From IMG/VR virus record IMGVR_UViG_3300037851_000950, positions 36,702-100,701 of that record: 64,000 nt of DNA; one strand, 5' to 3'. The stretch is from a virus. The translations under genes were made by a program, and so were the position numbers. Positions 1 to 64,000 of this stretch are shown piece by piece. The notes beneath the pieces were generated by a model, which made no database searches, was not told where the DNA came from, and worked only from the letters and a program-made list of their open reading frames with translations. How positions within the stretch are numbered: position 1 is the first letter of the stretch; every line of letters begins with the position of its first letter.

Positions 1-1
1 C

Positions 2-1516
2 TACGATGACGCTCCTCCTGTCGAGCGCTATCAACCGGCGACTACAAAAAAGCAAGCGGGCAAGTCTGCGCAAGCAAATACAGAGTCGCAGTCTATTTTC
101 AGAACACCTGAAGAAATGGGGCAGTATCTAAGCAACCTTGCAGGCAGATTCAACAGAGGATTTGTTAATCTTCCCGCAACTTTTGCAAACATGCCCGCCG
201 ACATTATCAATTTGTTTGGCGGAAATATTCCTGAAGAACAAAAACTGGGTTATGGTTGGCAAACCAATGTGACTGGTGAGTTAGCAAAACTACCCAATTC
301 TCCACTTAAAGTGGATTCTACTATAAACGATATTCCAAGTCAAATCATGGAGGCACTGCCCATTCTTATGACGGGAAGAACTCCGGCGGGGCAAGTATTC
401 AAATCAGCACCAGTTACTGTGAAAGCTGCTGATCTTGTTGGAAAAGGTGCTGCTAAAGTAGAAAGAGCTACGAAAGCTACCGCAGAAGTAATTCCCAATA
501 CCGCCAAAGCACTTACCAAAATGGCTACCAGGAGAGGGTGGGTTCCCAGTGTGGCGAATCTTATTAAGTTTCCTGAATTGAGCAAGCTTTCCAAAATAAG
601 ATCTGCAGCAAAATCCCAAACTGTCGATTGGACTACCGGAATATCTCCTGAAAGAGTTGAGGCCATCAAAAAAATGATGTATGAAATGGACATGGGCTTT
701 CGCTCTGGTGGGAAACTTCCCAAGGCTCAGGATGGACTTAAGTTGCCAAAGTATCCTTGGATGACAGATCCCGAGATAAAACTTGAACCGGCCTCTGCAA
801 CCGTAGCGCTCGGCAATCGATTGGCCCAAACTCCCGATACTGCTCGCGAAGTAGAAGGTGGAGACGAACCTCCCCCAAAAGAAAGCGTATTCAAGAAATT
901 CATGAAGGGTGATGGTCTTGAAACGGCCGTCTCCATAGGATTCCCCTTGCTCGCCTCCCAGCTCTTAAAGGGGGGTTATGGCGGTGCCGGTCGTCCGGTC
1001 GAGAAAGTTGAGCTGGCCGTAATGCCCGAGCAAGATCTTCCCGGAAGACCCAAACCGATGTCGCTTACTACTTCTGACCGTTGGAAAGGCGTAGATGCAA
1101 GTGTCGGTCGTGCAGATCAGGTCAATCGCGATAATGCGAATACTGTTGCGGAGAATGCTTGGCGTATGCAAAACGCCATGCAAAAACTGGCAACTCGTCA
1201 GCAAGGATTCAATACGATCAATCAAGGTCGTATGTTCAATGCTCAGAACGTAAATCAGAGAGCTGGTCAAGATCAGTACATTGCTCTCCAGCGAGATATG
1301 TTCAACAAGCAGATTCTGAACAGCATTCTCGAAGGAACTTACGGCAACGTGCTGAAAGGTATCCGCGAACCTCGTGTCAATCGTGCAGCCGAACAATCTG
1401 AAAATGACCGCACGATCATCAAATACGGTGATGAAAATTCTCAGGCATATAAAGAAGCTCTGAAACGGATGGGTTATTCGATTTCCAAAAGAGAAGGAAA
1501 ATCCAAAGCATCTTAG
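2..1516 (+). CDS. Virion cargo/ejection protein (crAss-like), probably 5'-truncated by the window
   Basis: The frame of track ORF 116..1516 is open back to position 2. It contains FRSGGKLPKAQDG, a GG-x-x-x-K-x-Q-x-G motif of the kind seen in crAss-like cargo proteins, has a Q/N-rich helical C-terminus, and lies upstream of the vRNAP genes. Confidence 0.55.
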   Translation, partial: YDDAPPVERYQPATTKKQAGKSAQANTESQSIFRTPEEMGQYLSNLAGRFNRGFVNLPATFANMPADIINLFGGNIPEEQKLGYGWQTNVTGELAKLPNSPLKVDSTINDIPSQIMEALPILMTGRTPAGQVFKSAPVTVKAADLVGKGAAKVERATKATAEVIPNTAKALTKMATRRGWVPSVANLIKFPELSKLSKIRSAAKSQTVDWTTGISPERVEAIKKMMYEMDMGFRSGGKLPKAQDGLKLPKYPWMTDPEIKLEPASATVALGNRLAQTPDTAREVEGGDEPPPKESVFKKFMKGDGLETAVSIGFPLLASQLLKGGYGGAGRPVEKVELAVMPEQDLPGRPKPMSLTTSDRWKGVDASVGRADQVNRDNANTVAENAWRMQNAMQKLATRQQGFNTINQGRMFNAQNVNQRAGQDQYIALQRDMFNKQILNSILEGTYGNVLKGIREPRVNRAAEQSENDRTIIKYGDENSQAYKEALKRMGYSISKREGKSKAS

Positions 1517-1542
1517 TTAATTCGTCGCTAAATTGATTTCAC

Positions 1543-3228
1543 ATGGCAGGAGAATATCCGTTCATAAATGCTCCCGGATCGGGTTGGCACGATACTTCCC
1601 CGAACTCAGGTACTGTCGCTCGTCAAATCCGTTCACAAACCAAAGAGAGACTCCTTCAGGAGGCTCAGTCGTTATTGCCGGATTCCAATGCTCTCTCTGA
1701 GCAGCTCATCAAGTACAAGCTCTCTGGTGGAGATCGTAATGTCTTTGTAGGACAACTCAACGGTATGATAAACGAGTACCTCAAAGAGTTCAACGAGAAT
1801 CCTTACTATGCTTTTACTAAGCGTGGGAAGGATCTCTCCAAAAAGATGCAACAGTGGGTGAATCATCCCTCGCTGACTTCCTTGGAAGCAAATCAAAAGC
1901 GGCTTGAGAAAGAATACGAACGTGCAGAACGTGACGGTATACTTGGCAAAATCAACGTGGTCGGAGGTAAGATTTCGGCCTACGACACCAAGAACAAACG
2001 CTTCACCTTGGTTTCTCCGGAGAACATCGACTATAAGCGCTATCAACCGTTGACTGTTCAGGACGCCTTGGATTTTCAAGGCAAAACCGGATTTTTCAAT
2101 CAGGAAGATCCATATACACCAAACGATCCGTTGGAAATATCAATGGCTTCGGACAAGGAATTGCGGGATCATATCAACGCAATTCTTACCGACACAGGAG
2201 ACACAACTCTTGACGATACTCTCGCAAAGCTTGAGAATGTTACGGGAAAAATGAGCGATCTGGCCACAAGCCGGATATCTTCAAATTCTCAGCAGCTCTC
2301 CATGAAAATGAACGCACTTATGTCTGCGGCCGGTCTTTCGGGAAACTACTGGGATACTCTCAAATCAAATGCCTATTCCGCACTTCGTGATGCTAAGGGT
2401 GCATTCCCGAGTGAAGAGCGGGTCAATCAGGAAGCTGTTAACTATCTGAAGAATCTCATCTTCAGTCGCAGCAAGTATGCAGAGAACATTACTCCTCTTC
2501 CCCAGCATATCCTGAAGGCCACTGGCAAAGGCGATGGTTCTGAAAAGGATACAAATGTGGGTGTTGTACAGGGACTTCTCGAAAATCAAATTGGATCTGT
2601 CATCGATAATATAACGAACGTCAATCCTACGAATCCTCGTCAAATGTATACCGGCAGACAGGTTCCTTTGATAAATGTCTTGGGAGCAAATAACCAACTC
2701 TACGGCGCACTCCCTGCTCCCGCAAATGCTGTTCTCAATTCCTTTGTAACGCAGGCAGGAACAATAACCACTCAGCTCGGAGATGTCCCTCTAAAAGACA
2801 AGCGGATGATTATTCCTGCAAAAGATGGAAAGTTTACCATTGTGCCGGATGGCTCTAAGGCGTGGGTTATTATGGATGCGTACGTTCCCGAAGATAATTT
2901 CCAAGAAGAAGCGGGGGCAAATATAAACGCTGTTGAAGTTGACGAGAATGACAAAGGTTATATTGAGAACCTTCTTTCCATCATGAATAAAGAGTCCGAA
3001 ACAAATCCATTGATGCACTTTCCTGACACAGGAGGATTTATGGGCAAGGATTACGTAAAAGTTGCTATCAAATTCGAGTATGACCCGAATCTGAATGACA
3101 TGTTCAGAGTAGCGACAGATAAGAACCCCTTGTATATGCCTCGTGAAGGAGCTAACTTGTTTGGTACAAAAAAACAGAAAGAACAAGCTGATCCGAATTT
3201 GCAACGAAATATTTACCAGGAAGAATAA
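1543..3228 (+). CDS. Putative internal virion/ejection protein, 561 aa
   Basis: Long ORF between the cargo gene and the vRNAP gene, helical N-terminal half, no catalytic motif recognised. Called by position only. Confidence 0.45.
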   Translation: MAGEYPFINAPGSGWHDTSPNSGTVARQIRSQTKERLLQEAQSLLPDSNALSEQLIKYKLSGGDRNVFVGQLNGMINEYLKEFNENPYYAFTKRGKDLSKKMQQWVNHPSLTSLEANQKRLEKEYERAERDGILGKINVVGGKISAYDTKNKRFTLVSPENIDYKRYQPLTVQDALDFQGKTGFFNQEDPYTPNDPLEISMASDKELRDHINAILTDTGDTTLDDTLAKLENVTGKMSDLATSRISSNSQQLSMKMNALMSAAGLSGNYWDTLKSNAYSALRDAKGAFPSEERVNQEAVNYLKNLIFSRSKYAENITPLPQHILKATGKGDGSEKDTNVGVVQGLLENQIGSVIDNITNVNPTNPRQMYTGRQVPLINVLGANNQLYGALPAPANAVLNSFVTQAGTITTQLGDVPLKDKRMIIPAKDGKFTIVPDGSKAWVIMDAYVPEDNFQEEAGANINAVEVDENDKGYIENLLSIMNKESETNPLMHFPDTGGFMGKDYVKVAIKFEYDPNLNDMFRVATDKNPLYMPREGANLFGTKKQKEQADPNLQRNIYQEE

Positions 3229-3236
3229 ACGCATCC

Positions 3237-6200
3237 ATGGAACCAATCAATAACTCCAAAGAATCACCGACTACACTTCCTACCCCCACCACTCCCGTCA
3301 CCGGCAAGGCAACCCCTGCGCTGGGCCAGAAGTTTGACTGGTTTCTTGACGATCTGGACGGTAAGAACGCTAACCCGGCGGACCTTTACCACTCCGGTAT
3401 TCGTCCGGAACATCTTGCAATGCACGATGCTGAAAAGTATTGGAGCAGACCGGAGATTCAGCAAAAATTCAAAGCTCAGTTTGGAGAAAAGGCAAAAGAA
3501 CAATTCGAGAATGTGTACAAGCTGTCGAAAGATCGGCTTCAAGCATTCCGCCAGGATGCTTACGATATTGATGCTACCTCGACGCCTGTATTCGATTTTC
3601 GTACACCCGCTGCAGAACGCCTGGCTGCAGCCGGGAAAGGCTCGTTCAGCAAGGCTTCGCCTGTACGTAAAGAAGCTCCTGCCGGTGGGATAGATCCTTG
3701 GGGGCGTCAATTGCTCGGGATCAACCGTAATACCCGGGTCATGTCGCTCGGGCCCCCTCAACATGGTTGGAGAGAGACGCCCAACATTAAGGTAAAGACT
3801 CCTGACGGACGTTACGTCACTGTCGAGGAATACAAGAAGATTGATCCGGATGCTACGTTTGTTCATGCGGTAAATGAAGACGGATCTCCGATGGTTGGCG
3901 AGGATGCTCAAAACTATCTTCGTCCGCTTGCCTGGGGTGAAGAGAAAAGAACTTATGAACAATACTGGACAGGTGATTCTTGGAACGTATTTGGGTCCAC
4001 TGGAATCGGTACTCCGGAATGGTATGCTGCAAAATGGCTACCCAAGAATGTAATGAATTTTTCGGCCGATACTATCGATGCCATGGCCGAAACATTCAAG
4101 CTCGCTGATAACTTTTTCCAGACCGGCGTGCAGAGTGACTGGGACAAAGCGATGACCAACATTCAGAATGTCACCATGTCCAAGATGTGGGGGTCAACAT
4201 CTGAATACGGAATGAGCGATTGGAAAACCGCAGAGGGTCTTGGAGATGGCTTTGCTCAAGTCGGCATGCAATTGCTTGGCATGATGGGAGTCATCAAGGG
4301 AGTGACTGGACTGTCTCGTGTTGCAAAGCTTGGAGCTGGTACACGCGCCGGTTCTCGTGCGGCTCTTCTGTGGATGTCGGCTATTGCTTCCGACGATTTT
4401 GCCAAAGAGGGTCGTGAGATTGGACTCACTCCCAAAGAGCAGGCAACTGCTTGGGGCGCATATATGTTTGGTATGTACTATCTGGAGAAGCTTTCCGAAC
4501 TGGTAGTCGACCCGATTACTTCCGGATTCCAGGTAAAGCAAGCGGTAAAGAAGATGCTCATTCCTTCTCTTGCTGCAGCCAAAGCCACCTCACCAACAAA
4601 AACACTCGCATTGCCCGGCATTATCCAGGCAGTCAAGTCTACTCGTGCCTGGCTTGACGATGGTCTCCGGGAGATGATGACTTCTCCCTCCAAACTGGTC
4701 AAGTATACTGCCGCAGGCGCTACCGAAGCGACTGAAGAAGGTCTGCAGCTTGTCTGGGACAAGGGATTTAAGACTGGATACAACGAAATCTATGGTGACT
4801 ACATCGGCTCCCCGGAGTATGATCAACTCACCAACCGTAACAAGGACGCTCGCTTCAAGCCCAATTGGGATACTTTCTCTACCGAACTCGCTGCCAACCT
4901 CACCATGGGTTTTGCCGGCGGTGTGTTCTTCAAGTTTTCTCAGAGCATGTTCGAACGTAACACGCCGACCGATCGTCGTGAAGTGCTCGCGTTGGGAGCC
5001 ATTGAAGGTGGTTTCGAGAAGGCCAATCGTTATCTCGACGATCTGTGGAGCCGTGATAAAATTCTTCCCGGCCAGAAGTATACCGATGCTTTTGGCAAAG
5101 CGCTGGAGAAAGGCAAAGAAATGTCCTCTCGTTCCGGAATGGCTTACCAGGCAATGAAGGCCGAGCTCCGCATGGCCGAGCAACTCTGGAATTCCAAGAA
5201 TCTTGCTATGGCAAAACCAGTCATGGCAGATCGTATTTCATACCTCAACGAAGAGACCGTTGCTCGCTATACTTCCTTCAAAAAAGATGTAACCAGTAAA
5301 CTCGAAGAACTGGACAAAATCCAGGGAGAGATGCTGGATAACAAGTTGAGCGACGTTCAGATCAAAGCTGCCGAAGCACGAGCCCAAGTTCTTGAAAAAG
5401 AACTCAAGGATATGGCGGAAGGCAAATATGCAAATCGCTATCTCCACGAAGCAATCTTTCGGGTTGATCCTCTTGTCAGAAGCAGATATACTGAAGACGC
5501 CAATTCAAATCTGGACTTCGAGCAATTCGCCAAATTGAATGCCTACATGACTGCTCGTGTAACTAACGCAGCAGAACTCCAAGGCAAAACACCCAAAGAA
5601 CTACTCAAACACATTCTTGAGAATCGTACACTCGGTTATAGCGTCGAACAAGCAAAAGAAGCAGTTACTGCTCTTGATGAGGAGTACGGTGTAATTTCTG
5701 AGGAGATGCCTGACGGAACTATCAAGAAGAAACTTCCGGAAGGAGATCTCGGCAAACAGTATGCACAAAAGAAAGCACTGATTGATTCCATGATTCTCGG
5801 TCCCGAGTGGACTGACGAACAGGCCAAGGTTCATCGTATTCTCTCCATTGATCCGCTCGACGATTTTTACGCTTCGTTTACACCTGATGGATCTGCAGGT
5901 GTTGCCTTTAAACGTCAGATAGAGGTATTGGAGAAAGAAGCCATGAGCTCTATGGCTACTGGAACCAAGGTGTTCGACGACACTACCTCGATCAGTGCAA
6001 TTGCGAGCCAGGTCATCAAGCGTATACAGCAGGCTGAGGCAATGGCCAATACTAACCGGGAAACCAATGAACTGCTTTCTAAAAACGGAATCTCGGAGAA
6101 ACATCAAACCATCGATCTGCCTAAAAAGGAACAGATCATACGACAGCTTTCCGAAATGCTTGGAAGGCTTCAAACGCTTTATGAAGTTGCTCTTGCCAAC

Positions 6201-9200
6201 AAAGGCAATTTCTACAAAGCTTCCCAAGAAGCTGCTGACCGGCAGAGGATGTATACCTCGACCATGATGACTTCGCTCATCAATGCCGGAATAAGAGAAC
6301 CGAGTTACAAGCTGTTCTTCGAGACTCTTGCACCGGATGCCGCAGCTCTTACAGCGGATACCAATTCCGATAATGCTTTTGTTCGTCTTTCTAATCTGCA
6401 GAAAAAGCTTCACGATTACTTCCAAAGCGACGCGAAAGCTGCGATCACCCGGTTTATGATGATGATGGAAGAAGGCCGAATCTCTGAAGACGAGTACGGT
6501 TACATCAAAGCCATTATCTCCCAAGATCCAAAGAACTTTTACAGTGCTTATCAGGACGTGCTCAAAGGAATGACGGCCGATAACCGTACTCCATTTCCCG
6601 CACAGCTTCGCAATTCCTATCGTATCGCTGCCCATCTTTCAGGGAATGACAATGCTTGGGAATTCTACAATTCCAAGCGTCGTGAAGATGGTGCGTACCC
6701 ATACGTCGTAAACCTCAACGAATCGTTTTTTCTGGATCTGCCCCAAGGCGAGGGTAAGACTTTCATCGCGGCTGTCGGCGTGGCTGCTTCTCAAAAGCTC
6801 TACGGCGGAGAAGCAGTTCTGTTTGCCAAGCGTGATTGGGTTGTCAAGAAAAACATTGCTGAGTTTGAAAGGGTCGGTGCAAAAGTGAAACCTTCCCCGG
6901 GATTCAACGGATCGTTCGAAGCTATCATGAAGTTCGTCGAGAACAAGAGCATGATGGAGAACGTACGTACGATTGTAATCGATGAGGTACAGCAATATCG
7001 GAAAGATCAGATTGCCGAGCTTGATAAATTCATTGGACTGTTCAATCAACAACAAGATCCAAGAAATCGGGTTCGTCTTCTTTTCCTTGGAGATTCTGCT
7101 CAGTATGGTCCTATGCACCCGGACCCTAAGCATTTCAATCTTCAATATCACATTGGCGATAACCCTGGTCGCTCTATTGTTGAGCGTGGAGAAAGCACAG
7201 GCTTCAATTTCCGTTCGGGCAATACCGACATCAATACTGTTCTCTCCCACTTGCGAAGCATGTGGTTGCAGAACATGGTTCGTAACTTCCCGGAGATCGT
7301 AGTTAAATACAATCTCAAGAACAGAAACGGTGTGATGATGACCGACGATATGGTCGGTTCGCTCAAGAACATTGTCGGCGCTCTTGGCCCGAACTCTCCG
7401 GACTACGTGGTGATTGCTCCGCCCGAGCGACATTCGCTTTACACCGCCGCTGGCGTACCCTCCTCTCAGATTATGGATGTAGAGCAAGCCGGAGGAGGTT
7501 CCTGGAAAGTTGTTTTTATAGATCAGGACTTTGATCTTAACAAACCTGGCGGTGCCAGATCCAACGAGATATCCAAGGCACTCACTGCTGTTGGCCGTGC
7601 TGCTGAATTTGCGGTCATTGCAAACAAACCAAGCTATGCGATAAGAAGTGTCGAGGGAGAATCTATCGGTAAAGAAAATCAGTTCTCGACCGAAGAAATG
7701 ACCCGAATGCGCACCAAGGAATTGACCTCTCTTGAAAACGCCTCACTTCCTGTAAATCCTACTATTGATCCGGTAATCAACAGAGAGTATACTTCTGTCA
7801 CCCTTGAGACTGTTGTTAAGACCGAATATGCAGATGTCAATACTGACATCAACGAACAGATCAATAAGATGGTGGCAAGTACGATCGGTAAGTTGCCGAA
7901 CTACGCGCTGACTCATACATACTACAACTACGCGTCTTCCAAATCTGCCGATGGTACTGTCAAACAACTCTCGGAGCTTGAAGGCAAGAAACTCAAAAAG
8001 CAATTTTTCAATGGTCCCACGATGCCGTTTGAAGCAGATCGTGTTTCTTATGAGCTGAGAATACAACGCAATCAGTTTCCTACTCAAAGCGTCTACACTG
8101 TTGCGGAGCAAGAAGATCCTGCAATTCGTCACCACGAACGCATGGTTCTCTACGCCAAATTTTCAAAAGGTGGTGTTGAAATGGGGGAACTTTCTGTGGG
8201 GGAACTGAGTGTAAAAGACCTTAAGATTCCGGGAGATCCCAACGCAGTGTTTGCAATTCCTCTCAAGACAGATGAGACCTTTACGGCACTGCTTCGGTCA
8301 AACTATGCAGAAGCCGCGTCCGGTCCGAATTTCCGCAATCCTTGGAAAGCTCTTCAGAAGGAGCGCGAGCAGGGAGTGAATCGAACGAAGCTCGAAAAGA
8401 ATCTCGACGATTTCATTGCCGAGAACCCGGACATTAATTTCTCGACAAAGGTATGGCACCGTACTACTGCACCTGTTGAAGGTGCTGGTAAAGCGGAAGC
8501 CACACCGTACATCTTCATTTCTGCCAAATACAGTCCTGAAGAGATGGATGAAATTCTCAGGGTTGAACAATCAAGCCAGTATGAGAAACGTCCGTACGGA
8601 ACCAAATTGAGGATCTCCGATCAACAGCTTGATACCTGGCAGCAGATGGGTATTTATGGTATCCCTATTGAAGGGGGTATCGAATATCCATTTACTACAT
8701 TTCTGGAGAAGATGGCAGGCGATGCCGCACTGCCTAAAGCAGATCGCACTTTCTACGTTACTTACAACCAAGAAAGAAGACTTCGTGATTGGCTCATTAA
8801 GACGTTGTCACCAAAGAATCCCGAATTCGATTTCGAAACAAAGGACGAGTTTATCAAGAGTAAACTGTTCTCCAGCAACTCAAGAGAAGATCAAATTCGT
8901 CGTTATCTCGCAACCAAAGTCGCGCACTCAATTTATCCCCGCGGCATGCGGGAGGTTACAGAGCCGACGGAAGAAAAGGGAAGCTGGGTAAGCCGAAAAG
9001 AAAATAAGGGAGCTTTCGGTATCAAAGATGACACCAAAGATTATCAGTTGTATGCAACTGATCTCATGTTGTCTCTTTACGAGGATTCTATCAAGAAAGA
9101 TGTCGGTGAGGGTAAAGACGGACGTATGTCAGACGTCGCTCTTGCCAAAGAAGTTCTCAATGAGATTTCTCGCAAGCTCTTCCCCGACGGTTGGTGGATG

Positions 9201-12200
9201 CACTCCAGCATTATTGAAGGTTCCACCGTTGAGCGCAAAGCTCCGTTTGGAGCCAGTGCAATCTCACGCGGGGACTACACAATCACTAATCTGCTCAATG
9301 TTCCCAGACCAGTCATGCAAATTCCAATCGACGCAATCAACAATGCGTTGAATGGGTCTGTACCTTCTGAGGTGAACATTACAGTAGAGCAGCGGCCGGC
9401 AGTAAAAGAGGAAACCAAGCAGGCAGATATCATTGATGCCGACAAAGATCCCGACACGGGATTGCCTATCGGAGAATACGTTCGCAAATTCGAGGGTGCT
9501 CCTGATACGATTGAGGGCATTCAGGCTCGTTGGTTTGGCAAAGGCTCTGATTTTTATTACCTGCACGAATTCACAACCTATTTCAGAAACCAGGTTTACA
9601 ACTCGGTCTTCAATCTGCAGTCTGAGACTCCTCACATTGCTACTGAAGAAAGCTTGAACGATTCTCTCTCTGCACTGCGTCGTTCGATTTCCCAGCGCAT
9701 CAAAAGCTTCCAAGATGCCGGAATAAATCAGAGTCAGTATGCTGTTCGAGGATTGCTTCGAAACTCCAGAGAATCGTACTACGCGTATGTAATGCACTAC
9801 GAGTTTGATGCACTCCTGAAAAACTACGTTCAATCTATTCGAAAAGATCCTGCCGGGCGCTATCGTTTTGTCTCTGACAAATTCTCATTCAACCAGATGA
9901 GCGATTCTGGTCACGAGGTTTCTCACATCGGAACGGGTTCAAAGATGGTTGCCCTCCACATCTACAATACTCCGTTCATTGAAGTCGCTTTTGGGAAAGA
10001 CAAGGATGGAAACATCATTAAGGAATACGTAAGTAGTCGTACTCTGAATCAGGGCGATTATGTTCGCTTGATTCGAGATATGCAGGATAACGACATCACC
10101 TCCAGGGAGAAGGCGCTTGCCTATTTCTCCCTGAATGGCAGTGAGCCTCAGAACGATCTGGATCGGATCAAGCGCTCCATCTATCTCCGTTTCCTTGCAC
10201 CTGCCGACAGATTGGTTAAAGTCAACGGGGCGACGTATCACTCGATGGAGACTGCTCCGCGCAATGAGCGCGAGATGCAAATTGCTGCAGATACAGTAAC
10301 TGCACTCATTTCTTTTCTGGCATCTGGCAATGTAGTTGATTATGTCAAAGTTTATCTGCACGCCGATAATCAGACAAATACTTCTGGCCGATTCACCGGT
10401 AATAAAATGCAGGCGGACTTCTTCCGTGCTGATATGGAAGCTTCAATCAAAGGTGCCTTGGAAATGAATCTCGAAAAGAGGGTTGTAAACTCCAAGACAC
10501 CTCCGCTTGCTTACTTCAGTCGCCATGATCAGGTAGCCACTTTCAAATTCAACAACGGTCCCGGTAACGAAGAGACTTTACGAGTACGCTTCAAAAACAA
10601 TGCGTATGAAATTACTGTCGGAGATACTAAAGAGCGTCCGCTCGATCCCGCTGTAATTGGCAATTTCTTCCGTCACGTTGGTTTGGGAGCGATTGATGGA
10701 AAGATGTATGACAAGATTGTGCAAGCTCCTGGCTTTGGCGCATCCATGTATGAGATTGCCAAATTCTTCAAGAAAGAAGATCCGAGCAAAGAGATATTTG
10801 AAGGAGCGTCTCTTTTCGCCTGGGAAGAATTCTCCAAAGCAATCGGGACTGTTCGGGATATTCAGGCGTCTCAGACCTACAATCTGCTTGGCAAACCAGG
10901 CAATCCTGTAAATCTTGTATCTCTTAGCAATCCCGTAGATCGCACCAATCAAAAGATCAAAGAATATCAGACGTCTCCTGTTCAGGGACCGTTGAATGTT
11001 TTGGATATTGTCAAAGGAGATCTTGGTGTTGAGGGGGTTCTTCTTCTCGAAGGGCTTATCGTACAGGGAACGCGAAGAAGCAAGTCGGTTAGCGAATTGA
11101 CTCCTCGCGAGTTTTTCAAGTTCATGTTCAGAGATCTGTATCTTTCTTCTCTGGCCAAGCAACTCAAACCTCAACATAAGGTCAACATCCCTTTTGTCAC
11201 TCGTGCCTATGCGGACAAAGGAATGGCTCCAGCGCCCATCTTCTCAAACAATGAATGGTTGCCGCGGCATAACGACGTTGTCGATATTGCTTTTCTTCGG
11301 AATCGCGCAGTAAAAAGCAAGCATCGTTATTATGTAGCTCTTGGCCAGGCAGCTTTGCAATCCTGGAAAGACGCATTTGCTGCGACGGGAATTTTGAAGA
11401 ATGTTCCTATTAGCTCTGCTGCTTCTCCGGAAGAACTAATTGCTGCGCTTCAAAGAATCAATGAGATCATTCCTACTTTTGACGACGCACAAGTCAAGGT
11501 GTTAATGAAAACGGGTTTGGTGAAAGAGCTGCACTATCGTCTCAAAGCTAATGCAGACGGTACTCTTTCTATGCTACCAATGAAGCAATCGTTTCTTGAC
11601 AAGATCGATCTGCAGAAGTTAGATAAGCGCATGGCTGCAAATCTTGCCAACTTCACGACTGAGTACTACAAGATGAATGTGAAGAGCGATGAGCTCAAGC
11701 AATATCTCGATCGTATTGGTATTGATGAAGACAGTGCAATCAAGTCGTTCTTCTGGAATCAAGCGTGGGTCGCTCATAACTTCAATTCACTTCACGCTGG
11801 AGCCATTGAACAGTACGGCACTCGTGATGAGTATTCCGATATGGCAAAGCGTGCGTCCGGTCAGTCGACCCATCGTTATCGCTTTGTTGAGAGAGATAAA
11901 AACTGGGTTCCTGACGGAGCGCCGCGGAATGTAATTGAAGGTCGCAAACTTGGTCAGACGTCGAAGACTATGATCATGAATGACTTTGCTGTTACCCGAC
12001 CTTCGATCTCGTACATGGGCAATAAAGTGTCAACCGTTAAAGTATATGACGGTCTTGCGTTTCACAATCCATACGCAAGATTGCAGATGCAAGCGTCGTA
12101 TGGTGGAAACTTTGGATTCCAGGTAGGTAAGAACCTCAAGCCGATCTCTTCGTTCATGCGTCCTATTGTCGGATCTTCCCGACTCGACAAATATGCTTCC

Positions 12201-15200
12201 TTTGAGATTACTCCTCAGATGAGTCTGCAAGGAGATCGCTTCATCATGGCGCTCGACAGAACAATGAAGAGTGCAATTCCTTTCGGTACAACTCGCGGCA
12301 GAGTAGAACCGATTGCGCTCCCTGGAGGCGGTTCAGCGGCTAATCTTTTTGAGCTGGAGACCTGGGCCCGGGCCAACAATATCACCGAAGAACAGGTGAT
12401 GGACATCATGGTTCAAAACGGAGTTCAGGACGATTATATTCAGGAAGTGATCTTTGACTCCAGTGTAAAAACAGGAGCTTCGAATATCAACTGGTTCAAT
12501 TCTCCCGAAGAGTTTATCCAGGCGGCAAGTCAGCCAGGATTTGCGCCGGTCTACCTGGAACGTGGAAACAGTGAACGAGGATTAATTCTTGATGCCAACA
12601 AGGAATCCGACGGCGCAGATGGTACGCTCTCGACTCAAAACGTGGGTGCCTATCTTCAACACGAGTCTACAAGAGCCGAAGGCCTTGAGATTATCAACGC
12701 GATTAACGTCATTGGTAATCTGGAACGTAAGCGCGTTAAGACCGATCAGGTACAAGACGTTGTTGAGCCCCTGCTGAACAAAATCAAGGAGCAGGAAAGT
12801 GCGAATTACATATCCAGTATTGTTGCCAAAGGGGGAGTTCTTCCTATTGACAACATACAGATTCTTCGCAAAGCGTTTAGCGCGTTTGCTTCTTCTCTTT
12901 CTGACTCTACGGTCGGTCTGAAGATGGCAGGTGGCCAGCAGGTCCTTGCCCCCGCAACAGGTATCTTTCGTGCAATAGATGTCAATGGTCGTGGAATTCT
13001 TGCCGGTGCTGCTGAAAATCAAGCAGGAACTTCTCGCGAACTTCACGGATTCGACGCTTTTAAAGATGGTAAGTCCGTTTTGGATACTCCTATCTGGAAA
13101 GCCCTCAAAGAAGCACACGATGCAAAGAGGTATGATGAGTCTGCAGTTTTGCGTCAACAGCTTTACCAAGAGTTGAGTAATGGGTGGGTGTTACAGCAGG
13201 CAGAGTGTGTAGTTTCCCCGATTCATTTCTCCAAATTCAATATTCCGAAAGGAGCGCAGATTCCAGATGTAACCCCGGACTCTTTGGCCGAGTGGAACTT
13301 GAGAGCTCGTTTTCGCAAGAGCTGGATTAAGGAAGAAGGAGATATTGCTCTGTGGGAACAACTCGTCGAAGAGCGTAAAGCCATTCGTAACAATACGGCT
13401 CTCGATCCTCAACAGCAGGCGGTTATGCTCAATGAAGTCGAACAAAAGTTTGATCTCATTAAGACTAAGTACATTACCAGCATGAAGGTTCAGGATGCAG
13501 AAAAGTACGTAAAGATGTACGATTCTTTCCTGAAGACACTTGACATATTGCTCGGACGTATCCCGGGAACGACAATTCATTCAATTTTGCCGATGACAGC
13601 GGTTGGGTTTGCATGGGATGCGGACAATCGGGTTCATGTTCACCCCGATGTTTTGATCTACCAGGGTGCCGACCAGGATATTGATAAGGGTAATATTCTC
13701 GCGTTTGATCCCGACCAAGAGGGTCTCATTGAAATTCCTTCAACTGTCGAAGACGCTGGTCGCTCAGTGCCGGCGCTGAAGAATCTAATCGTACAGAAAA
13801 TGTGGGACGCTTCCATGAAACCAGGAGCCGCCATCATTTCTACGATGCCGACAGCTACTCAGCTTCTCGACGAAAAACTTGCGGAGTTTGAAGGAGAGAC
13901 CAATGAGTATCAGTCTGAAGACAGTCCTGTTTCTGTTGCTCAGAAATATGCTGAAGGTCAGCTTGCAAAGAACGCCGTGGCCACGTTGGCTCTTGGTTTG
14001 AAAACCTACAACGGACTTGTCTATTCGTCAAGCAAAACCGGCAAAAGCTATGATGCCTGGACACCCAAGAGCCCGGCTCTTTACAGGGGTGGAAATCCCA
14101 TGGCTCTTGTCGATAACATCAACTCGCTGCAATTCTTTGACGAATTCATTCAAGCAGCCCTCGATAACGCCAAAGATCCCAAACTCGCAAAGGCGGCGAT
14201 GAATCCCGACAATGCCCAAGTTATCAACACGCTGGGGCTTTATGGGTATACTCCTTCGCAAGTAGTTGACTTCATTCGCCATCCGCTTGTGCGAGAGGTT
14301 TTCATCAAATATGCCGAGCAAAAAGAACTCAAGTATGTTCAGGATTTTGTAGCTCCTCTCGAATTCCTCAAAAATTTCGCAGAGACAAATCCGGCACCTG
14401 AACTTGAAGATCTTGGATTTTTGATGAGGATTGGAAGGCAGTTCTCCGCAGTAGGTACGATTTTCTCTCTCAACAAAGAGGTCGCCAATAACTTTTTCGA
14501 AGCCTACAAGATTCGTCGTGCATTCAATGATTTGACCGGAGGAAAGGAGTTCAACTTCGAAAAGTTTGCAGATATCATTAACGATCCTGCAGAACGCAAA
14601 AAGATGAGCGACAACTGGAATGCCCGGTTTGGCGGAAGTAAAGAGCGAGTGAATATCATGGAAGTCCTTGAGGATAACCAACACATGCTTTCTTACTTTG
14701 CTTCTTTTGTACTGGCTCACAAGACTTTCCGCGATAAGTCAAAGATGTATGATTACCTCTTCAGACTTGTGGATACTGTAAGCTGGGAAAGGATTACTGA
14801 CGAAGCGAAGTTCAATTCTGTTCTTGACTTCATCTACGGAATGGCTGTCGATAGTTATCTGCGCGACAGGCAAGTCACCATTACTCTTGATGGAAAAGTG
14901 TATGATCTCGGAGTAGTAGGAGATACTGAAGAAAACTACGGTCGCGTGTCGTTCATGAGAGATGTGCCGTATTACTTTACTCCGGAGTCTGGGTCGATTC
15001 GTCCAAAAACAGCAGGATCTGTTCTGGAGTACCTTACCCAAATGAGTACGGAAGACGGCACGATTATTAAGCCTTGGGGTAATCTCAGAGACTATCCTGA
15101 CGATCGCAAGGCAATGGCCATGCAGGCAATGACCCTTGCGGATCAGATGCTTGAATATCCTGCTGGAGACACCTCACCAAACAGGGTATTGTTTTACTAC

Positions 15201-16499
15201 TCCTTGATCAAAGACAAGGGAGCAATGTCAGGCACATCGTTTACCGAGATGTTCAATTACGACACTCGCGTAATGGGAGACTTCGACAACTATGTTCACA
15301 ATTCTTTTGCACCCACTTACTTCGTATCTCCTGATTCCACTCACATTCAGGACTTGGAATTGATTTTGAAGATGTCAAGCAGATTTTCCTGGCAGATGAG
15401 CCTTGAAGAGCTTGAGCTTCTCAAAAGCAAAGAGATGAGGAAGAAGCAAGAGGCAATGCAACGCAATCGTATTTCAATTCCTTACAGCTCCAACTCGGCT
15501 CTTAACGGATTGATCACCGCTGACTCCTTTAAGGGAAGGGTTGTAGAAAGCAGAAATATAGTTGTTCTCCCAGTAATCGTTGAGTTTACAAAAGGTAAAT
15601 GGGTAGATCCTCAGACTGGAAAAGAGGTTGATCCTGACAAGCTTCCTACCGCTCAAAACTCAATTGGCGAAACTATGGTTTGGAGCAAGAAGCAAAACAG
15701 CTATGTTATCAAATCAGAAAAAGACCGCGAAGATGAAGAGGGCGAACGTACATTCTCTTCGGAAGAAACCGGATATGATGACAATCTGATTTACAAAGCT
15801 CATCGCAATCGAATCAGTCACGGCATGCTTACCAAGTTTGCCGAAATGCTCGGTCAGAGATTCGGAGTTCCTGTTCAGGTAATGACTACGGCTCAGATGA
15901 TTGACAATTACGGCCCTTCTCGCGCAAAGGCCAAGGGATTGATGATTGAGTCCAGCGGTACAGTGATTATTAACTCTGACAAGGTTACTATCGATACTCC
16001 AATTCACGAAATCAGTCACGTCTTCATGCTCGCACTGCAGCGGGAGAAGCCCGAATTATTCCGTAAGATTATCGACGAAGCTCTTGCTCACGATTATGCC
16101 AAAACAATACGTGCAAAGTATCCCGAAGAAACCGATGAGTATATCGGCATGGAAGTCTTCGCAACCCTTGCCGGCATGCAATCGGCAAACAAGGTCGTGG
16201 ATTTCTACAACAGGAACTGGTTTACCAGGATGAAAGATACCTTGCGGGAATTCTTTAACTGGCTTGCAGAAAAGTTGAATTTTTCCCCTATTTTTGACAG
16301 GGCACTCTCTGTCAACGACAGTTTAATGAGTCTTATCGACAAAGTCGGTGAGTCAGCAGTTTCGGCACTTAGGCTTACATCTAACGAAATGACCACACTT
16401 GACATGCTTGGTATCCGTCTCGTGCCCGCAAATCAGAGACTTATGGCTATTCGGAACCGCCTCCGGGCCGAAAAACGTGTTGAAAAAATCTGCGATTGA
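3237..16499 (+). CDS. Giant virion-packaged DNA-directed RNA polymerase polyprotein (crAss/phi14:2 gp66-like) with N-terminal membrane helices, SF1 helicase-like domain and C-terminal zincin, 4420 aa
   Basis: Catalytic DxDxD in GADQDIDK (DQDIDK at nt 13671-13688), preceded by RIPG and followed by LDNAKDP. Other crAss-vRNAP-type motifs: DMAKR, YDG, KYAS, SVKTG, STQ. SF1 motifs: PQGEGKT, IVIDE, GDSAQ, TAVGRA. Zincin HEISH at nt 16005-16019. Hydrophobic helices and EATEEGLQ in the N-terminal ~570 aa. Confidence 0.9.
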   Translation: MEPINNSKESPTTLPTPTTPVTGKATPALGQKFDWFLDDLDGKNANPADLYHSGIRPEHLAMHDAEKYWSRPEIQQKFKAQFGEKAKEQFENVYKLSKDRLQAFRQDAYDIDATSTPVFDFRTPAAERLAAAGKGSFSKASPVRKEAPAGGIDPWGRQLLGINRNTRVMSLGPPQHGWRETPNIKVKTPDGRYVTVEEYKKIDPDATFVHAVNEDGSPMVGEDAQNYLRPLAWGEEKRTYEQYWTGDSWNVFGSTGIGTPEWYAAKWLPKNVMNFSADTIDAMAETFKLADNFFQTGVQSDWDKAMTNIQNVTMSKMWGSTSEYGMSDWKTAEGLGDGFAQVGMQLLGMMGVIKGVTGLSRVAKLGAGTRAGSRAALLWMSAIASDDFAKEGREIGLTPKEQATAWGAYMFGMYYLEKLSELVVDPITSGFQVKQAVKKMLIPSLAAAKATSPTKTLALPGIIQAVKSTRAWLDDGLREMMTSPSKLVKYTAAGATEATEEGLQLVWDKGFKTGYNEIYGDYIGSPEYDQLTNRNKDARFKPNWDTFSTELAANLTMGFAGGVFFKFSQSMFERNTPTDRREVLALGAIEGGFEKANRYLDDLWSRDKILPGQKYTDAFGKALEKGKEMSSRSGMAYQAMKAELRMAEQLWNSKNLAMAKPVMADRISYLNEETVARYTSFKKDVTSKLEELDKIQGEMLDNKLSDVQIKAAEARAQVLEKELKDMAEGKYANRYLHEAIFRVDPLVRSRYTEDANSNLDFEQFAKLNAYMTARVTNAAELQGKTPKELLKHILENRTLGYSVEQAKEAVTALDEEYGVISEEMPDGTIKKKLPEGDLGKQYAQKKALIDSMILGPEWTDEQAKVHRILSIDPLDDFYASFTPDGSAGVAFKRQIEVLEKEAMSSMATGTKVFDDTTSISAIASQVIKRIQQAEAMANTNRETNELLSKNGISEKHQTIDLPKKEQIIRQLSEMLGRLQTLYEVALANKGNFYKASQEAADRQRMYTSTMMTSLINAGIREPSYKLFFETLAPDAAALTADTNSDNAFVRLSNLQKKLHDYFQSDAKAAITRFMMMMEEGRISEDEYGYIKAIISQDPKNFYSAYQDVLKGMTADNRTPFPAQLRNSYRIAAHLSGNDNAWEFYNSKRREDGAYPYVVNLNESFFLDLPQGEGKTFIAAVGVAASQKLYGGEAVLFAKRDWVVKKNIAEFERVGAKVKPSPGFNGSFEAIMKFVENKSMMENVRTIVIDEVQQYRKDQIAELDKFIGLFNQQQDPRNRVRLLFLGDSAQYGPMHPDPKHFNLQYHIGDNPGRSIVERGESTGFNFRSGNTDINTVLSHLRSMWLQNMVRNFPEIVVKYNLKNRNGVMMTDDMVGSLKNIVGALGPNSPDYVVIAPPERHSLYTAAGVPSSQIMDVEQAGGGSWKVVFIDQDFDLNKPGGARSNEISKALTAVGRAAEFAVIANKPSYAIRSVEGESIGKENQFSTEEMTRMRTKELTSLENASLPVNPTIDPVINREYTSVTLETVVKTEYADVNTDINEQINKMVASTIGKLPNYALTHTYYNYASSKSADGTVKQLSELEGKKLKKQFFNGPTMPFEADRVSYELRIQRNQFPTQSVYTVAEQEDPAIRHHERMVLYAKFSKGGVEMGELSVGELSVKDLKIPGDPNAVFAIPLKTDETFTALLRSNYAEAASGPNFRNPWKALQKEREQGVNRTKLEKNLDDFIAENPDINFSTKVWHRTTAPVEGAGKAEATPYIFISAKYSPEEMDEILRVEQSSQYEKRPYGTKLRISDQQLDTWQQMGIYGIPIEGGIEYPFTTFLEKMAGDAALPKADRTFYVTYNQERRLRDWLIKTLSPKNPEFDFETKDEFIKSKLFSSNSREDQIRRYLATKVAHSIYPRGMREVTEPTEEKGSWVSRKENKGAFGIKDDTKDYQLYATDLMLSLYEDSIKKDVGEGKDGRMSDVALAKEVLNEISRKLFPDGWWMHSSIIEGSTVERKAPFGASAISRGDYTITNLLNVPRPVMQIPIDAINNALNGSVPSEVNITVEQRPAVKEETKQADIIDADKDPDTGLPIGEYVRKFEGAPDTIEGIQARWFGKGSDFYYLHEFTTYFRNQVYNSVFNLQSETPHIATEESLNDSLSALRRSISQRIKSFQDAGINQSQYAVRGLLRNSRESYYAYVMHYEFDALLKNYVQSIRKDPAGRYRFVSDKFSFNQMSDSGHEVSHIGTGSKMVALHIYNTPFIEVAFGKDKDGNIIKEYVSSRTLNQGDYVRLIRDMQDNDITSREKALAYFSLNGSEPQNDLDRIKRSIYLRFLAPADRLVKVNGATYHSMETAPRNEREMQIAADTVTALISFLASGNVVDYVKVYLHADNQTNTSGRFTGNKMQADFFRADMEASIKGALEMNLEKRVVNSKTPPLAYFSRHDQVATFKFNNGPGNEETLRVRFKNNAYEITVGDTKERPLDPAVIGNFFRHVGLGAIDGKMYDKIVQAPGFGASMYEIAKFFKKEDPSKEIFEGASLFAWEEFSKAIGTVRDIQASQTYNLLGKPGNPVNLVSLSNPVDRTNQKIKEYQTSPVQGPLNVLDIVKGDLGVEGVLLLEGLIVQGTRRSKSVSELTPREFFKFMFRDLYLSSLAKQLKPQHKVNIPFVTRAYADKGMAPAPIFSNNEWLPRHNDVVDIAFLRNRAVKSKHRYYVALGQAALQSWKDAFAATGILKNVPISSAASPEELIAALQRINEIIPTFDDAQVKVLMKTGLVKELHYRLKANADGTLSMLPMKQSFLDKIDLQKLDKRMAANLANFTTEYYKMNVKSDELKQYLDRIGIDEDSAIKSFFWNQAWVAHNFNSLHAGAIEQYGTRDEYSDMAKRASGQSTHRYRFVERDKNWVPDGAPRNVIEGRKLGQTSKTMIMNDFAVTRPSISYMGNKVSTVKVYDGLAFHNPYARLQMQASYGGNFGFQVGKNLKPISSFMRPIVGSSRLDKYASFEITPQMSLQGDRFIMALDRTMKSAIPFGTTRGRVEPIALPGGGSAANLFELETWARANNITEEQVMDIMVQNGVQDDYIQEVIFDSSVKTGASNINWFNSPEEFIQAASQPGFAPVYLERGNSERGLILDANKESDGADGTLSTQNVGAYLQHESTRAEGLEIINAINVIGNLERKRVKTDQVQDVVEPLLNKIKEQESANYISSIVAKGGVLPIDNIQILRKAFSAFASSLSDSTVGLKMAGGQQVLAPATGIFRAIDVNGRGILAGAAENQAGTSRELHGFDAFKDGKSVLDTPIWKALKEAHDAKRYDESAVLRQQLYQELSNGWVLQQAECVVSPIHFSKFNIPKGAQIPDVTPDSLAEWNLRARFRKSWIKEEGDIALWEQLVEERKAIRNNTALDPQQQAVMLNEVEQKFDLIKTKYITSMKVQDAEKYVKMYDSFLKTLDILLGRIPGTTIHSILPMTAVGFAWDADNRVHVHPDVLIYQGADQDIDKGNILAFDPDQEGLIEIPSTVEDAGRSVPALKNLIVQKMWDASMKPGAAIISTMPTATQLLDEKLAEFEGETNEYQSEDSPVSVAQKYAEGQLAKNAVATLALGLKTYNGLVYSSSKTGKSYDAWTPKSPALYRGGNPMALVDNINSLQFFDEFIQAALDNAKDPKLAKAAMNPDNAQVINTLGLYGYTPSQVVDFIRHPLVREVFIKYAEQKELKYVQDFVAPLEFLKNFAETNPAPELEDLGFLMRIGRQFSAVGTIFSLNKEVANNFFEAYKIRRAFNDLTGGKEFNFEKFADIINDPAERKKMSDNWNARFGGSKERVNIMEVLEDNQHMLSYFASFVLAHKTFRDKSKMYDYLFRLVDTVSWERITDEAKFNSVLDFIYGMAVDSYLRDRQVTITLDGKVYDLGVVGDTEENYGRVSFMRDVPYYFTPESGSIRPKTAGSVLEYLTQMSTEDGTIIKPWGNLRDYPDDRKAMAMQAMTLADQMLEYPAGDTSPNRVLFYYSLIKDKGAMSGTSFTEMFNYDTRVMGDFDNYVHNSFAPTYFVSPDSTHIQDLELILKMSSRFSWQMSLEELELLKSKEMRKKQEAMQRNRISIPYSSNSALNGLITADSFKGRVVESRNIVVLPVIVEFTKGKWVDPQTGKEVDPDKLPTAQNSIGETMVWSKKQNSYVIKSEKDREDEEGERTFSSEETGYDDNLIYKAHRNRISHGMLTKFAEMLGQRFGVPVQVMTTAQMIDNYGPSRAKAKGLMIESSGTVIINSDKVTIDTPIHEISHVFMLALQREKPELFRKIIDEALAHDYAKTIRAKYPEETDEYIGMEVFATLAGMQSANKVVDFYNRNWFTRMKDTLREFFNWLAEKLNFSPIFDRALSVNDSLMSLIDKVGESAVSALRLTSNEMTTLDMLGIRLVPANQRLMAIRNRLRAEKRVEKICD

Positions 16500-19400
16500 T
16501 GGCCTGCATTGAGAAATACAAAGCTCCGAATGGCGAATTCTCCCACCTTCATGCTCAGTTGGTAGACCAGCTTGGAAGCTGGCGAGGAGATCATGCCTAT
16601 CTGGAGATCCACGACGAGGCGTTCAAAACCTGGTTTGGAGACTGGGAATCTGAATATGGTCTGCGCAACAGGGGTAACAAAAATGCAGGCACTTTCAATC
16701 GGTCAGAGGGTCCCGGGGAGCCTGTGCCATACCCTTCTCTGGATGAGAACTGGGAACCCAAGATCTTCTGGCACGGAACCAATACCGACAAGATCAAAAG
16801 CTTTAACCAGGAGGAAAACAACTTCACTACTGACCGCGAATCTGCCGAAGACTATGCCCGGGAAATGGCATTGCTCAAAGGAGGATCTCCCAAAGTGTAT
16901 CCTGTTTACTTGAGAATTCGTCAAAGAGACTTGCGTGCAGGCCATATCAAAATCAATGGTGATCGGGTTATTGTTACCGCTGACGCACGCGACAGTATCA
17001 AGTCGATTGAGAATGACGGCAACTATTCCAAATGGGGTAAGATATTCGAGTCTTCGATAAAAGAGGAACAGCCAGAAATGGATCCCAAAAAGCTTCGGCT
17101 TAAGCTGATTGATTCTGCTGCTTTGATCCAAGCACCTACGGGCGAGAACGCTAACTTTTACGGATATCAGGGCAAGTCCCTGGATCGTACCTCAACAAAA
17201 GTTGACAAGTATGTACGTTATCGAGGTGATGAAAGCGGTAAGGCTTATTCCGATGTGGGCACTAAGTACCACAAAATCATGGAGCTCTTGGTCAATGGCG
17301 CTTCTCCCGAACACATCGGAGACCTTAGTAACGAACTGGTCAGAGCTGGCTTTCCACCAATCGATGATAAAATTGAAGGAGCCTTTATCCGAGAAATGTG
17401 GTACGAGATTCAAGAACTGCGGAAGACAGGAGAGCTAATTGCTGAATTTCGTGCGGCCCGTATTGACAAGGGTTATGCTGGTACGATTGACTTGCTTTAC
17501 ATTGACAAGAAGACAGGCAAAGCAAGGATATACGATCTGAAGACAGCCCACGAAACTCCGTGGAAAAAGAATCCCCCTGAAGGTACGAACATGACCAAAG
17601 ATGTTTGGTCGATTTCTGACTTCAACTACTATAAGGCAGAGCGATACGCGCTTCAAACCGCCTACTACGAGGATTTGATTTCTGCCGGAGATACCGTAAC
17701 CGATCGTCCTCCTCTCCAGGTCGAGGGTATATTCGTTATGCCCACAGAAGTCAAATACGACGACCAGGGTAACGTGGCGTTGGTTCGCCTTCTGCCCACT
17801 GAGAACGTCAAACAGTGGTCTCGCGGAAGCGGAAGATCTTTCTATTCAAACGCGGTTCGCCAAGTTAAGAATGATCTGGAAAATCAAGAGATTGCCGAAG
17901 GCTTCAAAGGACGTCCGACCGGGCTTGGTGATTCTGGTAACTTTCTACGCCAGGCGTTGGGAGCACACATCGATTCTACCGAAGCGCTTGATGCACGCGC
18001 AACCAATTTTGTAGAGCGCAACAGTGATGAGAAAACATTCACTCTGATGGATGAAAAACCTGTTGCTTGGAGAAGTGACAACAAGCAGGACAGAATTGCC
18101 CAGGTAAAGGAGCTGTTTATTCGCATGGACCAGAATCACGCCGGTAATATGACTTCCGGTGTAGAGACGTTTTTCGGCGGAGAATTCAGAAATCCGAAAG
18201 CAAGTAGTGCCGGATCGATGTTTACTCTCAAGCACAACACTGTTACTAAGGAAGGGGCGATTACGGTTACTTATGCTCGTTCTTATCGCCTTCACAGTAT
18301 TCTGAACTACTCCAATGCCAAGAACGTAATCAAGCTGTCGACCATTAAAGGGTTCGAACAGTACTCCGACGTAATGCTCGTTCATCGTGGAGATGGTGCC
18401 TACGATCTGCTTACCTTTACCAACATCCCTCACTACACAAGATTCGACGTCAAGAACAAAGACAAGAATTTTACCCGCAAGCTTCGTGTCGATGGGGACA
18501 GTATTTATGGAAACCACTTCTCACCCTATACTTCGGAGAATCTCGGAGTAACTCTCCAGAACAACTTCGGAGATTTTACCCGCATGCGCTTGGGGCTCAT
18601 CGCTCTTGAACTTCAGAAAGAGAATCCTTCGATGAACGTCAACTCTATTATTGTTGATTACATCGCAGATAAGAGTCTTACCAGTCCTCACGGGATACTG
18701 CTCGACCAGTTAACCCCACAGATCAGTCATCTCAACAATATTGAGGCAATAAAGCCGATTATGCCGGAACGTATCCGGGAAGTTATTGGAACTGCTCGCA
18801 AGAGCAATCTTGCTGCAGGGGATGCACTGGCCGAGCTTAATACTTTCCTTCAAGCCGAATTGAGCGAGCCTTTTGCGGATAAGCTTTCCAAGCAAATTGA
18901 TCGGTTCTCACGCAATGAAATTACCCGGGATGAGCTCGCCAATGAGCTCATGAACGGAGTAAACGGCATGCGTCATTATCTGCGCCAGAAGAATCTCAAG
19001 AGTGCGGACGTAGATCAAATGAAGAATTTGCTTTCCTCTGATCCGTATTTCATGGCCCTTGCCAGGGCATGGGTAGTTTTGAAGGGAATGGGATTTGACC
19101 CCGAAAAGGATGTGAGCGATCAGTTTCTTGGGCAGATTACTTACTGGATCAAATCTCCAACCGCAACCGGCCGCAAGACACTCGATAAGTTTTTTGATCT
19201 TTTCCGACAGCATGTCGACAACATCAAGCAGGAGATGCAAAAATTCCTGCATGTCAAAGAACCTGTTTTCAGAGATCTGGTTAACGAAGATCCTCTGGTC
19301 AAACGAGGTATTCCTGTTGTAGATTCTCACGCCGGAGGTTCAGATGCGATCCTGGCGATGACTCGTTCTGTAATGGAACCGCTCATTATGACTCGCCTGG

Positions 19401-21310
19401 ACAAGAAAGGGAATAAATACAAAGTGCCGTGGTTGTGGGCGGAAGACAGTCCTGAGTTCAAACGACTTACGGTTGCTCAACGTGCGGCAATCAAATTCTT
19501 CAATGATCAGGTTCAACTCGCAGCTCCCGGTAAATGGCAGAGAGGGCAGATTCCGATCATTCGCACATCATCATCCACAAAATGGTTTCGGGCAAAATCG
19601 TCCCTGGGAAAGGGTGACTTCAGAAGTGCCGCCGCCAATACGAACGAAGCAGTAAAGATCTTTTGGGATTATGCTGCAGAGCGCGGTAACTTCAGAACGC
19701 TCGATGACGATCGTTCTTTTCAGGATGTTGCTTACGACCAGTTTGGAGGACAGACATACGTTGAGAACGGAACGATCAATTTCAATTCACAATCGCTAAA
19801 GCAAATCGGCCTCGACCCTCAGTTAAATCTCATTGACGGGGCTCTCAATACTGACTTTGAAACCGATCTTGAGAAAGTAATCACTCTGTTCAGGAGTCAT
19901 TACATCAAAAAGACTGAGATGGACAAAGCGTTGCCTATCTATCAGATATATCGGTCCATATTCAAGTATTACGAACTGGCGCACGGGTTCAAGCAAACCA
20001 ACACGATTCGAATGATGGACGAGTACGTCAACGATCTTGTGTTCAACACCAAGGTTGCTGAAGATGCTGCGTTGTCCAAAGCAATGAACGTGTCTATGCG
20101 TCTGGCCTCTATGGCCCTTATCGGTTTCAACCCGAACGTATTTCTCGGCAACACGCTTCAAATGTGGCTTGCCTCGACCACAGACGCTCTCACCAACACG
20201 ATTACCTCAGATCCCAGATTCCCGGGAGTAAAAAGCTGGGCAAAGGCAACCGGAATCATGACCGCGGCCATGAAGGACACAGCGGAAATGACAAAGCTTA
20301 CACTGTTGCGTCAGAAGTACTTGCCTGAAGATCTCTCGGTCCTTATAGGGGAGAAACACCAGAAGACTGCACGCGGTCTGATCAACGAACAGCTTGCTTA
20401 CGCTCTTGACAGAAGCATGGAGGTCGGTGTTCGTACGCATCATTTGGTCGCTCAGATGGTGAAGGACGGTACTTATGATGCTCACTACGTTACCCGTGAG
20501 AAAGGCGAGGATGGAATTGAACGCTGGGTTGTCAAATATGACAAGAACAAAGACCCTCGTTTCAGTGGTGAAGACGGTAAGCTGTTTTACGATGCTCTCA
20601 AGAAGTCGATGCGTGAAAAAGGCGAGCTTGACGCTACCGGCGAAATCACCGGCGCTTACGATTGGCATTTGCGCGAACGTCTGAAAGCTTACATCAACCA
20701 GGGCATAGGTACTTTTGACCGGGATCTTGCATCTCCCTGGGCACGTCACTCGCTCATGTTTGCAATATCCCAGTTCCGCAACTGGTTTACTCAACGCTTT
20801 CAGCGGATTACCAAACTACCCTATGATGCAGAGATCATGGGCGATTACAAGAAAGTCAATGACGAAGTTGTATGGTCGAGCGAACCGATGAAGGGTTTGC
20901 TCTGGACTCTTTCGGATATGCACTCGATTGTGAAGAAAGCTGCCAAAGGTGAATGGAAAGAAGTTTCTCAAACTGATAAACGAAATCTGACGTACATGAG
21001 CATATCAACAGGAGCGGCTCTGGTTTTGTTTGCTCTCTCTGTCGCTTTGCTTGAAGATGATGATGATGAAGACTACATACGATTCAAAGTTATTACCAGC
21101 AACAACATTGCTGACTTGATGTCTTTTGTAACTGCTGGTCCTTATGGTACAATTCTGACAAGTCCTGCTGTGTTTGCCTCTTACTTCTCCAGAGTATTTG
21201 ACAACATGGGGCAAGCAATCGTTTATGGATTTGATGGAGATACCGAAGAAGCCTGGAGAAAAGCAAAAGAAGTAATACCGATTGTAAACCGTTTCCCTGA
21301 ATCAGAATAA
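16499..21310 (+). CDS. Large ejection protein: ART-PolyVal-like N-terminal domain + PD-(D/E)XK nuclease domain + helical body with C-terminal membrane helix, 1603 aa
   Basis: ATG at 16499 overlaps the RNAP TGA. ART-PolyVal signature: APNG..S.L, FKTWFGDWE, LDENWEPKIFWHGT, FTTDRESAEDYA, VYPVYL, SIKSIENDGNYS. RecB/Cas4-type nuclease motifs: GTKYH, AGTIDLL, IYDLKT, YALQTAYY. Hydrophobic helix STGAALVLFALSVALL near the C-terminus. Confidence 0.75.
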   Translation: MACIEKYKAPNGEFSHLHAQLVDQLGSWRGDHAYLEIHDEAFKTWFGDWESEYGLRNRGNKNAGTFNRSEGPGEPVPYPSLDENWEPKIFWHGTNTDKIKSFNQEENNFTTDRESAEDYAREMALLKGGSPKVYPVYLRIRQRDLRAGHIKINGDRVIVTADARDSIKSIENDGNYSKWGKIFESSIKEEQPEMDPKKLRLKLIDSAALIQAPTGENANFYGYQGKSLDRTSTKVDKYVRYRGDESGKAYSDVGTKYHKIMELLVNGASPEHIGDLSNELVRAGFPPIDDKIEGAFIREMWYEIQELRKTGELIAEFRAARIDKGYAGTIDLLYIDKKTGKARIYDLKTAHETPWKKNPPEGTNMTKDVWSISDFNYYKAERYALQTAYYEDLISAGDTVTDRPPLQVEGIFVMPTEVKYDDQGNVALVRLLPTENVKQWSRGSGRSFYSNAVRQVKNDLENQEIAEGFKGRPTGLGDSGNFLRQALGAHIDSTEALDARATNFVERNSDEKTFTLMDEKPVAWRSDNKQDRIAQVKELFIRMDQNHAGNMTSGVETFFGGEFRNPKASSAGSMFTLKHNTVTKEGAITVTYARSYRLHSILNYSNAKNVIKLSTIKGFEQYSDVMLVHRGDGAYDLLTFTNIPHYTRFDVKNKDKNFTRKLRVDGDSIYGNHFSPYTSENLGVTLQNNFGDFTRMRLGLIALELQKENPSMNVNSIIVDYIADKSLTSPHGILLDQLTPQISHLNNIEAIKPIMPERIREVIGTARKSNLAAGDALAELNTFLQAELSEPFADKLSKQIDRFSRNEITRDELANELMNGVNGMRHYLRQKNLKSADVDQMKNLLSSDPYFMALARAWVVLKGMGFDPEKDVSDQFLGQITYWIKSPTATGRKTLDKFFDLFRQHVDNIKQEMQKFLHVKEPVFRDLVNEDPLVKRGIPVVDSHAGGSDAILAMTRSVMEPLIMTRLDKKGNKYKVPWLWAEDSPEFKRLTVAQRAAIKFFNDQVQLAAPGKWQRGQIPIIRTSSSTKWFRAKSSLGKGDFRSAAANTNEAVKIFWDYAAERGNFRTLDDDRSFQDVAYDQFGGQTYVENGTINFNSQSLKQIGLDPQLNLIDGALNTDFETDLEKVITLFRSHYIKKTEMDKALPIYQIYRSIFKYYELAHGFKQTNTIRMMDEYVNDLVFNTKVAEDAALSKAMNVSMRLASMALIGFNPNVFLGNTLQMWLASTTDALTNTITSDPRFPGVKSWAKATGIMTAAMKDTAEMTKLTLLRQKYLPEDLSVLIGEKHQKTARGLINEQLAYALDRSMEVGVRTHHLVAQMVKDGTYDAHYVTREKGEDGIERWVVKYDKNKDPRFSGEDGKLFYDALKKSMREKGELDATGEITGAYDWHLRERLKAYINQGIGTFDRDLASPWARHSLMFAISQFRNWFTQRFQRITKLPYDAEIMGDYKKVNDEVVWSSEPMKGLLWTLSDMHSIVKKAAKGEWKEVSQTDKRNLTYMSISTGAALVLFALSVALLEDDDDEDYIRFKVITSNNIADLMSFVTAGPYGTILTSPAVFASYFSRVFDNMGQAIVYGFDGDTEEAWRKAKEVIPIVNRFPESE

Positions 21311-21321
21311 ACCTAACCAGT

Positions 21322-22026
21322 ATGGCACTCGAATTATCCTCTTCATTTACTTTCTCCAAAACCGGAAAAAGCATTTTTGTAAAAGATGCGACCGGGGAGT
21401 ATAACGCCACTACCAATCCTACGGGTTGGGGAACGCCTAACCAGAATCTTAACGAGAGCTGTCTGGTGTGCCTTGTGTCGCGCAAGGATAGCGGCGGAGA
21501 TCAGATCTCCGGACCGATCTCTCCCTCTGCTCATTTTGTTTACGATGCTCTGGCGACGAACGCTACTGAAAAGAGCTTCGAGATCGAGTGGATCAATGAC
21601 GGAGTTGTTGACGTGGTGCTTGTCCGGCTTCCGGTAACGCTTGATGGTACAAACTATGTCGATACCGGAGTAGTTACTGAAGGTGATTTCTACTACTATA
21701 ACGGAGACGTATATCAGTTTGTCGATAGTGTTGGAGTCCTGGTAGAAGATTGGTCTGTTTTGATTACAGAAGGTGGTCTGATCCGAGATATCTGCAACGA
21801 CGTAGCTACACCGATGCTGGCCATCAAGGCCCAGGAAATCTACAAACAATATGTTGATGAACGTGAGAAAGATCCCGACGACGCTCTGCCCATTTTGCAG
21901 GAGTTTCAGAAACTCCAGGCCGATATCCAGGGACTCTACTATACCTTCTGGTCTGGACTCACTGTCCAAGCACAAAACCAGATTGAAGATCTTCTTGACA
22001 AATACGAGATTGTGAACAACTATTAA
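21322..22026 (+). CDS. Tail structural protein, possibly tail hub/fibre-attachment, 234 aa
   Basis: First gene of the tail block. Beta-rich N-terminus with DATGEYNATTNPTGWGTPN and a helical C-terminus. Function inferred from position. Confidence 0.45.
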   Translation: MALELSSSFTFSKTGKSIFVKDATGEYNATTNPTGWGTPNQNLNESCLVCLVSRKDSGGDQISGPISPSAHFVYDALATNATEKSFEIEWINDGVVDVVLVRLPVTLDGTNYVDTGVVTEGDFYYYNGDVYQFVDSVGVLVEDWSVLITEGGLIRDICNDVATPMLAIKAQEIYKQYVDEREKDPDDALPILQEFQKLQADIQGLYYTFWSGLTVQAQNQIEDLLDKYEIVNNY

Positions 22027-22027
22027 G

Positions 22028-22864
22028 ATGAGCTGCGAGGATAAGAAATACTTTGGCAACATGATTCCTCTTACCGGCGATACCGGTCAGAAAGATGTCG
22101 TTCTTGTTGCTGGAAACGGAATTAAGATTCTGGATCTCTCTACTGCAGAGGAGTATAAATTCAAATTCTCGACTAAGCCTGTGGTGAATCTTACGACAGA
22201 TCTCATTCTGGTTGCCAAGGCTGCGGGTGTAACGAAAACTTCCCCCATTCTTAAAGGAACGGTGATTGATCGCTTTGAACTTTCCTGGTCCTATAACAAG
22301 ACTGTTGTTTCTCAAACGCTTACCAATACCGGAGGTCTTACCCCACCTACGCTTGCCCCTGAAGATACCAGCGCTTTGTATACCGGGCAGAATGTAATCT
22401 CGAATATGAGTTTTACAATAGAGGGTAATGACGGAGAAGCACAACCGGGATCTATTGCATCTGATGCCGAATCAATCACATTTGGAAACTATATGTGGAT
22501 TGGTGCGGGAGCCAGCAAGATCAATGCGGCAACTTCATCGCTGGAGGCTTTTCTCGAATCTCTTACCGGCACAATCAAGACTTCGCGTTCACATACGTAC
22601 TATGCCACAGGCGGAGTAAACCAGAAGCACTTCGTTGCTTACCCTGCAGCTTGGGGTCTTGCAAACTTCTTCAAAGACCCTTTCTATGGCGGTTACGTTC
22701 GACTTAAAAACGTGGCAGGCACGCTGAAGTCTGTACTGGGAATCGGTGATGTGGAGACTTCAATTCTTATCACCAACAGCGCAGGTCATCAGGAAGCCTA
22801 CTACGTGTATGAGTCCGAATACGACAATCAAGCAGATCCCTCAACCCCATTTGTAATTGTATGA
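22028..22864 (+). CDS. Tail/fibre-associated structural protein, 278 aa
   Basis: T/S/G-rich beta protein. The C-terminal domain (HFVAYPAAWG...YYVYES) resembles the C-terminal domain of 27972..28928. Confidence 0.5.
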   Translation: MSCEDKKYFGNMIPLTGDTGQKDVVLVAGNGIKILDLSTAEEYKFKFSTKPVVNLTTDLILVAKAAGVTKTSPILKGTVIDRFELSWSYNKTVVSQTLTNTGGLTPPTLAPEDTSALYTGQNVISNMSFTIEGNDGEAQPGSIASDAESITFGNYMWIGAGASKINAATSSLEAFLESLTGTIKTSRSHTYYATGGVNQKHFVAYPAAWGLANFFKDPFYGGYVRLKNVAGTLKSVLGIGDVETSILITNSAGHQEAYYVYESEYDNQADPSTPFVIV

Positions 22865-23148
22865 ACCTTTTTGCTCACGAATATGCTTTGGTTCTCTACG
22901 GTGTGATCATTTATCAGATCGCCCAGCATCTGGCTCAGAAACTTCCTTTGAGTGAAAGAATGAATCTCATCGGAAGATCTATGATTTGGGGCGGAATGGT
23001 AGTTGTGTTTGATGATGAGATTGCTGATTCTCTACTCGAATATGGTGTAGACCTTTGGCACGATGACGGAGAAACCATTGTTTGGTATTTCTATCTGGGT
23101 ATTGGATTCGCAATCGACATTATAAGGAACAAAATTACGAAGCAATGA
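22861..23148 (+). CDS. Small integral membrane protein, 95 aa
   Basis: ATGA-coupled at both ends. Two to three hydrophobic segments: YALVLYGVIIYQIA, MIWGGMVVVF, IVWYFYLGIGFAIDII. Confidence 0.55.
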   Translation: MNLFAHEYALVLYGVIIYQIAQHLAQKLPLSERMNLIGRSMIWGGMVVVFDDEIADSLLEYGVDLWHDDGETIVWYFYLGIGFAIDIIRNKITKQ

Positions 23149-26100
23149 GCTTGGAAGGTAAAATACAGATACAATCGACTCTCGTTCCGACGAACGATAA
23201 CCCGCGCATGCCGGTTACTGAGGTGAAGTACATTAAAGGTGCTCCTCAGATATTCTCTTCGATTGCAGAGCTTGTTGAATTTCATCCTAACCGGATGATC
23301 AAAGGGATGACTGCGACCATCTCAGGATGGCCGGGCATCAACGATGTAAGTCATCTCATTCTGAAATCAGATCCAGCTTTGCTGGTTGACTCTAATGGTG
23401 ATTCCATCATTACCGAAAACAACTTCAACCAGTACTGGGACATTGACGATCAGACCACGGCTTCTCAGATCCGAGTCAGACAGTATGCCCCTGATAGCGC
23501 TGGAGGAGGTGCCCCCGTGTATCCGTATACTCTTGTAGAAGAAGTGAACTGGAAGAATACTTTTGATCCTAACCAGGGTCACAAGTGGATGCGTATGCGC
23601 GATGACGACGTTGATGACAACGCAGATGGTATCTTCGATAACTGGACGGCTCCTATTGCCATTGTCAACGCATTTACTTCCGGCGATTACATCGACAAAC
23701 GCTTCAAGCGCGAAGGCACGCCGGCATCTTTCAATTCCCAGATTACATCTGAGGGTGGATTGACTGTCGACAACTATTACGTTGTTGATGAAGATGATCT
23801 GGAAGTCACCGGCAACTTGTCGCTTATTGATATTGGCGAAGTCACTACCAGCGGAACAGTTGTCCTCACGTTGGGTCGGGTATTCAAATACGTATCTGGA
23901 CTGACCTACAATTTTAACTACGGAATGGGCGCTGGTAAGCTTCGTAGGATCATCAAGACTCCTCCGCGTACGGTAACTGGCACGCCGAACAACGAGCCTT
24001 CCGGATGGTTCGATACCCCTCCTGTCGGCACAGATCAGCTCTGGGAGATCTCCGGTCAGAAATCGGTTTACGGCCAGCTCAAAAGTGACTGGCTTCTCAA
24101 GAAGGTTGTTGAAGATCCCAATTACACCCGTTACTCGAATTCACCCTCCCCCCACCCCGACACTCTTTGCGGAGTGAACGAGTCTGCAGCCACATCGTCC
24201 GCGGCCGATCTGCGCTTGGTTGCTGCAGGTTGGAACTCGGAATACACCGGCGAAGAAGCGTTCATTGCCAGGCGCACGGGTGGATCTCCGCCTTATTCTG
24301 CGTGGCTGGTAGAGAAGATCTCCGAGGAATCCGGCGAGTACGTTGACCGGGTATTCAAGCTTTTTGACATGAACCTGGATGCGGATGGCTATGTCATTGC
24401 CGCACCTACCGACAGCGATGCTACCCGCGAGGGCTGGAGTGATGCTCCTCTTCAGGAGACTGCAACTCAGATCAACTTTGTGTCTGAGGCGCGTAAGTTC
24501 TTCGATGGTACATTGAAGACTGCTTGGTCTCAACCCGTACCCTTTACCGGGAAAGATGTCTTTACCGACGTCATCGAAAGCATTCCTGCCGATAACTTTC
24601 GCTACGATGGTGCGGGCAACGTAACTCCTTCAGAAATTACACTTACGGCCAAACTCTACAAAGGAGTCACCAAGCTCTGGGAAGAATTTGGCGTTACTAT
24701 CTCGTACGCCTGGAAGATTGTCTACAACGATGGCAACATTGTTGACATTGCATCTACCAGCAATCCTGCGGATGATTTCTACACCCCGGCTGTCACTGGT
24801 TCAGGCATCGCTGATTCCGGAGGTTCGAATACTGTTATCAATGACGCTCTTGGTGACTTTGTAAGCAAAGGCGTACTGGCAGGTGACAAAATCTGGAATG
24901 TCACGGATGGTTCTTATGCGACAGTAGTTACCGTAAACTCGGCCACCCAAATCACAACAACCGGACTTACCGGCGGAGCAGACAATACATTCTCCAGCGG
25001 AGATGTGTATTTCCTCCAGGTTGACAATTATGTCCGTGCGAATCAGGTAGCCATTATCAAGCCAGGAGCAATTACCGGCGCTGCTACCGTTCGCTGCATA
25101 CAGACGATCACCATGACCGAAGCTTCAAACCTGGTGTTTGAGGAAGAGATTTCTCTCATCGATGTCACCGATGGAAAAGATGCCAAAGCCCTCACGATTA
25201 CTGCTGATAATTACCGGTTTCTCTACGATTCTACCGGCCTGGTCTTCTCGCCGCTGAATCTCGTTCTCCGCGCATATCATTCAAATCTGCCAGGTGTTAC
25301 CCTCTATTGGTACTACTGGAACGGTTCTGCCTGGGTACAAATCATTTCCGGGGTAAACAACTACACGATTTCCGGTAACGTGTTGAGTTCGACTGCGGCG
25401 AATCGATTCCTGGCTGACAGTTCTCATCAGGAAATTCGGTATGCGGTGTCTACTCTTGGGCCTGCGGGTAATCCGGACGCTGCGGATTATGAAGACAGCT
25501 TTTCCGATTTCCTCACCATTGCAAAACTGTCGGCCGCAAACGTGGGTGTGAATGGAGAAGACGCGTTGAATGCCACTCTTTCCAACGAAGCCCACACTGT
25601 TGTACTTGACAGCGCTACAACTGTTCCAGCCACTGGGGAAGTTGCTAAAGCAACCACTCGAATTGCTGTTTACGAGGGTAATGTCAAGCTTGACTACCAT
25701 CTGGCGGAATTCAGTATCGCACTGGGAGGCGGAGAGTCGACTTATTTTGCGGTCACTGATCCCAATGATGCTACTGGCGATGCCGTAGTATCCTTGATCG
25801 ATTCTTCCTGGGTCGCAGGGGTACGTTCTTACCAAGCACATCTGGCCATAACCTACGGCGGGATAACACTCAACAAAGTGTTCTCGCTGTCTTCTACACT
25901 GGATGCTCCTGGAGCGATAATCCTCGACATCGATTCTGATAAAGGATTTGTATTCACCCCGACCGACAAGAGTAACAAAACGCTTACCGCCAAGCTGTAC
26001 AACTCGGCCCTTTCCGGCGACCAATCCATCACTCTTCCGGGGGCATACTACTTCCAATGGGTTGTGGGTGGAGTAACTTCTGGTTGGTCAAATGCTGCGG

Positions 26101-27479
26101 GCGCTCATCAAAAAGTTGTTACTCAGGCCAACATTCTCACTTCAGCCAATGTCACGGTACGGATTTCGACTTCCGTTTCCGGTACACCTATCTATCGCGA
26201 GCGTACTATCTCTTTGTCCGACGTTATAGACGGAAGAGCTTATCGCGCATGGACGGAGACTGATCCGGGAGCAAACATACTGACTACTCAAAATCCAACT
26301 TTGGGTACGTCTGGTAACTTTGTGGGGGGTGTTGCCAAAGCGCTTGACCCTATCACAGGTACTCAGGAATGGAGACTTCAAGGAGATAGTTACTGGAACA
26401 CGCACAGTCCTTTGTATTCGCAAGATGCTTACGTTGACCCCAATACCGGGAATTGGGCATGGACTCCCAAGTATCGAATAAAAGGTGAACAGGGAGATCA
26501 GGGTGGGGCCGGTCACTTCCAGTACGCTATGTACAAAGCGACTTACCGCATCATGGCGTCGCAAACAACACTTGCTGCATTCGCAGCAGCTTCGGGAAGT
26601 TATACATTCACGAAAGGCAGTGTGATCTACCTCAACGCACCCGGGCCCGCTTACTACTACAACGGTGGTACAAAGACCCTTGTAGGCAGCTACGATACTA
26701 CCTTGGTGCCTCCGGATTTTGCTAATGGAAACTCCGATACTGCAACACTTGCGCAGATGATCGGAACAGGAACAGCATATGCTGACTGGTTCTCTCGCCC
26801 GCCAATATCAGGAGTTATTTGGAAAACCGAACGTCTTTGGAATGGCGAGGGAGTATCGTTTAATGTCAACGGAGATCCCGTCGGTGCTATTGAAGTAAGC
26901 GGTAGTAAGTGGGCAACTCCTGTAAAAATAACATCTCTTGACGGAAGCGGATTTAAAGGAGATGTTGGAGATGTTGGTCCAACTGGTCCTCAAGGTCCAA
27001 CAGGAGCAACCGGTCCTGCAGGTCCAGCAGGAGAAACCTTTTTTAAAGTATTGTTGAATCATGATGCCATTACAGGAGAATTAGCAACCCCTCGAATCTT
27101 TCCTTCTTTTAACCTCCAGTCGGTTTATCAATACGATTCAACTATTAATGGATGGTACAACAATACTGGTAAAAATGTATATGTAAAAGTAGAACTCACC
27201 GTTCGCATTCGATCCATTAATAGTGGAACAAATATAATTGGAATTGCAATTCTTGATACTTATCTCAACGGTAGCTTTCAAAAACAAATACAAACAAGAC
27301 AATCAATACTTGGGGGAGGATCATATAATACAGGACAGGATCTGTTTGTAAGTTACATTCAACAAGTCAATGCCGGGCAGACACTGGGGTTTAAAGGATC
27401 TGCAAGTGTATATGGAGGTGTAGCAGCGGTTTGTAATCAAACCCCTCATTGGAGCGTGTATATAATCTCAGAAGTATGA
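23145..27479 (+). CDS. Long tail fibre with collagen-like segment and C-terminal beta domain, ~1444 aa
   Basis: Likely start ATG 23145 (ATGA overlap) rather than track start 23082. Gly-X-Y run GDVGDVGPTGPQGPTGATGPAGPAGE at ~26958-27035, repeated DG-K/R-A/D linkers and Ig-like beta segments. Confidence 0.75.
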   Translation: MSLEGKIQIQSTLVPTNDNPRMPVTEVKYIKGAPQIFSSIAELVEFHPNRMIKGMTATISGWPGINDVSHLILKSDPALLVDSNGDSIITENNFNQYWDIDDQTTASQIRVRQYAPDSAGGGAPVYPYTLVEEVNWKNTFDPNQGHKWMRMRDDDVDDNADGIFDNWTAPIAIVNAFTSGDYIDKRFKREGTPASFNSQITSEGGLTVDNYYVVDEDDLEVTGNLSLIDIGEVTTSGTVVLTLGRVFKYVSGLTYNFNYGMGAGKLRRIIKTPPRTVTGTPNNEPSGWFDTPPVGTDQLWEISGQKSVYGQLKSDWLLKKVVEDPNYTRYSNSPSPHPDTLCGVNESAATSSAADLRLVAAGWNSEYTGEEAFIARRTGGSPPYSAWLVEKISEESGEYVDRVFKLFDMNLDADGYVIAAPTDSDATREGWSDAPLQETATQINFVSEARKFFDGTLKTAWSQPVPFTGKDVFTDVIESIPADNFRYDGAGNVTPSEITLTAKLYKGVTKLWEEFGVTISYAWKIVYNDGNIVDIASTSNPADDFYTPAVTGSGIADSGGSNTVINDALGDFVSKGVLAGDKIWNVTDGSYATVVTVNSATQITTTGLTGGADNTFSSGDVYFLQVDNYVRANQVAIIKPGAITGAATVRCIQTITMTEASNLVFEEEISLIDVTDGKDAKALTITADNYRFLYDSTGLVFSPLNLVLRAYHSNLPGVTLYWYYWNGSAWVQIISGVNNYTISGNVLSSTAANRFLADSSHQEIRYAVSTLGPAGNPDAADYEDSFSDFLTIAKLSAANVGVNGEDALNATLSNEAHTVVLDSATTVPATGEVAKATTRIAVYEGNVKLDYHLAEFSIALGGGESTYFAVTDPNDATGDAVVSLIDSSWVAGVRSYQAHLAITYGGITLNKVFSLSSTLDAPGAIILDIDSDKGFVFTPTDKSNKTLTAKLYNSALSGDQSITLPGAYYFQWVVGGVTSGWSNAAGAHQKVVTQANILTSANVTVRISTSVSGTPIYRERTISLSDVIDGRAYRAWTETDPGANILTTQNPTLGTSGNFVGGVAKALDPITGTQEWRLQGDSYWNTHSPLYSQDAYVDPNTGNWAWTPKYRIKGEQGDQGGAGHFQYAMYKATYRIMASQTTLAAFAAASGSYTFTKGSVIYLNAPGPAYYYNGGTKTLVGSYDTTLVPPDFANGNSDTATLAQMIGTGTAYADWFSRPPISGVIWKTERLWNGEGVSFNVNGDPVGAIEVSGSKWATPVKITSLDGSGFKGDVGDVGPTGPQGPTGATGPAGPAGETFFKVLLNHDAITGELATPRIFPSFNLQSVYQYDSTINGWYNNTGKNVYVKVELTVRIRSINSGTNIIGIAILDTYLNGSFQKQIQTRQSILGGGSYNTGQDLFVSYIQQVNAGQTLGFKGSASVYGGVAAVCNQTPHWSVYIISEV

Positions 27480-27970
27480 CATACGACGATTACATTGCGA
27501 ATTATCTCCGAGATGCTCAAGGCAGAATCGCCGAGTTATCTGTGGAAATGAATGAACTGGAAGACCAAGGGTCTTATCAGTATCGTAAACTTGTTCGCTC
27601 TCGAAGTGAGATAGCGGCTTTTATGAGTATTCTCTACGAAGGCAAGTGGCTTATTGACGGAGGATACAATCATATTCAAGTTGGAGAGGGTATGACATGG
27701 ACGGAGCGCGAAATAATCGAGGAAATTGAATACCTGCGGTACTTGCATAAAATGAATGAACTGCCATACATAACTTTTACGGCACACTACCCGAGAATAG
27801 CATCTATTATAAATGGTGGCGGGGCGGGTAGTGGAGTAGCAGCTGTTCCCGTCGGCACTTATGGACAACTAATGGGGTTTGACGGAGGGGGTGGGCCTGA
27901 AGCACAGGATATAAGTCCCTGGGCTGGTTATATCGATGGAGAATCAATAAACACTTATTTTAGTAGATGA
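27476..27970 (+). CDS. Tail structural/adaptor protein, ~164 aa
   Basis: Likely start ATG 27476 (ATGA overlap). Helical N-terminus, then a GGGAGSG linker and a short fibre-like C-terminus. Confidence 0.5.
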   Translation: MTYDDYIANYLRDAQGRIAELSVEMNELEDQGSYQYRKLVRSRSEIAAFMSILYEGKWLIDGGYNHIQVGEGMTWTEREIIEEIEYLRYLHKMNELPYITFTAHYPRIASIINGGGAGSGVAAVPVGTYGQLMGFDGGGGPEAQDISPWAGYIDGESINTYFSR

Positions 27971-27971
27971 T

Positions 27972-28928
27972 ATGAGCCTCCGACTGATCAAATACTTTCG
28001 CGGACCAACATTCACTGCCTCTGAATGGACAGTTGCTAATCCTGTCCTCGCCAAAGGTGAAATTGGATATGAGTTGAACGGTTCTTTGGTTACGGCTGCC
28101 AAGGTCGGCAACGGTGTGCTTGCGTGGAATGATTTGAGCTATCTGGGGGAGGACATCTACAATTACGTCGAGGAGGTAACCAATCCCATCGGAGATGCTC
28201 AAGGCTCTCTTCAGGGACTTACTGTCGCGGAGATCCTCAATAAGATGCTTTCTCCTTACGAGATCCCGACTTTTCAAAATATTCGCAACAATGCTCGCGG
28301 CGGATCTGATTATCAGAACATCGCCCTGATGGAGGTTGGCCAGGTAATTTCTGGTCCGGTATCGATTATCTACAATCTGCTGAATGCTCAGAATCTTTCC
28401 GGTTCTACACCAATCAATGTCACAGCAGCCGGCGTATTTGCAAACGAAGGCAACTTTGCCAACAGCGGTAACATTTCCCTCACTCTTGCTTCTCCGCTCA
28501 ATCCATCCACTCCTCTGACCATTACCATCACAATGAAGAACACCCATCTTCAAGGTATGACCGGAGGAGTGGATGCGACCACGCAAATCAAATATCGCGC
28601 TCGCGCAATGTGGGTATCTTCTGCTCTTACCGACATTCTTTCTGGTGCGACCTTCATGTCCCAGGCGAATCAGCAGTATTCGATTACCGATGACTACAAG
28701 CAGGATTACAGTTTCTATGGCAACGGGTATAGCTGGATTGCAATTCCTTCCATGCTGAATCCGACCAATGTGATTTTTACAGACGTCACTAATCCGAATG
28801 CGCCTGCCGATTATGCCATGGAAGCAAAGGGCACGCTTTCAATTAATAACGGAGTCGCTACTTACAACTATGTGTTGTATCGCTCTACTTATTTTCTCAT
28901 TAACCCAACTAAACTCAGAATATCGTGA
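27972..28928 (+). CDS. Fibre protein with Mtd_N (major tropism determinant/hyaluronidase N-terminal)-like domain, 318 aa
   Basis: N-terminus TASEWTVANPVLAKGEIGYE...KVGNGVLAWNDLSY matches the Mtd_N consensus (W...NPVL..GE.G.E.DT..K.GDG...WN.L.Y). Confidence 0.7.
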   Translation: MSLRLIKYFRGPTFTASEWTVANPVLAKGEIGYELNGSLVTAAKVGNGVLAWNDLSYLGEDIYNYVEEVTNPIGDAQGSLQGLTVAEILNKMLSPYEIPTFQNIRNNARGGSDYQNIALMEVGQVISGPVSIIYNLLNAQNLSGSTPINVTAAGVFANEGNFANSGNISLTLASPLNPSTPLTITITMKNTHLQGMTGGVDATTQIKYRARAMWVSSALTDILSGATFMSQANQQYSITDDYKQDYSFYGNGYSWIAIPSMLNPTNVIFTDVTNPNAPADYAMEAKGTLSINNGVATYNYVLYRSTYFLINPTKLRIS

Positions 28929-31027
28929 GCTGGCTACTGAGTACATTTCTGGAACCTAACTTTAACGGTGCGTTGATGGACGCTCTTTATTTGAAGGGAG
29001 GGTTTCGTATTGTCAATACGCAAGCACAAATGCTTGCCATCCCCTACCTCTATCGCACGCTCAACGACAAAGAAGCAACTGTTGTTTATGTAAGAAGTAC
29101 GAAGATTCTTTACCAGCTCACGACTAATCCGTCCGGAGATTCGACAGCACTCACTGACTGGGAACCCATCGAACTCGGTGGTTCCAGTTCATTTCGTCCG
29201 GTCGGTGAATGGGATCCTTACATGAATCTTCCGGAACTCAGCGATGCCGGTGCGGCGGGAAGAAACGGAGAGTTTTACTTTGTAATCAACTGTCCGAGTC
29301 CGGATGTATTTACAATTCCCGGATTGTTTCAGGATACTGCAGTCACTCTGAGTAACGGTGCGATGATTGTATCAGTAGGTAACTATTGGACCGCAATCTC
29401 TCAGACTACCTCTTGGGATGCCTTGGTAAAACCCCAAGTCATTATTGATTATGTAAATGGAATAGTTATTCCTCACACCCATCATGTGAGCGACATCGTT
29501 GGCTTTGGTGACATCACGGGTGATTTCTACACGATTGCAGATACTGCAGATCACACCATTCCATTCGATACTGTTCCGAACCTGGCAATTACAGAAGTCG
29601 AGTTCTTACGTACCTGGTACTACACAAAGATCAATATCGATTCTCAATTCCTGCGTAAGGTTGGTGACACTGGAGTATTCGCTTTCACTTTTGCCAACAA
29701 TCAGGGGATTGATTCTGACGGAACTGCAGGCATCGACGTACTTAATATTGGAACACAAAATGCGGACATCATCAATATCGGTAAGATTGGGGGTACAGTC
29801 AACATCAACGGAACTGTCAACTACAACAATCAGACAAACCTTGCGATTACTGACAAGCTCATCCGTCTCAACGTCAATGGGGCTGGAGGCAGCGGTTCGG
29901 GAGTGGGTTTCGAAATCGAAGAAGGCGGTACGGGTGTCATTACCGGATATGTAAAGACCAACGGTGCCCGGGACGGATACCTGTTCAATACCCCAGCCTC
30001 GCTTTATGATGCGGATCTGAATTTCTCTGCCCTTTCAGCCAACAGGGTATTCACTTTCCCAGACTCCTCTGGCACCCTGGCGCTCGTAGCCTCTACGCTG
30101 TCTACCAGCCTTGCCAGCGGGAAAGTGTGGCTTGGTAACGGCGGTGGTACTGCAGCGCAGGTAACCCTTTCGGGGGACGTAACTGTCGACAATGCCGGGG
30201 TCACGGCGATCGGTGCCAATAAGGTGCTGACCTCCATGATCCTGAACTCAAACGTCACCTATGCCAAGATCCAGAATGTCACCGGCACCCGGCTCCTGGG
30301 TCGGTACACCGGCTCCTCGGGGGTCATCGAGGAGGTAACCCTCAATTCTGATCTGGAATTCAATGGTTCAGCCATCCGGACGGCGGCCTTTACCGGCGAC
30401 GTAACCAAGGCGGCCGGCGGGACGGCCCTTACCATAGCCGATGACGCGGTGACCTACGCCAAGATGCAGAATGTGGCCTTCAATAACAGGGTCCTGGGAC
30501 GCGTTTCCGGGGCCGCTGGCGACGTCGAGGAGCTGACCGGGACGCAAGTCACCGCTCTGCTCGATGCCTTTACCAGCGGGCTAAAAGGGCTGGCTCCGGC
30601 CTCTGGCGGAGGTACGACCAACTTTCTTCGGGCGGACGGTACTTGGGCGGCACCAGGCGGCACCGGCCACGCGATCTACAATGGTGCGGACGTATCACCC
30701 CTTACCCAACGTACCCCTTTAAGGTTCCGGAACGGGCTGACGGCCTCGGACGTGGCTTCGGAAACGGTTGCCGAGCTGGGCGGAGATATTCTGGCGAACA
30801 CGGCAATTACCGGCGCTTACATCCTTTCCTTAAATACAAAGGCCGTAAGTCTCTTTGCGTCAGCTCCCACTCTCAATTCCGGTGACAAAATCATGTTTAT
30901 GGGAGTTTGTACTACTCCGCCTGCGGCAGCTCCGACAAATGGTATTTATATTTGGGTAGAGGCGGTTAACGGAGTTTACGAACTTCGGATAATGGATTCT
31001 GGCGGTAACATCAAAGGATTATCATAA
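28925..31027 (+). CDS. Tail fibre protein, 700 aa
   Basis: GTG start overlapping the upstream TGA. HTH metal-binding fibre motif (PHTHH), VTYAK(I/M)QNV repeats and a GLAPASGGGTTNFLRADGTW hinge. Confidence 0.75.
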   Translation: MSWLLSTFLEPNFNGALMDALYLKGGFRIVNTQAQMLAIPYLYRTLNDKEATVVYVRSTKILYQLTTNPSGDSTALTDWEPIELGGSSSFRPVGEWDPYMNLPELSDAGAAGRNGEFYFVINCPSPDVFTIPGLFQDTAVTLSNGAMIVSVGNYWTAISQTTSWDALVKPQVIIDYVNGIVIPHTHHVSDIVGFGDITGDFYTIADTADHTIPFDTVPNLAITEVEFLRTWYYTKINIDSQFLRKVGDTGVFAFTFANNQGIDSDGTAGIDVLNIGTQNADIINIGKIGGTVNINGTVNYNNQTNLAITDKLIRLNVNGAGGSGSGVGFEIEEGGTGVITGYVKTNGARDGYLFNTPASLYDADLNFSALSANRVFTFPDSSGTLALVASTLSTSLASGKVWLGNGGGTAAQVTLSGDVTVDNAGVTAIGANKVLTSMILNSNVTYAKIQNVTGTRLLGRYTGSSGVIEEVTLNSDLEFNGSAIRTAAFTGDVTKAAGGTALTIADDAVTYAKMQNVAFNNRVLGRVSGAAGDVEELTGTQVTALLDAFTSGLKGLAPASGGGTTNFLRADGTWAAPGGTGHAIYNGADVSPLTQRTPLRFRNGLTASDVASETVAELGGDILANTAITGAYILSLNTKAVSLFASAPTLNSGDKIMFMGVCTTPPAAAPTNGIYIWVEAVNGVYELRIMDSGGNIKGLS

Positions 31028-31410
31028 TGGGACTCAAGACAATACAATCCGTATCCGGAGAAGCTTCAACCACCGACGACAGCACTTGGGTATCCGTTGC
31101 TACATTTTCGGTTGGCTCAAACTGTTCAATCAGGATTTCGAACATCTTTGCTCTTGGAAGAACTACGAACGGTACAGTAGGACAGCATGCGTACGCCGAA
31201 GCGCTTCACCGCGCCAGGCGTGTTTCTGGTACGCTGACTCTTCAGGGATCGATCGTATTTTTGATGACTTTCACGACTGGATCAGACGCAGCACTTACAA
31301 GTTGTGCCATGCAGTTAATTGTTTCAGGTGGAGATCTCATCCTACAAGTAAAAGGTGTGGCCGGAAGGAACATCGACTGGTATGGTGGCTTCACGGTAAC
31401 ACTTAACTAA
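31027..31410 (+). CDS. Small beta-rich fibre tip/accessory protein, 127 aa
   Basis: TAATG-coupled between two fibre genes; all-beta composition. Confidence 0.5.
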   Translation: MGLKTIQSVSGEASTTDDSTWVSVATFSVGSNCSIRISNIFALGRTTNGTVGQHAYAEALHRARRVSGTLTLQGSIVFLMTFTTGSDAALTSCAMQLIVSGGDLILQVKGVAGRNIDWYGGFTVTLN

Positions 31411-34400
31411 TGGCCGTACGGATACGATTCAGAAAATATTACGAGTGCGACACCGAAGCTGAACGCAATTTAGACTGGGGTGCCGACTCGATAATCTATA
31501 CTCTCGATACCAGCAAGTATTTCAAGATTCTTGCTGGCGATTATGTCGAGATTCCGCCAGACGAGGTTGTCTTCGCTTCGCCTATTCCGCTTACCAAAAT
31601 TGCAATCAGTGGTGTTGCTGATGGATCTCGCTTCTTGCGGGATGACGGTGCCTGGGCAGATCCCCCTGGAGGTGGTGCCAGTATCTTCACCGAACTGCTT
31701 GACGTGCCTGCATCCTATACAGGACACGCATTGAAGCTCACCCGGGTCAACGCTGGTGAAACCGGGCTTGAATTCTACACACTCCCGTCCTACCAGCCCT
31801 TGGATGCCGACCTGACGGCCATTGCCGCACTGTCGGGGTCCACGGGTTTTCTCAAGAAGACTGCTCCTGATACCTGGTCGATTGATACCGGAACTTACGT
31901 ACTGAGCAGTGATGCCTGGCTTGCTGCAAGCGGAGTTACGCTTACTGGCAACAACACAATTACAATGGGCGTAAATACGATTACCTTTTCTGGTAATCGT
32001 GTGTCTTTCACTCCGGATGCAACAAATGCCGGTATTAATGTGGGTTCCATCTCTGCCAATCCGTCTGGCTCCATCACTGGAGATATATGGTATAGAACAT
32101 CCGATGGAACTTATTGGGGCAAGCACGGCGGCGGTAATGATGTTTTTGCATTTGCCGGTAGCGTATCCACAAACCAGATACCGTATAGTACGGGCGTTGG
32201 GACCGGAAGGCTTGCGGGAAGCACAGGACTTACGTATACTACATCTGCAGGATTGTCTGTGTCAGCTACAAACGGCAGTACAATAACAAGTACTGTTGCG
32301 TCTACGATGCTTACGCTAAGCACGGGTAGCAATACAGGCGCTATTGCGATGATCAGTAATACAGTTCAGCGCAATCGTCTGCTTTGGACAAACGTGCTTC
32401 CGGCGTACTTTGAGAGTGGACTCGGTGTGGGGTCAATGAACGCCAACGTGTCTTCGTTCTGGGTGAACGGAACAACCTTACTTGCAAACGCAAGTACAGA
32501 TACCTTAACATCCTCAACCAGACTCGACGTTCGTGGTGTAAGCGGAGGAAATATCTGGGTCGGCAAGGATAGTACGGGGACCGAACGATTGACATTTACC
32601 GATACAGGTCTTACTACAATCAAGACCGAACTGGGTACTACGTTCAGGATTCAGAATGCGGCAAACACCGCAGCACTTGCCTTTGTAACCAACTCTTCAA
32701 ACCCATCTATTACACAGACTGGAGGTAATTCCTTTGATATTAGTCACTCGGTAGGTCCCCGACTTATGGTCGGAAGCGCTCCATATTTTGTAGTTGTGAG
32801 TGGAAACCACACAACGGTAGAGTCTGCTGGAACCACTGCTCCTACAAACGCAGCCACTCAAATAAGCTCTATCAAATTCAACCTCAAGAACATGATCTGG
32901 AACGGCACTGATGCTGATTCAGGATTCTATACCTTTCAGAACGTTGCGAGTACATCTACGAATACCGAAAGCAACCTGGTCCTGACTTACGAGACCGGTG
33001 CTAACTACTATGATCATAAACCGAACACGGTTGTCTCTACTCTTCTGAAAGTTAACAATAGCGGTGGACTTACACTCGGTAATCCGTCGAGCTATGTCAT
33101 CGTTGGCCTTGCTACATCTTCTGTTGCGGGTTCGATTTACATTGAAGGAAGTGCAACCCCATCTCTTACATTCGCCACCACTTCCGGGGCCACGAGACAG
33201 TGGAGTTTTATAAGCGGAGTAAGCGGAACCGACCTTACACTTCGCTACGCTGCAGCATCTTCAACTGAACTGATGTACTTCAGTGGACCTAATTTGAGCG
33301 TGGGTTTCGGCGGAACTACTGATTCAACCACAAGAGTCGGAATAAGGGGGATAAGCGGGGGAAGCATCCTGACACTGAAGGACAATACAGGTTCGGCCAT
33401 AAGGTTTTCTGTGAGTGATGCTGGTTTACTAACTGTTAATGGTGCAAGTACATTTAACAACTCTATAACTTTAGCGGGAACTAATAATGCGTTTGCCAAT
33501 ACCTCTACATTGACTTCAGGTGGGGCAAACGCAATATCTCACACTGGTGGGTATACTCATTCCTCTGCAACAACGTCATCTTTCAGTGCAAGTGGAACAG
33601 TCAATACAACGGGCACTGCGGTTGTAAAAGTATTCCAAAGTGCACATAGTATTACTGCTGCTATCGACTACACTGGATTTTATCACAATCCAACCAATCC
33701 TTCTAATATATCCGGGGTGCATTTGGCGTTTCATGCCGTGACAGGTTCCTATCTTGCAGGTACAGCTTTACCGTCAACGGTTGGTCTTTACAGCGTTAGT
33801 TCCTCAACGAACGCAACGGTGAACGCGGCTGTTTATGAGAACACTCATGCGGGGACGTCTGCTGCCATACAGATGATGTTCCTCAATGACGGGGGTAGAA
33901 GCGGTAGGATTACCATGACTTCGCAGGCAAACTCAATATTTGCAAACACATTCTTTATAACAACAAGTGCCAACGATGTCCCCCTCATTTTAGGTACGAA
34001 TGGCAACACCCCACGTATCACGATTGGCGGTACTGGTGTTATCACTCTTCACACAACTCCTGCTGCTGCTTCTGCAAGTGCTGATAAATTCTTAATGCGA
34101 GATAGCACAGGTGTTCTTCAGGAACTTACTATGACGGGTACTCCTGATGGAACCAAGTTCTTCAGAGATGACGGCTCGTGGCAGTCTGTGACCAGTGGAT
34201 TCAGTGATCCGATGACTACCAGAGGTGACATTATCGTTAGAAATGCCTCAAACGTAACAGCAAGATTAGGTGTCGGCACTGCAGATCAGGTTTTGACCAG
34301 TGACGGCACAGACGTTTTCTGGGGATCTCCTCCTGGAGGAGTCAGTGGTGGATTGTACTTCAAATTCGATACCTCGACTTCTTCTGCTGATCCAGGCTCG

Positions 34401-37256
34401 GGCGATGTCAGATATGACAACGCAACTCCTTCTTCAGTAGCTAACATCTACATCAGCGAAACTTCTTCGGAAGGCATCGATATTTCTACCGTCCTGGATA
34501 ATCTGGCAACCAATGATAGAATTTTGATTCGTCAGTCCAGTGATCCGACAAAAGCTCAATTGTTCCAAGTCAGCGGGTCTATTACCGACAACGGTGCTTG
34601 GAGGACGATTCCTGTAACCTATGTGTCAGGTGGAAGCGGAGGACTTCCTGGTAATGGAAAGGATCTCTCCATATCGCGAGTAACTACTCCGCCGGCCAGC
34701 GGCGGATACACTAATCTGACCCAATTCATTGCTCAGACGGCTTGGAGACTTTTCTACTCTGATGCTAATGGAGATGTCCAGGAACTTGCTCTCGGTGCTT
34801 CAGGAAACTTCCTTCAGTCAAACGGTGCATCCTCGGTACCTACTTGGGTCGCCCCTGCAGGCAGTGGGGACATGCTGTTAGGCACAGCGCAAGTTGTCAC
34901 GGCATCAAAAACATTTGATCCGGGAACTTTACTGTTGAACGATACCGCATCTGCGTTTAATTTGATTCTTGGATCAACCGGTACGTCGTTGTCAGCAAAC
35001 AGAACGCTCTCATTTGCTGTGAACAACGCAGACCGTTTGTTGACAATAAATGGAGACACAACTTTATCAGGCGGTACACATTCAGGAACAAACACCGGAG
35101 ATCAAACAATCACACTTACTGGAGATGTAACCGGTTCAGGTACTGGCTCATTTGCCGCAACTATTGCAAACTCTGCTGTTACTCTGGCAAAGATGGCAGA
35201 TGTTGCTACTGCCAGTATATTCTATCGTAAAACATCGGGCACTGGCGTACCAGAAGTACAGACGTTAGCTACTTTAAAAACTGATCTTGGATTAACAGGT
35301 ACGAACTCAGGCGATCAGACTATTACTCTGACTGGAGATGTAACAGGCTCTGGTACAGGATCTTTTGCGACCACTATTGGAAGTAACGTAGTTACATACG
35401 CAAAAATACAACAGTCTTCTGCTGGATTTACAATCATTGCAAAAGCTACTACTGGCGCAGGCAACTATGCAGAATTGGCTGCTGGTGCAGACAGTATTCT
35501 AATGCGCTCTGGCTCTGGCAACCTTACGTTTGGTACTATTGTCACCAACCAAATTGGTACATCTCAGGTAACCTACGGCAAAATACAAAATGCCTCTGCT
35601 GGATTCACTATTCTGGCGAATGCGACGACCGGTGTTGGCGCTTACGCCGAACTGACTGCAGGTACGGATTCCATTCTGATGAGATCCGGCTCAGGAAATT
35701 TGACATTCGGAACGATTGTCACTAATCAGATTGGAGCAAACCAAGTAACCTTAGCCAAAATGGCTCAGGTAGCAACAGCTACTGTCTTCTATCGCAAAAC
35801 TGCTGGTACAGGAGATCCCGAGGTTCAGACACTGGCTACACTTAAAACTGATCTCGGTCTTACTGGTACAAACTCTGGCGACCAGACATCCATTGTTGGA
35901 ATAACTGGTACAAAGGCTCAATTTGATACTGCTGTTACAGACGGCAACTTTATGTATGTTGGCGATGCGCCGACAGCACACACTCATACGCTTGCTGATA
36001 TCACAGATGTAACTGCAAGTGCTACGGAAGTCAACCTTTTGGATCTCTCTGGTCTCACTGCTGGATGGGTATTACGCGCAACAGCAGCTACAACAGCAGC
36101 GTGGGGACAGCTTCTCGGATCTCAAATCAGTAACGACCTTGGCTGGATCACAGGGAACCAAACTATCACTCTTTCAGGGGATGTAACTGGCTCGGGTACA
36201 ACCGCCATCACTACTGCTATTGGAGTTAATAAGGTAGTGTACTCTATGATTCAGCAGGCGTCAGCCGGTTTTACAATATTAGCAAAGGCGACTACCGGTG
36301 CTGGTAACTATGCTGAACTTGCAGCAGGAACAGATTCGGTTCTCATGCGTTCGGGTTCTGGAAACATTACTTTCGGAACCATAGTAACCAATCAAATCGG
36401 AGCTTCTCAAGTCACGTATGCGAAAATTCAGAATGCGTCGGCAGGATACACAATTCTCGCAAAGGTCAATACTGGATCTGGTGCTTATGCAGAACTCGCC
36501 GCAAGTGCAGATGGTGTTTTGCGTAGAAGTGGATCTGGAGATCTTGCGTTTGGTTCTTTGGTAACAGCAAATATTGGCGACTCTCAAATTACATACGCCA
36601 AACTGCAAAACGCATCGGCCGGCTACACCATTCTTGCTAAGGCGACTACTGGTTCAGGAGCGTATACTGAACTTGCTGCTATTACCAATGGAGTTCTTGG
36701 TCGTCAAGGATCGGGAGATCTTCAGTTTGCACAAATAGCCAGCTCTCAGATTGCAGATGCCCAGGTTACCAACGCCAAAATGACTAACATGGCGGGTTAT
36801 ACCATTAAGGGAAATATTAACGTAGGTTCTGCGACACCTCAAGATCTTACCGGAACTCAGGTCACTACTCTGCTTGACGTTTTTACGACCACTCTCAAAG
36901 GTCTTGTGCCAGCTTCAGGGGGCGGAACCACGAATTTCCTCAGAGCTGATGGAACCTGGGCTGCCCCTGGGAGCGGTGGGATATCGCGAACTGTGAGCAA
37001 TGTGTCTGCATCGCAGACTCTTGGGGCCGCAGCAACAACAGACTACATCTATTTCGCATCTTCAACCATTACTTTAACTTTGCCTACAGCTGTCGGAAAT
37101 ACCAACCGCTACACTGTGAAAAACGTGGGCTATGGCACAATCACCGTCGAAACTACGAGTTCTCAGCTTATCGACGGTGAGCTGTCCATATCGATTTTCA
37201 CTCGCAATAATTCCGTAGATTTGGTAAGCGATGGTACTAACTGGAACATAATTTAA
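31410..37256 (+). CDS. Very long mosaic tail fibre with internal repeats, 1948 aa
   Basis: T/S/G/A-rich. Common fibre modules: YQPLDADLTAIAAL, MTTRGDIIVR...RLGVGT..QVL, ITLTGDVTGSGT, AHTHTLADITD, FLRADGTW, and C-terminal TLTLPTAVGNTN...DG..W.II. Confidence 0.8.
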   Translation: MAVRIRFRKYYECDTEAERNLDWGADSIIYTLDTSKYFKILAGDYVEIPPDEVVFASPIPLTKIAISGVADGSRFLRDDGAWADPPGGGASIFTELLDVPASYTGHALKLTRVNAGETGLEFYTLPSYQPLDADLTAIAALSGSTGFLKKTAPDTWSIDTGTYVLSSDAWLAASGVTLTGNNTITMGVNTITFSGNRVSFTPDATNAGINVGSISANPSGSITGDIWYRTSDGTYWGKHGGGNDVFAFAGSVSTNQIPYSTGVGTGRLAGSTGLTYTTSAGLSVSATNGSTITSTVASTMLTLSTGSNTGAIAMISNTVQRNRLLWTNVLPAYFESGLGVGSMNANVSSFWVNGTTLLANASTDTLTSSTRLDVRGVSGGNIWVGKDSTGTERLTFTDTGLTTIKTELGTTFRIQNAANTAALAFVTNSSNPSITQTGGNSFDISHSVGPRLMVGSAPYFVVVSGNHTTVESAGTTAPTNAATQISSIKFNLKNMIWNGTDADSGFYTFQNVASTSTNTESNLVLTYETGANYYDHKPNTVVSTLLKVNNSGGLTLGNPSSYVIVGLATSSVAGSIYIEGSATPSLTFATTSGATRQWSFISGVSGTDLTLRYAAASSTELMYFSGPNLSVGFGGTTDSTTRVGIRGISGGSILTLKDNTGSAIRFSVSDAGLLTVNGASTFNNSITLAGTNNAFANTSTLTSGGANAISHTGGYTHSSATTSSFSASGTVNTTGTAVVKVFQSAHSITAAIDYTGFYHNPTNPSNISGVHLAFHAVTGSYLAGTALPSTVGLYSVSSSTNATVNAAVYENTHAGTSAAIQMMFLNDGGRSGRITMTSQANSIFANTFFITTSANDVPLILGTNGNTPRITIGGTGVITLHTTPAAASASADKFLMRDSTGVLQELTMTGTPDGTKFFRDDGSWQSVTSGFSDPMTTRGDIIVRNASNVTARLGVGTADQVLTSDGTDVFWGSPPGGVSGGLYFKFDTSTSSADPGSGDVRYDNATPSSVANIYISETSSEGIDISTVLDNLATNDRILIRQSSDPTKAQLFQVSGSITDNGAWRTIPVTYVSGGSGGLPGNGKDLSISRVTTPPASGGYTNLTQFIAQTAWRLFYSDANGDVQELALGASGNFLQSNGASSVPTWVAPAGSGDMLLGTAQVVTASKTFDPGTLLLNDTASAFNLILGSTGTSLSANRTLSFAVNNADRLLTINGDTTLSGGTHSGTNTGDQTITLTGDVTGSGTGSFAATIANSAVTLAKMADVATASIFYRKTSGTGVPEVQTLATLKTDLGLTGTNSGDQTITLTGDVTGSGTGSFATTIGSNVVTYAKIQQSSAGFTIIAKATTGAGNYAELAAGADSILMRSGSGNLTFGTIVTNQIGTSQVTYGKIQNASAGFTILANATTGVGAYAELTAGTDSILMRSGSGNLTFGTIVTNQIGANQVTLAKMAQVATATVFYRKTAGTGDPEVQTLATLKTDLGLTGTNSGDQTSIVGITGTKAQFDTAVTDGNFMYVGDAPTAHTHTLADITDVTASATEVNLLDLSGLTAGWVLRATAATTAAWGQLLGSQISNDLGWITGNQTITLSGDVTGSGTTAITTAIGVNKVVYSMIQQASAGFTILAKATTGAGNYAELAAGTDSVLMRSGSGNITFGTIVTNQIGASQVTYAKIQNASAGYTILAKVNTGSGAYAELAASADGVLRRSGSGDLAFGSLVTANIGDSQITYAKLQNASAGYTILAKATTGSGAYTELAAITNGVLGRQGSGDLQFAQIASSQIADAQVTNAKMTNMAGYTIKGNINVGSATPQDLTGTQVTTLLDVFTTTLKGLVPASGGGTTNFLRADGTWAAPGSGGISRTVSNVSASQTLGAAATTDYIYFASSTITLTLPTAVGNTNRYTVKNVGYGTITVETTSSQLIDGELSISIFTRNNSVDLVSDGTNWNII
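35090..36830 (+). repeat. Intragenic tandem protein repeats in the 1948-aa fibre
   Basis: About five ~50-aa units of VTY(A/G)KIQ(Q/N)ASAG(F/Y)TILAKATTGAG.YAEL.AG.DS.LMRSGSGNLTFGTIVTNQIG, two VTLAKMA.VATA..FYRKT.GTG.PEVQTLATLKTDLGLTGTNSGDQT units and three TITL(T/S)GDVTGSGT units. Confidence 0.85.
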
Positions 37257-37260
37257 CGCT

Positions 37261-37542
37261 ATGGCCTATCAAGACGAATCAGAAGAAGCCAGGGAAGAAA
37301 CCCTGATTCTTATGCGCAGATTGCTCAAGGTGGTTGAAAGCCTGGGAGTAGTTGATGTTGCTGGCCGTCAACGCGTCGCCATAGATGCCATTACTTCAGG
37401 TCTTACTCTCGCAACCATTACCACCGTATCCAGTGTGACCAACGTAGCTGGCCAAACTGCATTGGCTGGTATGGATCGTGAAATGTATATCAATGCGGCA
37501 CGCACAACTCACAATAACGCAATCAGAAACAATCTAAATTAA
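37261..37542 (+). CDS. Stand-alone ~90-aa fibre adaptor module (paralogue of the duplicated N-terminal domain of 40376..42628)
   Basis: Shares LIL.RRL.K..ESLG..DVA.RQR...DAI...LTL.T.TTV.SVTNVAGQTALAGMDREMYIN.AR with both N-terminal repeats of the 750-aa fibre. Confidence 0.7.
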   Translation: MAYQDESEEAREETLILMRRLLKVVESLGVVDVAGRQRVAIDAITSGLTLATITTVSSVTNVAGQTALAGMDREMYINAARTTHNNAIRNNLN

Positions 37543-37548
37543 AACATC

Positions 37549-40374
37549 ATGGGTCTTGTAAATACTTTGAAAAAGCACATCGATCTCCCGGTATGGGAGT
37601 GGACTCGGTTTGCTCCGGCTGTATCTTCTGCGATAAGCTGCAGTTGTGTTTCCGACAACGGAAACTTTGACAAGAATCACAACGGAAGATATCTGTACTA
37701 TATGATCTCAGGCACTTCCTTTTGGAGGTATGATACCTGGACAGATACTTACCTGCAACTTGCATCTCCGCCAATCGCCACGGCGACGTGGGCTCGAATG
37801 AAGTTCGTGGGTTCGATGGGCTTGGAGGGCATTGCGATTGCTGGCTCATCTTCTACTCTGACAATACCTGGTTACTTTGGCAAATCTCTCAAAGGATACG
37901 ACATTAAGATTGTCGGAGGAACCGGAGACGGTCAACGCAGAACAATTACCGATGTCGCCGAGCCAGTTGTTGTCGACAGCGGTGTACCAACTGCGGTTAA
38001 CAACGTACTCGGCGCAATTACAATTACTGATACTCTCAAGGCTTGGACATTCAATCAATGGGTCGGATACCAGGTTCGCATTGTTGCTGGTCCTGGTGTA
38101 GGTCAGGTACGCAAAATTATAGGTAATACGGCAACAGTATTAACACTCGGTGATTCGACAACTTCTGCTCACGAGTTGTACCATTACAACCCTGCTATTT
38201 TTTCACCTGCAATTTCTGCTACTGCCGGTACTCAGTCAATTTATCAGATTGAGAGTTCTGTAATTACTGTTGATTCTTCTTGGGCTACCACACCTGATGC
38301 AACTTCTCGTTTCAGAATTACATCTGGTGCAATTCTTCTTGCATCCAGCGCGGCAGCTACTCCTTTTTACACTCTTCAACAGTACGATATTGCTACGGAT
38401 ACCTGGTACATTCGTTCGGCATGTACACAAATCATCACGGCTGTCGGAACAGATGGTAGTATTGAGCTCTTTACGGAGAACGCAAGTATCTGGGAAAAGG
38501 GTCTTGCTTCTGGCGGGACAACTACAACTCTTGTCGACTCCAGTAAAAACTGGACAACGAATCAGTGGGTAGGATATTGGCTGCGAATCTGTTCGGGAAC
38601 CGGCGAAAACCAACTCAAGCAAATTGTATCGAACACAGCAACTACTCTGACGTTCTCTACGGGCACAGCTCCGGATACAACCAGTCGTTATCACATTGAA
38701 GGATTCGACGCAGGAATAGCGACATCCGGTTCAGCGTCAAGCATTACCGATTCTACAAAAGCCTGGGCCGTTAATCGCTGGAAGAACTACATGGTCAAAG
38801 TGATTGCGGGAACCGGCAAAGGTCAAGAGATTCCGATTTTGTCGAACACCTCTACTGTTCTTACACTTGTAAAGCCAAGTACATTCACTTTCGACAATAC
38901 AACTGTCTATATCATTCAGGGAGACACTGATAAGAATTTGCTGTTATTGGGAGGACAATCAACACCGGCAATTCTGCATTTGGAGGATGATATGGCAGCT
39001 CTTGGTCGGTGGCAAGACAGTGGCGCCGCACGCCAGGGATACGTTCAGTACTCCTCTCACAAGCCAATTGCGCTCGCGTCCCTTACAGGAAACGGCACTA
39101 CGGCTACCGCAACTACTGCAATGCCGCATAATCTCAAGACAGGTTATGTAGTCAACGTCGGAGGAGCTATAACCAACACTGGTCTTAACGTAACTGGAGT
39201 AACGATTACGGTAACTGGTGCAACCACGTTCACTTATTCAAACGCTACAAACGGTACAGCAACATTTACCGGTCATTCTACGACAACTCTCACCGACTCA
39301 TCCAAGAACTGGACAACTAACCAATGGACAGGCTACATGTGTGTAGTTACTACGGCTGCAGTTACCGCAGCATCTGGTCTTGCAGCAACTCAGACACTGC
39401 AAATTGCATCCAATACAGCAACTACTCTCACTTTTGTCGCAGGCACTGCACCAACCAACGGTGTATCCAGGTATATGATTGTGCCCCGAAATGCCATAGG
39501 TATGATGGCCAATGGCATAGCGACTGGCACACAATCAACAACTACGCTCCAAGATACCAACATCAGCTCATTTAGCACAGGTGCTTCTGGAGGAAGCGTA
39601 AGTGGTAACGTACTTACGGTTACTGCAGTAAGCGCCGGATACTTGTCGATAGGCTCTGTTGTTGCGGGCTCCGGAATTACTTCAGGTTCAACAATCATTG
39701 CGTTCGGACCAAACACGGTTGGCGGAATAGGGACTTACGTTCTGGATCGCAGTTCTTCGTCAACTGGAGCAATAACCGTCACCTCTGCTGGATGGGCTGT
39801 AAACATTTTCGGAGGTCGTCGTTTGAAGATGATTGGAAGTACAGGTCAAGGAATTGAAATTGCGATTACTTCCAATACAGCTAACACGCTTACGTTCGCT
39901 GTAACGACAGCACCAGTTACCGCGGTAACGTCGTATGTGATTGTTCAGCCAGGACTCAAAGGAGTAGGTATTGAAATGAACTGGGTATTCGGAATTACGG
40001 ACTCTAATCTTCGCGGTAAGTACATCATAGTTCCTCGCGGAGGCGCCGTTGCAGGTTTTGATCGTCTGGATATCACAACCGATAGCTGGGAACTTATGTC
40101 AACGACGCCTCAGTCTGAAACATTAACTACCGGAAGCATGTACGCGTATGATCTGGAAAACAGAATTTACTTTACCAAAGATGCTACTCAGCGAGTCTAC
40201 TATCTGGACGTCTTGCTCAATGAGATCCACGGGGCCGGCATCTACCCCTACGCTGCTGGTACAGCAATTATTGGAAATCGAATGGAAGTATTCAAAACCG
40301 AAGATGGATTTAAGTATCTCTGGCTGAACAGACACTCAGCCCAAGAGTGTTTCCGCCAGTTGCTTTTCTATTAA
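37549..40374 (+). CDS. Putative receptor-binding protein: kelch-like propeller blades interrupted by repeated beta domains, 941 aa
   Basis: Blade-like motifs FWRYDTWTDTY, QQYDIATDTW, FDRLDITTDSW, VYYLDVLLNE. About six copies of (L/I)xDSxKxWxxNxWxGYxxxIxxGTGxGQxxxIxSNTxTxLT. Confidence 0.6.
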   Translation: MGLVNTLKKHIDLPVWEWTRFAPAVSSAISCSCVSDNGNFDKNHNGRYLYYMISGTSFWRYDTWTDTYLQLASPPIATATWARMKFVGSMGLEGIAIAGSSSTLTIPGYFGKSLKGYDIKIVGGTGDGQRRTITDVAEPVVVDSGVPTAVNNVLGAITITDTLKAWTFNQWVGYQVRIVAGPGVGQVRKIIGNTATVLTLGDSTTSAHELYHYNPAIFSPAISATAGTQSIYQIESSVITVDSSWATTPDATSRFRITSGAILLASSAAATPFYTLQQYDIATDTWYIRSACTQIITAVGTDGSIELFTENASIWEKGLASGGTTTTLVDSSKNWTTNQWVGYWLRICSGTGENQLKQIVSNTATTLTFSTGTAPDTTSRYHIEGFDAGIATSGSASSITDSTKAWAVNRWKNYMVKVIAGTGKGQEIPILSNTSTVLTLVKPSTFTFDNTTVYIIQGDTDKNLLLLGGQSTPAILHLEDDMAALGRWQDSGAARQGYVQYSSHKPIALASLTGNGTTATATTAMPHNLKTGYVVNVGGAITNTGLNVTGVTITVTGATTFTYSNATNGTATFTGHSTTTLTDSSKNWTTNQWTGYMCVVTTAAVTAASGLAATQTLQIASNTATTLTFVAGTAPTNGVSRYMIVPRNAIGMMANGIATGTQSTTTLQDTNISSFSTGASGGSVSGNVLTVTAVSAGYLSIGSVVAGSGITSGSTIIAFGPNTVGGIGTYVLDRSSSSTGAITVTSAGWAVNIFGGRRLKMIGSTGQGIEIAITSNTANTLTFAVTTAPVTAVTSYVIVQPGLKGVGIEMNWVFGITDSNLRGKYIIVPRGGAVAGFDRLDITTDSWELMSTTPQSETLTTGSMYAYDLENRIYFTKDATQRVYYLDVLLNEIHGAGIYPYAAGTAIIGNRMEVFKTEDGFKYLWLNRHSAQECFRQLLFY

Positions 40375-40375
40375 T

Positions 40376-42628
40376 ATGGCATACGAAGATAGCTCAGAAC
40401 AAGCGAAGGAATCTTCGCTTATATTACTAAGACGATTAGTCAAACTGGCTGAGTCGCTGGGCACAGCAGATGTTGCCCAGCGGCAACGTCTTGTTCTGGA
40501 CGCTATCACAGCAGCACTTACGTTATCGACAGTAACAACAGTTGGTAGTGTTACTAACGTAGCAGGCCAGACAGCTCTTGCGGGGATGGACAGAGAAATG
40601 TACATCAACCAAGCTCGTCAGGCATATTCTGGAATCAGAAATCGAATTATTGATGCTCCCGCCAGCGTTGAAGAAACTCTTGCAGAAACTCAACCAGAAT
40701 TGGCGCAAGAGTCGACTTTGATTTTACTTCGACGTATTGTTAAGCTGGCTGAATCCCTTGGAGCCACCGATGTTGCACAACGTCAGCGGTTGACCTTGGA
40801 CGCCATCGCAGCAGCCTTAACTCTGTCAACCGTTACGACTGTCAGTAGTGTAACAAACGTTGCCGGTCAAACCGCTCTCGCCGGCATGGACCGCGAGATG
40901 TACATTAACCAGGCACGAAATGCGTACTCGGGAATCCGTAGTCGTTTGACCTATCCTCTCGGCGTCTTTACTTCCACTGAGGACGGACTCGTTCCCGCCT
41001 CTGGGGGCGGCACTACGAACTTCTTGCGTGCTGATGGTACTTGGTCTGTCCCCGCCGGTGGTGTTTCGGATGGTGACAAAGGAGACATTAGTGTATCCGC
41101 ATCTGGAGCTACTTGGACAGTCAATGCAAACATTACTAAGACTTGGACAGGAGCTCATACGTTTACAACATCTCAAGTGGTATCACATCTTGAAGATGCT
41201 GGAACAACAACTGTTTTGTATCCGATTAGAGTTCGTCGCACCAGTACTGGTACTCCTGGAGTTGCTTCATCTCCTACTCTTGGAACAAATGGATTGGGGG
41301 TTGGAATTGAATTTGAAATTGAAACTGCTGCTGGAAATAATGAAATAGGAGGATCTATTGAAGTAAAACTCACTGCGTCTGGAAGTACTGTTGAAAATGC
41401 GTTGATGATATTTCGACCTCTTTTTGGAGGATCTTTATCAACCAATCCGAGTTTGACCATTGGAGGCACGACCAATCAATTAACGATTTATACGTCGGTA
41501 TTCCACATGAGTTCGACAACAATGAATATGACATCGGCTCCTGCAGCTGCAGCTATAACAGATGGGTTTCTAATGCGAGTATCTTCAGGCGGTGAAGTTA
41601 AACAACTTACTCTTACAGGAACTCCGAGCTCTACAACTTTTTTAAGAGGTGATGGTACATGGAATACTCCAGTTGGTACTTTTTCGGGTTCAACCACTTC
41701 TGGAAGAATAACTTTTTCAACGGGAACAAATACTTTAAGTGACGACTCTGACTTCACCTTTAATACGAGTGGTAATGTAGTTACTTTAACGAGTGGTAAA
41801 TACAGCAGTGGTGCTACTGACTATGTTGTAGAAGCCAACTCTCTTCAGAGATTAAGGATTGATACCAACGGATATGTTGGTGTTGGGGATACTAACGGTC
41901 GAACTTTTTCAAATCCATTTACTATTTATCATACCCACAACTCATATTCAAGTATTGTGAACGGAGGTGTTTTATTTGCCAATGGAACATCTGCAGGTTC
42001 AATAGCTGCTGGTTTCGGTAGTCAGTACAAAATTGGCATATCAGATACATCAGGTGTGATAAATCATAGTGGAAGATTTTCATATAGTTGGACAACTGTC
42101 AATTCAGTATCGAAGACTCGAATTTCAGCCGATGTCTCAGGTACAGAGAGATCTTATATTGATATTACCACAGACGGATTTGTAACTATCTCGGCAGACG
42201 AATCAAGCAGTACAGCTTCTTCTGAGATTCGATTCAGAATAGATAGTACTCAACGATTTACTTTTGATACAAATGGTTATGGTACTGCAGTGGACTGGAT
42301 TGCTACTTCAGACCGTAGACTCAAGCATAGTATCACTCCGTACAGCGAAGTTCTTCCATCCATCCGGGGACTTCGCGGGAAGCTTTCAACCTACATCCGT
42401 AACTCTGATAAGCACGGTACCCGAGAGGTTGGTTACATTGCCCAGGATGTTGAGTCGTTATTTCCCTTGTTGATCAGCTATGACGCTGACGGCATGCGCG
42501 CACTGTCTTATATGAAGATGGGTGCGATTGCCCTGGAGGGCATCTCTGAGCTGGACGACGAGGTTGAAAAACTCAAGAAAAGAGTAGTAGATTTGGAGGA
42601 AGAAGTCAAACAACTGAAAGCGACATGA
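40376..42628 (+). CDS. Tail fibre with tandem N-terminal adaptor modules and C-terminal peptidase S74 intramolecular chaperone, 750 aa
   Basis: C-terminal TSDRRLKHSI...GYIAQDVESLFP...LSY....AIALEGISEL plus coiled coil is the S74 autocleaving chaperone signature. Two ~90-aa N-terminal repeats. Confidence 0.85.
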   Translation: MAYEDSSEQAKESSLILLRRLVKLAESLGTADVAQRQRLVLDAITAALTLSTVTTVGSVTNVAGQTALAGMDREMYINQARQAYSGIRNRIIDAPASVEETLAETQPELAQESTLILLRRIVKLAESLGATDVAQRQRLTLDAIAAALTLSTVTTVSSVTNVAGQTALAGMDREMYINQARNAYSGIRSRLTYPLGVFTSTEDGLVPASGGGTTNFLRADGTWSVPAGGVSDGDKGDISVSASGATWTVNANITKTWTGAHTFTTSQVVSHLEDAGTTTVLYPIRVRRTSTGTPGVASSPTLGTNGLGVGIEFEIETAAGNNEIGGSIEVKLTASGSTVENALMIFRPLFGGSLSTNPSLTIGGTTNQLTIYTSVFHMSSTTMNMTSAPAAAAITDGFLMRVSSGGEVKQLTLTGTPSSTTFLRGDGTWNTPVGTFSGSTTSGRITFSTGTNTLSDDSDFTFNTSGNVVTLTSGKYSSGATDYVVEANSLQRLRIDTNGYVGVGDTNGRTFSNPFTIYHTHNSYSSIVNGGVLFANGTSAGSIAAGFGSQYKIGISDTSGVINHSGRFSYSWTTVNSVSKTRISADVSGTERSYIDITTDGFVTISADESSSTASSEIRFRIDSTQRFTFDTNGYGTAVDWIATSDRRLKHSITPYSEVLPSIRGLRGKLSTYIRNSDKHGTREVGYIAQDVESLFPLLISYDADGMRALSYMKMGAIALEGISELDDEVEKLKKRVVDLEEEVKQLKAT

Positions 42629-42969
42629 CACTCGCGGCATCAGGAAGTCTTAGTCTGAAAAGCGCGGCAGGGACTGGACGGAATATCCAAGCCGAGTTGG
42701 GAGATACGGGCAACATGACACTTGTTGAAGCCAACGGACTTGCTGATTCGTGGAGCTCTTGTAAAGGAACTGCTTGGAATGTACCTACTTCCTCACCATA
42801 CAAGATTACTGACTGGTATAACTACAACCATAGTTATGCTGCTTGTGATCCAGAAGGAACTTTTATCAGTTTAAGTTGTGATGAATGTGGTACAGGCGAT
42901 TGTGAAATAAGGGCTGACGGTTGTTGCGGATCATATTGTTGTTGCTGCCCTGGAGGATCCTGCACATGA
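42625..42969 (+). CDS. Fibre-tip adhesin-like protein with Cys-rich C-terminus, 114 aa
   Basis: ATGA-coupled to the S74 fibre. N-terminus MTL.ASG.LSL...I.AELG...ITDWY is typical of small tip proteins following S74 fibres. 12 Cys, 11 of them in the last 41 aa. Confidence 0.55.
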   Translation: MTLAASGSLSLKSAAGTGRNIQAELGDTGNMTLVEANGLADSWSSCKGTAWNVPTSSPYKITDWYNYNHSYAACDPEGTFISLSCDECGTGDCEIRADGCCGSYCCCCPGGSCT

Positions 42970-43334
42970 AAGAAATCAAAATCACAGTACCCATCCCCGA
43001 AGAGCGATATGAGGAAATCATGTCGGCAATGTCATTGGCTATTGGCTATGGGGAATCCAAAGAGTCTATTGGCAGGACTCGCGAGCAGCTTATTCAAGCA
43101 CATCTTGAATCCCTGGTGGCTCAGTGGTGTGTCGGCATGCTTCATGTCGGTAAGGAGATCCAGAATACAGGTGTTCGACCAATAGTCGACCGCGGGTTCG
43201 GTGACACGCTGGCGCGATGGTTTAAGAAAATCGGCGTCATCAAGAAGGACGATTGCGGATGTGACAAGAGACAAGCTTTTTTAAACAGAATATTTCCTTA
43301 TGGCAACGCTAACACTCACAATCACCGTTCCTGA
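42966..43334 (+). CDS. Hypothetical protein with GFGDT...DCGCDKRQ..LN..FPY motif, ~122 aa
   Basis: Likely start ATG 42966 (ATGA overlap). The C-terminal motif resembles a recurring small phage protein family. The N-terminus resembles those of the 79-aa and 85-aa genes downstream. Confidence 0.55.
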   Translation: MKEIKITVPIPEERYEEIMSAMSLAIGYGESKESIGRTREQLIQAHLESLVAQWCVGMLHVGKEIQNTGVRPIVDRGFGDTLARWFKKIGVIKKDDCGCDKRQAFLNRIFPYGNANTHNHRS

Positions 43335-43539
43335 TGACAAAGCCGCAGACCTGCGCGATGCTATCTGTGAACAGTACAAATACCAGGATATGGTTGGAGG
43401 AGAACCCAATCCTCAAACCCGGACTCAGTTTGCCCAGGAAAAGTGGGAAACGTGGAACAAGATCATGCTCAAGAACGTATATCAGAACTACAAACTTGCG
43501 GTTCATAAGACGGATCCTGAAAACAACATAACCCTATAA
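43300..43539 (+). CDS. Hypothetical protein, 79 aa (paralogue of 43685..43942)
   Basis: MATLTLTITVPDDK..DLRD...Y....PNPQTRTQF...LKNVY..YK aligns with the 85-aa gene. Confidence 0.6.
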   Translation: MATLTLTITVPDDKAADLRDAICEQYKYQDMVGGEPNPQTRTQFAQEKWETWNKIMLKNVYQNYKLAVHKTDPENNITL

Positions 43540-43541
43540 CT

Positions 43542-43685
43542 ATGCAAACAGCAATCATTGTAACGGTGGCTCTGGCAGCATTTGTCGGACTGTCTTTTTG
43601 GTGGATCAACCGCAACTCAGGTGGAACCCCCAGTTCCGGAGGAGGTACTTCCGGAGATCCTTCGCAATCCACTCCCATTGAGTAA
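43542..43685 (+). CDS. Single-pass membrane microprotein, 47 aa (not in the ORF track)
   Basis: MQTAIIVTVALAAFVGLSFWWINRNSGGTPSSGGGTSGDPSQSTPIE* fills the gap exactly, starting 2 nt after the upstream stop with TAATG coupling downstream. Confidence 0.6.
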   Translation: MQTAIIVTVALAAFVGLSFWWINRNSGGTPSSGGGTSGDPSQSTPIE

Positions 43686-43942
43686 TGGCAACCATTGATA
43701 TCACCATCACCTATCCCGACGGCAAGGTCGTGGATCTCAGGGACACCCTGGCGGCAGCCAAAGGGTATCAGGCATTTCTGGACGAGGAACAGACTATTCC
43801 CAATCCAGAAACTAAGTCCCAGTTCGTCCTGCGGACCATCAAAGAGCACACTCAGGAGTGGATTAGAAACACTTATAAAGCTCAGAAAGCCCGGGAAGCC
43901 GAGGCATCAGCCCCTTCAGGGGACTCTTTGGGTCTGACGTAG
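43685..43942 (+). CDS. Hypothetical protein, 85 aa (paralogue of 43300..43539)
   Basis: MATIDITITYPDGK..DLRD...Y....PNPETKSQF...IRNTYK. Confidence 0.6.
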   Translation: MATIDITITYPDGKVVDLRDTLAAAKGYQAFLDEEQTIPNPETKSQFVLRTIKEHTQEWIRNTYKAQKAREAEASAPSGDSLGLT

Positions 43943-44033
43943 GAAATAATCCCGAAATTGCTGTAATTTGACGTACCGATTTTAGGTTCGGCATGGTGCC
44001 GGACGGAATCAGGAAATAAAACAACAAATTACC

Positions 44034-44459
44034 ATGGTAGAATCGCAAAAAATCAAGATGGAAAAGATCATCAACATCTTTGAAGGTGTCAAAGCTGTTG
44101 AGGATAACACAAAGCTGGAAGCCAATATCGCTTACCGGCTCGGTCGCTTTTCCGACTACTGTCGCTCGGCCATTCGGACTTTTGAAAAGATCCAGGCCAA
44201 AGAAAACAGCAAGCGACAGGATGAGCTGAACGTCATTCATAAAAAGTACAATTCCAAAGATGAGCAAGAGCGCATCACTCTGAACATCGAGGCTAAAAAA
44301 ATTCATGATGCTTTCCAGGATAAGATCGAATCTTTAATGGAACAGGAAGAAGAGATTAAGGTTCCCAAGTTCAAGCTCGATGACTTTAAGGACAAAGGTG
44401 TTCCGGTCAAGTTCTTCGCCATGCTTGGTGAGTACATCGAAGCTCCTGACGAAAAGTAA
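44034..44459 (+). CDS. DUF1617-like helical protein (tail-associated), 141 aa
   Basis: Pattern IAYRL.R......FEK...KY....F......LMEQEEEI.VPK.KL..F........F..L..YI resembles DUF1617-type phage proteins. A-rich start context. Confidence 0.45.
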   Translation: MVESQKIKMEKIINIFEGVKAVEDNTKLEANIAYRLGRFSDYCRSAIRTFEKIQAKENSKRQDELNVIHKKYNSKDEQERITLNIEAKKIHDAFQDKIESLMEQEEEIKVPKFKLDDFKDKGVPVKFFAMLGEYIEAPDEK

Positions 44460-44482
44460 TCAAATCTTATAACCCAATAACA

Positions 44483-45076
44483 ATGGAAAAAGCAAATGCA
44501 CTTGCGAGCGCCGGCGGGTCACTGACTCGTGGTGCAGGATTGAACGAAGAAGCTCATGCCGACGGCTTTTATGTTGTCGAATGTATCGGCGCGGACGGAA
44601 AATTCAAGTGGCGAGATACGATTAAAAACGTAGTCACCACAGAAGGCAAGAATGCCGCGCTGACGCATTTATTCAAGGGCTCGGCCTATACGGCTTCGAA
44701 TGTCATGGGCCTTATTGGCAACACGTCGTATACTGCTCCTGATGCCGCTGACACTGCAGCACAAATCAACACTACGGGATCAGCAAACAACTGGAACGAA
44801 GCAACTTCGGGTGTCTCTGCAGCTCGCGGAACCCCTTCTTTTGGCACAGCTTCAGGCGGTTCTTTGGCTTTGTCTTCGAACCTGTCGTTTAGCATTATCG
44901 GCACCGACACCATCAACGGCGTCTTCGTGCTGATTCGTAGTTCAGGTGGGACTGCACCTACGACTACCGTGGGTAATACAAACGGGGCTTTGTATTCCGC
45001 AGGGCCATTCACCGGTGGCGCACGTGCTGTCATTAACGGTGATACGTTGAATGTCTCCTACACCGCTTCGTTGTAA
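44483..45076 (+). CDS. Beta-rich fibre/filament subunit, 197 aa
   Basis: VEC.G.DG..KW.D...NVVT..G...L...F.G..Y and R.TPSFGTASGG...F.I....TI.G.F....G.LYSA..F..G.R.V..GDTLNV.Y form a widespread phage virion-appendage protein pattern. Confidence 0.55.
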   Translation: MEKANALASAGGSLTRGAGLNEEAHADGFYVVECIGADGKFKWRDTIKNVVTTEGKNAALTHLFKGSAYTASNVMGLIGNTSYTAPDAADTAAQINTTGSANNWNEATSGVSAARGTPSFGTASGGSLALSSNLSFSIIGTDTINGVFVLIRSSGGTAPTTTVGNTNGALYSAGPFTGGARAVINGDTLNVSYTASL

Positions 45077-45079
45077 TTT

Positions 45080-46261
45080 ATGCCGTCCAGGGCTGACATA
45101 CTGGTAGCACAAACCACAGGACTTTTGCAATTCAATGGAGGGGGGACTTTGTACATGGTGCAAACCCCCTCCGGTGTTTTGTACATGGTTTATATTGATT
45201 CCGGTTCTGATGTTGCATTTAGAAAAAGCAGTGATGGTGGAATAACTTGGGGGGCTCCCACAATTGTTTTCGCCGGAACTGTTACTGCACTTTCAATTTG
45301 GTATGACCGTTGGAGTGATATTGCCGCAGGACTTATTCATTGCGCTTATCAGGAATCTGCAACAGATGATATTCTTTACCGCACAATTAATACTGAGTCA
45401 TCTGATGCGTTAAGTACTCAGACTGTGGTCTTTGCTGGAGCAAGTACTGCAAGTGGAGGATGGTGTTCAATTACCCGTGCTCGCGGAGGAAATGTTTATT
45501 GCTACGGTTGTATTGATGCAGGCGCGGAAGGTGGATTTTTCAGACTTCTCAATGCAAACGTTCCGAGTGGAGCTTGGGATGCTGCAAGAACAAACCCGGA
45601 AGCCCTTGCTACCTCGGATATGGCTATTCTCGTTCCGGGGTTTGCTTCCGATAATCAAGACATTATGTGTATGTTTTGGGACGCTTCGGCCAACGAAGTC
45701 AGCCGCTATATACATGATGATTCCGCAAACACCTGGGCAGAGACAAGCATTGCCGCATCTATGACAGATCAAGCTGCTGCTACGGCTTTTCCTCATTTTG
45801 CGGCTACCGTAGATATTACCAATAGCCAAATACTGTTAGTAGCTTGGAGTGGTGTTGATACTCTTAATGCTGACCTTAGATGTTGGAAAATTACAGAATC
45901 CGCTATCACTGAGGTTACCAATGTAGTTTTGAATTCAACAGATGACCAAGGGTTGTGCGGAATAGGTATTGATCTTGTAACCGGGAATTGGTATGTGGTG
46001 TATGGCGGTGCGACCGATGGTGGGGAAAACTTTTTGACTTCCATCAACTTATACTGTAAAGTAAGTAAAGACTCAGGGACGACTTGGGGGCCGGAAACAT
46101 TGCTTACTACTGCCCAAGCAGACATCACTTGGTTAGTTACAATTCCCCGCAGTTATATTGGCCCCATCGTTGCAGCTTATCATAAAGACATTGCTCTTGA
46201 TGAGCTCTATGTAAATGTAGACCGTACAGTTTCCTCCACTAACTCACAACTTGGAATATGA
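45080..46261 (+). CDS. Asp-box (BNR/sialidase-like) beta-propeller protein, putative receptor-binding protein, 393 aa
   Basis: Two Asp-boxes, KSSDGGITW and VSKDSGTTW; all-beta with W/D-rich blade ends. No catalytic Arg triad verified. Confidence 0.6.
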   Translation: MPSRADILVAQTTGLLQFNGGGTLYMVQTPSGVLYMVYIDSGSDVAFRKSSDGGITWGAPTIVFAGTVTALSIWYDRWSDIAAGLIHCAYQESATDDILYRTINTESSDALSTQTVVFAGASTASGGWCSITRARGGNVYCYGCIDAGAEGGFFRLLNANVPSGAWDAARTNPEALATSDMAILVPGFASDNQDIMCMFWDASANEVSRYIHDDSANTWAETSIAASMTDQAAATAFPHFAATVDITNSQILLVAWSGVDTLNADLRCWKITESAITEVTNVVLNSTDDQGLCGIGIDLVTGNWYVVYGGATDGGENFLTSINLYCKVSKDSGTTWGPETLLTTAQADITWLVTIPRSYIGPIVAAYHKDIALDELYVNVDRTVSSTNSQLGI

Positions 46262-46458
46262 AACTTGAAATGATTGTACTGAAAGAGTCAGACAACGCTA
46301 ATAAGGGGCAGACTGTTGTTCTCGTGCCTTTGTCGAATTCTTCAGAAAACGAAGTCAATCGTTTGATTGGCGCCAAAATCCGATTGGATTTTGATGAGAA
46401 TGCGCCCAAATTATTCGAAGAAGGAGAGCGATTTGACATTGAAATAACCGCAGTATAA
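46258..46458 (+). CDS. Hypothetical protein, 66 aa
   Basis: ATGA-coupled ORF filling the gap between neighbouring genes. Confidence 0.5.
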   Translation: MKLEMIVLKESDNANKGQTVVLVPLSNSSENEVNRLIGAKIRLDFDENAPKLFEEGERFDIEITAV

Positions 46459-46459
46459 C

Positions 46460-46774
46460 ATGGCAGCTCCTTACAATCCACCTAAGAAAAACGAGGACTT
46501 CATTATTCGAATTGCTCTGAATGATGTAGCTAATCCCGGAAGCTTTAAGGTGAACCCTACAATTGCTTCAGGGGACTTCAAAGTTTCCATTGACGGAGGT
46601 GCATTGGCCAATCTGACGACATTGCCTTCGGTGAGTCCCGCGTCTTCTATTTGGGTGCTTATCACTTTATCGGCAGCAGAGATGAACGGGGATGTGATAG
46701 CCATACAAGGAATTGACCAGACATCTCCAAAGGAATGGACTGACTGGGCTCTCTGCATACCCACAACTCAATAA
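46460..46774 (+). CDS. Small Ig-like structural protein, 104 aa
   Basis: Beta-sandwich-like pattern (GDFKVSIDGG...ITLSAAEMNGD) inside the structural cassette. Confidence 0.45.
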   Translation: MAAPYNPPKKNEDFIIRIALNDVANPGSFKVNPTIASGDFKVSIDGGALANLTTLPSVSPASSIWVLITLSAAEMNGDVIAIQGIDQTSPKEWTDWALCIPTTQ

Positions 46775-46777
46775 TCC

Positions 46778-47791
46778 ATGAGCAGTTTCAGGATATTTCT
46801 CGGTAATCCAGCTACCGGTCCTGCGACCTATAACGAATCCATTACTGAAGCTGCGTCGGCAGCAGAGTCTTCCTCGGGTCTTATTGTCGCGCTTCCCGCT
46901 ATAACGGAAGCCGCAACAGCCACTGAAGTCGAGAATGGAAACCTTGTCTTTACAAGCTCGATTACAGAGGCGGCTACAGCTACAGATTCTACCGACGCCT
47001 TGATTAGCAAGGATGTAACTATCACTGAATCCGCCAGTGCAACAGATTCTCCCAACGCAATACTTACAGCCGTTGGTACTACTACTGAAGCGGCTACGGC
47101 TACCGAGACAGAGAACGGCCTGTGGACAGGGGTTAAATCCCAGACAGAGGCCGCGTCCGCCTCGGATACTCCAGCAGCATCACTAACCAGGGCGGGGGCA
47201 ATCACTGAAGCTGGAAGTGCGACAGACACTCCCAACGGACTCTTGACCGGGGTCAAGTCAATTACCGAGGCCGGAAGTGCCTCGGACGCCCCTGGAGCAT
47301 CCCTCACCGTACTGGGGAGCATCACGGAATCGGGATCTGCCACGGATACTACTGACGGAGACGTTGCTGGAGGCACTAAGAGTATCACAGAATCGGCCTC
47401 TGCCAGCGATTCTTGCTCGGCTGCACTCGTAAGGGCGGGATCTGTTTCGGAGGCCGCCAGCGCCACAGAATCAACCGAGAAGGCCATTGTAATGACTCCA
47501 GCCATCAGCGAACCGGCCAGTGCGGCAGATGTTATATCTGCAGTAAAGGTTCACGTGGCTACTATATCGGAGATATTGTCCGCCATAGATGCCGCAGATC
47601 AGTCGCTTATTTTGGCACTATCGATGGTCGAAGCGGCATCTGCTTCGGATCTTGTTAATGCACCGACAACGATCGACGTGATTGTTGAACAAACCTCTGC
47701 GCAAGACGTTTGTAATATATCTCAGACCAGCGAATTCCAGGTTCACGAATTTAATGGGTGGAGAAAATGGCTGACTGAAGTTGAAGTTTAG
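46778..47791 (+). CDS. Protein made of ~15 tandem 20-aa repeats (ITEAASATD...), 337 aa
   Basis: Period-20 repeats: ITEAASAAESSSGLIVALPA / ITEAATATEVENGNLVFTSS / ITEAATATDSTDALISKDVT / ITESASATDSPNAILTAVGT and onward. Confidence 0.75.
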   Translation: MSSFRIFLGNPATGPATYNESITEAASAAESSSGLIVALPAITEAATATEVENGNLVFTSSITEAATATDSTDALISKDVTITESASATDSPNAILTAVGTTTEAATATETENGLWTGVKSQTEAASASDTPAASLTRAGAITEAGSATDTPNGLLTGVKSITEAGSASDAPGASLTVLGSITESGSATDTTDGDVAGGTKSITESASASDSCSAALVRAGSVSEAASATESTEKAIVMTPAISEPASAADVISAVKVHVATISEILSAIDAADQSLILALSMVEAASASDLVNAPTTIDVIVEQTSAQDVCNISQTSEFQVHEFNGWRKWLTEVEV

Positions 47792-47821
47792 TTGAAAATT
47801 GTAAAGGATAGTCTATCTTTA
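47792..47821 (+). promoter_or_regulatory. Candidate Bacteroidota-type sigma-A promoter upstream of the lysis cassette
   Basis: TTG (47792-47794), 19-nt spacer, then TATCTTTA (47814-47821), one mismatch to TAnnTTTG. It lies very close to the ATG, so the transcript would be almost leaderless. Confidence 0.3.
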
Positions 47822-47825
47822 ACCT

Positions 47826-48425
47826 ATGAACACAACCCCATCAATATCGGATGTACTTGCCGTTATGGAAAAAAAGGGTTACAAGATTTACGACAACGAC
47901 ACTAAGCCGTACAATCTGAATCTTATTGGCATCAGAACTGCAGACGCTACGCCAAATGTGTTCAATGATTGGGAATATGTAATCTGGAAATACAAAGGTT
48001 CTTGGGAAGGATTAAAGTTCGAGATCACAACAGATCCTGGACTATACTACCTTAAAGCGCCCCTGAGCGAGCTTGGGACAGCTATTCTTAAGCCTGCGCA
48101 ATGGAAAGGAATGTGGGAATTGGGCAAGCACAAGGGACTGTATCCTGCCTTGGTGCAGAAAGCACCGGTGACGGTTATTCGGGATTTTGACCGGGACAAT
48201 TATCTTGACCTGGATTCCGGCCGCGAGGAGACTGGAATATTTGGTATCAACAACCATCGGGCCATTGAGAATGGCCGCAGTATTATGGTTGAGAAGTGGT
48301 CGGCGGGATGTCAGGTCTTCGCCGATTTTTTTCATTATGAGATTTTCATGAGAATTGTATCTGAGGCTGCCAAGAATTGGACGCCGGTGTTTACTTATAC
48401 CCTCTTAACCGAAAACGATTTATGA
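47826..48425 (+). CDS. Putative endolysin with an L,D-transpeptidase (YkuD)-like His/Cys motif, 199 aa
   Basis: GINNHRA...WSAGCQV fits H-x(14-17)-S-x-G-C; also TTDPG. First gene of a cassette of membrane proteins. Confidence 0.6.
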   Translation: MNTTPSISDVLAVMEKKGYKIYDNDTKPYNLNLIGIRTADATPNVFNDWEYVIWKYKGSWEGLKFEITTDPGLYYLKAPLSELGTAILKPAQWKGMWELGKHKGLYPALVQKAPVTVIRDFDRDNYLDLDSGREETGIFGINNHRAIENGRSIMVEKWSAGCQVFADFFHYEIFMRIVSEAAKNWTPVFTYTLLTENDL

Positions 48426-48748
48426 GCTCGATCAACTGGGCAGAAGTAATCTTCTATCTCATCAGCCTTGGCGTGGTTGCTGGTATTGCCAAACAAAAAA
48501 TCGATACTCTTGTTGAGGCGACCAATCAACTCAAAGCAGAGCTTAACGACGTTAAGAACGATCACGATGATCTTAGCAAAGAACATCAGAGTATCAAATT
48601 GACTATCGTGACAGTTCCTACAAAAGATGATCTTAAAGGTCTTACCAACGAGGTACAACAGCTAAGGCTGGCCATGACCCGACTCGAAATAGTTCTTGAA
48701 CAAATTGCTTCGAAAAACGGAGTGCCTTTTAGCGGTCATCAGTCATGA
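48422..48748 (+). CDS. Membrane-anchored coiled-coil protein (holin/antiholin-like), ~108 aa
   Basis: Likely start ATG 48422 (ATGA overlap). TM segment VIFYLISLGVVAGIA followed by a heptad coiled coil. Confidence 0.55.
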   Translation: MSSINWAEVIFYLISLGVVAGIAKQKIDTLVEATNQLKAELNDVKNDHDDLSKEHQSIKLTIVTVPTKDDLKGLTNEVQQLRLAMTRLEIVLEQIASKNGVPFSGHQS

Positions 48749-49131
48749 ATTCCATTGTCAAATTCATTCATGATTTTGTCGAGCATGTAATCAAAGAGCA
48801 TCCTGAGCATGTACTTTTCTACATTCTCAATTCTATTTTGATCATCATCGTTCTTGTTGAGAACAGAAAAGCTTTTAAACGAGGACTCGAAGGAGCTAAC
48901 GGATTATGGGAAGCGCCGGAAGCGGTTCTTTATATCTGGATGTGGATGTTTCCGTTTTCGATCAATGGCGTTCTTTTTCTGGATCTTCGTCCGCCGGACA
49001 TGTTTTGGTACTTCATGCTTTTCTGTCTGCTTTTTGCGTTAGCTGGCAAGGAAGGTATTACGATGCTTTTTAACTGGCGTGGAGTTCCGCCTCCGCCCAA
49101 GAAGGAGGAGACATCTAAAGAACAAGAATGA
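48745..49131 (+). CDS. Putative holin (3 TM), 128 aa
   Basis: Three hydrophobic helices and a charged C-terminus (PPPKKEETSKEQE) in the lysis cassette. Confidence 0.55.
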   Translation: MNSIVKFIHDFVEHVIKEHPEHVLFYILNSILIIIVLVENRKAFKRGLEGANGLWEAPEAVLYIWMWMFPFSINGVLFLDLRPPDMFWYFMLFCLLFALAGKEGITMLFNWRGVPPPPKKEETSKEQE

Positions 49132-49466
49132 ATCGCAACATAATTTTTGTTATTGTTCTGGCAGTCGCCTGTTTCTTTATTGGTCGGCTTTCCAAGCCAG
49201 ATAAAAACGAAGATCTGAATCGCATCACACAACAACTTGACTCCGTGCGTGCTGATAAAAAACGCCTTCAGCAAGAACTTATTCTGGATGCTGTTGCCAG
49301 AGTCAAAATGGAAGAGCAATTCAAACGCAAAATCGAAAAGAGCGATTCCATGCTGCATGTTGATAGTCTGATCATCAGAAAATATGCAAGGCTGATAAAT
49401 AAAAAACGCACGCCCCATGAAATTGAGAATACTATGCTTGGTATTTATCTGGAGTCTGTCCGCTAA
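49128..49466 (+). CDS. Putative spanin subunit (N-terminal hydrophobic anchor + coiled coil), 112 aa
   Basis: IIFVIVLAVACFFIG followed by coiled coil; overlaps the next gene by 50 nt, as spanin pairs often do. Confidence 0.55.
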   Translation: MNRNIIFVIVLAVACFFIGRLSKPDKNEDLNRITQQLDSVRADKKRLQQELILDAVARVKMEEQFKRKIEKSDSMLHVDSLIIRKYARLINKKRTPHEIENTMLGIYLESVR

Positions 49467-49824
49467 TGCTCAAACCAAGTCCGCTGAAGTTCCAATCGTC
49501 GTACTCCCTGCGGAAGCTGCTGACTTCTTTCTCCAGAAATACTATACGGGGGTTCGGGATTCGATTCGATTTAAAAACGCGCAAGCAGATAAACAAAATT
49601 TACTGGATGCTATTGCTATTAAGTCCCGACAATGCGAAAGCTGTGAACTGTCGCTCGTTAAGAAAGATTCAGTTATCTCACTTTTGGTATCGGAGAAAAA
49701 GTTGGCAATCGACTCAGCAGAAGTAAAATGTGCAGAGAAAGTCGATAGTGTGAAAAAAGGAAACAAAATTCGTAATTGGATTATCGTTGTGCTGGCTACA
49801 TACGGTCTTGCTAAAACTCTTTAG
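49417..49824 (+). CDS. Putative second spanin subunit (signal peptide, coiled coil, C-terminal hydrophobic tail), 135 aa
   Basis: MKLRILCLVFIWSLSANA|Q signal peptide, CESC, and C-terminal WIIVVLATYGL. Confidence 0.5.
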   Translation: MKLRILCLVFIWSLSANAQTKSAEVPIVVLPAEAADFFLQKYYTGVRDSIRFKNAQADKQNLLDAIAIKSRQCESCELSLVKKDSVISLLVSEKKLAIDSAEVKCAEKVDSVKKGNKIRNWIIVVLATYGLAKTL

Positions 49825-49833
49825 TGGTCCCTT

Positions 49834-49856
49834 CAAACCCTGGCCGAAGCCAGGGT
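49834..49856 (-). terminator. Intrinsic terminator at the convergence of the late and replication modules
   Basis: Perfect 8-bp stem; the minus strand reads ACCCTGGC-TTCG-GCCAGGGT-TTG (C-UUCG-G tetraloop, short U tract). Confidence 0.6.
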
Positions 49857-49913
49857 CTGTCGGTACAAAAAACAACCACTACATGACGCAAAAAATGCTG
49901 TGTCAGAAGCGCG

Positions 49914-50486
49914 TCAGTGAATCTTAAGAATTTTGTTCAGTTCATTTGCCCATCCCACTGCACTCTGATCAATCACATGACTGAATGAGTAACCGTCCAT
50001 TAACGCATCCTCCCGGGATACAGGGGACGTGTTTGCAGGATCATTGAATCGAATCACAACACCACCGCGGGCAATGATTGCGTCGGCTTGATTGGGGTAC
50101 TGTACAGAAAGTACAGAACTCTCCCAGTTTACATTGTTGAAAAATGCGTTTACCCAGATGTCCGAGTGAATCGTACGCATCTCATACTTGAGACGAGTAA
50201 AAATCTGTTTGGGGGTAAGGTAATAACGCACGGATTTGAACGTAACTTGTCCGTTCTCGATGAACTTCTCGGTGATGATGTACGACCACTCTGCCCCCAG
50301 GTAAGAGGTCATTGCGTCGCTGTTCTTGAGGAAGTGCGAACCGGTGAGTGTTTTCACCAGATCAAGAATTGGCTTATCGAAGTCAAGAAGTTTGTATGGT
50401 GCCAGGTTAGATATCAGGCTTGCAATCCGTTCCCTTTCTGCCGGATGGGCGCTTGAGACTCCGATTATTTTTGGTTGGGATTCCAT
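49914..50486 (-). CDS. dNMP kinase homologue with degenerate catalytic motifs, 190 aa
   Basis: Scaffold matches phage dNMP kinases (IIGVS, F.KP...LV..LTG, LG.EW, LTP, R.IH.DIWVNA.F, PN.A.AI..RGG.VIR). The P-loop reads SSAHPAERE and D.RF.NE reads SVQYPNQ. Confidence 0.65.
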   Translation of the reverse strand: MESQPKIIGVSSAHPAERERIASLISNLAPYKLLDFDKPILDLVKTLTGSHFLKNSDAMTSYLGAEWSYIITEKFIENGQVTFKSVRYYLTPKQIFTRLKYEMRTIHSDIWVNAFFNNVNWESSVLSVQYPNQADAIIARGGVVIRFNDPANTSPVSREDALMDGYSFSHVIDQSAVGWANELNKILKIH

Positions 50487-50719
50487 TTTTCGATTGTTTT
50501 TCTAATTCTCGTCATTTCGTCTTCGATGTCCTTCACACTTCCTGTAACTTCTTCCAAAGCCTCTTTGGCTTCGTAGTAAAGTCGCTGCAGTGAAGTCTCG
50601 GGGACTTTGTCCTCGATAACCTTCATGAGAGTATCTACTTCAAGAGATTTGAGCTGGTCAATGAACGCTTCAAACTCTTCCTTTCCCAGGAACGGGTACT
50701 TTTCTCGGTCAATTTTCAT
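50465..50719 (-). CDS. Hypothetical helical protein, ~84 aa
   Basis: Likely start ATG 50719 (MKIDREKY); coiled-coil C-terminus. Confidence 0.5.
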   Translation of the reverse strand: MKIDREKYPFLGKEEFEAFIDQLKSLEVDTLMKVIEDKVPETSLQRLYYEAKEALEEVTGSVKDIEDEMTRIRKTIEKWNPNQK

Positions 50720-50891
50720 ATTGGTATTTTCGTTTCTTTTTTTGACGGTGTGAGTGAACATTTACCCAGGATCGTCCTTTGTATTGCCACACTCTTTTGC
50801 AAGTGTCACATCCCCAGTAATTGTCTTCGAATTCAAAGACCTTGTTTCCACACTCAAGACAGTTCTGAAGTATTGGTTGCACTTTTTTCAT
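50709..50891 (-). CDS. Small Zn-ribbon protein, ~60 aa
   Basis: CLEC...CDTC pairs and a basic tail; likely start ATG 50891, downstream of the terminator hairpin. Confidence 0.5.
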   Translation of the reverse strand: MKKVQPILQNCLECGNKVFEFEDNYWGCDTCKRVWQYKGRSWVNVHSHRQKKKRKYQYEN

Positions 50892-50905
50892 TTCTTTAAA
50901 TTTAA

Positions 50906-50940
50906 GAAAAGGCGGGAGATGGCGAACCACCTCCCTGCCT
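50906..50940 (-). terminator. Intrinsic terminator downstream of the vWA gene
   Basis: Minus strand reads AGGCAGGGAGGTGG-TTCG-CCATCTCCCGCCT-TTTC: GC-rich imperfect stem, UUCG loop, U tract. Confidence 0.6.
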
Positions 50941-50992
50941 ATTTCCGAGTTTAAACACACCTCTGTAAGGTATCGTTCAGATTTGCAGATTT

Positions 50993-53068
50993 TTACAGAC
51001 CGAAGATTTTGTGCGCCTTGCGCAGGATCAACTTTCTGAGATCATCTACCATCTGCTTTGGCGAGTCGTAATGAATGAATTCATCGAACATCAGCGCTTG
51101 GGTCTTTTCATTGATTTCTTTCCCAATTCCAATTTGAATTGGGAAGAACTTCATCTTTGAAATATGAGTTACGGCATGCCGGGTATCTTTTATGCCATTA
51201 TATCCCCAGGCTGAGGGCTGTCCGTCGCTAATCATAAAGAACAGCATTGGATCTTGAGTGAATTGCCTAACTCGTTTTGCAACAGCGCGCATACAATCCC
51301 CGTCTCGGTTATTTGCTCTTCCTCTTACGCTTCCCAGCCCATAACGAACTTTCATTCCAGGTTCACGATAACGGAAAATTGTGTTTTTCTCTTCACCATT
51401 ATAGTCCGAAGTAAAACCGTAAATGAAAAGCTTTCCTGCGGGGAAAGATTCAAAAGCCTTCTCAATCAAAATTGCTGCCTTAGATGCGTTATCCACTTTC
51501 GGACCTCCTTGGGGTCCCATTGAACCACTTTCGTCGATAAGTACGACGATGTTGAGTTCTCGGGTCTCCTTTTCAATACGATGTGTATGAACTGTGGGGA
51601 CACCATGAGCAGCCTCAACGATCTTTGCGTCGTCAAGCTGACCAGATTGTAGTCCCCGCAAATTCTTTGCTTCGTTAAAGGTTTTCGTGTAAAGAGAATT
51701 TGCAAGACGTCGGGCATCTGAGCTGACATTGGAAGCAAGATGAGTGTAGCGGCTTTTGTCAGGTTCTCCGATATGAAAGATGGCTTCATTTTCAGAATCG
51801 TGAACAAATTCTTCATTGAATTTGATCGTTGAAGCAACCATCGAATCCTGTACCTTCTTACTTTTATCATTGTCAGAGACAAAAGCTTCCATCATTTCGG
51901 AGATATGAATCTCAATCTGCATCAGCGTTTCTCTTATTTCTTTTGCTTCAGCTTTTGCTTCTTGGGGGGTCTTGGATTCTTCACCAGAATCAGATTTGTC
52001 GGAGTCTTCTTCAGATTCCGATTCCTCTCCAGAGTCTTCAGAGTCTTTTTCGGAATCTTGCTCTTTATCTTGCTCCTCTTGACCATCTTCTTTTTCGTCC
52101 TCTTCTTTCTCTTTTGAAAAAGTCTTGGTCTCTTTTTCATCTTTGTTCTCCTCTTTCGGATTCTCTTTTTCTTCTTTCTCGGACTTTGATTCTTTACCAG
52201 ACCCCTTGCTTTCTCCAGTCTCTTTGTTCTTCTTACTTTGATTTTCGTTCTCGCATTTCTCTTTTGCTTTTAACTGTGGCTTCGGAGGACTCATCGCTTC
52301 CTTCATCATTTTCTTGATAATTTTTGCGATTTTTCCCGATACCTCGTACGCAGCATCAAAAGTCATTGGATACGGAGTAAGAAGCTTGCGAAGCTTATTG
52401 ATCTTCTTTTCGTGTTTCTTGTAAAGAGTCTCGTCAATGTGAACAGGATACCTGACCAGCTTGAAGAAGATGTCGAATACTTCCAGCGCAGCTTTCTCCT
52501 TTTCGGTTATCTTTTTGAATCCCAGAGTGCTGTCCTCAATGGCTTTATTAATAAGATATCGCTCATCCAGCATGTACTTCTTGACATCAGCCAGGTTCTT
52601 TGCATAACCCGGAAATTCATCAGTAAGTAAATGCTCGATGCGCTCATCTTCGACAATGTTCAAAACAGATTGGTGAAGCTTGCTTGTTGGTTTTTTACTG
52701 AAGTCTGTAAAGCGAATATGAGCCATTTCGTGAGTTGTAAGACCAACCATAATATCGGCCTTTTGCTCAAATGTCTTGCCTTTTTCGTCCAGTACAGTTG
52801 TTCCGACAAGAACGCGTCTTCCGTCTGTAACTGCAGTCTTCTCGTGGGGATTGATGGAGAATTCTACTTTTCGTCCATCGGCAATGATCGAACATCGATT
52901 TGTGCACAACTTGTTGATTTCGCGAAGTTGTCCTTCTACCGTTGCCGGTCGATGAGAGTTCCCCAGTACGTAGTTTGTTGTCGATTCAAAGTCTTTGTCC
53001 CAACCGGAGCGAAATCCGCCCCGGTGGACAAAGTCATTGTCACGACTTATTAAGTCTTTGCGTTTCAT
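50993..53068 (-). CDS. CobT-like vWA protein with N-terminal HExxH metallopeptidase-like domain and acidic linker, 691 aa
   Basis: HEMAH...NIVEDERIE, E/K/S/D-rich linker, SGQLD, MIDAS LIDESGSM and ISDGQP. Confidence 0.85.
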   Translation of the reverse strand: MKRKDLISRDNDFVHRGGFRSGWDKDFESTTNYVLGNSHRPATVEGQLREINKLCTNRCSIIADGRKVEFSINPHEKTAVTDGRRVLVGTTVLDEKGKTFEQKADIMVGLTTHEMAHIRFTDFSKKPTSKLHQSVLNIVEDERIEHLLTDEFPGYAKNLADVKKYMLDERYLINKAIEDSTLGFKKITEKEKAALEVFDIFFKLVRYPVHIDETLYKKHEKKINKLRKLLTPYPMTFDAAYEVSGKIAKIIKKMMKEAMSPPKPQLKAKEKCENENQSKKNKETGESKGSGKESKSEKEEKENPKEENKDEKETKTFSKEKEEDEKEDGQEEQDKEQDSEKDSEDSGEESESEEDSDKSDSGEESKTPQEAKAEAKEIRETLMQIEIHISEMMEAFVSDNDKSKKVQDSMVASTIKFNEEFVHDSENEAIFHIGEPDKSRYTHLASNVSSDARRLANSLYTKTFNEAKNLRGLQSGQLDDAKIVEAAHGVPTVHTHRIEKETRELNIVVLIDESGSMGPQGGPKVDNASKAAILIEKAFESFPAGKLFIYGFTSDYNGEEKNTIFRYREPGMKVRYGLGSVRGRANNRDGDCMRAVAKRVRQFTQDPMLFFMISDGQPSAWGYNGIKDTRHAVTHISKMKFFPIQIGIGKEINEKTQALMFDEFIHYDSPKQMVDDLRKLILRKAHKIFGL

Positions 53069-54309
53069 CGTGATGCGAGTAGATCTTTTACTTTCTTGCG
53101 ATCGTCTTCGATAATGAACATCGGCAGGAATGCAATTTCCATGGCTTTTGCCACGGCCATTCCGCCGGCTGCCAAATCGGCTGCGTAAAGCGTGTGACGA
53201 ATAGATACCGAACTGGAGATGTCTTCTCCTTTGTTCAAATCCCGAATGCTTCGTCCAACTTTTACGATTACTTTCGCAAGGTTTTTGTCAATCGTAGTCC
53301 GGTTTACAAGAAGGTTGACTTCCTGAGCTTCAGGCATGTAACTCACCATAATTGGCCGGAATCGTTCTTTCAAAGCTCTGTCGAGTACGTTGTTGCCGGT
53401 GTACTCATATCCCTCGTTTGCAGTTGCTATGAAAGCGCACTCGGGATGGAGTTTGATTGTCCGCAGTCCATGAGAAGCAACATCCATGTTCAGCTCGCGA
53501 CGTGAGTCGAGAATCGGAAACAGAATATTGTTTGTATTCATGGGTGCGCGTGGCAGCTCGTCCAGAACAATGATGTTTGGTCCCTCAAGGGCATAGGTGA
53601 AGTCAGCACGGTCAAAAACAGACTTACCGTCCTCAAAGCGATGAACTCCAATCAAAGATGCAATAGGGTCCTGCTTGGCAGCCATATCGAATACTTTGGT
53701 TGGTTTCTTCAGTCTCATTCCCATAAGGATTGACAGTTCTGTCTTTCCTGTACCGGAATCACCTACCAACATGGTGTTGTATCCTCTGTGAAGATTGAAC
53801 AGAAGCGATGCCCACACATCAGCTTCTACATAGAAGTTGTCGTTCTCTACCGTTGGTATGGGATTTTCCTTGAGCAGTTTGTCCAGAAAAGACAGTCCTG
53901 GTGTCGGGTTCGCTTTCTTTGCATCCTTATCAAGCTTGGCAAGCACTTCGGCTGCTTCCGCCTGCTTGAGGTATTCCTCATAGGCGTTCTTGATATCGAC
54001 AGTTACCCCACTGGCAATGCAAATCAATTGCTGAGATGTGTCTTTCTTGGCATTATAGAACTTATTTCCTGATGGGCTATTCTGAATTTCGATGAACTTT
54101 GAAGCGAAGATGGTACCAATAGGATGAACTTCCCGCGGTTTGAGATCGCTCTTGGTGTTCAATTCAGTATTGCCAGGGATGAAGTTACCTGGAGAAGCAG
54201 GATCCGGCACCCATTGCCCGGGCAATAGTTTGAGCCTGGCTACTCCGTTCTCGCTTTTCTCGTTTACGGTCTTAAAGAACCATATTTCGGGTTTCGTGAT
54301 TTCGTACAT
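53065..54309 (-). CDS. MoxR-family (CobS/CbbQ-like) AAA+ ATPase, 414 aa
   Basis: Walker A GDSGTGKT, Walker B IVLDELPR, FIATAN, LDRALKERF, SIR; coupled to the vWA gene. Confidence 0.88.
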   Translation of the reverse strand: MYEITKPEIWFFKTVNEKSENGVARLKLLPGQWVPDPASPGNFIPGNTELNTKSDLKPREVHPIGTIFASKFIEIQNSPSGNKFYNAKKDTSQQLICIASGVTVDIKNAYEEYLKQAEAAEVLAKLDKDAKKANPTPGLSFLDKLLKENPIPTVENDNFYVEADVWASLLFNLHRGYNTMLVGDSGTGKTELSILMGMRLKKPTKVFDMAAKQDPIASLIGVHRFEDGKSVFDRADFTYALEGPNIIVLDELPRAPMNTNNILFPILDSRRELNMDVASHGLRTIKLHPECAFIATANEGYEYTGNNVLDRALKERFRPIMVSYMPEAQEVNLLVNRTTIDKNLAKVIVKVGRSIRDLNKGEDISSSVSIRHTLYAADLAAGGMAVAKAMEIAFLPMFIIEDDRKKVKDLLASR

Positions 54310-54319
54310 GTGTTTTGAT

Positions 54320-54988
54320 TTACCAGTTAAGTTCTAATTGATGTAAGTTGAGGAATTTCTTCGTTTCCGTGAAGACTCCATCACCCTTCCAGGGGCGACC
54401 TTGATAAGAAGAAGCCGCCGGATGCTCAAAGGCAAATACCTTATGAGGAGGTACTTCTTTGGGCATTGTACGTTGTGCTTTCTGGCCCAGCAAAATAATT
54501 GCCTTGGGATGCACGATGTCGTTGACAAGCGAAGACAGTACGTATTGGGTGAACGACTCCCACAGTTTTGTGTGGGAGTTTGGCATTTGATGGCGTACAG
54601 TCAGAGCTTTGTTTACCAGAAACACGCCTTGGGAAGCCCATTTATCAAGTAATCCAGCGGATACCTGGGGATCATAATCAGGTACTTCGCGGAGATAGAT
54701 CTCTGCGATCTTTCTCCACGACGGGGATGGGAATTTGCCGCATTCGAAAGCGCGGCCTGTTGCCTGCCCTGGAGGACTTCCGTATGGATCTTGACCAAGC
54801 CAGATTACCTTGACTCCGCTCGGCGGAATTTCCCGGAAGATTCTGAAGATGTTCTCTTTTTCCGGATGGATCAAGTAGCCGACTTTTCGTTCTTCCTGAA
54901 GTTGTTTCCGAATGGGTTCAATCAGCTCACCTGCTTTTGGCAGGAACTCTGCCCATTCTTCGCCAATAAGATCTGCGATGTTCTTCAT
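54320..54988 (-). CDS. ung: Uracil-DNA glycosylase (family 1)
   Basis: VIWLGQDPY, ATGRAF, PSW, WASQGVFLVNKALTV, H...W..FT, HPA. Confidence 0.9.
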   Translation of the reverse strand: MKNIADLIGEEWAEFLPKAGELIEPIRKQLQEERKVGYLIHPEKENIFRIFREIPPSGVKVIWLGQDPYGSPPGQATGRAFECGKFPSPSWRKIAEIYLREVPDYDPQVSAGLLDKWASQGVFLVNKALTVRHQMPNSHTKLWESFTQYVLSSLVNDIVHPKAIILLGQKAQRTMPKEVPPHKVFAFEHPAASSYQGRPWKGDGVFTETKKFLNLHQLELNW

Positions 54989-55995
54989 AATCCCACACCA
55001 TTCAGTCCCATAGCATCAATCATCTCAATGGCTTTGAGTACTCGGGCATCACCAATAGTGAGTTCTTCGTATGTCAGTGAACGAAGCTGAACTTCATAAG
55101 GCATTTTAGTCTCACAACCAATGATGACAGGAGACCCCATTGGATGATATCCAAGCCGCGCTTGTACCGCTCGGTTATAAAACGCCATTTGACGATGTAC
55201 CTGCCATTTGAGAAATGTTCCAGGAACTTCAACATCGGCCAGAATTCTTGATTTGGACACAGAGTCTTCGACAAATGCTGACATCGTGTGTCCGAAATAA
55301 ATACTTAAAGGAGTCGAAGTTGTTTTCAAATCATATACTTGGAACAGACCTTTGCTTTTATTTATCACCACCAGATCAATCATTGCTTTGCAAGGAACTC
55401 CCAGCAAGTCAAATTCGACGATTAGTTCGTTAAGAATTTCATAATGATCGCCCTCACACATTGGAGGGTCAACACTTTTGTCAAAATTCCACGGCAACAA
55501 TTTCTCAAGTTTCGGAAGCACGATTTTCAGTGTGTCGTAAGTTGTCTTATCGACCAGCGAGATACCGTCTTTCTTGGCTTTAAATAACTGCAGCATGAAA
55601 ATTCCTGCTGCACTTGTCAGGTTCTTACCTAAAGTAACGTCTTTCCAATCGTTATGATATCCTTGAGCGCGCGCAGTCTTGATCAGCTCTTCTTCCACAA
55701 TGGCGGGTGGCTGTTTGTCGAAGTTTGGCAGATTCTCAACTACAGTCTCTGCAATTGATGTTACTGCTGCGGAAGGGGTTTCGGTTTCCTGGAAGACATT
55801 CAACGTCTTTTTTTCCAAGAGCTTGTGAATATGACTTCCCAAGAGCATTGCTTGAGAATCCTCTTGTTCGGAAGGAAACAATGATAGTTCTTCATACTTA
55901 GCCGGAGATCCGCCGCTCTCAGGCAAAAGCCAGCTCAGTGATGAGTTTGATACTCGGGTACTTTTGTAATAGTCTTCTCTTGTAAGTTTACTCAT
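54985..55995 (-). CDS. PD-(D/E)XK exonuclease (RecE/DUF3799-like), 336 aa
   Basis: VSNSSL, GS.IH..LE, CKAMIDL, YDLKTT, RQMAFY. Confidence 0.8.
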   Translation of the reverse strand: MSKLTREDYYKSTRVSNSSLSWLLPESGGSPAKYEELSLFPSEQEDSQAMLLGSHIHKLLEKKTLNVFQETETPSAAVTSIAETVVENLPNFDKQPPAIVEEELIKTARAQGYHNDWKDVTLGKNLTSAAGIFMLQLFKAKKDGISLVDKTTYDTLKIVLPKLEKLLPWNFDKSVDPPMCEGDHYEILNELIVEFDLLGVPCKAMIDLVVINKSKGLFQVYDLKTTSTPLSIYFGHTMSAFVEDSVSKSRILADVEVPGTFLKWQVHRQMAFYNRAVQARLGYHPMGSPVIIGCETKMPYEVQLRSLTYEELTIGDARVLKAIEMIDAMGLNGVGL

Positions 55996-56860
55996 TGTCT
56001 GGTGTCACTATGACTTTGATGTGTCCTGCAAACATATTTTCTTTAAAGAACTGCGAGTACCTGGTATAAATTGTATTGGGTACGAATACAGTTTTGAAGT
56101 TGTTCAAAGCATGAAGCATTACCTCGCGGACACACTTCTTGGCAGCACCGAACAAAATCTTTTTCTTTCCTGTGAACATTACAGCTTGTCCGGTCAGCCC
56201 ATTAAAATCAACTGTACCTGCTTCTCCTTCGTTGGACTCTCTTATGTTGAGAGGCATTGGATCAACTTTTCTCGGATGTTTAGGCAGATCAGACTTCTCA
56301 AGAATGAACGTCATCGAGGGCTTCTCGTATTCGGTAATTGGAAAAAAGTTTGTTTGCCCAGCCTGGCGAATATACAAGACATTGTCGTCAGGAATAATTC
56401 CCAGGTCAGTAAGCGAATCCAAAAAACACTTGTGATAGATCCACAGGTTATCAAGATCCCAATCAGCATAACCGTACTGAGATCTTAATTCCATGGACAC
56501 ACTTAATGGAAAATAATCGTCTGAAAGCTGTATTCGTTGTTCAATTAGGTGACGTTTGAAGTCGTTTTTCAACGCCTCTACGATTTTCATTCGCTTTCGT
56601 TCGTGCATGCGAGCATAGATTTCATTACCGGCAATCGCCTGGTAAGAGGGAGTACCTACGCTGTTGGGATTGGCCACTACAAATACCTTTTCCCGGCTAT
56701 CGTAGAGGTAAATCTCTCCTTTGGGGTTCTTTCTCCAGACATATCGCTTATCCTTCTCATACTTCTCAGGGAGCTTATCCTTGAGTGTAAAATACTGGGG
56801 TCGACGAGAGTCAGAAAATTTGACCTTCCTCAAGTAATTGAGGATTGTGACTTTAATCAT
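55988..56860 (-). CDS. RusA-like Holliday junction resolvase with N- and C-terminal extensions, 290 aa
   Basis: DLDNL..YHKCFLDSL...GIIPDDN is the RusA catalytic signature. Confidence 0.75.
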   Translation of the reverse strand: MIKVTILNYLRKVKFSDSRRPQYFTLKDKLPEKYEKDKRYVWRKNPKGEIYLYDSREKVFVVANPNSVGTPSYQAIAGNEIYARMHERKRMKIVEALKNDFKRHLIEQRIQLSDDYFPLSVSMELRSQYGYADWDLDNLWIYHKCFLDSLTDLGIIPDDNVLYIRQAGQTNFFPITEYEKPSMTFILEKSDLPKHPRKVDPMPLNIRESNEGEAGTVDFNGLTGQAVMFTGKKKILFGAAKKCVREVMLHALNNFKTVFVPNTIYTRYSQFFKENMFAGHIKVIVTPDNE

Positions 56861-56870
56861 CGTGTTTTGG

Positions 56871-57833
56871 TTATTCGTAAATGCTCTTGAGAAACGATTT
56901 GGCTAATGCTGAAGCTGAAGCAAGATCTTTCTTGCACAGATCCGCAAAATCCTTTGTCGTTCCGATTGGCATAAGCAGAGGAGTTACTCCGCGCTTTCGC
57001 AGGTTAAGAAGAGCGATCTTACCTACTTTGTCTCTGTCATACAGTGCGTACACTTTTGTGAAGCTCTCTCGAAGAGCTTCCAGCACACTGTCACTTACGA
57101 CAGATGTCTCAGCCATGGGGGCAATTGCCGGTATGCCGAACATTCTCAGACACACTACATCTTTGAGGGCCTTGGTGATAACAACCACATCGCCTTTCTC
57201 CGGTAACTGGCCCCATCCCTGAAGGATGTCCGGGTTGTTGTGAAGAAAGCGCCGTTCACGACGCATTGGGAAATAGATTTTGTAATCAAATCCCCCGAAT
57301 CGGTAGGCAAATACGACTTCAGTCTTTGCTGTGAAATCGCGGTTGTAATAGATGGCTCCGTTGAGCCATACTCGTTTGACAGGCGTAATGTTGAACTTCT
57401 TCAGAAGTTCAATGTCAACACCATAGTTTTCCCACCAAGAGAGATGCTGCTCATCCCATTCCAGGGGCTCAATACGGATCTCGCAAACTGTGCGTGGTCC
57501 AATGATTACTGGAGTAGGTATGGGAGCCCGGGTTCCCCCCTTTAAGATGCTGAATGTCTTGGCTATGTCTGTGAGTGCGGTCGGATAATTGCATCCTTTG
57601 ATCTTCATTACCAGATCAATGCAATCCCCGTGGAAGTGGCCGGCAAAATCATGAAGTACGAGACGTCCGCTCCGACTACGATAGAACCGGCACGTTGGGT
57701 GCCGGTCCTGTCGTAGCGGTGAACGGAACATTCCTTCCACGACCCGTACTCCGTATTTCTCGAAGATCTCCTCCTGGCTCACACGATTCATGAGAAAATC
57801 TCGGGTAATTTCCGGGGGGAAGTGAATGACCAT
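56871..57833 (-). CDS. DNA primase (TOPRIM, crAss-type)
   Basis: SPLRQDRHPTC...LHDF, ITKALKDV, YDRD..G, KDFAD. Confidence 0.85.
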   Translation of the reverse strand: MVIHFPPEITRDFLMNRVSQEEIFEKYGVRVVEGMFRSPLRQDRHPTCRFYRSRSGRLVLHDFAGHFHGDCIDLVMKIKGCNYPTALTDIAKTFSILKGGTRAPIPTPVIIGPRTVCEIRIEPLEWDEQHLSWWENYGVDIELLKKFNITPVKRVWLNGAIYYNRDFTAKTEVVFAYRFGGFDYKIYFPMRRERRFLHNNPDILQGWGQLPEKGDVVVITKALKDVVCLRMFGIPAIAPMAETSVVSDSVLEALRESFTKVYALYDRDKVGKIALLNLRKRGVTPLLMPIGTTKDFADLCKKDLASASALAKSFLKSIYE

Positions 57834-57835
57834 GA

Positions 57836-58393
57836 TTAGAATGGTTCTTCGTCAACCTTGGGTGCCGCACCAGGTTCTGCCAGAACACTCTCGCCGGCTG
57901 CCGGAGCTGCTCCTTCCGGTTTGGCAGATGCGGCTTGCGCAAATGCTTTCTCCGCAAGAGCATTCAGCTCTTCTTCCTTGTGGTTGAATACCAACTCGGC
58001 GATTTCGGCTGGATCTTTGCAGAAACCTCCGAAAGACAAATCGGCATAAGCCTTCCCGTTTGTGCTGTCAATGCGACCAGTGATCTTCATCGCAAGCTCC
58101 TTGTTTTTGAGAAGCGCGGTCAGCTTCTCTTCAGTAACGTCATCCCCATCAAGGACAACACCGCTTGCGACTTTCACCAGAGATACTACCCGCGGCAGAG
58201 CTTTGTCGCTCAGGTAGAACCGATGGTTAAACTCGTCTTCTTTCCGGGAGAAAGTCACACCCATAAAATAGGTGCCTTTGTTCTCAGACTGCCCAAATTT
58301 TACGTCTGTGATTTTGAACACTCCGATAGTGCCGGGACGGGTCATCACCCTGTCCTTTGCTTCTCCCACACCTTTAAAACTGATTCCAGCCAT
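57836..58393 (-). CDS. Single-stranded DNA-binding protein (putative), 185 aa
   Basis: OB-like beta core, flexible A/P-rich linker, acidic-aromatic C-terminus VDEEPF; lies between the AAA ATPase and primase genes. Confidence 0.7.
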   Translation of the reverse strand: MAGISFKGVGEAKDRVMTRPGTIGVFKITDVKFGQSENKGTYFMGVTFSRKEDEFNHRFYLSDKALPRVVSLVKVASGVVLDGDDVTEEKLTALLKNKELAMKITGRIDSTNGKAYADLSFGGFCKDPAEIAELVFNHKEEELNALAEKAFAQAASAKPEGAAPAAGESVLAEPGAAPKVDEEPF

Positions 58394-58409
58394 TTGCTAA
58401 AAATTTAGA

Positions 58410-59120
58410 CTACACTTCGACTTCGAATTTCTTGAGTTTCCGGAGTACGAGTTCGATGTCGTTAGGCTCGTAAAGCTCCAGTGCTGTTTCTACGGCGTCT
58501 CCTTTGAAATATGCAGGCGACTTAGCTGGATCTTCACCCTCGCTTTGTGTCCTGAATAAAAAATCAAATCCACCTTCTTTCTTTTTTTTCTTTTCACCAA
58601 CCAGCACAGTAGTGAAATAAGAAGCCGGTACAAGATCAGTGATCATTCGACCGTGCGATTTCATGTCATACACGACATCGCCGTTTTCGTTGACTTTCCT
58701 TTCAATGTGACCGTAGACGAGAATGTCTTTGCTACTACTCGTGATGAACTGGATTACCTCGTAGAAGTTTTTGCCGATTTTCTGGTAGGATTTGTAATCC
58801 TTCCCGATGGCGTTGTTCATGTAATCCTGGGTGATCATGTGAGTGATTGTATCAATGACAATCGTCTTAATCTCGGGCCTTACGGCCCAAGCTTGGAGTG
58901 TCGCCAGAACGTTTGCTGGCGAGTTCGTCTCGACATAATTACTCTTCGTCAAGTCAACTCTCCCGTCAGTGCCACGAACAGTAAGATAGTTCGTGCGCCA
59001 TCCGCCGAGAGGGGGCTCTTTCTTGTCACAGTTGATGAGCCCTGTTTCCTTGGGGTTGAGATTTCTGAGAGACGATGTTTTCCCTGACCCGCTGGGAGCC
59101 AGAATGAGAATTTTACTCAT
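58410..59120 (-). CDS. AAA_24/Sak4-like ATPase, 236 aa
   Basis: ILAPSGSGKTSSLRNL, IVIDT, GH, KSP...EPND. Confidence 0.8.
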   Translation of the reverse strand: MSKILILAPSGSGKTSSLRNLNPKETGLINCDKKEPPLGGWRTNYLTVRGTDGRVDLTKSNYVETNSPANVLATLQAWAVRPEIKTIVIDTITHMITQDYMNNAIGKDYKSYQKIGKNFYEVIQFITSSSKDILVYGHIERKVNENGDVVYDMKSHGRMITDLVPASYFTTVLVGEKKKKKEGGFDFLFRTQSEGEDPAKSPAYFKGDAVETALELYEPNDIELVLRKLKKFEVEV

Positions 59121-59130
59121 CGTTTTTTAG

Positions 59131-60273
59131 TTAAGTCCTACCGGCGAGTTTAAGCACTTTGTCGTATTGTGCTTTGTTCATCTCTTTGTAGGGCGGAAGT
59201 TCTGCAAGATAATTAACAGCTCCATCAAAATAAAGTCCTAAGCGCAGATTTGCCTCTCCGTCTCGAGATTTTAAGAAGCTGAAACTCCGATAGTTATCTC
59301 TGAGAAGAGAGATGTCGTATCCCCGGTGTTCGGAGATCTCATACCTGTCGGGTGCGAACAGTCCAAACACTTCATCAGCGTCACGATGAGTCACCTTGCA
59401 GTCACCTAATCCGTCAAGACTGGGCTCAAGTTTGCTTTCAATAGAAATGCCTTTGTATGTGTATTGTTGCTTCTCTTTCTCACCGGACTGCTGCTGCAGT
59501 ACCAGTATTGAAGCTCCATAAATGTTACGCAAGTTGACCAGGTAACGCGATGACAAAATATGAATCGCATCCCACAAAGTCTGTCCCTTTTCAGGGTGAA
59601 CCAATCCTATGTGATCTATCACAATAAGGACATAGTGGTTTGGATGTATAAGTTGAAATCGTTCCTTGCCAATCTTGGTAATCATTTTCTTTTCAGCAGG
59701 TACCCAGACTTTTTGAGGACCCATTTGCCAGTCTCCGATGTCGTTATCCTCCATGAAATCCGTACAGTACTTGTAGATCGAATAAGGTTTGTCAACTCCT
59801 CTGATTAGATGTACTGTTTTTTCGAATTGCTTGAGATTCGGAAGCATCTTTTGCAATCGTTCGACAATATCGCTGTCAATTACTGCAGTAGGATCGTCCG
59901 GGTTGAGTTGTGATCGGAGTTCTTTAATGGATATGCGTCGACCAGTTTCCTTGTAAAGTCGATAGCACATGTAAGATTGAGCCCAGGACTCGTCAGGTTC
60001 CTCAAGAAGAAAGTACAATACAGAGAGCTTGATCTCTGAATTGGGTGTCTTCGTAAGAAAATCGTACGGCCGGAACACAAACATGTTCTTGGCAGCTTTG
60101 GTCTTTCCTATACCGCTGTTGGCAGTAAGAATTGCATAATTGGGTTTCTGGACACCTGGCACATACTGTTGCAGACGCTTCATTCCGAACGGAATGGAGT
60201 TATATCCGCCGGCCAGTTTTCTCTGGCGGTTCTCGATTACCTTTTCAAGGCCCCGTTCGAAAGCGCTGCTCAT
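59131..60273 (-). CDS. DnaB-like (SF4) replicative helicase, 380 aa
   Basis: TANSGIGKT, LYFLLEE, IVIDHIGL, LQQQ, LGDCKVTHRDAD, FLKSRDG. Confidence 0.85.
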   Translation of the reverse strand: MSSAFERGLEKVIENRQRKLAGGYNSIPFGMKRLQQYVPGVQKPNYAILTANSGIGKTKAAKNMFVFRPYDFLTKTPNSEIKLSVLYFLLEEPDESWAQSYMCYRLYKETGRRISIKELRSQLNPDDPTAVIDSDIVERLQKMLPNLKQFEKTVHLIRGVDKPYSIYKYCTDFMEDNDIGDWQMGPQKVWVPAEKKMITKIGKERFQLIHPNHYVLIVIDHIGLVHPEKGQTLWDAIHILSSRYLVNLRNIYGASILVLQQQSGEKEKQQYTYKGISIESKLEPSLDGLGDCKVTHRDADEVFGLFAPDRYEISEHRGYDISLLRDNYRSFSFLKSRDGEANLRLGLYFDGAVNYLAELPPYKEMNKAQYDKVLKLAGRT

Positions 60274-60274
60274 C

Positions 60275-60433
60275 TCAGACTCCTACGGTAGGTTCTTTCT
60301 TTGTACGGCGGCCGCGGGGCTTCACAATCGGCTTGATCAGGTCTTTCAGAGCGATGGCGGTTTTCATTTCCTCATCGTTCTGGAAGTCTTCGAGGGTCAT
60401 TTTGCAGAGCACCTCATAGAGTTTGCGTCTCAT
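60275..60433 (-). CDS. Small basic protein, 52 aa (not in the ORF track)
   Basis: MRRKLYEVLCKMTLEDFQNDEEMKTAIALKDLIKPIVKPRGRRTKKEPTVGV* fills the gap and ends 1 nt before the helicase ATG. Confidence 0.5.
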   Translation of the reverse strand: MRRKLYEVLCKMTLEDFQNDEEMKTAIALKDLIKPIVKPRGRRTKKEPTVGV

Positions 60434-60444
60434 ATTACATTGGT

Positions 60445-61002
60445 TTAAATGTCCGTTTTGAAATTGTCAACTGATTCGGGTTTTGCGATGGAATCCCAGA
60501 GTTCATTAGTTACCCACTCCTGAATTCTGACTCCATTTACTTTACCAGCATACACCATTTTCGAGAAGACGATCAGTTGTTGAAGAACAAACTGATGTTT
60601 TTCCTTCGAGTTCTCAATACGCTCAAGATACATTTTGAGAATCTCGATCTTATCTCCTCCCTTCCTGGCGATGAATGAACCTCCTCCCGACAGAGGAAAC
60701 ATTACTGGATAAGCGTCCCAAAGCTCCTCGGCCATTTCCATCAGTTCGTCTTTACTTTTGATGGTAAACTGACTTCGGAATTCGCATTCGAGAAGCGGTT
60801 TTTCTCCTTTAGAGATGAACTGCTCCTTCCATAACTCCTTGCGAACTTTTGGTTCATCAATAATGTGCTCCCATTCTTCCAGGTATCCTTGAGCAAGTTG
60901 ACGTTGCTCCAGGGAACCTTTACTCATTGCCAGAACTATTCCGGCAGCAAGGGCTTTTGGACTAATCCTTCGGTCAATAAGCTCTTTGATGATCTTGTTC
61001 AT
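60445..61002 (-). CDS. Putative replication initiator/helicase-loader-like protein, ~185 aa
   Basis: Likely start ATG 61002 (ATGA overlap). EELWDAYP motif and position upstream of the DnaB-like gene. Confidence 0.45.
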   Translation of the reverse strand: MNKIIKELIDRRISPKALAAGIVLAMSKGSLEQRQLAQGYLEEWEHIIDEPKVRKELWKEQFISKGEKPLLECEFRSQFTIKSKDELMEMAEELWDAYPVMFPLSGGGSFIARKGGDKIEILKMYLERIENSKEKHQFVLQQLIVFSKMVYAGKVNGVRIQEWVTNELWDSIAKPESVDNFKTDI

Positions 61003-62342
61003 ACTTTTACGGATTCGATGATTTCCTCGATACTGTCTACCCAAATAATGTCTTCAGAGTACCCTTGGCTCTTGGAGAGCCATTGAACCTCTTTGGTATT
61101 TTTCAGATAGAGATTGATCATCACTGCTTCTTTCCCTTCCTGTTTTCTGATAATTCTTCCGCGCCGCTGAATTTGCTGCGTTGGGGAAGAAGATCCGCTG
61201 ATTCTGATTCCCAGAGAGATTTCAGGAAAGTCAGCACCCTCATCAAGAGCTTTGGCTGTATGAATGCACCGTATTTCGCCTTTGTTAATGCGATCTACGA
61301 TGTAGGCTCTGCCTTGTTTCTTACTGAGCTTGTCTCCGGTAGGAGTGGTCACTGTCATTGACGAGTGGTAGACGACGGATTCAGGAATCCGTTTGGTCAT
61401 TTCGTCGGCTGTCTCGGTGAGTTCTGCAAAGGTAATGCTCTTCATTTTGGGAAGCAATAACAAAATCGCCGCGGCCGCGTCCATTTTGACAGAAGCCTTG
61501 TAGATGATGTCTTTCATCTTCTTCATGGCTTTCATGCCGTTCAGGGCAGCTATGTAGATCTTGTTGGGGTGATAGGGATGTGTAACATTGCCCCCCCAGA
61601 AGTCCTTTTCCTTCGCTACGAGCTTATGGAAGGCCTCCTGGGGGGAATTGCCCTTCCACCCGTATTTGTGGGCCAGACGCTCACAGGCGCTTCCCATGAA
61701 GCCAGAGGCGGTCTTAAATGGCTTGAAGGATACCACACACTGACGCATCATGCCGAAATCCCACTGAAATATGCCCATAGCCCATTCGTAGAGCTCTTGG
61801 GCCTTCAGATACCGGGTTGAGGTCTCCTCGTCCATTTCCAGACCCAAATTGAACTCCTGGTAGGGTGCTACGTAGCCTCCCAGACGGGCCTCCTCCAGCG
61901 TTACTCGGTCGATTACCGGACAGTGCATGATTATGAGCCCATGACGCTTGTCAAGGCGTTTGAGCATAGCCGTAAGCCCCAGAACGAACTTGTAGGTAGT
62001 TACATCAAATACCTTGGAAAAGGTCTCGGCGGCATACCGATGAATCTCGTCCAGAATCAACAGCGAACACTCATGATGCCCCTTAATGAAGCTATTCACA
62101 ATGAACACTTTTGAGTTCTCTTCTATCTTCCACTCCTTGAGCAGAGCTTCCCACTGTACCTTCAGGAATTCGTGCGGGACAACGATGATGACCTTTCGAT
62201 CAGTTACCGTGCGCCGCAGGTGCTGGATAATCTTAAGAGCAACGCGAGTCTTTCCAAAGGCCGTAGCTGCTTCAAGAGTACCTCTTCCCTTTGCTTCGAT
62301 GAACTTTTCTACGAAGAGGTCTTGTCTTTCGTCTCTTGTCAT
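60999..62342 (-). CDS. Superfamily 2 (DExH) DNA helicase
   Basis: ATAFGKT, ILDEIH, GLTA, LDEGAD.P, QRRGRIIR. ATG at 62342; the track uses TTG 62348. Confidence 0.88.
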   Translation of the reverse strand: MTRDERQDLFVEKFIEAKGRGTLEAATAFGKTRVALKIIQHLRRTVTDRKVIIVVPHEFLKVQWEALLKEWKIEENSKVFIVNSFIKGHHECSLLILDEIHRYAAETFSKVFDVTTYKFVLGLTAMLKRLDKRHGLIIMHCPVIDRVTLEEARLGGYVAPYQEFNLGLEMDEETSTRYLKAQELYEWAMGIFQWDFGMMRQCVVSFKPFKTASGFMGSACERLAHKYGWKGNSPQEAFHKLVAKEKDFWGGNVTHPYHPNKIYIAALNGMKAMKKMKDIIYKASVKMDAAAAILLLLPKMKSITFAELTETADEMTKRIPESVVYHSSMTVTTPTGDKLSKKQGRAYIVDRINKGEIRCIHTAKALDEGADFPEISLGIRISGSSSPTQQIQRRGRIIRKQEGKEAVMINLYLKNTKEVQWLSKSQGYSEDIIWVDSIEEIIESVKV

Positions 62343-62398
62343 TTTCAATTTGTTTACGAATTCTAAGCCATATCTGAGCTAAAAGACTTTCTTTCCTT

Positions 62399-62584
62399 TT
62401 ATTGCTGATGATTATGTTGTTGTTCGGCTAATCCATCTTCATCGATTTGGAAAGAACCAGAAAGATACTCTCCTTCGGTAAGCTCATGTTCGTAAGCAAG
62501 CTCCTTAGCTTCCTCAAGACTGTTGGCCTCGATTTCGAGAACATCAGTCATTTGCCAGATAACAGGAATTTTGAATTTTTTCAT
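62399..62584 (-). CDS. Small DpnD/PcfM-like protein, 61 aa
   Basis: MKKFKI.V......LEIEA.S.EEA...A pattern. Confidence 0.45.
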   Translation of the reverse strand: MKKFKIPVIWQMTDVLEIEANSLEEAKELAYEHELTEGEYLSGSFQIDEDGLAEQQHNHQQ

Positions 62585-62895
62585 GAGTTCCTCCCTTCTG
62601 CTTTGGCAATGGCCTGAGTAACTGCCTTTAATGCGGCATAATCCTCATCATCCAATGCGTTCGATTCATGGAGCGAATACATGGATGCCTCTGCTTTTCT
62701 CAACGCCTCCAGCAATTCCGGTGCTCTTGCTATAAGTCGAGCGTTTGCTTCAACCTCTGTCTTACCGTTCATGGAATTGTGAACTCTATCACATTTAAGG
62801 TTGGCCACAATGTCTCCATCGTTTGACCTTACAACAATTTCGTTGTTGTTAACGTGGTCAGATACATTCCAAGGTCCGGGGGTATGTTTGTTCAT
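62581..62895 (-). CDS. Conserved phage hypothetical protein (HTPGPW...ANARLIA.APELLEAL family), 104 aa
   Basis: Both signature motifs present. Confidence 0.7.
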   Translation of the reverse strand: MNKHTPGPWNVSDHVNNNEIVVRSNDGDIVANLKCDRVHNSMNGKTEVEANARLIARAPELLEALRKAEASMYSLHESNALDDEDYAALKAVTQAIAKAEGRNS

Positions 62896-63074
62896 AACTT
62901 CAGAGTTTTGACAGTCACAATGGTTTTGTCCAGAGTGTTATTGATCATATCCAGAGGCAAGGTTTCCAGGTCTTCTTCGAGTTTGGTTTTGGCTGCAATC
63001 ATGCTGGTTCCTTCAACCTCGAATACTTTTTTGTAGGTATCCGTTTGGGTTACCAGAAATTTGTACTTTTTCAT
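62892..63074 (-). CDS. Small DpnD/PcfM-like protein, 60 aa
   Basis: MKKYKF.V......FEVEG.S...A pattern; resembles 62399..62584; ATGA-coupled. Confidence 0.45.
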   Translation of the reverse strand: MKKYKFLVTQTDTYKKVFEVEGTSMIAAKTKLEEDLETLPLDMINNTLDKTIVTVKTLKL

Positions 63075-63394
63075 AGCTTTTTTAGTGAGTCTCTGTCAAT
63101 GAAATACTGAGCGTCTTGCTTTTCTTCCTGATAGTACCTGCCATTGGCTTTCAACTCCTGTTTGGAGATCATGAGTGCTTTCTCACCTTCCTCGATTACG
63201 ATAAACTCAATTGAGAGCTCATCGATAACCTGGGCATTGATTCCATAGGCATTCCACTTACGCATGAGATGTTTGTCAGGATTTCTTTTTACTACCAGGG
63301 TGTTCTCGTGAAGTTCTCCGACATAGTAAGTGTCTTCAGCCGTTTGAACAAAGACCTTGTCTTTATCCACACGGACTTCGTTTAATTTAAGCAT
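63071..63394 (-). CDS. Hypothetical protein, 107 aa
   Basis: Coupled ORF directly after PolB; KHLMRKWNAYGIN motif. Confidence 0.55.
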   Translation of the reverse strand: MLKLNEVRVDKDKVFVQTAEDTYYVGELHENTLVVKRNPDKHLMRKWNAYGINAQVIDELSIEFIVIEEGEKALMISKQELKANGRYYQEEKQDAQYFIDRDSLKKL

Positions 63395-64000
63395 TAAGAA
63401 AATAACTGGGGTGTTTGTTGAGGAACAATAAGTTTCTTGGCCTCAATAATGTACCATTCCAGGTTAATCTGATTGTCTTCGATCGCTTCAAAGAGATTGT
63501 TCATTACCGTAACGTATCCGTCTGAGTGAATCTTAGAGCGAATTTTCTCAGTCTCCTGGATCAACACATAACCGACCTTGGTGACCAAATACCGAATAGT
63601 CTTTGGAGCCTCGATTTCTACACCGTAGTTATCCAAAAGAACCATCTTTCCAGTCTTAGAGCGCTTGTACATGAAGAAATCAGATGTAGGAAATGTCAAT
63701 ATTGATTCTCCGATTGGAGTACCTTTTACAAACCATTCCTCAACGGCTTTTGTGACAATGCGCATGCTTGGGTCCTTGTGCCAATCCTGATCAACTACGA
63801 AAGCGCCTTTGGATTTTACTGATCCGGTGTAAGTCAATCCGATGTAGTTGTTAACATCACGGATCATGAGTTTCTTGTACTTGCTTACGCTAACAGGCAT
63901 TCCAGTATAAGCTTTCCACTCGTTAAGCGTTTTATCATACTGCTCGCAATCTTTTACCTGGATTTCCATACCGTCCGTGTTCACCATGATCACATTTCCT
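63394..64000 (-). CDS. polB: Family B DNA polymerase, C-terminal part (truncated by the window)
   Basis: Motif C VNTDG, DVNNY, KSKG and C-terminal INLEWYI.EA, as in crAss-like PolB. Confidence 0.85.
   Translation of the reverse strand, partial: GNVIMVNTDGMEIQVKDCEQYDKTLNEWKAYTGMPVSVSKYKKLMIRDVNNYIGLTYTGSVKSKGAFVVDQDWHKDPSMRIVTKAVEEWFVKGTPIGESILTFPTSDFFMYKRSKTGKMVLLDNYGVEIEAPKTIRYLVTKVGYVLIQETEKIRSKIHSDGYVTVMNNLFEAIEDNQINLEWYIIEAKKLIVPQQTPQLFS

Follow-up and report, generated by a model that had tools for sequence, protein, structure and literature searches.

An SF1B-like helicase domain predicted in the giant polymerase-bearing protein of a divergent crAss-like phage

The giant protein P0002, encoded in the 64,000-nucleotide stretch of viral DNA analysed here (the window), carries an SF1 helicase core in the same reading frame as a region resembling a crAss-type virion RNA polymerase (RNAP), and structural modelling predicts a tandem RecA-like fold for this core. 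The sequence signatures of the domain and its profile matches, although the latter lie below curated cut-offs, would place it in SF1B (Pif1/RecD/Dda) and not among the UvrD-type SF1A enzymes. Our preferred reading, to which we assign a probability of about 0.5, is that an injected, ATP-driven SF1B translocase opens DNA for the ssDNA-preferring polymerase of the same polyprotein.

The carrier protein and its polymerase part

P0002 is the product of an uninterrupted ORF of 4,420 aa (3237..16499, plus strand, as are all features described below), and its full-length relatives are of similar size (4,367-4,866 aa). The part resembling a crAss-type two-barrel virion RNAP comprises aa 2750-3900 (11484..14936). 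The model of this stretch is of low confidence (pLDDT 57), and its sole significant Foldseek match was to gp66 of Cellulophaga phage phi14:2 (6vr4_A, E 7.7e-7), the only match below E 0.001 and well separated from the next (E 0.35). As phmmer with the whole giant protein against PDB sequences did not match gp66, structure comparison was needed to make the link to the RNAP; a PHROGs search with the whole protein also gave no family. The likeness to gp66 (6VR4), which belongs to the gp65-gp67 cargo block of crAss-like phages, lies in this fold, in a DxDxD motif and in the position of the gene after the tail block. The catalytic-type DxDxD is DQDID in P0002 (in GADQDIDKGN, aa 3479-3483; 13671..13685) and DFDID in gp66, and GADxDxDKGN is present in every full-length relative. 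Elsewhere in the window, PHROG matches identified TerL, portal and MCP; TerL matched Crassvirales only, with ~25% identity, and the gene order (TerL, portal, MCP, tail block, then the giant gene) parallels that of phi14:2 from g094 to g066. As modelled, P0002 holds the crAss-type virion polymerase of a very divergent crAss-like phage and, judged from synteny and by analogy with other crAss-like phages, the polyprotein would be packaged in the virion and ejected with the DNA.

The helicase core (aa ~1089-1470; 6501..7646), as delimited by its predicted fold, its structural matches and an island of local conservation along the giant protein, lies ~1,300 residues N-terminal to the gp66-like stretch (folded from aa 2750) and ~2,300 residues N-terminal to the DxDxD motif. 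Its position is in the cargo-like N-terminal half of P0002. The original prediction, which had been made from the sequence alone, located the helicase inside the virion RNAP; this holds in so far as the same ORF encodes the gp66-like region, but the domain is outside the polymerase core. In comparison, gp66 is 2,180 aa long, and those who described it recognised no known domains beyond the polymerase core. The idea that the N-terminal half of P0002 corresponds to phi14:2 gp67, which gene order alone suggests, was rejected because gp67 has no BLASTP similarity to P0002; nor does gp67 have a helicase Pfam match. 

Two other features of the locus deserve mention. A zincin-like HExxH motif, recognised as a motif only and with no Pfam match, lies near the C-terminus of P0002 (HEISH, aa 4257-4261; 16005..16019) and was found at the matching relative place in four of five full-length relatives, though not in P0005. 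Downstream, a 1,604-aa ORF overlaps the giant ORF and matches an exonuclease PHROG through a nuclease-like part.

The N-terminal part of P0002 also contains hydrophobic, glycine-rich stretches and the giant gene sits in the cargo/ejection block beside the tail genes, both of which would suit a genome-entry motor, in which the ATPase would pull or thread the phage genome inwards once its first segment is inside the cell, much as transcription does in T7 and N4. The original prediction had raised this possibility by speaking of a DNA-entry force. However, SF1 enzymes move on single strands and not on duplex DNA, and the polymerase alone could drive entry here. We consider an entry motor very unlikely.

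Fold, motifs and class of the helicase domain

An AlphaFold (AF2) model covering aa 1100-1520 (pLDDT 79, pTM 0.81) consists of tandem RecA-like domains, 1A and 2A, preceded in the core by N-terminal helices that bear the Q motif. The top Foldseek matches of the domain model were almost all SF1 helicases, with probability 1.0. By VIA-align, Z scores were 22.5 for DSH9, 21.6 for T4 Dda, 20.6 for UvrD and 19.9 for RecD2, with matches that extended over model residues 1-375 and a superposition on T4 Dda of 278 residues at 3.5 Å. Complexes of HelD with RNAP (Z 16-18) and nsp13 were also among the structural matches, and the ESM Atlas neighbours of the domain were SF1 families throughout. Structure prediction, which the original prediction had named as its own check, therefore gave the SF1 fold with good confidence and with matches to Dda, RecD2, UvrD and Pif1.

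Profile searches against the PDB matched yeast PIF1 (E 1.7e-5 and E 3e-6 in two runs) and 8bnv (E 5e-7). Pfam AAA_30 was matched at E 2.5e-6 by three of the four family members searched, and other Pfam matches of the relatives were to UvrD_C_2 (7e-4), PIF1 and AAA_19. The window copy itself gave only sub-threshold Pfam matches (ResIII, DEAD and AAA_19), with no helicase family at the curated cut-off, and matched the Dda-like phrog_325 at E 1e-3. Of the RecD/UvrD-like assignment made originally, it is the RecD side that these profiles, consistent in direction, and the SF1B signatures favour over the UvrD-type side. The 5'-3' polarity of SF1B enzymes is most likely, judged on the same signatures, but because UvrD (SF1A; 3'-5') scores nearly as well, within 2 Z units of Dda, the polarity is not fixed by fold comparison. 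SF1B helicases split strands with pin (1B) and SH3-like (2B) parts. Lengths and secondary structure of the model indicate one beta-hairpin after motif IV, and the core measures ~340 aa from Q motif to motif VI, compared with 439 aa for Dda.

The motifs Q, I, Ia, II, III, IV, V and VI follow each other in the order shared by the SF1B helicases T4 Dda (3UPU), DSH9 (8JX6), D. radiodurans RecD2 (3E1S/3GP8) and Pif1 (5O6B, 5FHD). The positions first reported for the SF1 motifs were borne out by the frame-1 translation of 6720-7631 (for example, PQGEGKT at 6741-6761), and motifs I-VI do fall within the span of 6720-7630 originally given. The domain, however, begins near nt 6500, with a candidate Q motif upstream (TPFPAQL, Q1123; 6588..6608) that was seen in family alignments and was missing from the earlier motif list, as was motif Ia (VLFAKRD; 6816..6836), an aligned column block. 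In motif I, or Walker A (LPQGEGKT, aa 1168-1175 with K1174; 6738..6761), G-x-G-K-T is invariant, and in the window copy L takes the place of the first G of GxxxxGKT. Motif II, or Walker B (IVIDEVQQ, D1249 and E1250; 6972..6995, the D at 6981), reads DEATL in relatives and DEVQQ in the window copy alone. Motif III (LFLGDSAQYGP, Q1289; 7080..7112, the G at 7089), aligned to GDxxQLxPV of Pif1, has an invariant G, D, Q and G, and motif IV (FNFRSGN, R1326; 7203..7223), aligned to FRQ of Pif1, has an invariant F and R. Alignments place motif VI, with its VGRA, at LTAVGRAAEFAVI (7581..7619), where R1454 is the presumed arginine finger. Both Q1123 and R1454 are nearly invariant in one family alignment and invariant in A3, a domain-only alignment rebuilt from metagenome loci, and K1174, D1249/E1250, Q1289 and R1326 are unchanged among relatives in the family alignments. 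Thus, the SF1 motifs are beyond chance: when the relatives are aligned, it is the catalytic positions in motifs I, II, III, IV and VI that make up the invariant columns.

Motif V (7476..7520) is degenerate in the window copy. The family sequence EQAQGKQW is replaced here by EQAGGGSW; relatives have AQGxQW or QGKEW, and so retain QG but mostly carry Q where E would be usual, and the window copy has AGGGSW. The original prediction was therefore right that motifs I-IV and VI are intact, their catalytic residues being present and invariant or nearly so in relatives, and also right that motif V lacks QG..E, a loss that is specific to the window copy. Compared with the known SF1B helicases, the domain family shares a DE followed by small/hydrophobic residues, GDxxQ, a motif V that in the relatives contains QG, and a motif VI with xRA, and the Z scores of 19-22.5 over ~280 residues go with only 12-17% identity. 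The differences are that the domain is embedded in the 4,420-aa chain and does not stand alone, and that the window copy has no motif V QG. In the window copy the residues of the ATP site are intact, but given the drift in motif V and just after DE, its ATP hydrolysis may be less tightly coupled to movement along DNA than that of the relatives.

These changes could instead mean that the domain has decayed, or that it is a structural or regulatory ATP-binding module acting as a scaffold or as a nucleotide-gated switch for refolding or polymerase release. HelD, an SF1-like partner of RNAP that is no classical helicase, offers a parallel. The HelD-RNAP complexes among the structural matches, the short core and the substitutions seen in the window copy alone (QG to GG and Q/E to S in motif V, DEATL to DEVQQ in motif II) are in keeping with a switch or a relic, and gp66 is reported to be autoinhibited by a cleft-blocking domain that needs to be displaced (gp66 paper). 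Nevertheless, the window copy has kept K, DE, Q and the two arginines, all of them invariant throughout the family, and the domain, with 33-36% identity compared with 32.6% across the whole protein, is conserved about as well as the protein average, which makes this explanation unlikely.

Distribution among relatives and comparison with known systems

The helicase is present in every relative that covers this stretch of P0002. Each relative found is either a chain with the RNAP part or a fragment whose length does not allow a decision, and among 1.84 billion representatives none was a stand-alone version. A second, far more divergent family consists of DFDID giants of 4,794-6,327 aa, in which a helicase with a canonical GxAGTGKT lies ~2,500 aa upstream of DFDID. 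The RNAP part of these proteins matches gp66 by tblastn and is flanked by two HExxH motifs, and hhalign of the window-family domain against the second-family helicase gave a probability of 96.3% (E 1.8e-9). The helicase-RNAP fusion is therefore conserved across deep divergence, in two families, and the predicted fusion recurs in other uncultured phages.

Among catalogued phages the picture is different. Neither megablast with the gene nor tblastn with the domain gave a match in 50,697 phage records, and viral contigs searched with the domain, with alignment A1 and with alignment A2 gave no related loci. In metagenome contigs, A2 gave loci and P0002 alone gave none. The A3 profile had no match in the 'longer' proteins (789-2,250 aa), which is weak evidence, and with the A3 and PF13604 profiles the domain was not detected in nine classified Crassvirales/crAss-like records. 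The records searched were phi14:2, MT835470 (A3 only), Azobacteroides phage, cr124_1, cr273_1, cr115_1, cr114_1, cr116_1, cr126_1 and cr111_1; the sole signal was a 12-bit match in cr115_1 that covered Walker A only, and the phi14:2 genome matched neither A3 nor AAA_30. As the domain was not detected in phi14:2 and eight other classified Crassvirales, crAss-type virion RNAPs are able to function in vivo with no helicase fused to them. A search of the literature by text found no paper linking a helicase domain to the crAss virion RNAP.

The closest parallels for the architecture are the polyvalent proteins (Iyer, Burroughs, Anand, de Souza and Aravind, 2017), which like P0002 are very large, are probably injected and combine a zincin-like motif with nucleic-acid enzymes. 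Their helicases are of the SWI2/SNF2 type (SF2) and only rarely of the cellular UvrD type, on actinomycete plasmids, and a search of the text for RecD or SF1 terms and for a virion RNAP fusion found none (Iyer et al., 2017). This parallel raises the possibility that the helicase is an independent effector with no direct link to transcription, which protects DNA or acts against the defences of the host, for instance by removing host proteins or nucleases from phage DNA as it enters, and that the fusion serves shared delivery only. Such a role would be consistent with the pairing of helicases and zincin MPTase domains in injected proteins (Iyer et al., 2017), the C-terminal HExxH of P0002 and the exonuclease-PHROG match of the overlapping downstream ORF, and the pair of HExxH motifs around the RNAP part in the second family fits cleavage into pieces. 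However, two families that can otherwise barely be aligned have the helicase at nearly equal distances upstream of DxDxD (~2,300 residues in one, ~2,500 in the other), the relatives found are in RNAP-bearing chains or short fragments and never stand alone, and no defence-related domain adjoins the helicase. An effector role is conceivable, though we doubt it.

Partnerships between a polymerase and an SF1 or RecQ motor are also known, as in QDE-1/QDE-3/RPA, coronavirus nsp13 on the replication-transcription complex and HelD on bacterial RNAP, but in these the partners are separate polypeptides, whereas in P0002 both parts are in one reading frame, known here from sequence and models.

Proposed function and significance

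The preferred reading, that the domain opens DNA for the polymerase, fits what is reported for the enzymes concerned. As the original prediction had stated, gp66 prefers ssDNA in vitro: its transcription is efficient on ssDNA and weak or absent on dsDNA (gp66 paper). Its eukaryotic homologue, QDE-1, has a similar preference in vitro and needs a helicase to use DNA, requiring QDE-3 and RPA (gp66 paper). In P0002, we propose that the polyprotein would refold in the host cytoplasm, where ATP is available, and that the helicase module would then bind a single strand of the phage genome as it enters and translocate along it. The duplex would in this way be opened, or kept open, which would allow the polymerase to initiate early transcripts and elongate them. 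If the motor ran 5'-3' along the non-template strand, it would travel the same way as the polymerase. The two parts would not necessarily be physically coupled, given the gap of ~1,300 aa between helicase and RNAP and possible cleavage of the polyprotein.

A more far-reaching version is that P0002 is a self-sufficient injected helicase-polymerase machine, in which the SF1B motor runs just ahead of the two-barrel RNAP on the non-template strand and allows duplex transcription with no host factor. Such a machine might be ancestral to a large uncultured crAss-like branch, and those gut Crassvirales that have been studied to date might have lost or replaced it. We put this forward only as a tentative possibility.

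In summary, the crAss-type polymerase must somehow gain access to a duplex phage genome as infection begins, and a helicase in the same frame in two deeply divergent families of giant proteins offers a concrete and testable answer to how it does so. These proteins are also natural one-chain constructs of helicase and polymerase that are available for biochemistry. Furthermore, uncultured crAss-like phages have recognisable enzymes in their cargo proteins, which current annotation, for example with PHROGs, overlooks altogether.

Motifs, fold and subfamily of the helicase domain

The giant is read from a single uninterrupted frame of 4,420 aa (3237-16499, + strand). Translation of 6720-7631 recovered every SF1 motif quoted in the original prediction, and the coordinates agree: Walker A, PQGEGKT, at 6741-6761, the D of DE at 6981, the G of GD at 7089 and motif VI from 7581. 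Missing from the original prediction were the upstream Q motif at 6588-6608 (+; TPFPAQL) and, at 6816-6836 (+), motif Ia; the conserved block therefore begins near nt 6500 (aa ~1089) and extends to ~7646 (aa ~1470) on the + strand. When the giants are aligned, the family consensus is QGxGKT (motif I), IVIDEATL (II), GDxxQxGA (III), FSFR(S/T)GN (IV), PEQAQGKQW (V) and SAVGRAK (VI). The residues with which SF1 enzymes bind and hydrolyse ATP, as established for PcrA, RecD2 and Pif1, make up the invariant columns.

Matches of the window copy to Pfam (ResIII, DEAD and AAA_19, all under cut-offs) were weak and pointed in the same direction, as did a Dda-like PHROGs family (E 1e-3) and, over motifs II-III, Pif1-family chains among PDB sequences. 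When aa 1100-1520 were run exhaustively with phmmer against 1.84 billion representatives, only nine proteins came back, each a giant of 3,400-4,900 aa or a piece of one. The AlphaFold2 model built from the giants' alignment is confident (pLDDT 79, pTM 0.81), and its Foldseek matches at probability 1.0 were nearly all SF1 helicases (Upf1, nsp13, RecD2, Dda, Dna2, RecD and the helicase part of SLFN11). VIA-align gave Z scores of 22.5 for DSH9, 21.6 for T4 Dda (278 residues, 3.5 A), 20.6 for UvrD, 19.9 for RecD2, 16-18 for HelD-RNAP and ~16 for Pif1, and the protein-language-model neighbours of the domain were SF1 families without exception. A tandem RecA-like fold, on which the helicase call had been made to depend, is thus predicted by AlphaFold2, with matches by Foldseek and VIA-align, and the SF1 helicase fold is present in the model at aa ~1089-1470.

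Structure alone leaves SF1A versus SF1B undecided, as the Z scores of Dda and UvrD differ by no more than 2 units. The family carries Pif1/RecD/Dda-type signatures, namely A-T-L after DE, a small residue after GDxxQ, QG in motif V, and profile matches. Family profiles matched yeast PIF1 (E 1.7e-5 and 3e-6, the latter extending through motif IV) and 8bnv (5e-7), and the relatives matched AAA_30 (2.5e-6), UvrD_C_2, PIF1 and Viral_helicase1 in Pfam. From these sequence signatures, it is probable (roughly 0.8) that the domain belongs to SF1B.

The carrier protein and its genomic setting

The giant (3237-16499) matched no PHROGs v4 family and nothing above cut-off in Pfam; standard pipelines would label all 4,420 aa 'hypothetical'. 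The model of aa 2750-3900 is poor (pLDDT 57) and gave one significant Foldseek match, to 6vr4_A, the phi14:2 virion RNA polymerase gp66 (E 7.7e-7; next E 0.35). The segment GADQDIDKGN (aa 3475-3484) is conserved in all full-length relatives. Upstream lie TerL, which matches Crassvirales only (~25% identity), portal and major head protein, in an order that parallels phi14:2 g094 to g066. Taken together, the 6vr4_A match, the DxDxD motif and the genome context identify the carrier as a crAss-type vRNAP polyprotein, with the helicase ~2,300 residues ahead of the polymerase catalytic motif.

The catalytic-type motif at 13671-13685 reads DQDID, versus DFDID in phi14:2 and in the divergent second family described below; four of the five full-length relatives share the Q and the remaining one has DHDVD. 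Near the C-terminus is HEISH, whose HExxH pattern four of the five full-length relatives retain; it was not found in relative P0005. A second HExxH, HEVSH (9912-9926; aa 2226-2230), falls after the helicase part and before the polymerase part, where, in relative terms, the second family has a conserved HEVFH; in the window's own family it is unconserved. A 1,604-aa ORF (16496-21310, +) overlaps the end of the giant by 4 nt (16496-16499) and matches an exonuclease PHROG at aa 245-392; ORFs of 1,476-1,684 aa occupy the same place in loci L009-L011.

The record is a linear 100.7-kb IMG/VR contig (100,701 bp) that CheckV rates just 58% complete. Genomes of crAss-like phages are typically about 100 kb. 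The low rating may mean that this phage is considerably larger, or that CheckV estimates are unreliable in so divergent a lineage.

A replication module occupies the opposite strand (50993-62348, -), with a DnaB-like replicative helicase (59131-60273), a phrog_16 helicase (60999-62348), a Sak4-like annealing protein, primase, RusA-like resolvase, an exonuclease VIII-like protein and an AAA ATPase matching a 'porphyrin biosynthesis' PHROG. Since separate replicative helicases are encoded, the giant's domain is not the replication helicase.

Spread of the fusion and state of the window copy

Four loci emerged when JGI and ENA metagenome contigs were scanned with the RNAP alignment. Three (L009, L010 and L011) belong to the window's family, with a 561-aa ORF upstream and an ORF of ~1,480-1,680 aa downstream as common neighbours. 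The fourth, L012, is far more distant: alignment is limited to 52 residues that surround a canonical DFDID. Its giant (L012:2-15049, +) carries a canonical SF1 set (GNAGTGKT, VIVIDEIAAF, VLGDPSQV, IKFRS, EIAGIERDE and YTAASRAKQY), matches AAA_30 (E 7e-6) and, above its cut-off, Viral_helicase1, and contains a helicase that hhalign identifies as a homologue of the window's (probability 96.3%, E 1.8e-9). By tblastn, its RNAP part matches gp66 and many Crassvirales genes annotated 'putative RNA polymerase'. Eight relatives (P0012-P0019; 4,794-6,327 aa) share one layout: Walker A at ~aa 1270 (7/8; absent from one N-terminally shorter chain), HEVFH at ~aa 2400 (HEAFH in one), DFDID at ~aa 3800 (DFDVD in one) and a second HExxH at ~aa 4900 (7/8). 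In this family ~1,250 N-terminal aa precede the helicase and a tail of ~1,400 aa follows the second HExxH. Zincin-like motifs stand on both sides of the polymerase part, as would suit a protein that cleaves itself into pieces.

Searches of nine classified Crassvirales or crAss-like genomes with the A3 (domain-only helicase) profile or AAA_30, at HMM sensitivity, gave no match save one. The exception, in cr115_1 (Suoliviridae; L018, NC_055898.1 57356-60451), is a marginal 12-bit AAA_30 match confined to the Walker A region of a 400-aa open frame. Neither phi14:2 gp67 (helicase Pfam families) nor INPHARED (tblastn with either helicase) yielded a match. The fusion is thus a conserved trait of at least two uncultured clades, and it went undetected in the reference genomes that were sampled.

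A rival to the role proposed below would make the domain a relic, or a switch of the HelD type. The window copy departs from every relative at two sites, motif II (DEVQQ versus DEATL) and motif V (AGGGSW versus AQGxQW), and retains K1174, D1249/E1250, Q1289, R1326 and R1454. The motif V deviation that the original prediction read as possible attenuation is present; as only this copy deviates, it is lineage-specific, not a family trait. Furthermore, the domain's identity to its nearest relatives (33-36%) is on par with that of the whole protein (32.6%), and it forms a local conservation island flanked by poorly conserved linkers, which argues against decay.

Possible role of the fused helicase

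SF1B helicases are already known, as are crAss vRNAPs and polyvalent proteins that bear helicases; in the text of the searchable literature we found no description that unites them in a single chain of conserved layout. Further rivals to the role proposed below are an independent polyvalent effector and a genome-entry motor. What the models and alignments show is a predicted SF1 fold whose ATP site is intact, its covalent link to an RNAP of the gp66 type being maintained across deep divergence.

Published data on gp66, which bear out the template preference ascribed to it in the original prediction, describe strong transcription of ssDNA and weak or none of dsDNA; the enzyme is autoinhibited until after ejection. 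Its homologue QDE-1 requires the helicase QDE-3 and RPA. We infer that the helicase module would act after ejection and refolding, drawing on ATP either to separate the strands of the incoming duplex or to keep them apart for the polymerase. On the non-template strand, a 5'-3' motor would run the same way as the polymerase.

Follow-up and report, generated by a model that had tools for sequence, protein, structure and literature searches.

The adaptors of podoviruses (the N-terminal domain of T7 gp17; gp37 of SP6 and K1-5) are short, portable attachment elements, carried at a fibre N-terminus or as a separate protein, which dock on the tail (gp11/gp12) and let different receptor-binding proteins use one socket. 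The branched adhesins of CBA120 (TSP1-4) and G7C (gp63.1/gp66) are joined tailspike to tailspike via dedicated N-terminal docking domains, and the long tail fibre of T4 (gp34-gp35-gp36-gp37) is built in series, with a distinct protein as the joint that connects two trimeric rods. Proteins with Kelch domains have been reported in phage virions, e.g. CBB_552 of the jumbo phage CBB (PMC5259590). The Pseudanabaena siphophage Pam2 encodes gp65 with 150 aa, gp66 with 875 aa (under the deposited name 'FliK') and gp67 with 53 aa. Mass spectrometry detected gp65 and gp66 in virions ('+' for each in supplementary table 2 of the Pam2 paper), and the available portion of this paper gives no function to gp65, gp66 or gp67 (PMC9382816). 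Literature searches found no description of the small module protein or of the module-propeller pair analysed here; most of the checked matches to 'Kelch', in the text excerpts available, came from cited references with an author called Kelch, and the available part of the S-CREM2 paper added nothing.

The window, i.e. the whole stretch of 64,000 nucleotides analysed here (positions 36,702 to 100,701 of the IMG/VR virus record IMGVR_UViG_3300037851_000950), contains three copies of a module of about 90 aa, one free and two in tandem at a fibre N-terminus, flanking the gene of a 941-aa propeller protein. This arrangement had been claimed in an earlier note on this DNA, and the ORFs, the alignment and a search of the record agree with it. 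The features of the locus, in window positions, are:

31410-37256, plus strand: 1948-aa fibre-like gene upstream of the cassette (ORF, GLVPASGGGTTNFLRADGTW motif)
36972-37256, plus strand: residues ~1855-1948 of the 1948-aa fibre, its C-terminal domain (homologues in other loci)
37261-37542, plus strand: module copy 1, the free 93-aa gene (ORF, translation, alignment)
37549-40374, plus strand: 941-aa six-bladed Kelch-type beta-propeller with inserted domains (AlphaFold2 model, structural matches)
40376-42628, plus strand: 750-aa tail-fibre gene, modules at the N-terminus and S74 at the C-terminus (ORF, Pfam, PHROG)
40376-40654, plus strand: module copy 2, residues 1-93 of the 750-aa fibre (translation, alignment)
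40655-40699, plus strand: 15-residue acidic linker separating the tandem module copies 2 and 3
40700-40954, plus strand: module copy 3, residues ~109-193 of the 750-aa fibre (translation, alignment)
40985-41080, plus strand: fibre motif GLVPASGGGTTNFLRADGTW, straight after the modules in the 750-aa fibre
42308-42466, plus strand: Peptidase_S74 intramolecular chaperone domain, residues 645-697 of the 750-aa fibre (Pfam PF13884)

One module copy is thus placed 5' of the propeller gene and two are placed 3' of it. Copies 2 and 3 share 67% and 62% protein identity with the free copy in the alignment, and the identical block pointed out in the earlier note corresponds to 21 residues (S58-N78, free-copy numbering) invariant across all three copies. 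The module search of the window's own record returned exactly three places (E 3.9e-55, 3.8e-36 and 4.3e-32), values that exclude chance as the origin of the likeness. Comparison of the three copies at the DNA level detected no common seed of at least 9 nt; the identical residues use the same codon at merely 13-16 of 50-61 codons, and synonymous sites are saturated (dS undefined by NG86 or 4.3) with dN between 0.08 and 0.25, the pair of fibre copies showing a dN of 0.08, also with saturated dS. Saturation of dS together with 62-67% protein identity argues that the three copies are old and under strong purifying selection, and the tree points to the same age, because the free copy groups outside the fibre paralogues and pairs with a 93-aa protein of another sample (support 95/90). 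The module is a real domain under strong selection. A recent duplication or an assembly artefact as the source of the copies was ruled out by the saturated synonymous sites. The free module gene starts 4 nt past the stop of the 1948-aa fibre gene and ends 6 nt ahead of the 941-aa gene, and the 750-aa fibre gene begins 1 nt past the stop of the propeller gene. The idea that the 93-aa ORF is a read-through or frameshift extension of the 1948-aa fibre was dropped, since the two ORFs lie in different frames, 4 nt apart, with an ATG each; the gaps between fibre ORF and module ORF in relatives (-40 to +42 nt) also counted against it.

Small phage virion proteins of a large unnamed family (at least 704 clusters at 50% identity) have the module as their constant C-terminal part; presence in virions is shown for the Pam2 member gp65. 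The family search gave at least 1901 matches of about 145 aa, every one of them hypothetical and without Pfam domains, and an HMM built from the window copies matched family members in 45 loci. The earlier note had recognised no named family, and indeed neither Pfam nor PHROGs has a match for the module or for its 145-aa, 644-aa and 507-aa carriers; over the module region of proteins P0001 and P0002 the same libraries gave no match, including to the T7 gp17-type N-terminal tail-fibre adaptor, and no Pfam or PHROG match was found to the known kinds of tail-fibre assembly chaperone (Tfa, gp38, gp57A). The module profile had no matches among the sequences of solved structures, and the ESM Atlas returned unnamed viral clusters only. 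In the layout of the module, an amphipathic helix is followed by the motif D-x3-R-x-R-[VIL]-x-[IL]-D, a Thr/Val-rich stretch that is extended and in which the number of TVx triplets varies between family members, and a C-terminal helix; a 27-row alignment shows no variation among the three window copies at D32, R36, R38, D42, I44, L48, L50, T52, T55 and Q65. All three lack the N-terminal segment of about 50 aa usual in the family, the free 93-aa protein being a minimal family member.

Of 150 representatives, with lengths of 73 to 613 aa, 146 have the module at their very C-terminus; this placement is true of the free 93-aa copy and untrue of both fibre copies, which are N-terminal or internal. 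Fibrous proteins of 631-644 aa encoded directly upstream of the propeller also end in the module (loci L177-L179 and L199). An N-terminal module was found in the 750-aa fibre and in P0330, a protein from elsewhere, and fusion to a fibre N-terminus and tandem duplication are confined to the window and one other protein; a search for relatives of P0330, made to view its gene neighbourhood, retrieved small-protein loci only. The module is therefore not private to this locus, and the tandem form at a fibre N-terminus is the exception.

The propeller is the one constant genomic companion of the family, encoded directly downstream. In 83/87 viral loci a module gene immediately precedes an ORF of the propeller family, and in loci fetched via the propeller alone it occupies this position in 108/114 assessable cases (iterated profile; 40/40 assessable viral and 68/74 assessable metagenome loci, no module-family ORF being detected upstream of the propeller in the other 6 of the 74); co-occurrence with homologues of the 941-aa protein had been named beforehand as a check, with a strongly positive answer, and module homologues occurring without a propeller, which were to count against the docking idea, are not the pattern that these figures show. 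A further set of loci has the module upstream of the propeller in 23/24. Within the window, the free copy obeys this rule and the two fibre copies sit downstream of the propeller. Modules of the MDRE type go with propellers of at least 800 aa (13/14) and those of the NQ..GG type with propellers of 440-600 aa (27/27 uncut), a correspondence of subfamily with propeller size class that is confounded by shared descent. The pair is present in phages whose head and tail genes are unrelated (a podovirus-like contig; the siphovirus Pam2, as gp65/gp66; the T4-like myovirus S-CRM01, as g21/g22), and the terminase, portal and capsid genes of loci L017, L023 and L038 fall in different PHROGs. Module family and propeller form a widespread, wholly unannotated pair, especially common in freshwater and cyanophage-like viruses. 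This genome lacks a helical protein of about 53 aa that is conserved after the propeller in 49 loci, and the cassette is for this reason non-standard here. Adjacency and co-inheritance also fit a shared pathway without direct binding, and complex prediction for the pair of locus L023 (479-aa propeller and 145-aa small protein, each with its own alignment) gave no answer (score 0.00) and weighs neither way.

The label of 'propeller' given earlier to the 941-aa protein was borne out by its AlphaFold2 model (pLDDT 91.3, pTM 0.90), a six-bladed fold closed by N- and C-terminal strands, in which the Kelch matches (Z 22-24) span residues 12-940. The top structural matches are LZTR1 (Z 24.4), KLHDC3 (Z 23.0) and Keap1 (Z 22.4), the comparison with 9mey_B aligning 269 residues (Z 24.4, rmsd 2.6), and the best matches are protein- and peptide-binding domains. 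The core is formed by residues 1-101, 146-194, 226-309, 385-471 and 805-940, more than 600 residues are inserted domains, and the N-terminal tail is conserved, yet poorly ordered in the model. Pfam Kelch_1 scored 15.9 bits on this protein (P0003), under the cut-off of 20.1; a 479-aa homologue reached 24.4 bits for Kelch overall, but all its single stretches fail the cut-off. Against the sequences of solved structures the 941-aa protein gave chance-level matches only, and Foldseek with its model returned only generic multi-propeller proteins from the PDB (TM about 0.1) and only uncharacterised phage proteins from BFVD. The large propeller has at least 678 matches; its homologues of 1175 and 1326 aa show extra inserted domains only, and no protein, these two homologues included, was found to unite module and propeller in a single chain. 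Two other roles of the propeller were rejected: major capsid protein, since the capsid protein is encoded elsewhere in this genome, and podovirus nozzle, since the pair is present in sipho- and myoviruses too.

The propeller was taken as the partner of the module because it is the only candidate available in all these genomes. With evenly balanced confidence, we propose that the module is a plug that would dock its carrier onto the propeller, and that the propeller would be a hub joining fibres. The variety of carriers (small proteins, long fibrous proteins and an S74 fibre) fits a docking domain, and a 21-residue block that is identical despite saturated synonymous sites fits three plugs for one socket. 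In most phages, the carrier would contribute a variable N-terminal anchor or a fibrous shaft, with the small protein as a stalk and the propeller as the distal adhesin head. It is very improbable that the small protein is instead a non-structural chaperone of the propeller and the fibre copies functionless recombination relics: its small size, the place of its gene just 5' of that of a large beta-rich protein and its lack of a recognisable fold would suit such a role, but the homologue gp65 is present in Pam2 virions, the fibre copies are under strong purifying selection (dN 0.08 between them, dS saturated), and the N-terminal fusion is found again in P0330.

Modelled as a monomer, the module reached a pLDDT of 70.8 and a pTM of 0.30; residues 8-26, 62-68 and 74-89 are helical and the middle is extended. 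Because this lone-module model is not globular, the module probably folds on a partner. The same non-globular model, with its amphipathic N-terminal helix, also speaks for another role that we consider quite improbable, namely that the module is mainly an oligomerisation or folding nucleus, a helix and beta-strand element that would trimerise and initiate assembly of the protein containing or following it and persist as a passive stub in the virion, the copies being alike through co-assembly, e.g. in mixed trimers, and not through a shared socket. The spacer- or shaft-like variation in the number of TVx triplets and the position of the module at the beginning of a trimeric fibre agree with it, and small genes beside fibre genes are often assembly factors. 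Such a nucleus leaves unexplained both the near-obligate adjacency to the propeller and the C-terminal position in 146/150 carriers versus the N-terminal position here, and the 750-aa fibre already has its own S74 trimerisation chaperone.

The S74 label of the 750-aa fibre, also given in the earlier note, is supported by a C-terminal match to PF13884 (33.1 bits versus a cut-off of 22). A Ser-Lys dyad five residues apart is the mark of S74 chaperone domains, and S645 and K650 lie five residues apart within SDRRLK of this domain. The C-terminus of this fibre resembles many tail fibres, and its GLVPASGGGTTNFLRADGTW motif is also present in the 700-aa and 1948-aa genes of the window (at residue 1831 of the latter). 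The 1948-aa fibre-like protein matched no Pfam or PHROG family. Homologues of its C-terminal domain end ORFs of 186-1493 aa that abut the module gene in 14 other loci, and a 15th locus has a gap of 644 nt to the module gene. This conserved C-terminal domain also belongs to the module-propeller unit, a point at which the earlier note had no more than hinted.

The abutting of this domain on the cassette in 14 of the 15 loci having it favours a different socket for the module. It would then plug another component of the virion, such as a baseplate protein or the C-terminal knob on the upstream fibre. Propeller and 750-aa fibre would be parallel cargos, each with its own module or module protein, and the gene adjacency would arise only because the small protein adapts the propeller via a different surface. 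S74 fibres attach by their N-termini, so that a module at the fibre N-terminus is rightly placed for a virion anchor, and in the model the free copy has space for one clear interface only. We nevertheless judge this arrangement unlikely, since the cassette occurs in phages with unrelated heads and tails, which leaves no virion socket common to all; the upstream-fibre domain was seen in only 15 examined loci; and most family members have a chassis-specific variable N-terminus, the constant module adjoining the constant propeller.

If the module docks on the propeller, the window would represent an expanded system, in which the C-terminal domain of the 1948-aa fibre is followed by the minimal free module, the propeller and the 750-aa fibre. 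The latter, trimerised by its S74 chaperone, would bear two modules at its virion-proximal N-terminus, and the propeller would be the hub or joint between the two fibres, arranged serially or branched. The binding mode in the 750-aa fibre may differ, given that more chain follows both of its copies, in contrast to the terminal position of the module elsewhere; for the free 93-aa copy, a second interface is not obvious. The docking adaptor imagined in the earlier note thus gains from co-occurrence, selection and carrier variety, but its details, a free copy that caps one site and tandem copies that string extra heads along the fibre, are speculative. A further extension, which we hold tentatively and find somewhat doubtful, is a portable, chassis-independent plug-and-socket cassette by which podo-, sipho- and myoviruses would mount an accessory adhesin, with the propeller as a multi-port hub: an S74 fibre would have acquired the plug at its N-terminus, with a duplication there, a second fibre would hand over to the hub via a dedicated C-terminal domain, and whole fibres would be daisy-chained or branched via one propeller. 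Modular attachment of receptor-binding proteins largely decides host range and offers a handle for re-targeting phages. Were the module a plug, thousands of 'hypothetical' genes would gain a function and the Kelch-fold virion protein a named partner, and the window would be the clearest natural hint that the plug transfers between carriers.

Compared with the podovirus adaptors, the module is likewise short and portable, fibre-N-terminal or a separate small protein; it differs in showing no sequence relation to them (Pfam), in its putative partner, a Kelch propeller, and in being usually C-terminal. The branched adhesin of the earlier note is of the same type as the CBA120 and G7C complexes, but those have no propeller hub and no homology was detected. 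The T4 joint would be analogous to the chain of 1948-aa fibre, propeller with module, and 750-aa fibre suggested by gene order only, but there is no homology and its gp35 is no Kelch propeller. The 941-aa protein matches the fold of the Kelch propellers (LZTR1, KLHDC2/3, Keap1, KLHL family), many of which bind peptides or protein termini; it differs in falling below the Pfam cut-off and in its large inserts, and the fold match does not imply function. The 750-aa fibre shares with Peptidase_S74 (endosialidase-type) fibres the C-terminal domain with Ser645 and Lys650, and differs in its N-terminal module region, which is covered by none of the 213 GenBank phage records that match this fibre. Pam2 encodes true homologues: gp65 is one of the module (116.8 bits versus the module profile), gp66 is one of the propeller, and the gene order is the same as in the window. 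Pam2 has one module copy with the N-terminal segment of about 50 aa and a downstream 53-aa gene, whereas in the window all three copies lack this segment, two are parts of a fibre and the 53-aa gene is missing; if the module is indeed a plug for the propeller, gp65/gp66 of Pam2 would be the cultured test system.

The module lies at three sites in a tightly packed four-gene block of the window (31410-42628), in which the gaps between the genes are, in order, 4, 6 and 1 nt (ORF calls):

31410-37256, + strand, fibre-like gene, 1948 aa
37261-37542, + strand, free module gene, 93 aa
37549-40374, + strand, propeller gene, 941 aa
40376-42628, + strand, S74 tail-fibre gene, 750 aa

The three copies, alignable end to end, correspond to the 93-aa protein and to residues 1-93 and ~109-193 of the 750-aa fibre (67% and 62% protein identity to the free copy, respectively). 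The block S58-N78 (free-copy numbering) was invariant across all of them, and the module, searched against the complete 100.7-kb virus record, turned up in exactly these three places (E 4e-55 to 4e-32). The earlier note's description of a three-copy module with an identical block held in every detail, as did its S74 chaperone label for the 750-aa fibre (Peptidase_S74, Pfam 33.1 bits vs a cut-off of 22) and its statement that the module belongs to no named family (zero matches in Pfam and PHROG). At the DNA level the copies had no common repeat seeds of 9 nt or more, and the same codon was used at only 13-16 of 50-61 identically translated positions between copies. The saturated dS, the low dN (0.08-0.25) and the diverged codons together indicate that the copies are old and have been held alike by strong purifying selection. 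The alternative that the module is an oligomerisation nucleus, its copies being alike through co-assembly, would also account for this likeness; we regard it as improbable.

A 114-aa ORF (42625-42969), with a 4-nt overlap onto the 3' end of the fibre gene, has an extremely Cys-rich C-terminus (~13 Cys in the last 30 residues) and had no family match. Two giant ORFs lie on the + strand: one of 4420 aa (3237-16499), whose sole family match was a weak ResIII, and one of 1604 aa (16496-21310), with ART-PolyVal (29.3 bits, just under the cut-off) and PD-(D/E)XK nuclease domains, a make-up resembling that of the 'polyvalent' proteins of phages.

The module belongs to a large family and is no peculiarity of the window locus. 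Scanning viral contigs with the 93-aa protein as query gave 45 loci, each containing a single module, which nearly always closes a ~145-aa ORF at its C-terminus. A typical member begins with a further conserved stretch of ~50 aa, absent from all three window copies. The database search returned at least 1901 matches of ~145 aa, all annotated as 'hypothetical' and lacking Pfam domains, and the exhaustive profile search gave 704 clusters at 50% identity. Of the 150 best representatives, which measure 73-613 aa, 146 had no more than 5 residues after the module. Carriers of greater length are fibrous proteins in which LTDAQLRA..VPVS-type repeats precede the module. Besides the window fibre, the only clear N-terminal fusion was the 507-aa protein P0330 (module at 12-94). 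In the subfamily tree the free window copy had as its sister a 93-aa protein of other origin (support 95/90), the pairing of the two fibre copies was weak (91/49), and one supported clade (96/85) took in all of these together with P0330. The Thr/Val-rich middle differed in length by whole TVx triplets, from none to about five extra units (24 loci and window 37261-37539), suggesting slippage-type length change of a spacer. Modelled alone from a 139-row alignment, the module had predicted helices at 8-26, 62-68 and 74-89, the first separated from the other two by an extended middle; with a pLDDT of 70.8 and a pTM of 0.30, an autonomous globular domain seems unlikely.

The most consistent feature of the family was its neighbour. 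The 87 viral loci examined (45 module-first and 42 propeller-first, with two contigs common to both sets) included 83 in which the module ORF lay directly upstream of a propeller-family ORF; three of the four exceptions were cut by the contig end and one fell just under the threshold. With the profile iterated on the fetched ORFs, the module was found upstream in 40/40 assessable propeller-first viral loci and in 68/74 assessable propeller-first metagenome loci (six had no detectable module), and a further locus set showed the adjacency in 23 of 24. The linkage is near-obligate in these gene neighbourhoods, and the co-occurrence with 941-aa homologues for which the earlier note, proposing a docking adaptor, had called was found. 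Two module subfamilies corresponded to two propeller size classes (13/14 and 27/27), a correspondence confounded by shared descent. A conserved helical ORF of ~53 aa occurred in 52 loci, and in 49 of them it is the next gene after the propeller (examples in L004, L008, L012, L017, L033 and L048, loci from other contigs, and gp67 of phage Pam2); no homologue was found in the genome of the window, whose tandem-module fibre gene holds that position. Unusual arrangements included two adjoining module genes upstream of a single propeller (L122:6731-7946) and two propeller paralogues with one module gene (L056/L057:5983-10955 and L125:4257-9510).

The 941-aa protein was modelled with high confidence (pLDDT 91.3, pTM 0.90), and Kelch domains topped the all-against-all structural search (LZTR1, Z 24.4, rmsd 2.6, 269 residues aligned, spanning 12-940); on this model it is a six-bladed Kelch-type propeller. 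Its core is the counterpart of the ~478-aa family members (residues 1-101, 146-194, 226-309, 385-471 and 805-940), the remainder consisting of inserted domains, and longer relatives simply have more inserts. The large form by itself had at least 678 matches. The N-terminal tail may be a contact site, since it is nearly invariant family-wide (M1, N5, D12, E17, P23) yet poorly ordered in the model (residues 1-11, pLDDT below 50). The public gene call at 37549-40374 (P0135, 858 aa) starts at an internal Met; the 941-aa start was preferred because alignments to homologues of 931-959 aa begin at residue 1. Minimal propellers of ~315 aa and ~473 aa were present in metagenome loci (L128, L130, L133, L137, L149, L165 and L173), preceded by very divergent small proteins that share the module proteins' layout, sometimes with an extra 50-65-aa ORF between. 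In age and diversity the module-propeller cassette far exceeds the window's subfamily. In jumbo phages, too, virion proteins with Kelch domains have been described (PMC5259590).

A possible third partner is the upstream 1948-aa fibre, whose last ~95 residues (window 36972-37256) are matched by homologues at 15 other loci. At 14 of these the domain closes an ORF of 186 to 1493 aa adjoining the module gene, with the stop -40 to +42 nt from the module gene start. The small proteins in the fibre-end-domain loci (L054, L055, L058, L060, L061, L064-L067, L072, L098, L108, L116 and L123) lack the usual N-terminal segment, like the window's. In L177-L179 and L199, a fibrous protein of 631-644 aa with its own C-terminal module directly precedes the propeller. 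Under either arrangement the module sits at the distal fibre end, beside the propeller. The motif GLVPASGGGTTNFLRADGTW and its surroundings, common to the window fibre-like genes at 28925-31027, 31410-37256 and 40376-42628, showed 55-69% identity to fibres in L012/L013 and look like a recombination-prone cassette of fibre genes. The module might instead plug into another socket, such as the knob of the upstream fibre or a baseplate protein; we consider this unlikely, if less so than an oligomerisation nucleus.

The window phage has its terminase, portal and capsid genes upstream, and in cassette-bearing phages these genes come from different families. A cultured relative, the Pseudanabaena siphovirus Pam2 (GenBank; locus L049), carries the complete set, with gp65 at 150 aa, gp66 (deposited as FliK) at 875 aa and gp67 (L049:12101-12262) at 53 aa. 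In the T4-like S-CRM01, g21 (98 aa, scoring 39 bits against the module profile) precedes g22, and B23 has a 98-aa gene at the equivalent position whose match to the module profile was not significant (6 bits). Pam2 gp66 (65292-67919), deposited as 'flagellar hook-length control protein FliK', is actually a Kelch-propeller family homologue, and several product names near it look like structural look-alike labels, not functions. According to supplementary table 2 of the Pam2 paper, gp65 and gp66 were both detected in virions by mass spectrometry (PMC9382816); on that table, the small protein of Pam2 is structural, and not only an assembly factor. A non-structural chaperone, with relic copies in the fibre, is contradicted both by this detection and by the selection on the fibre copies, and is very improbable.

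Because the cassette moves between unrelated chassis, the propeller is the only other common protein and the carrier N-termini vary, we infer that the module would be a constant plug docking onto the propeller, the N-terminal parts of its carriers serving as chassis-specific anchors or shafts. In the window, where the 750-aa fibre has the module twice at its virion-proximal end, the propeller could act as a hub joining that fibre to the free module and the 1948-aa fibre. Each binding step is putative and the mechanism plausible; the family-level module-propeller pattern is solid and widespread, and the window triplication is an informative special case.

The literature search, with most subscription journals outside its coverage, found neither the small protein family nor the module-propeller pair described. 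Nearest in function are podovirus fibre adaptor domains, whether separate or N-terminal, branched tailspike complexes and the T4 long-fibre joint, the module itself being without a Pfam or PHROG match. Among such systems it would be classed, on its presumed docking, as a receptor-binding-protein docking module that belongs to an undescribed sequence family and has a partner of unusual fold.
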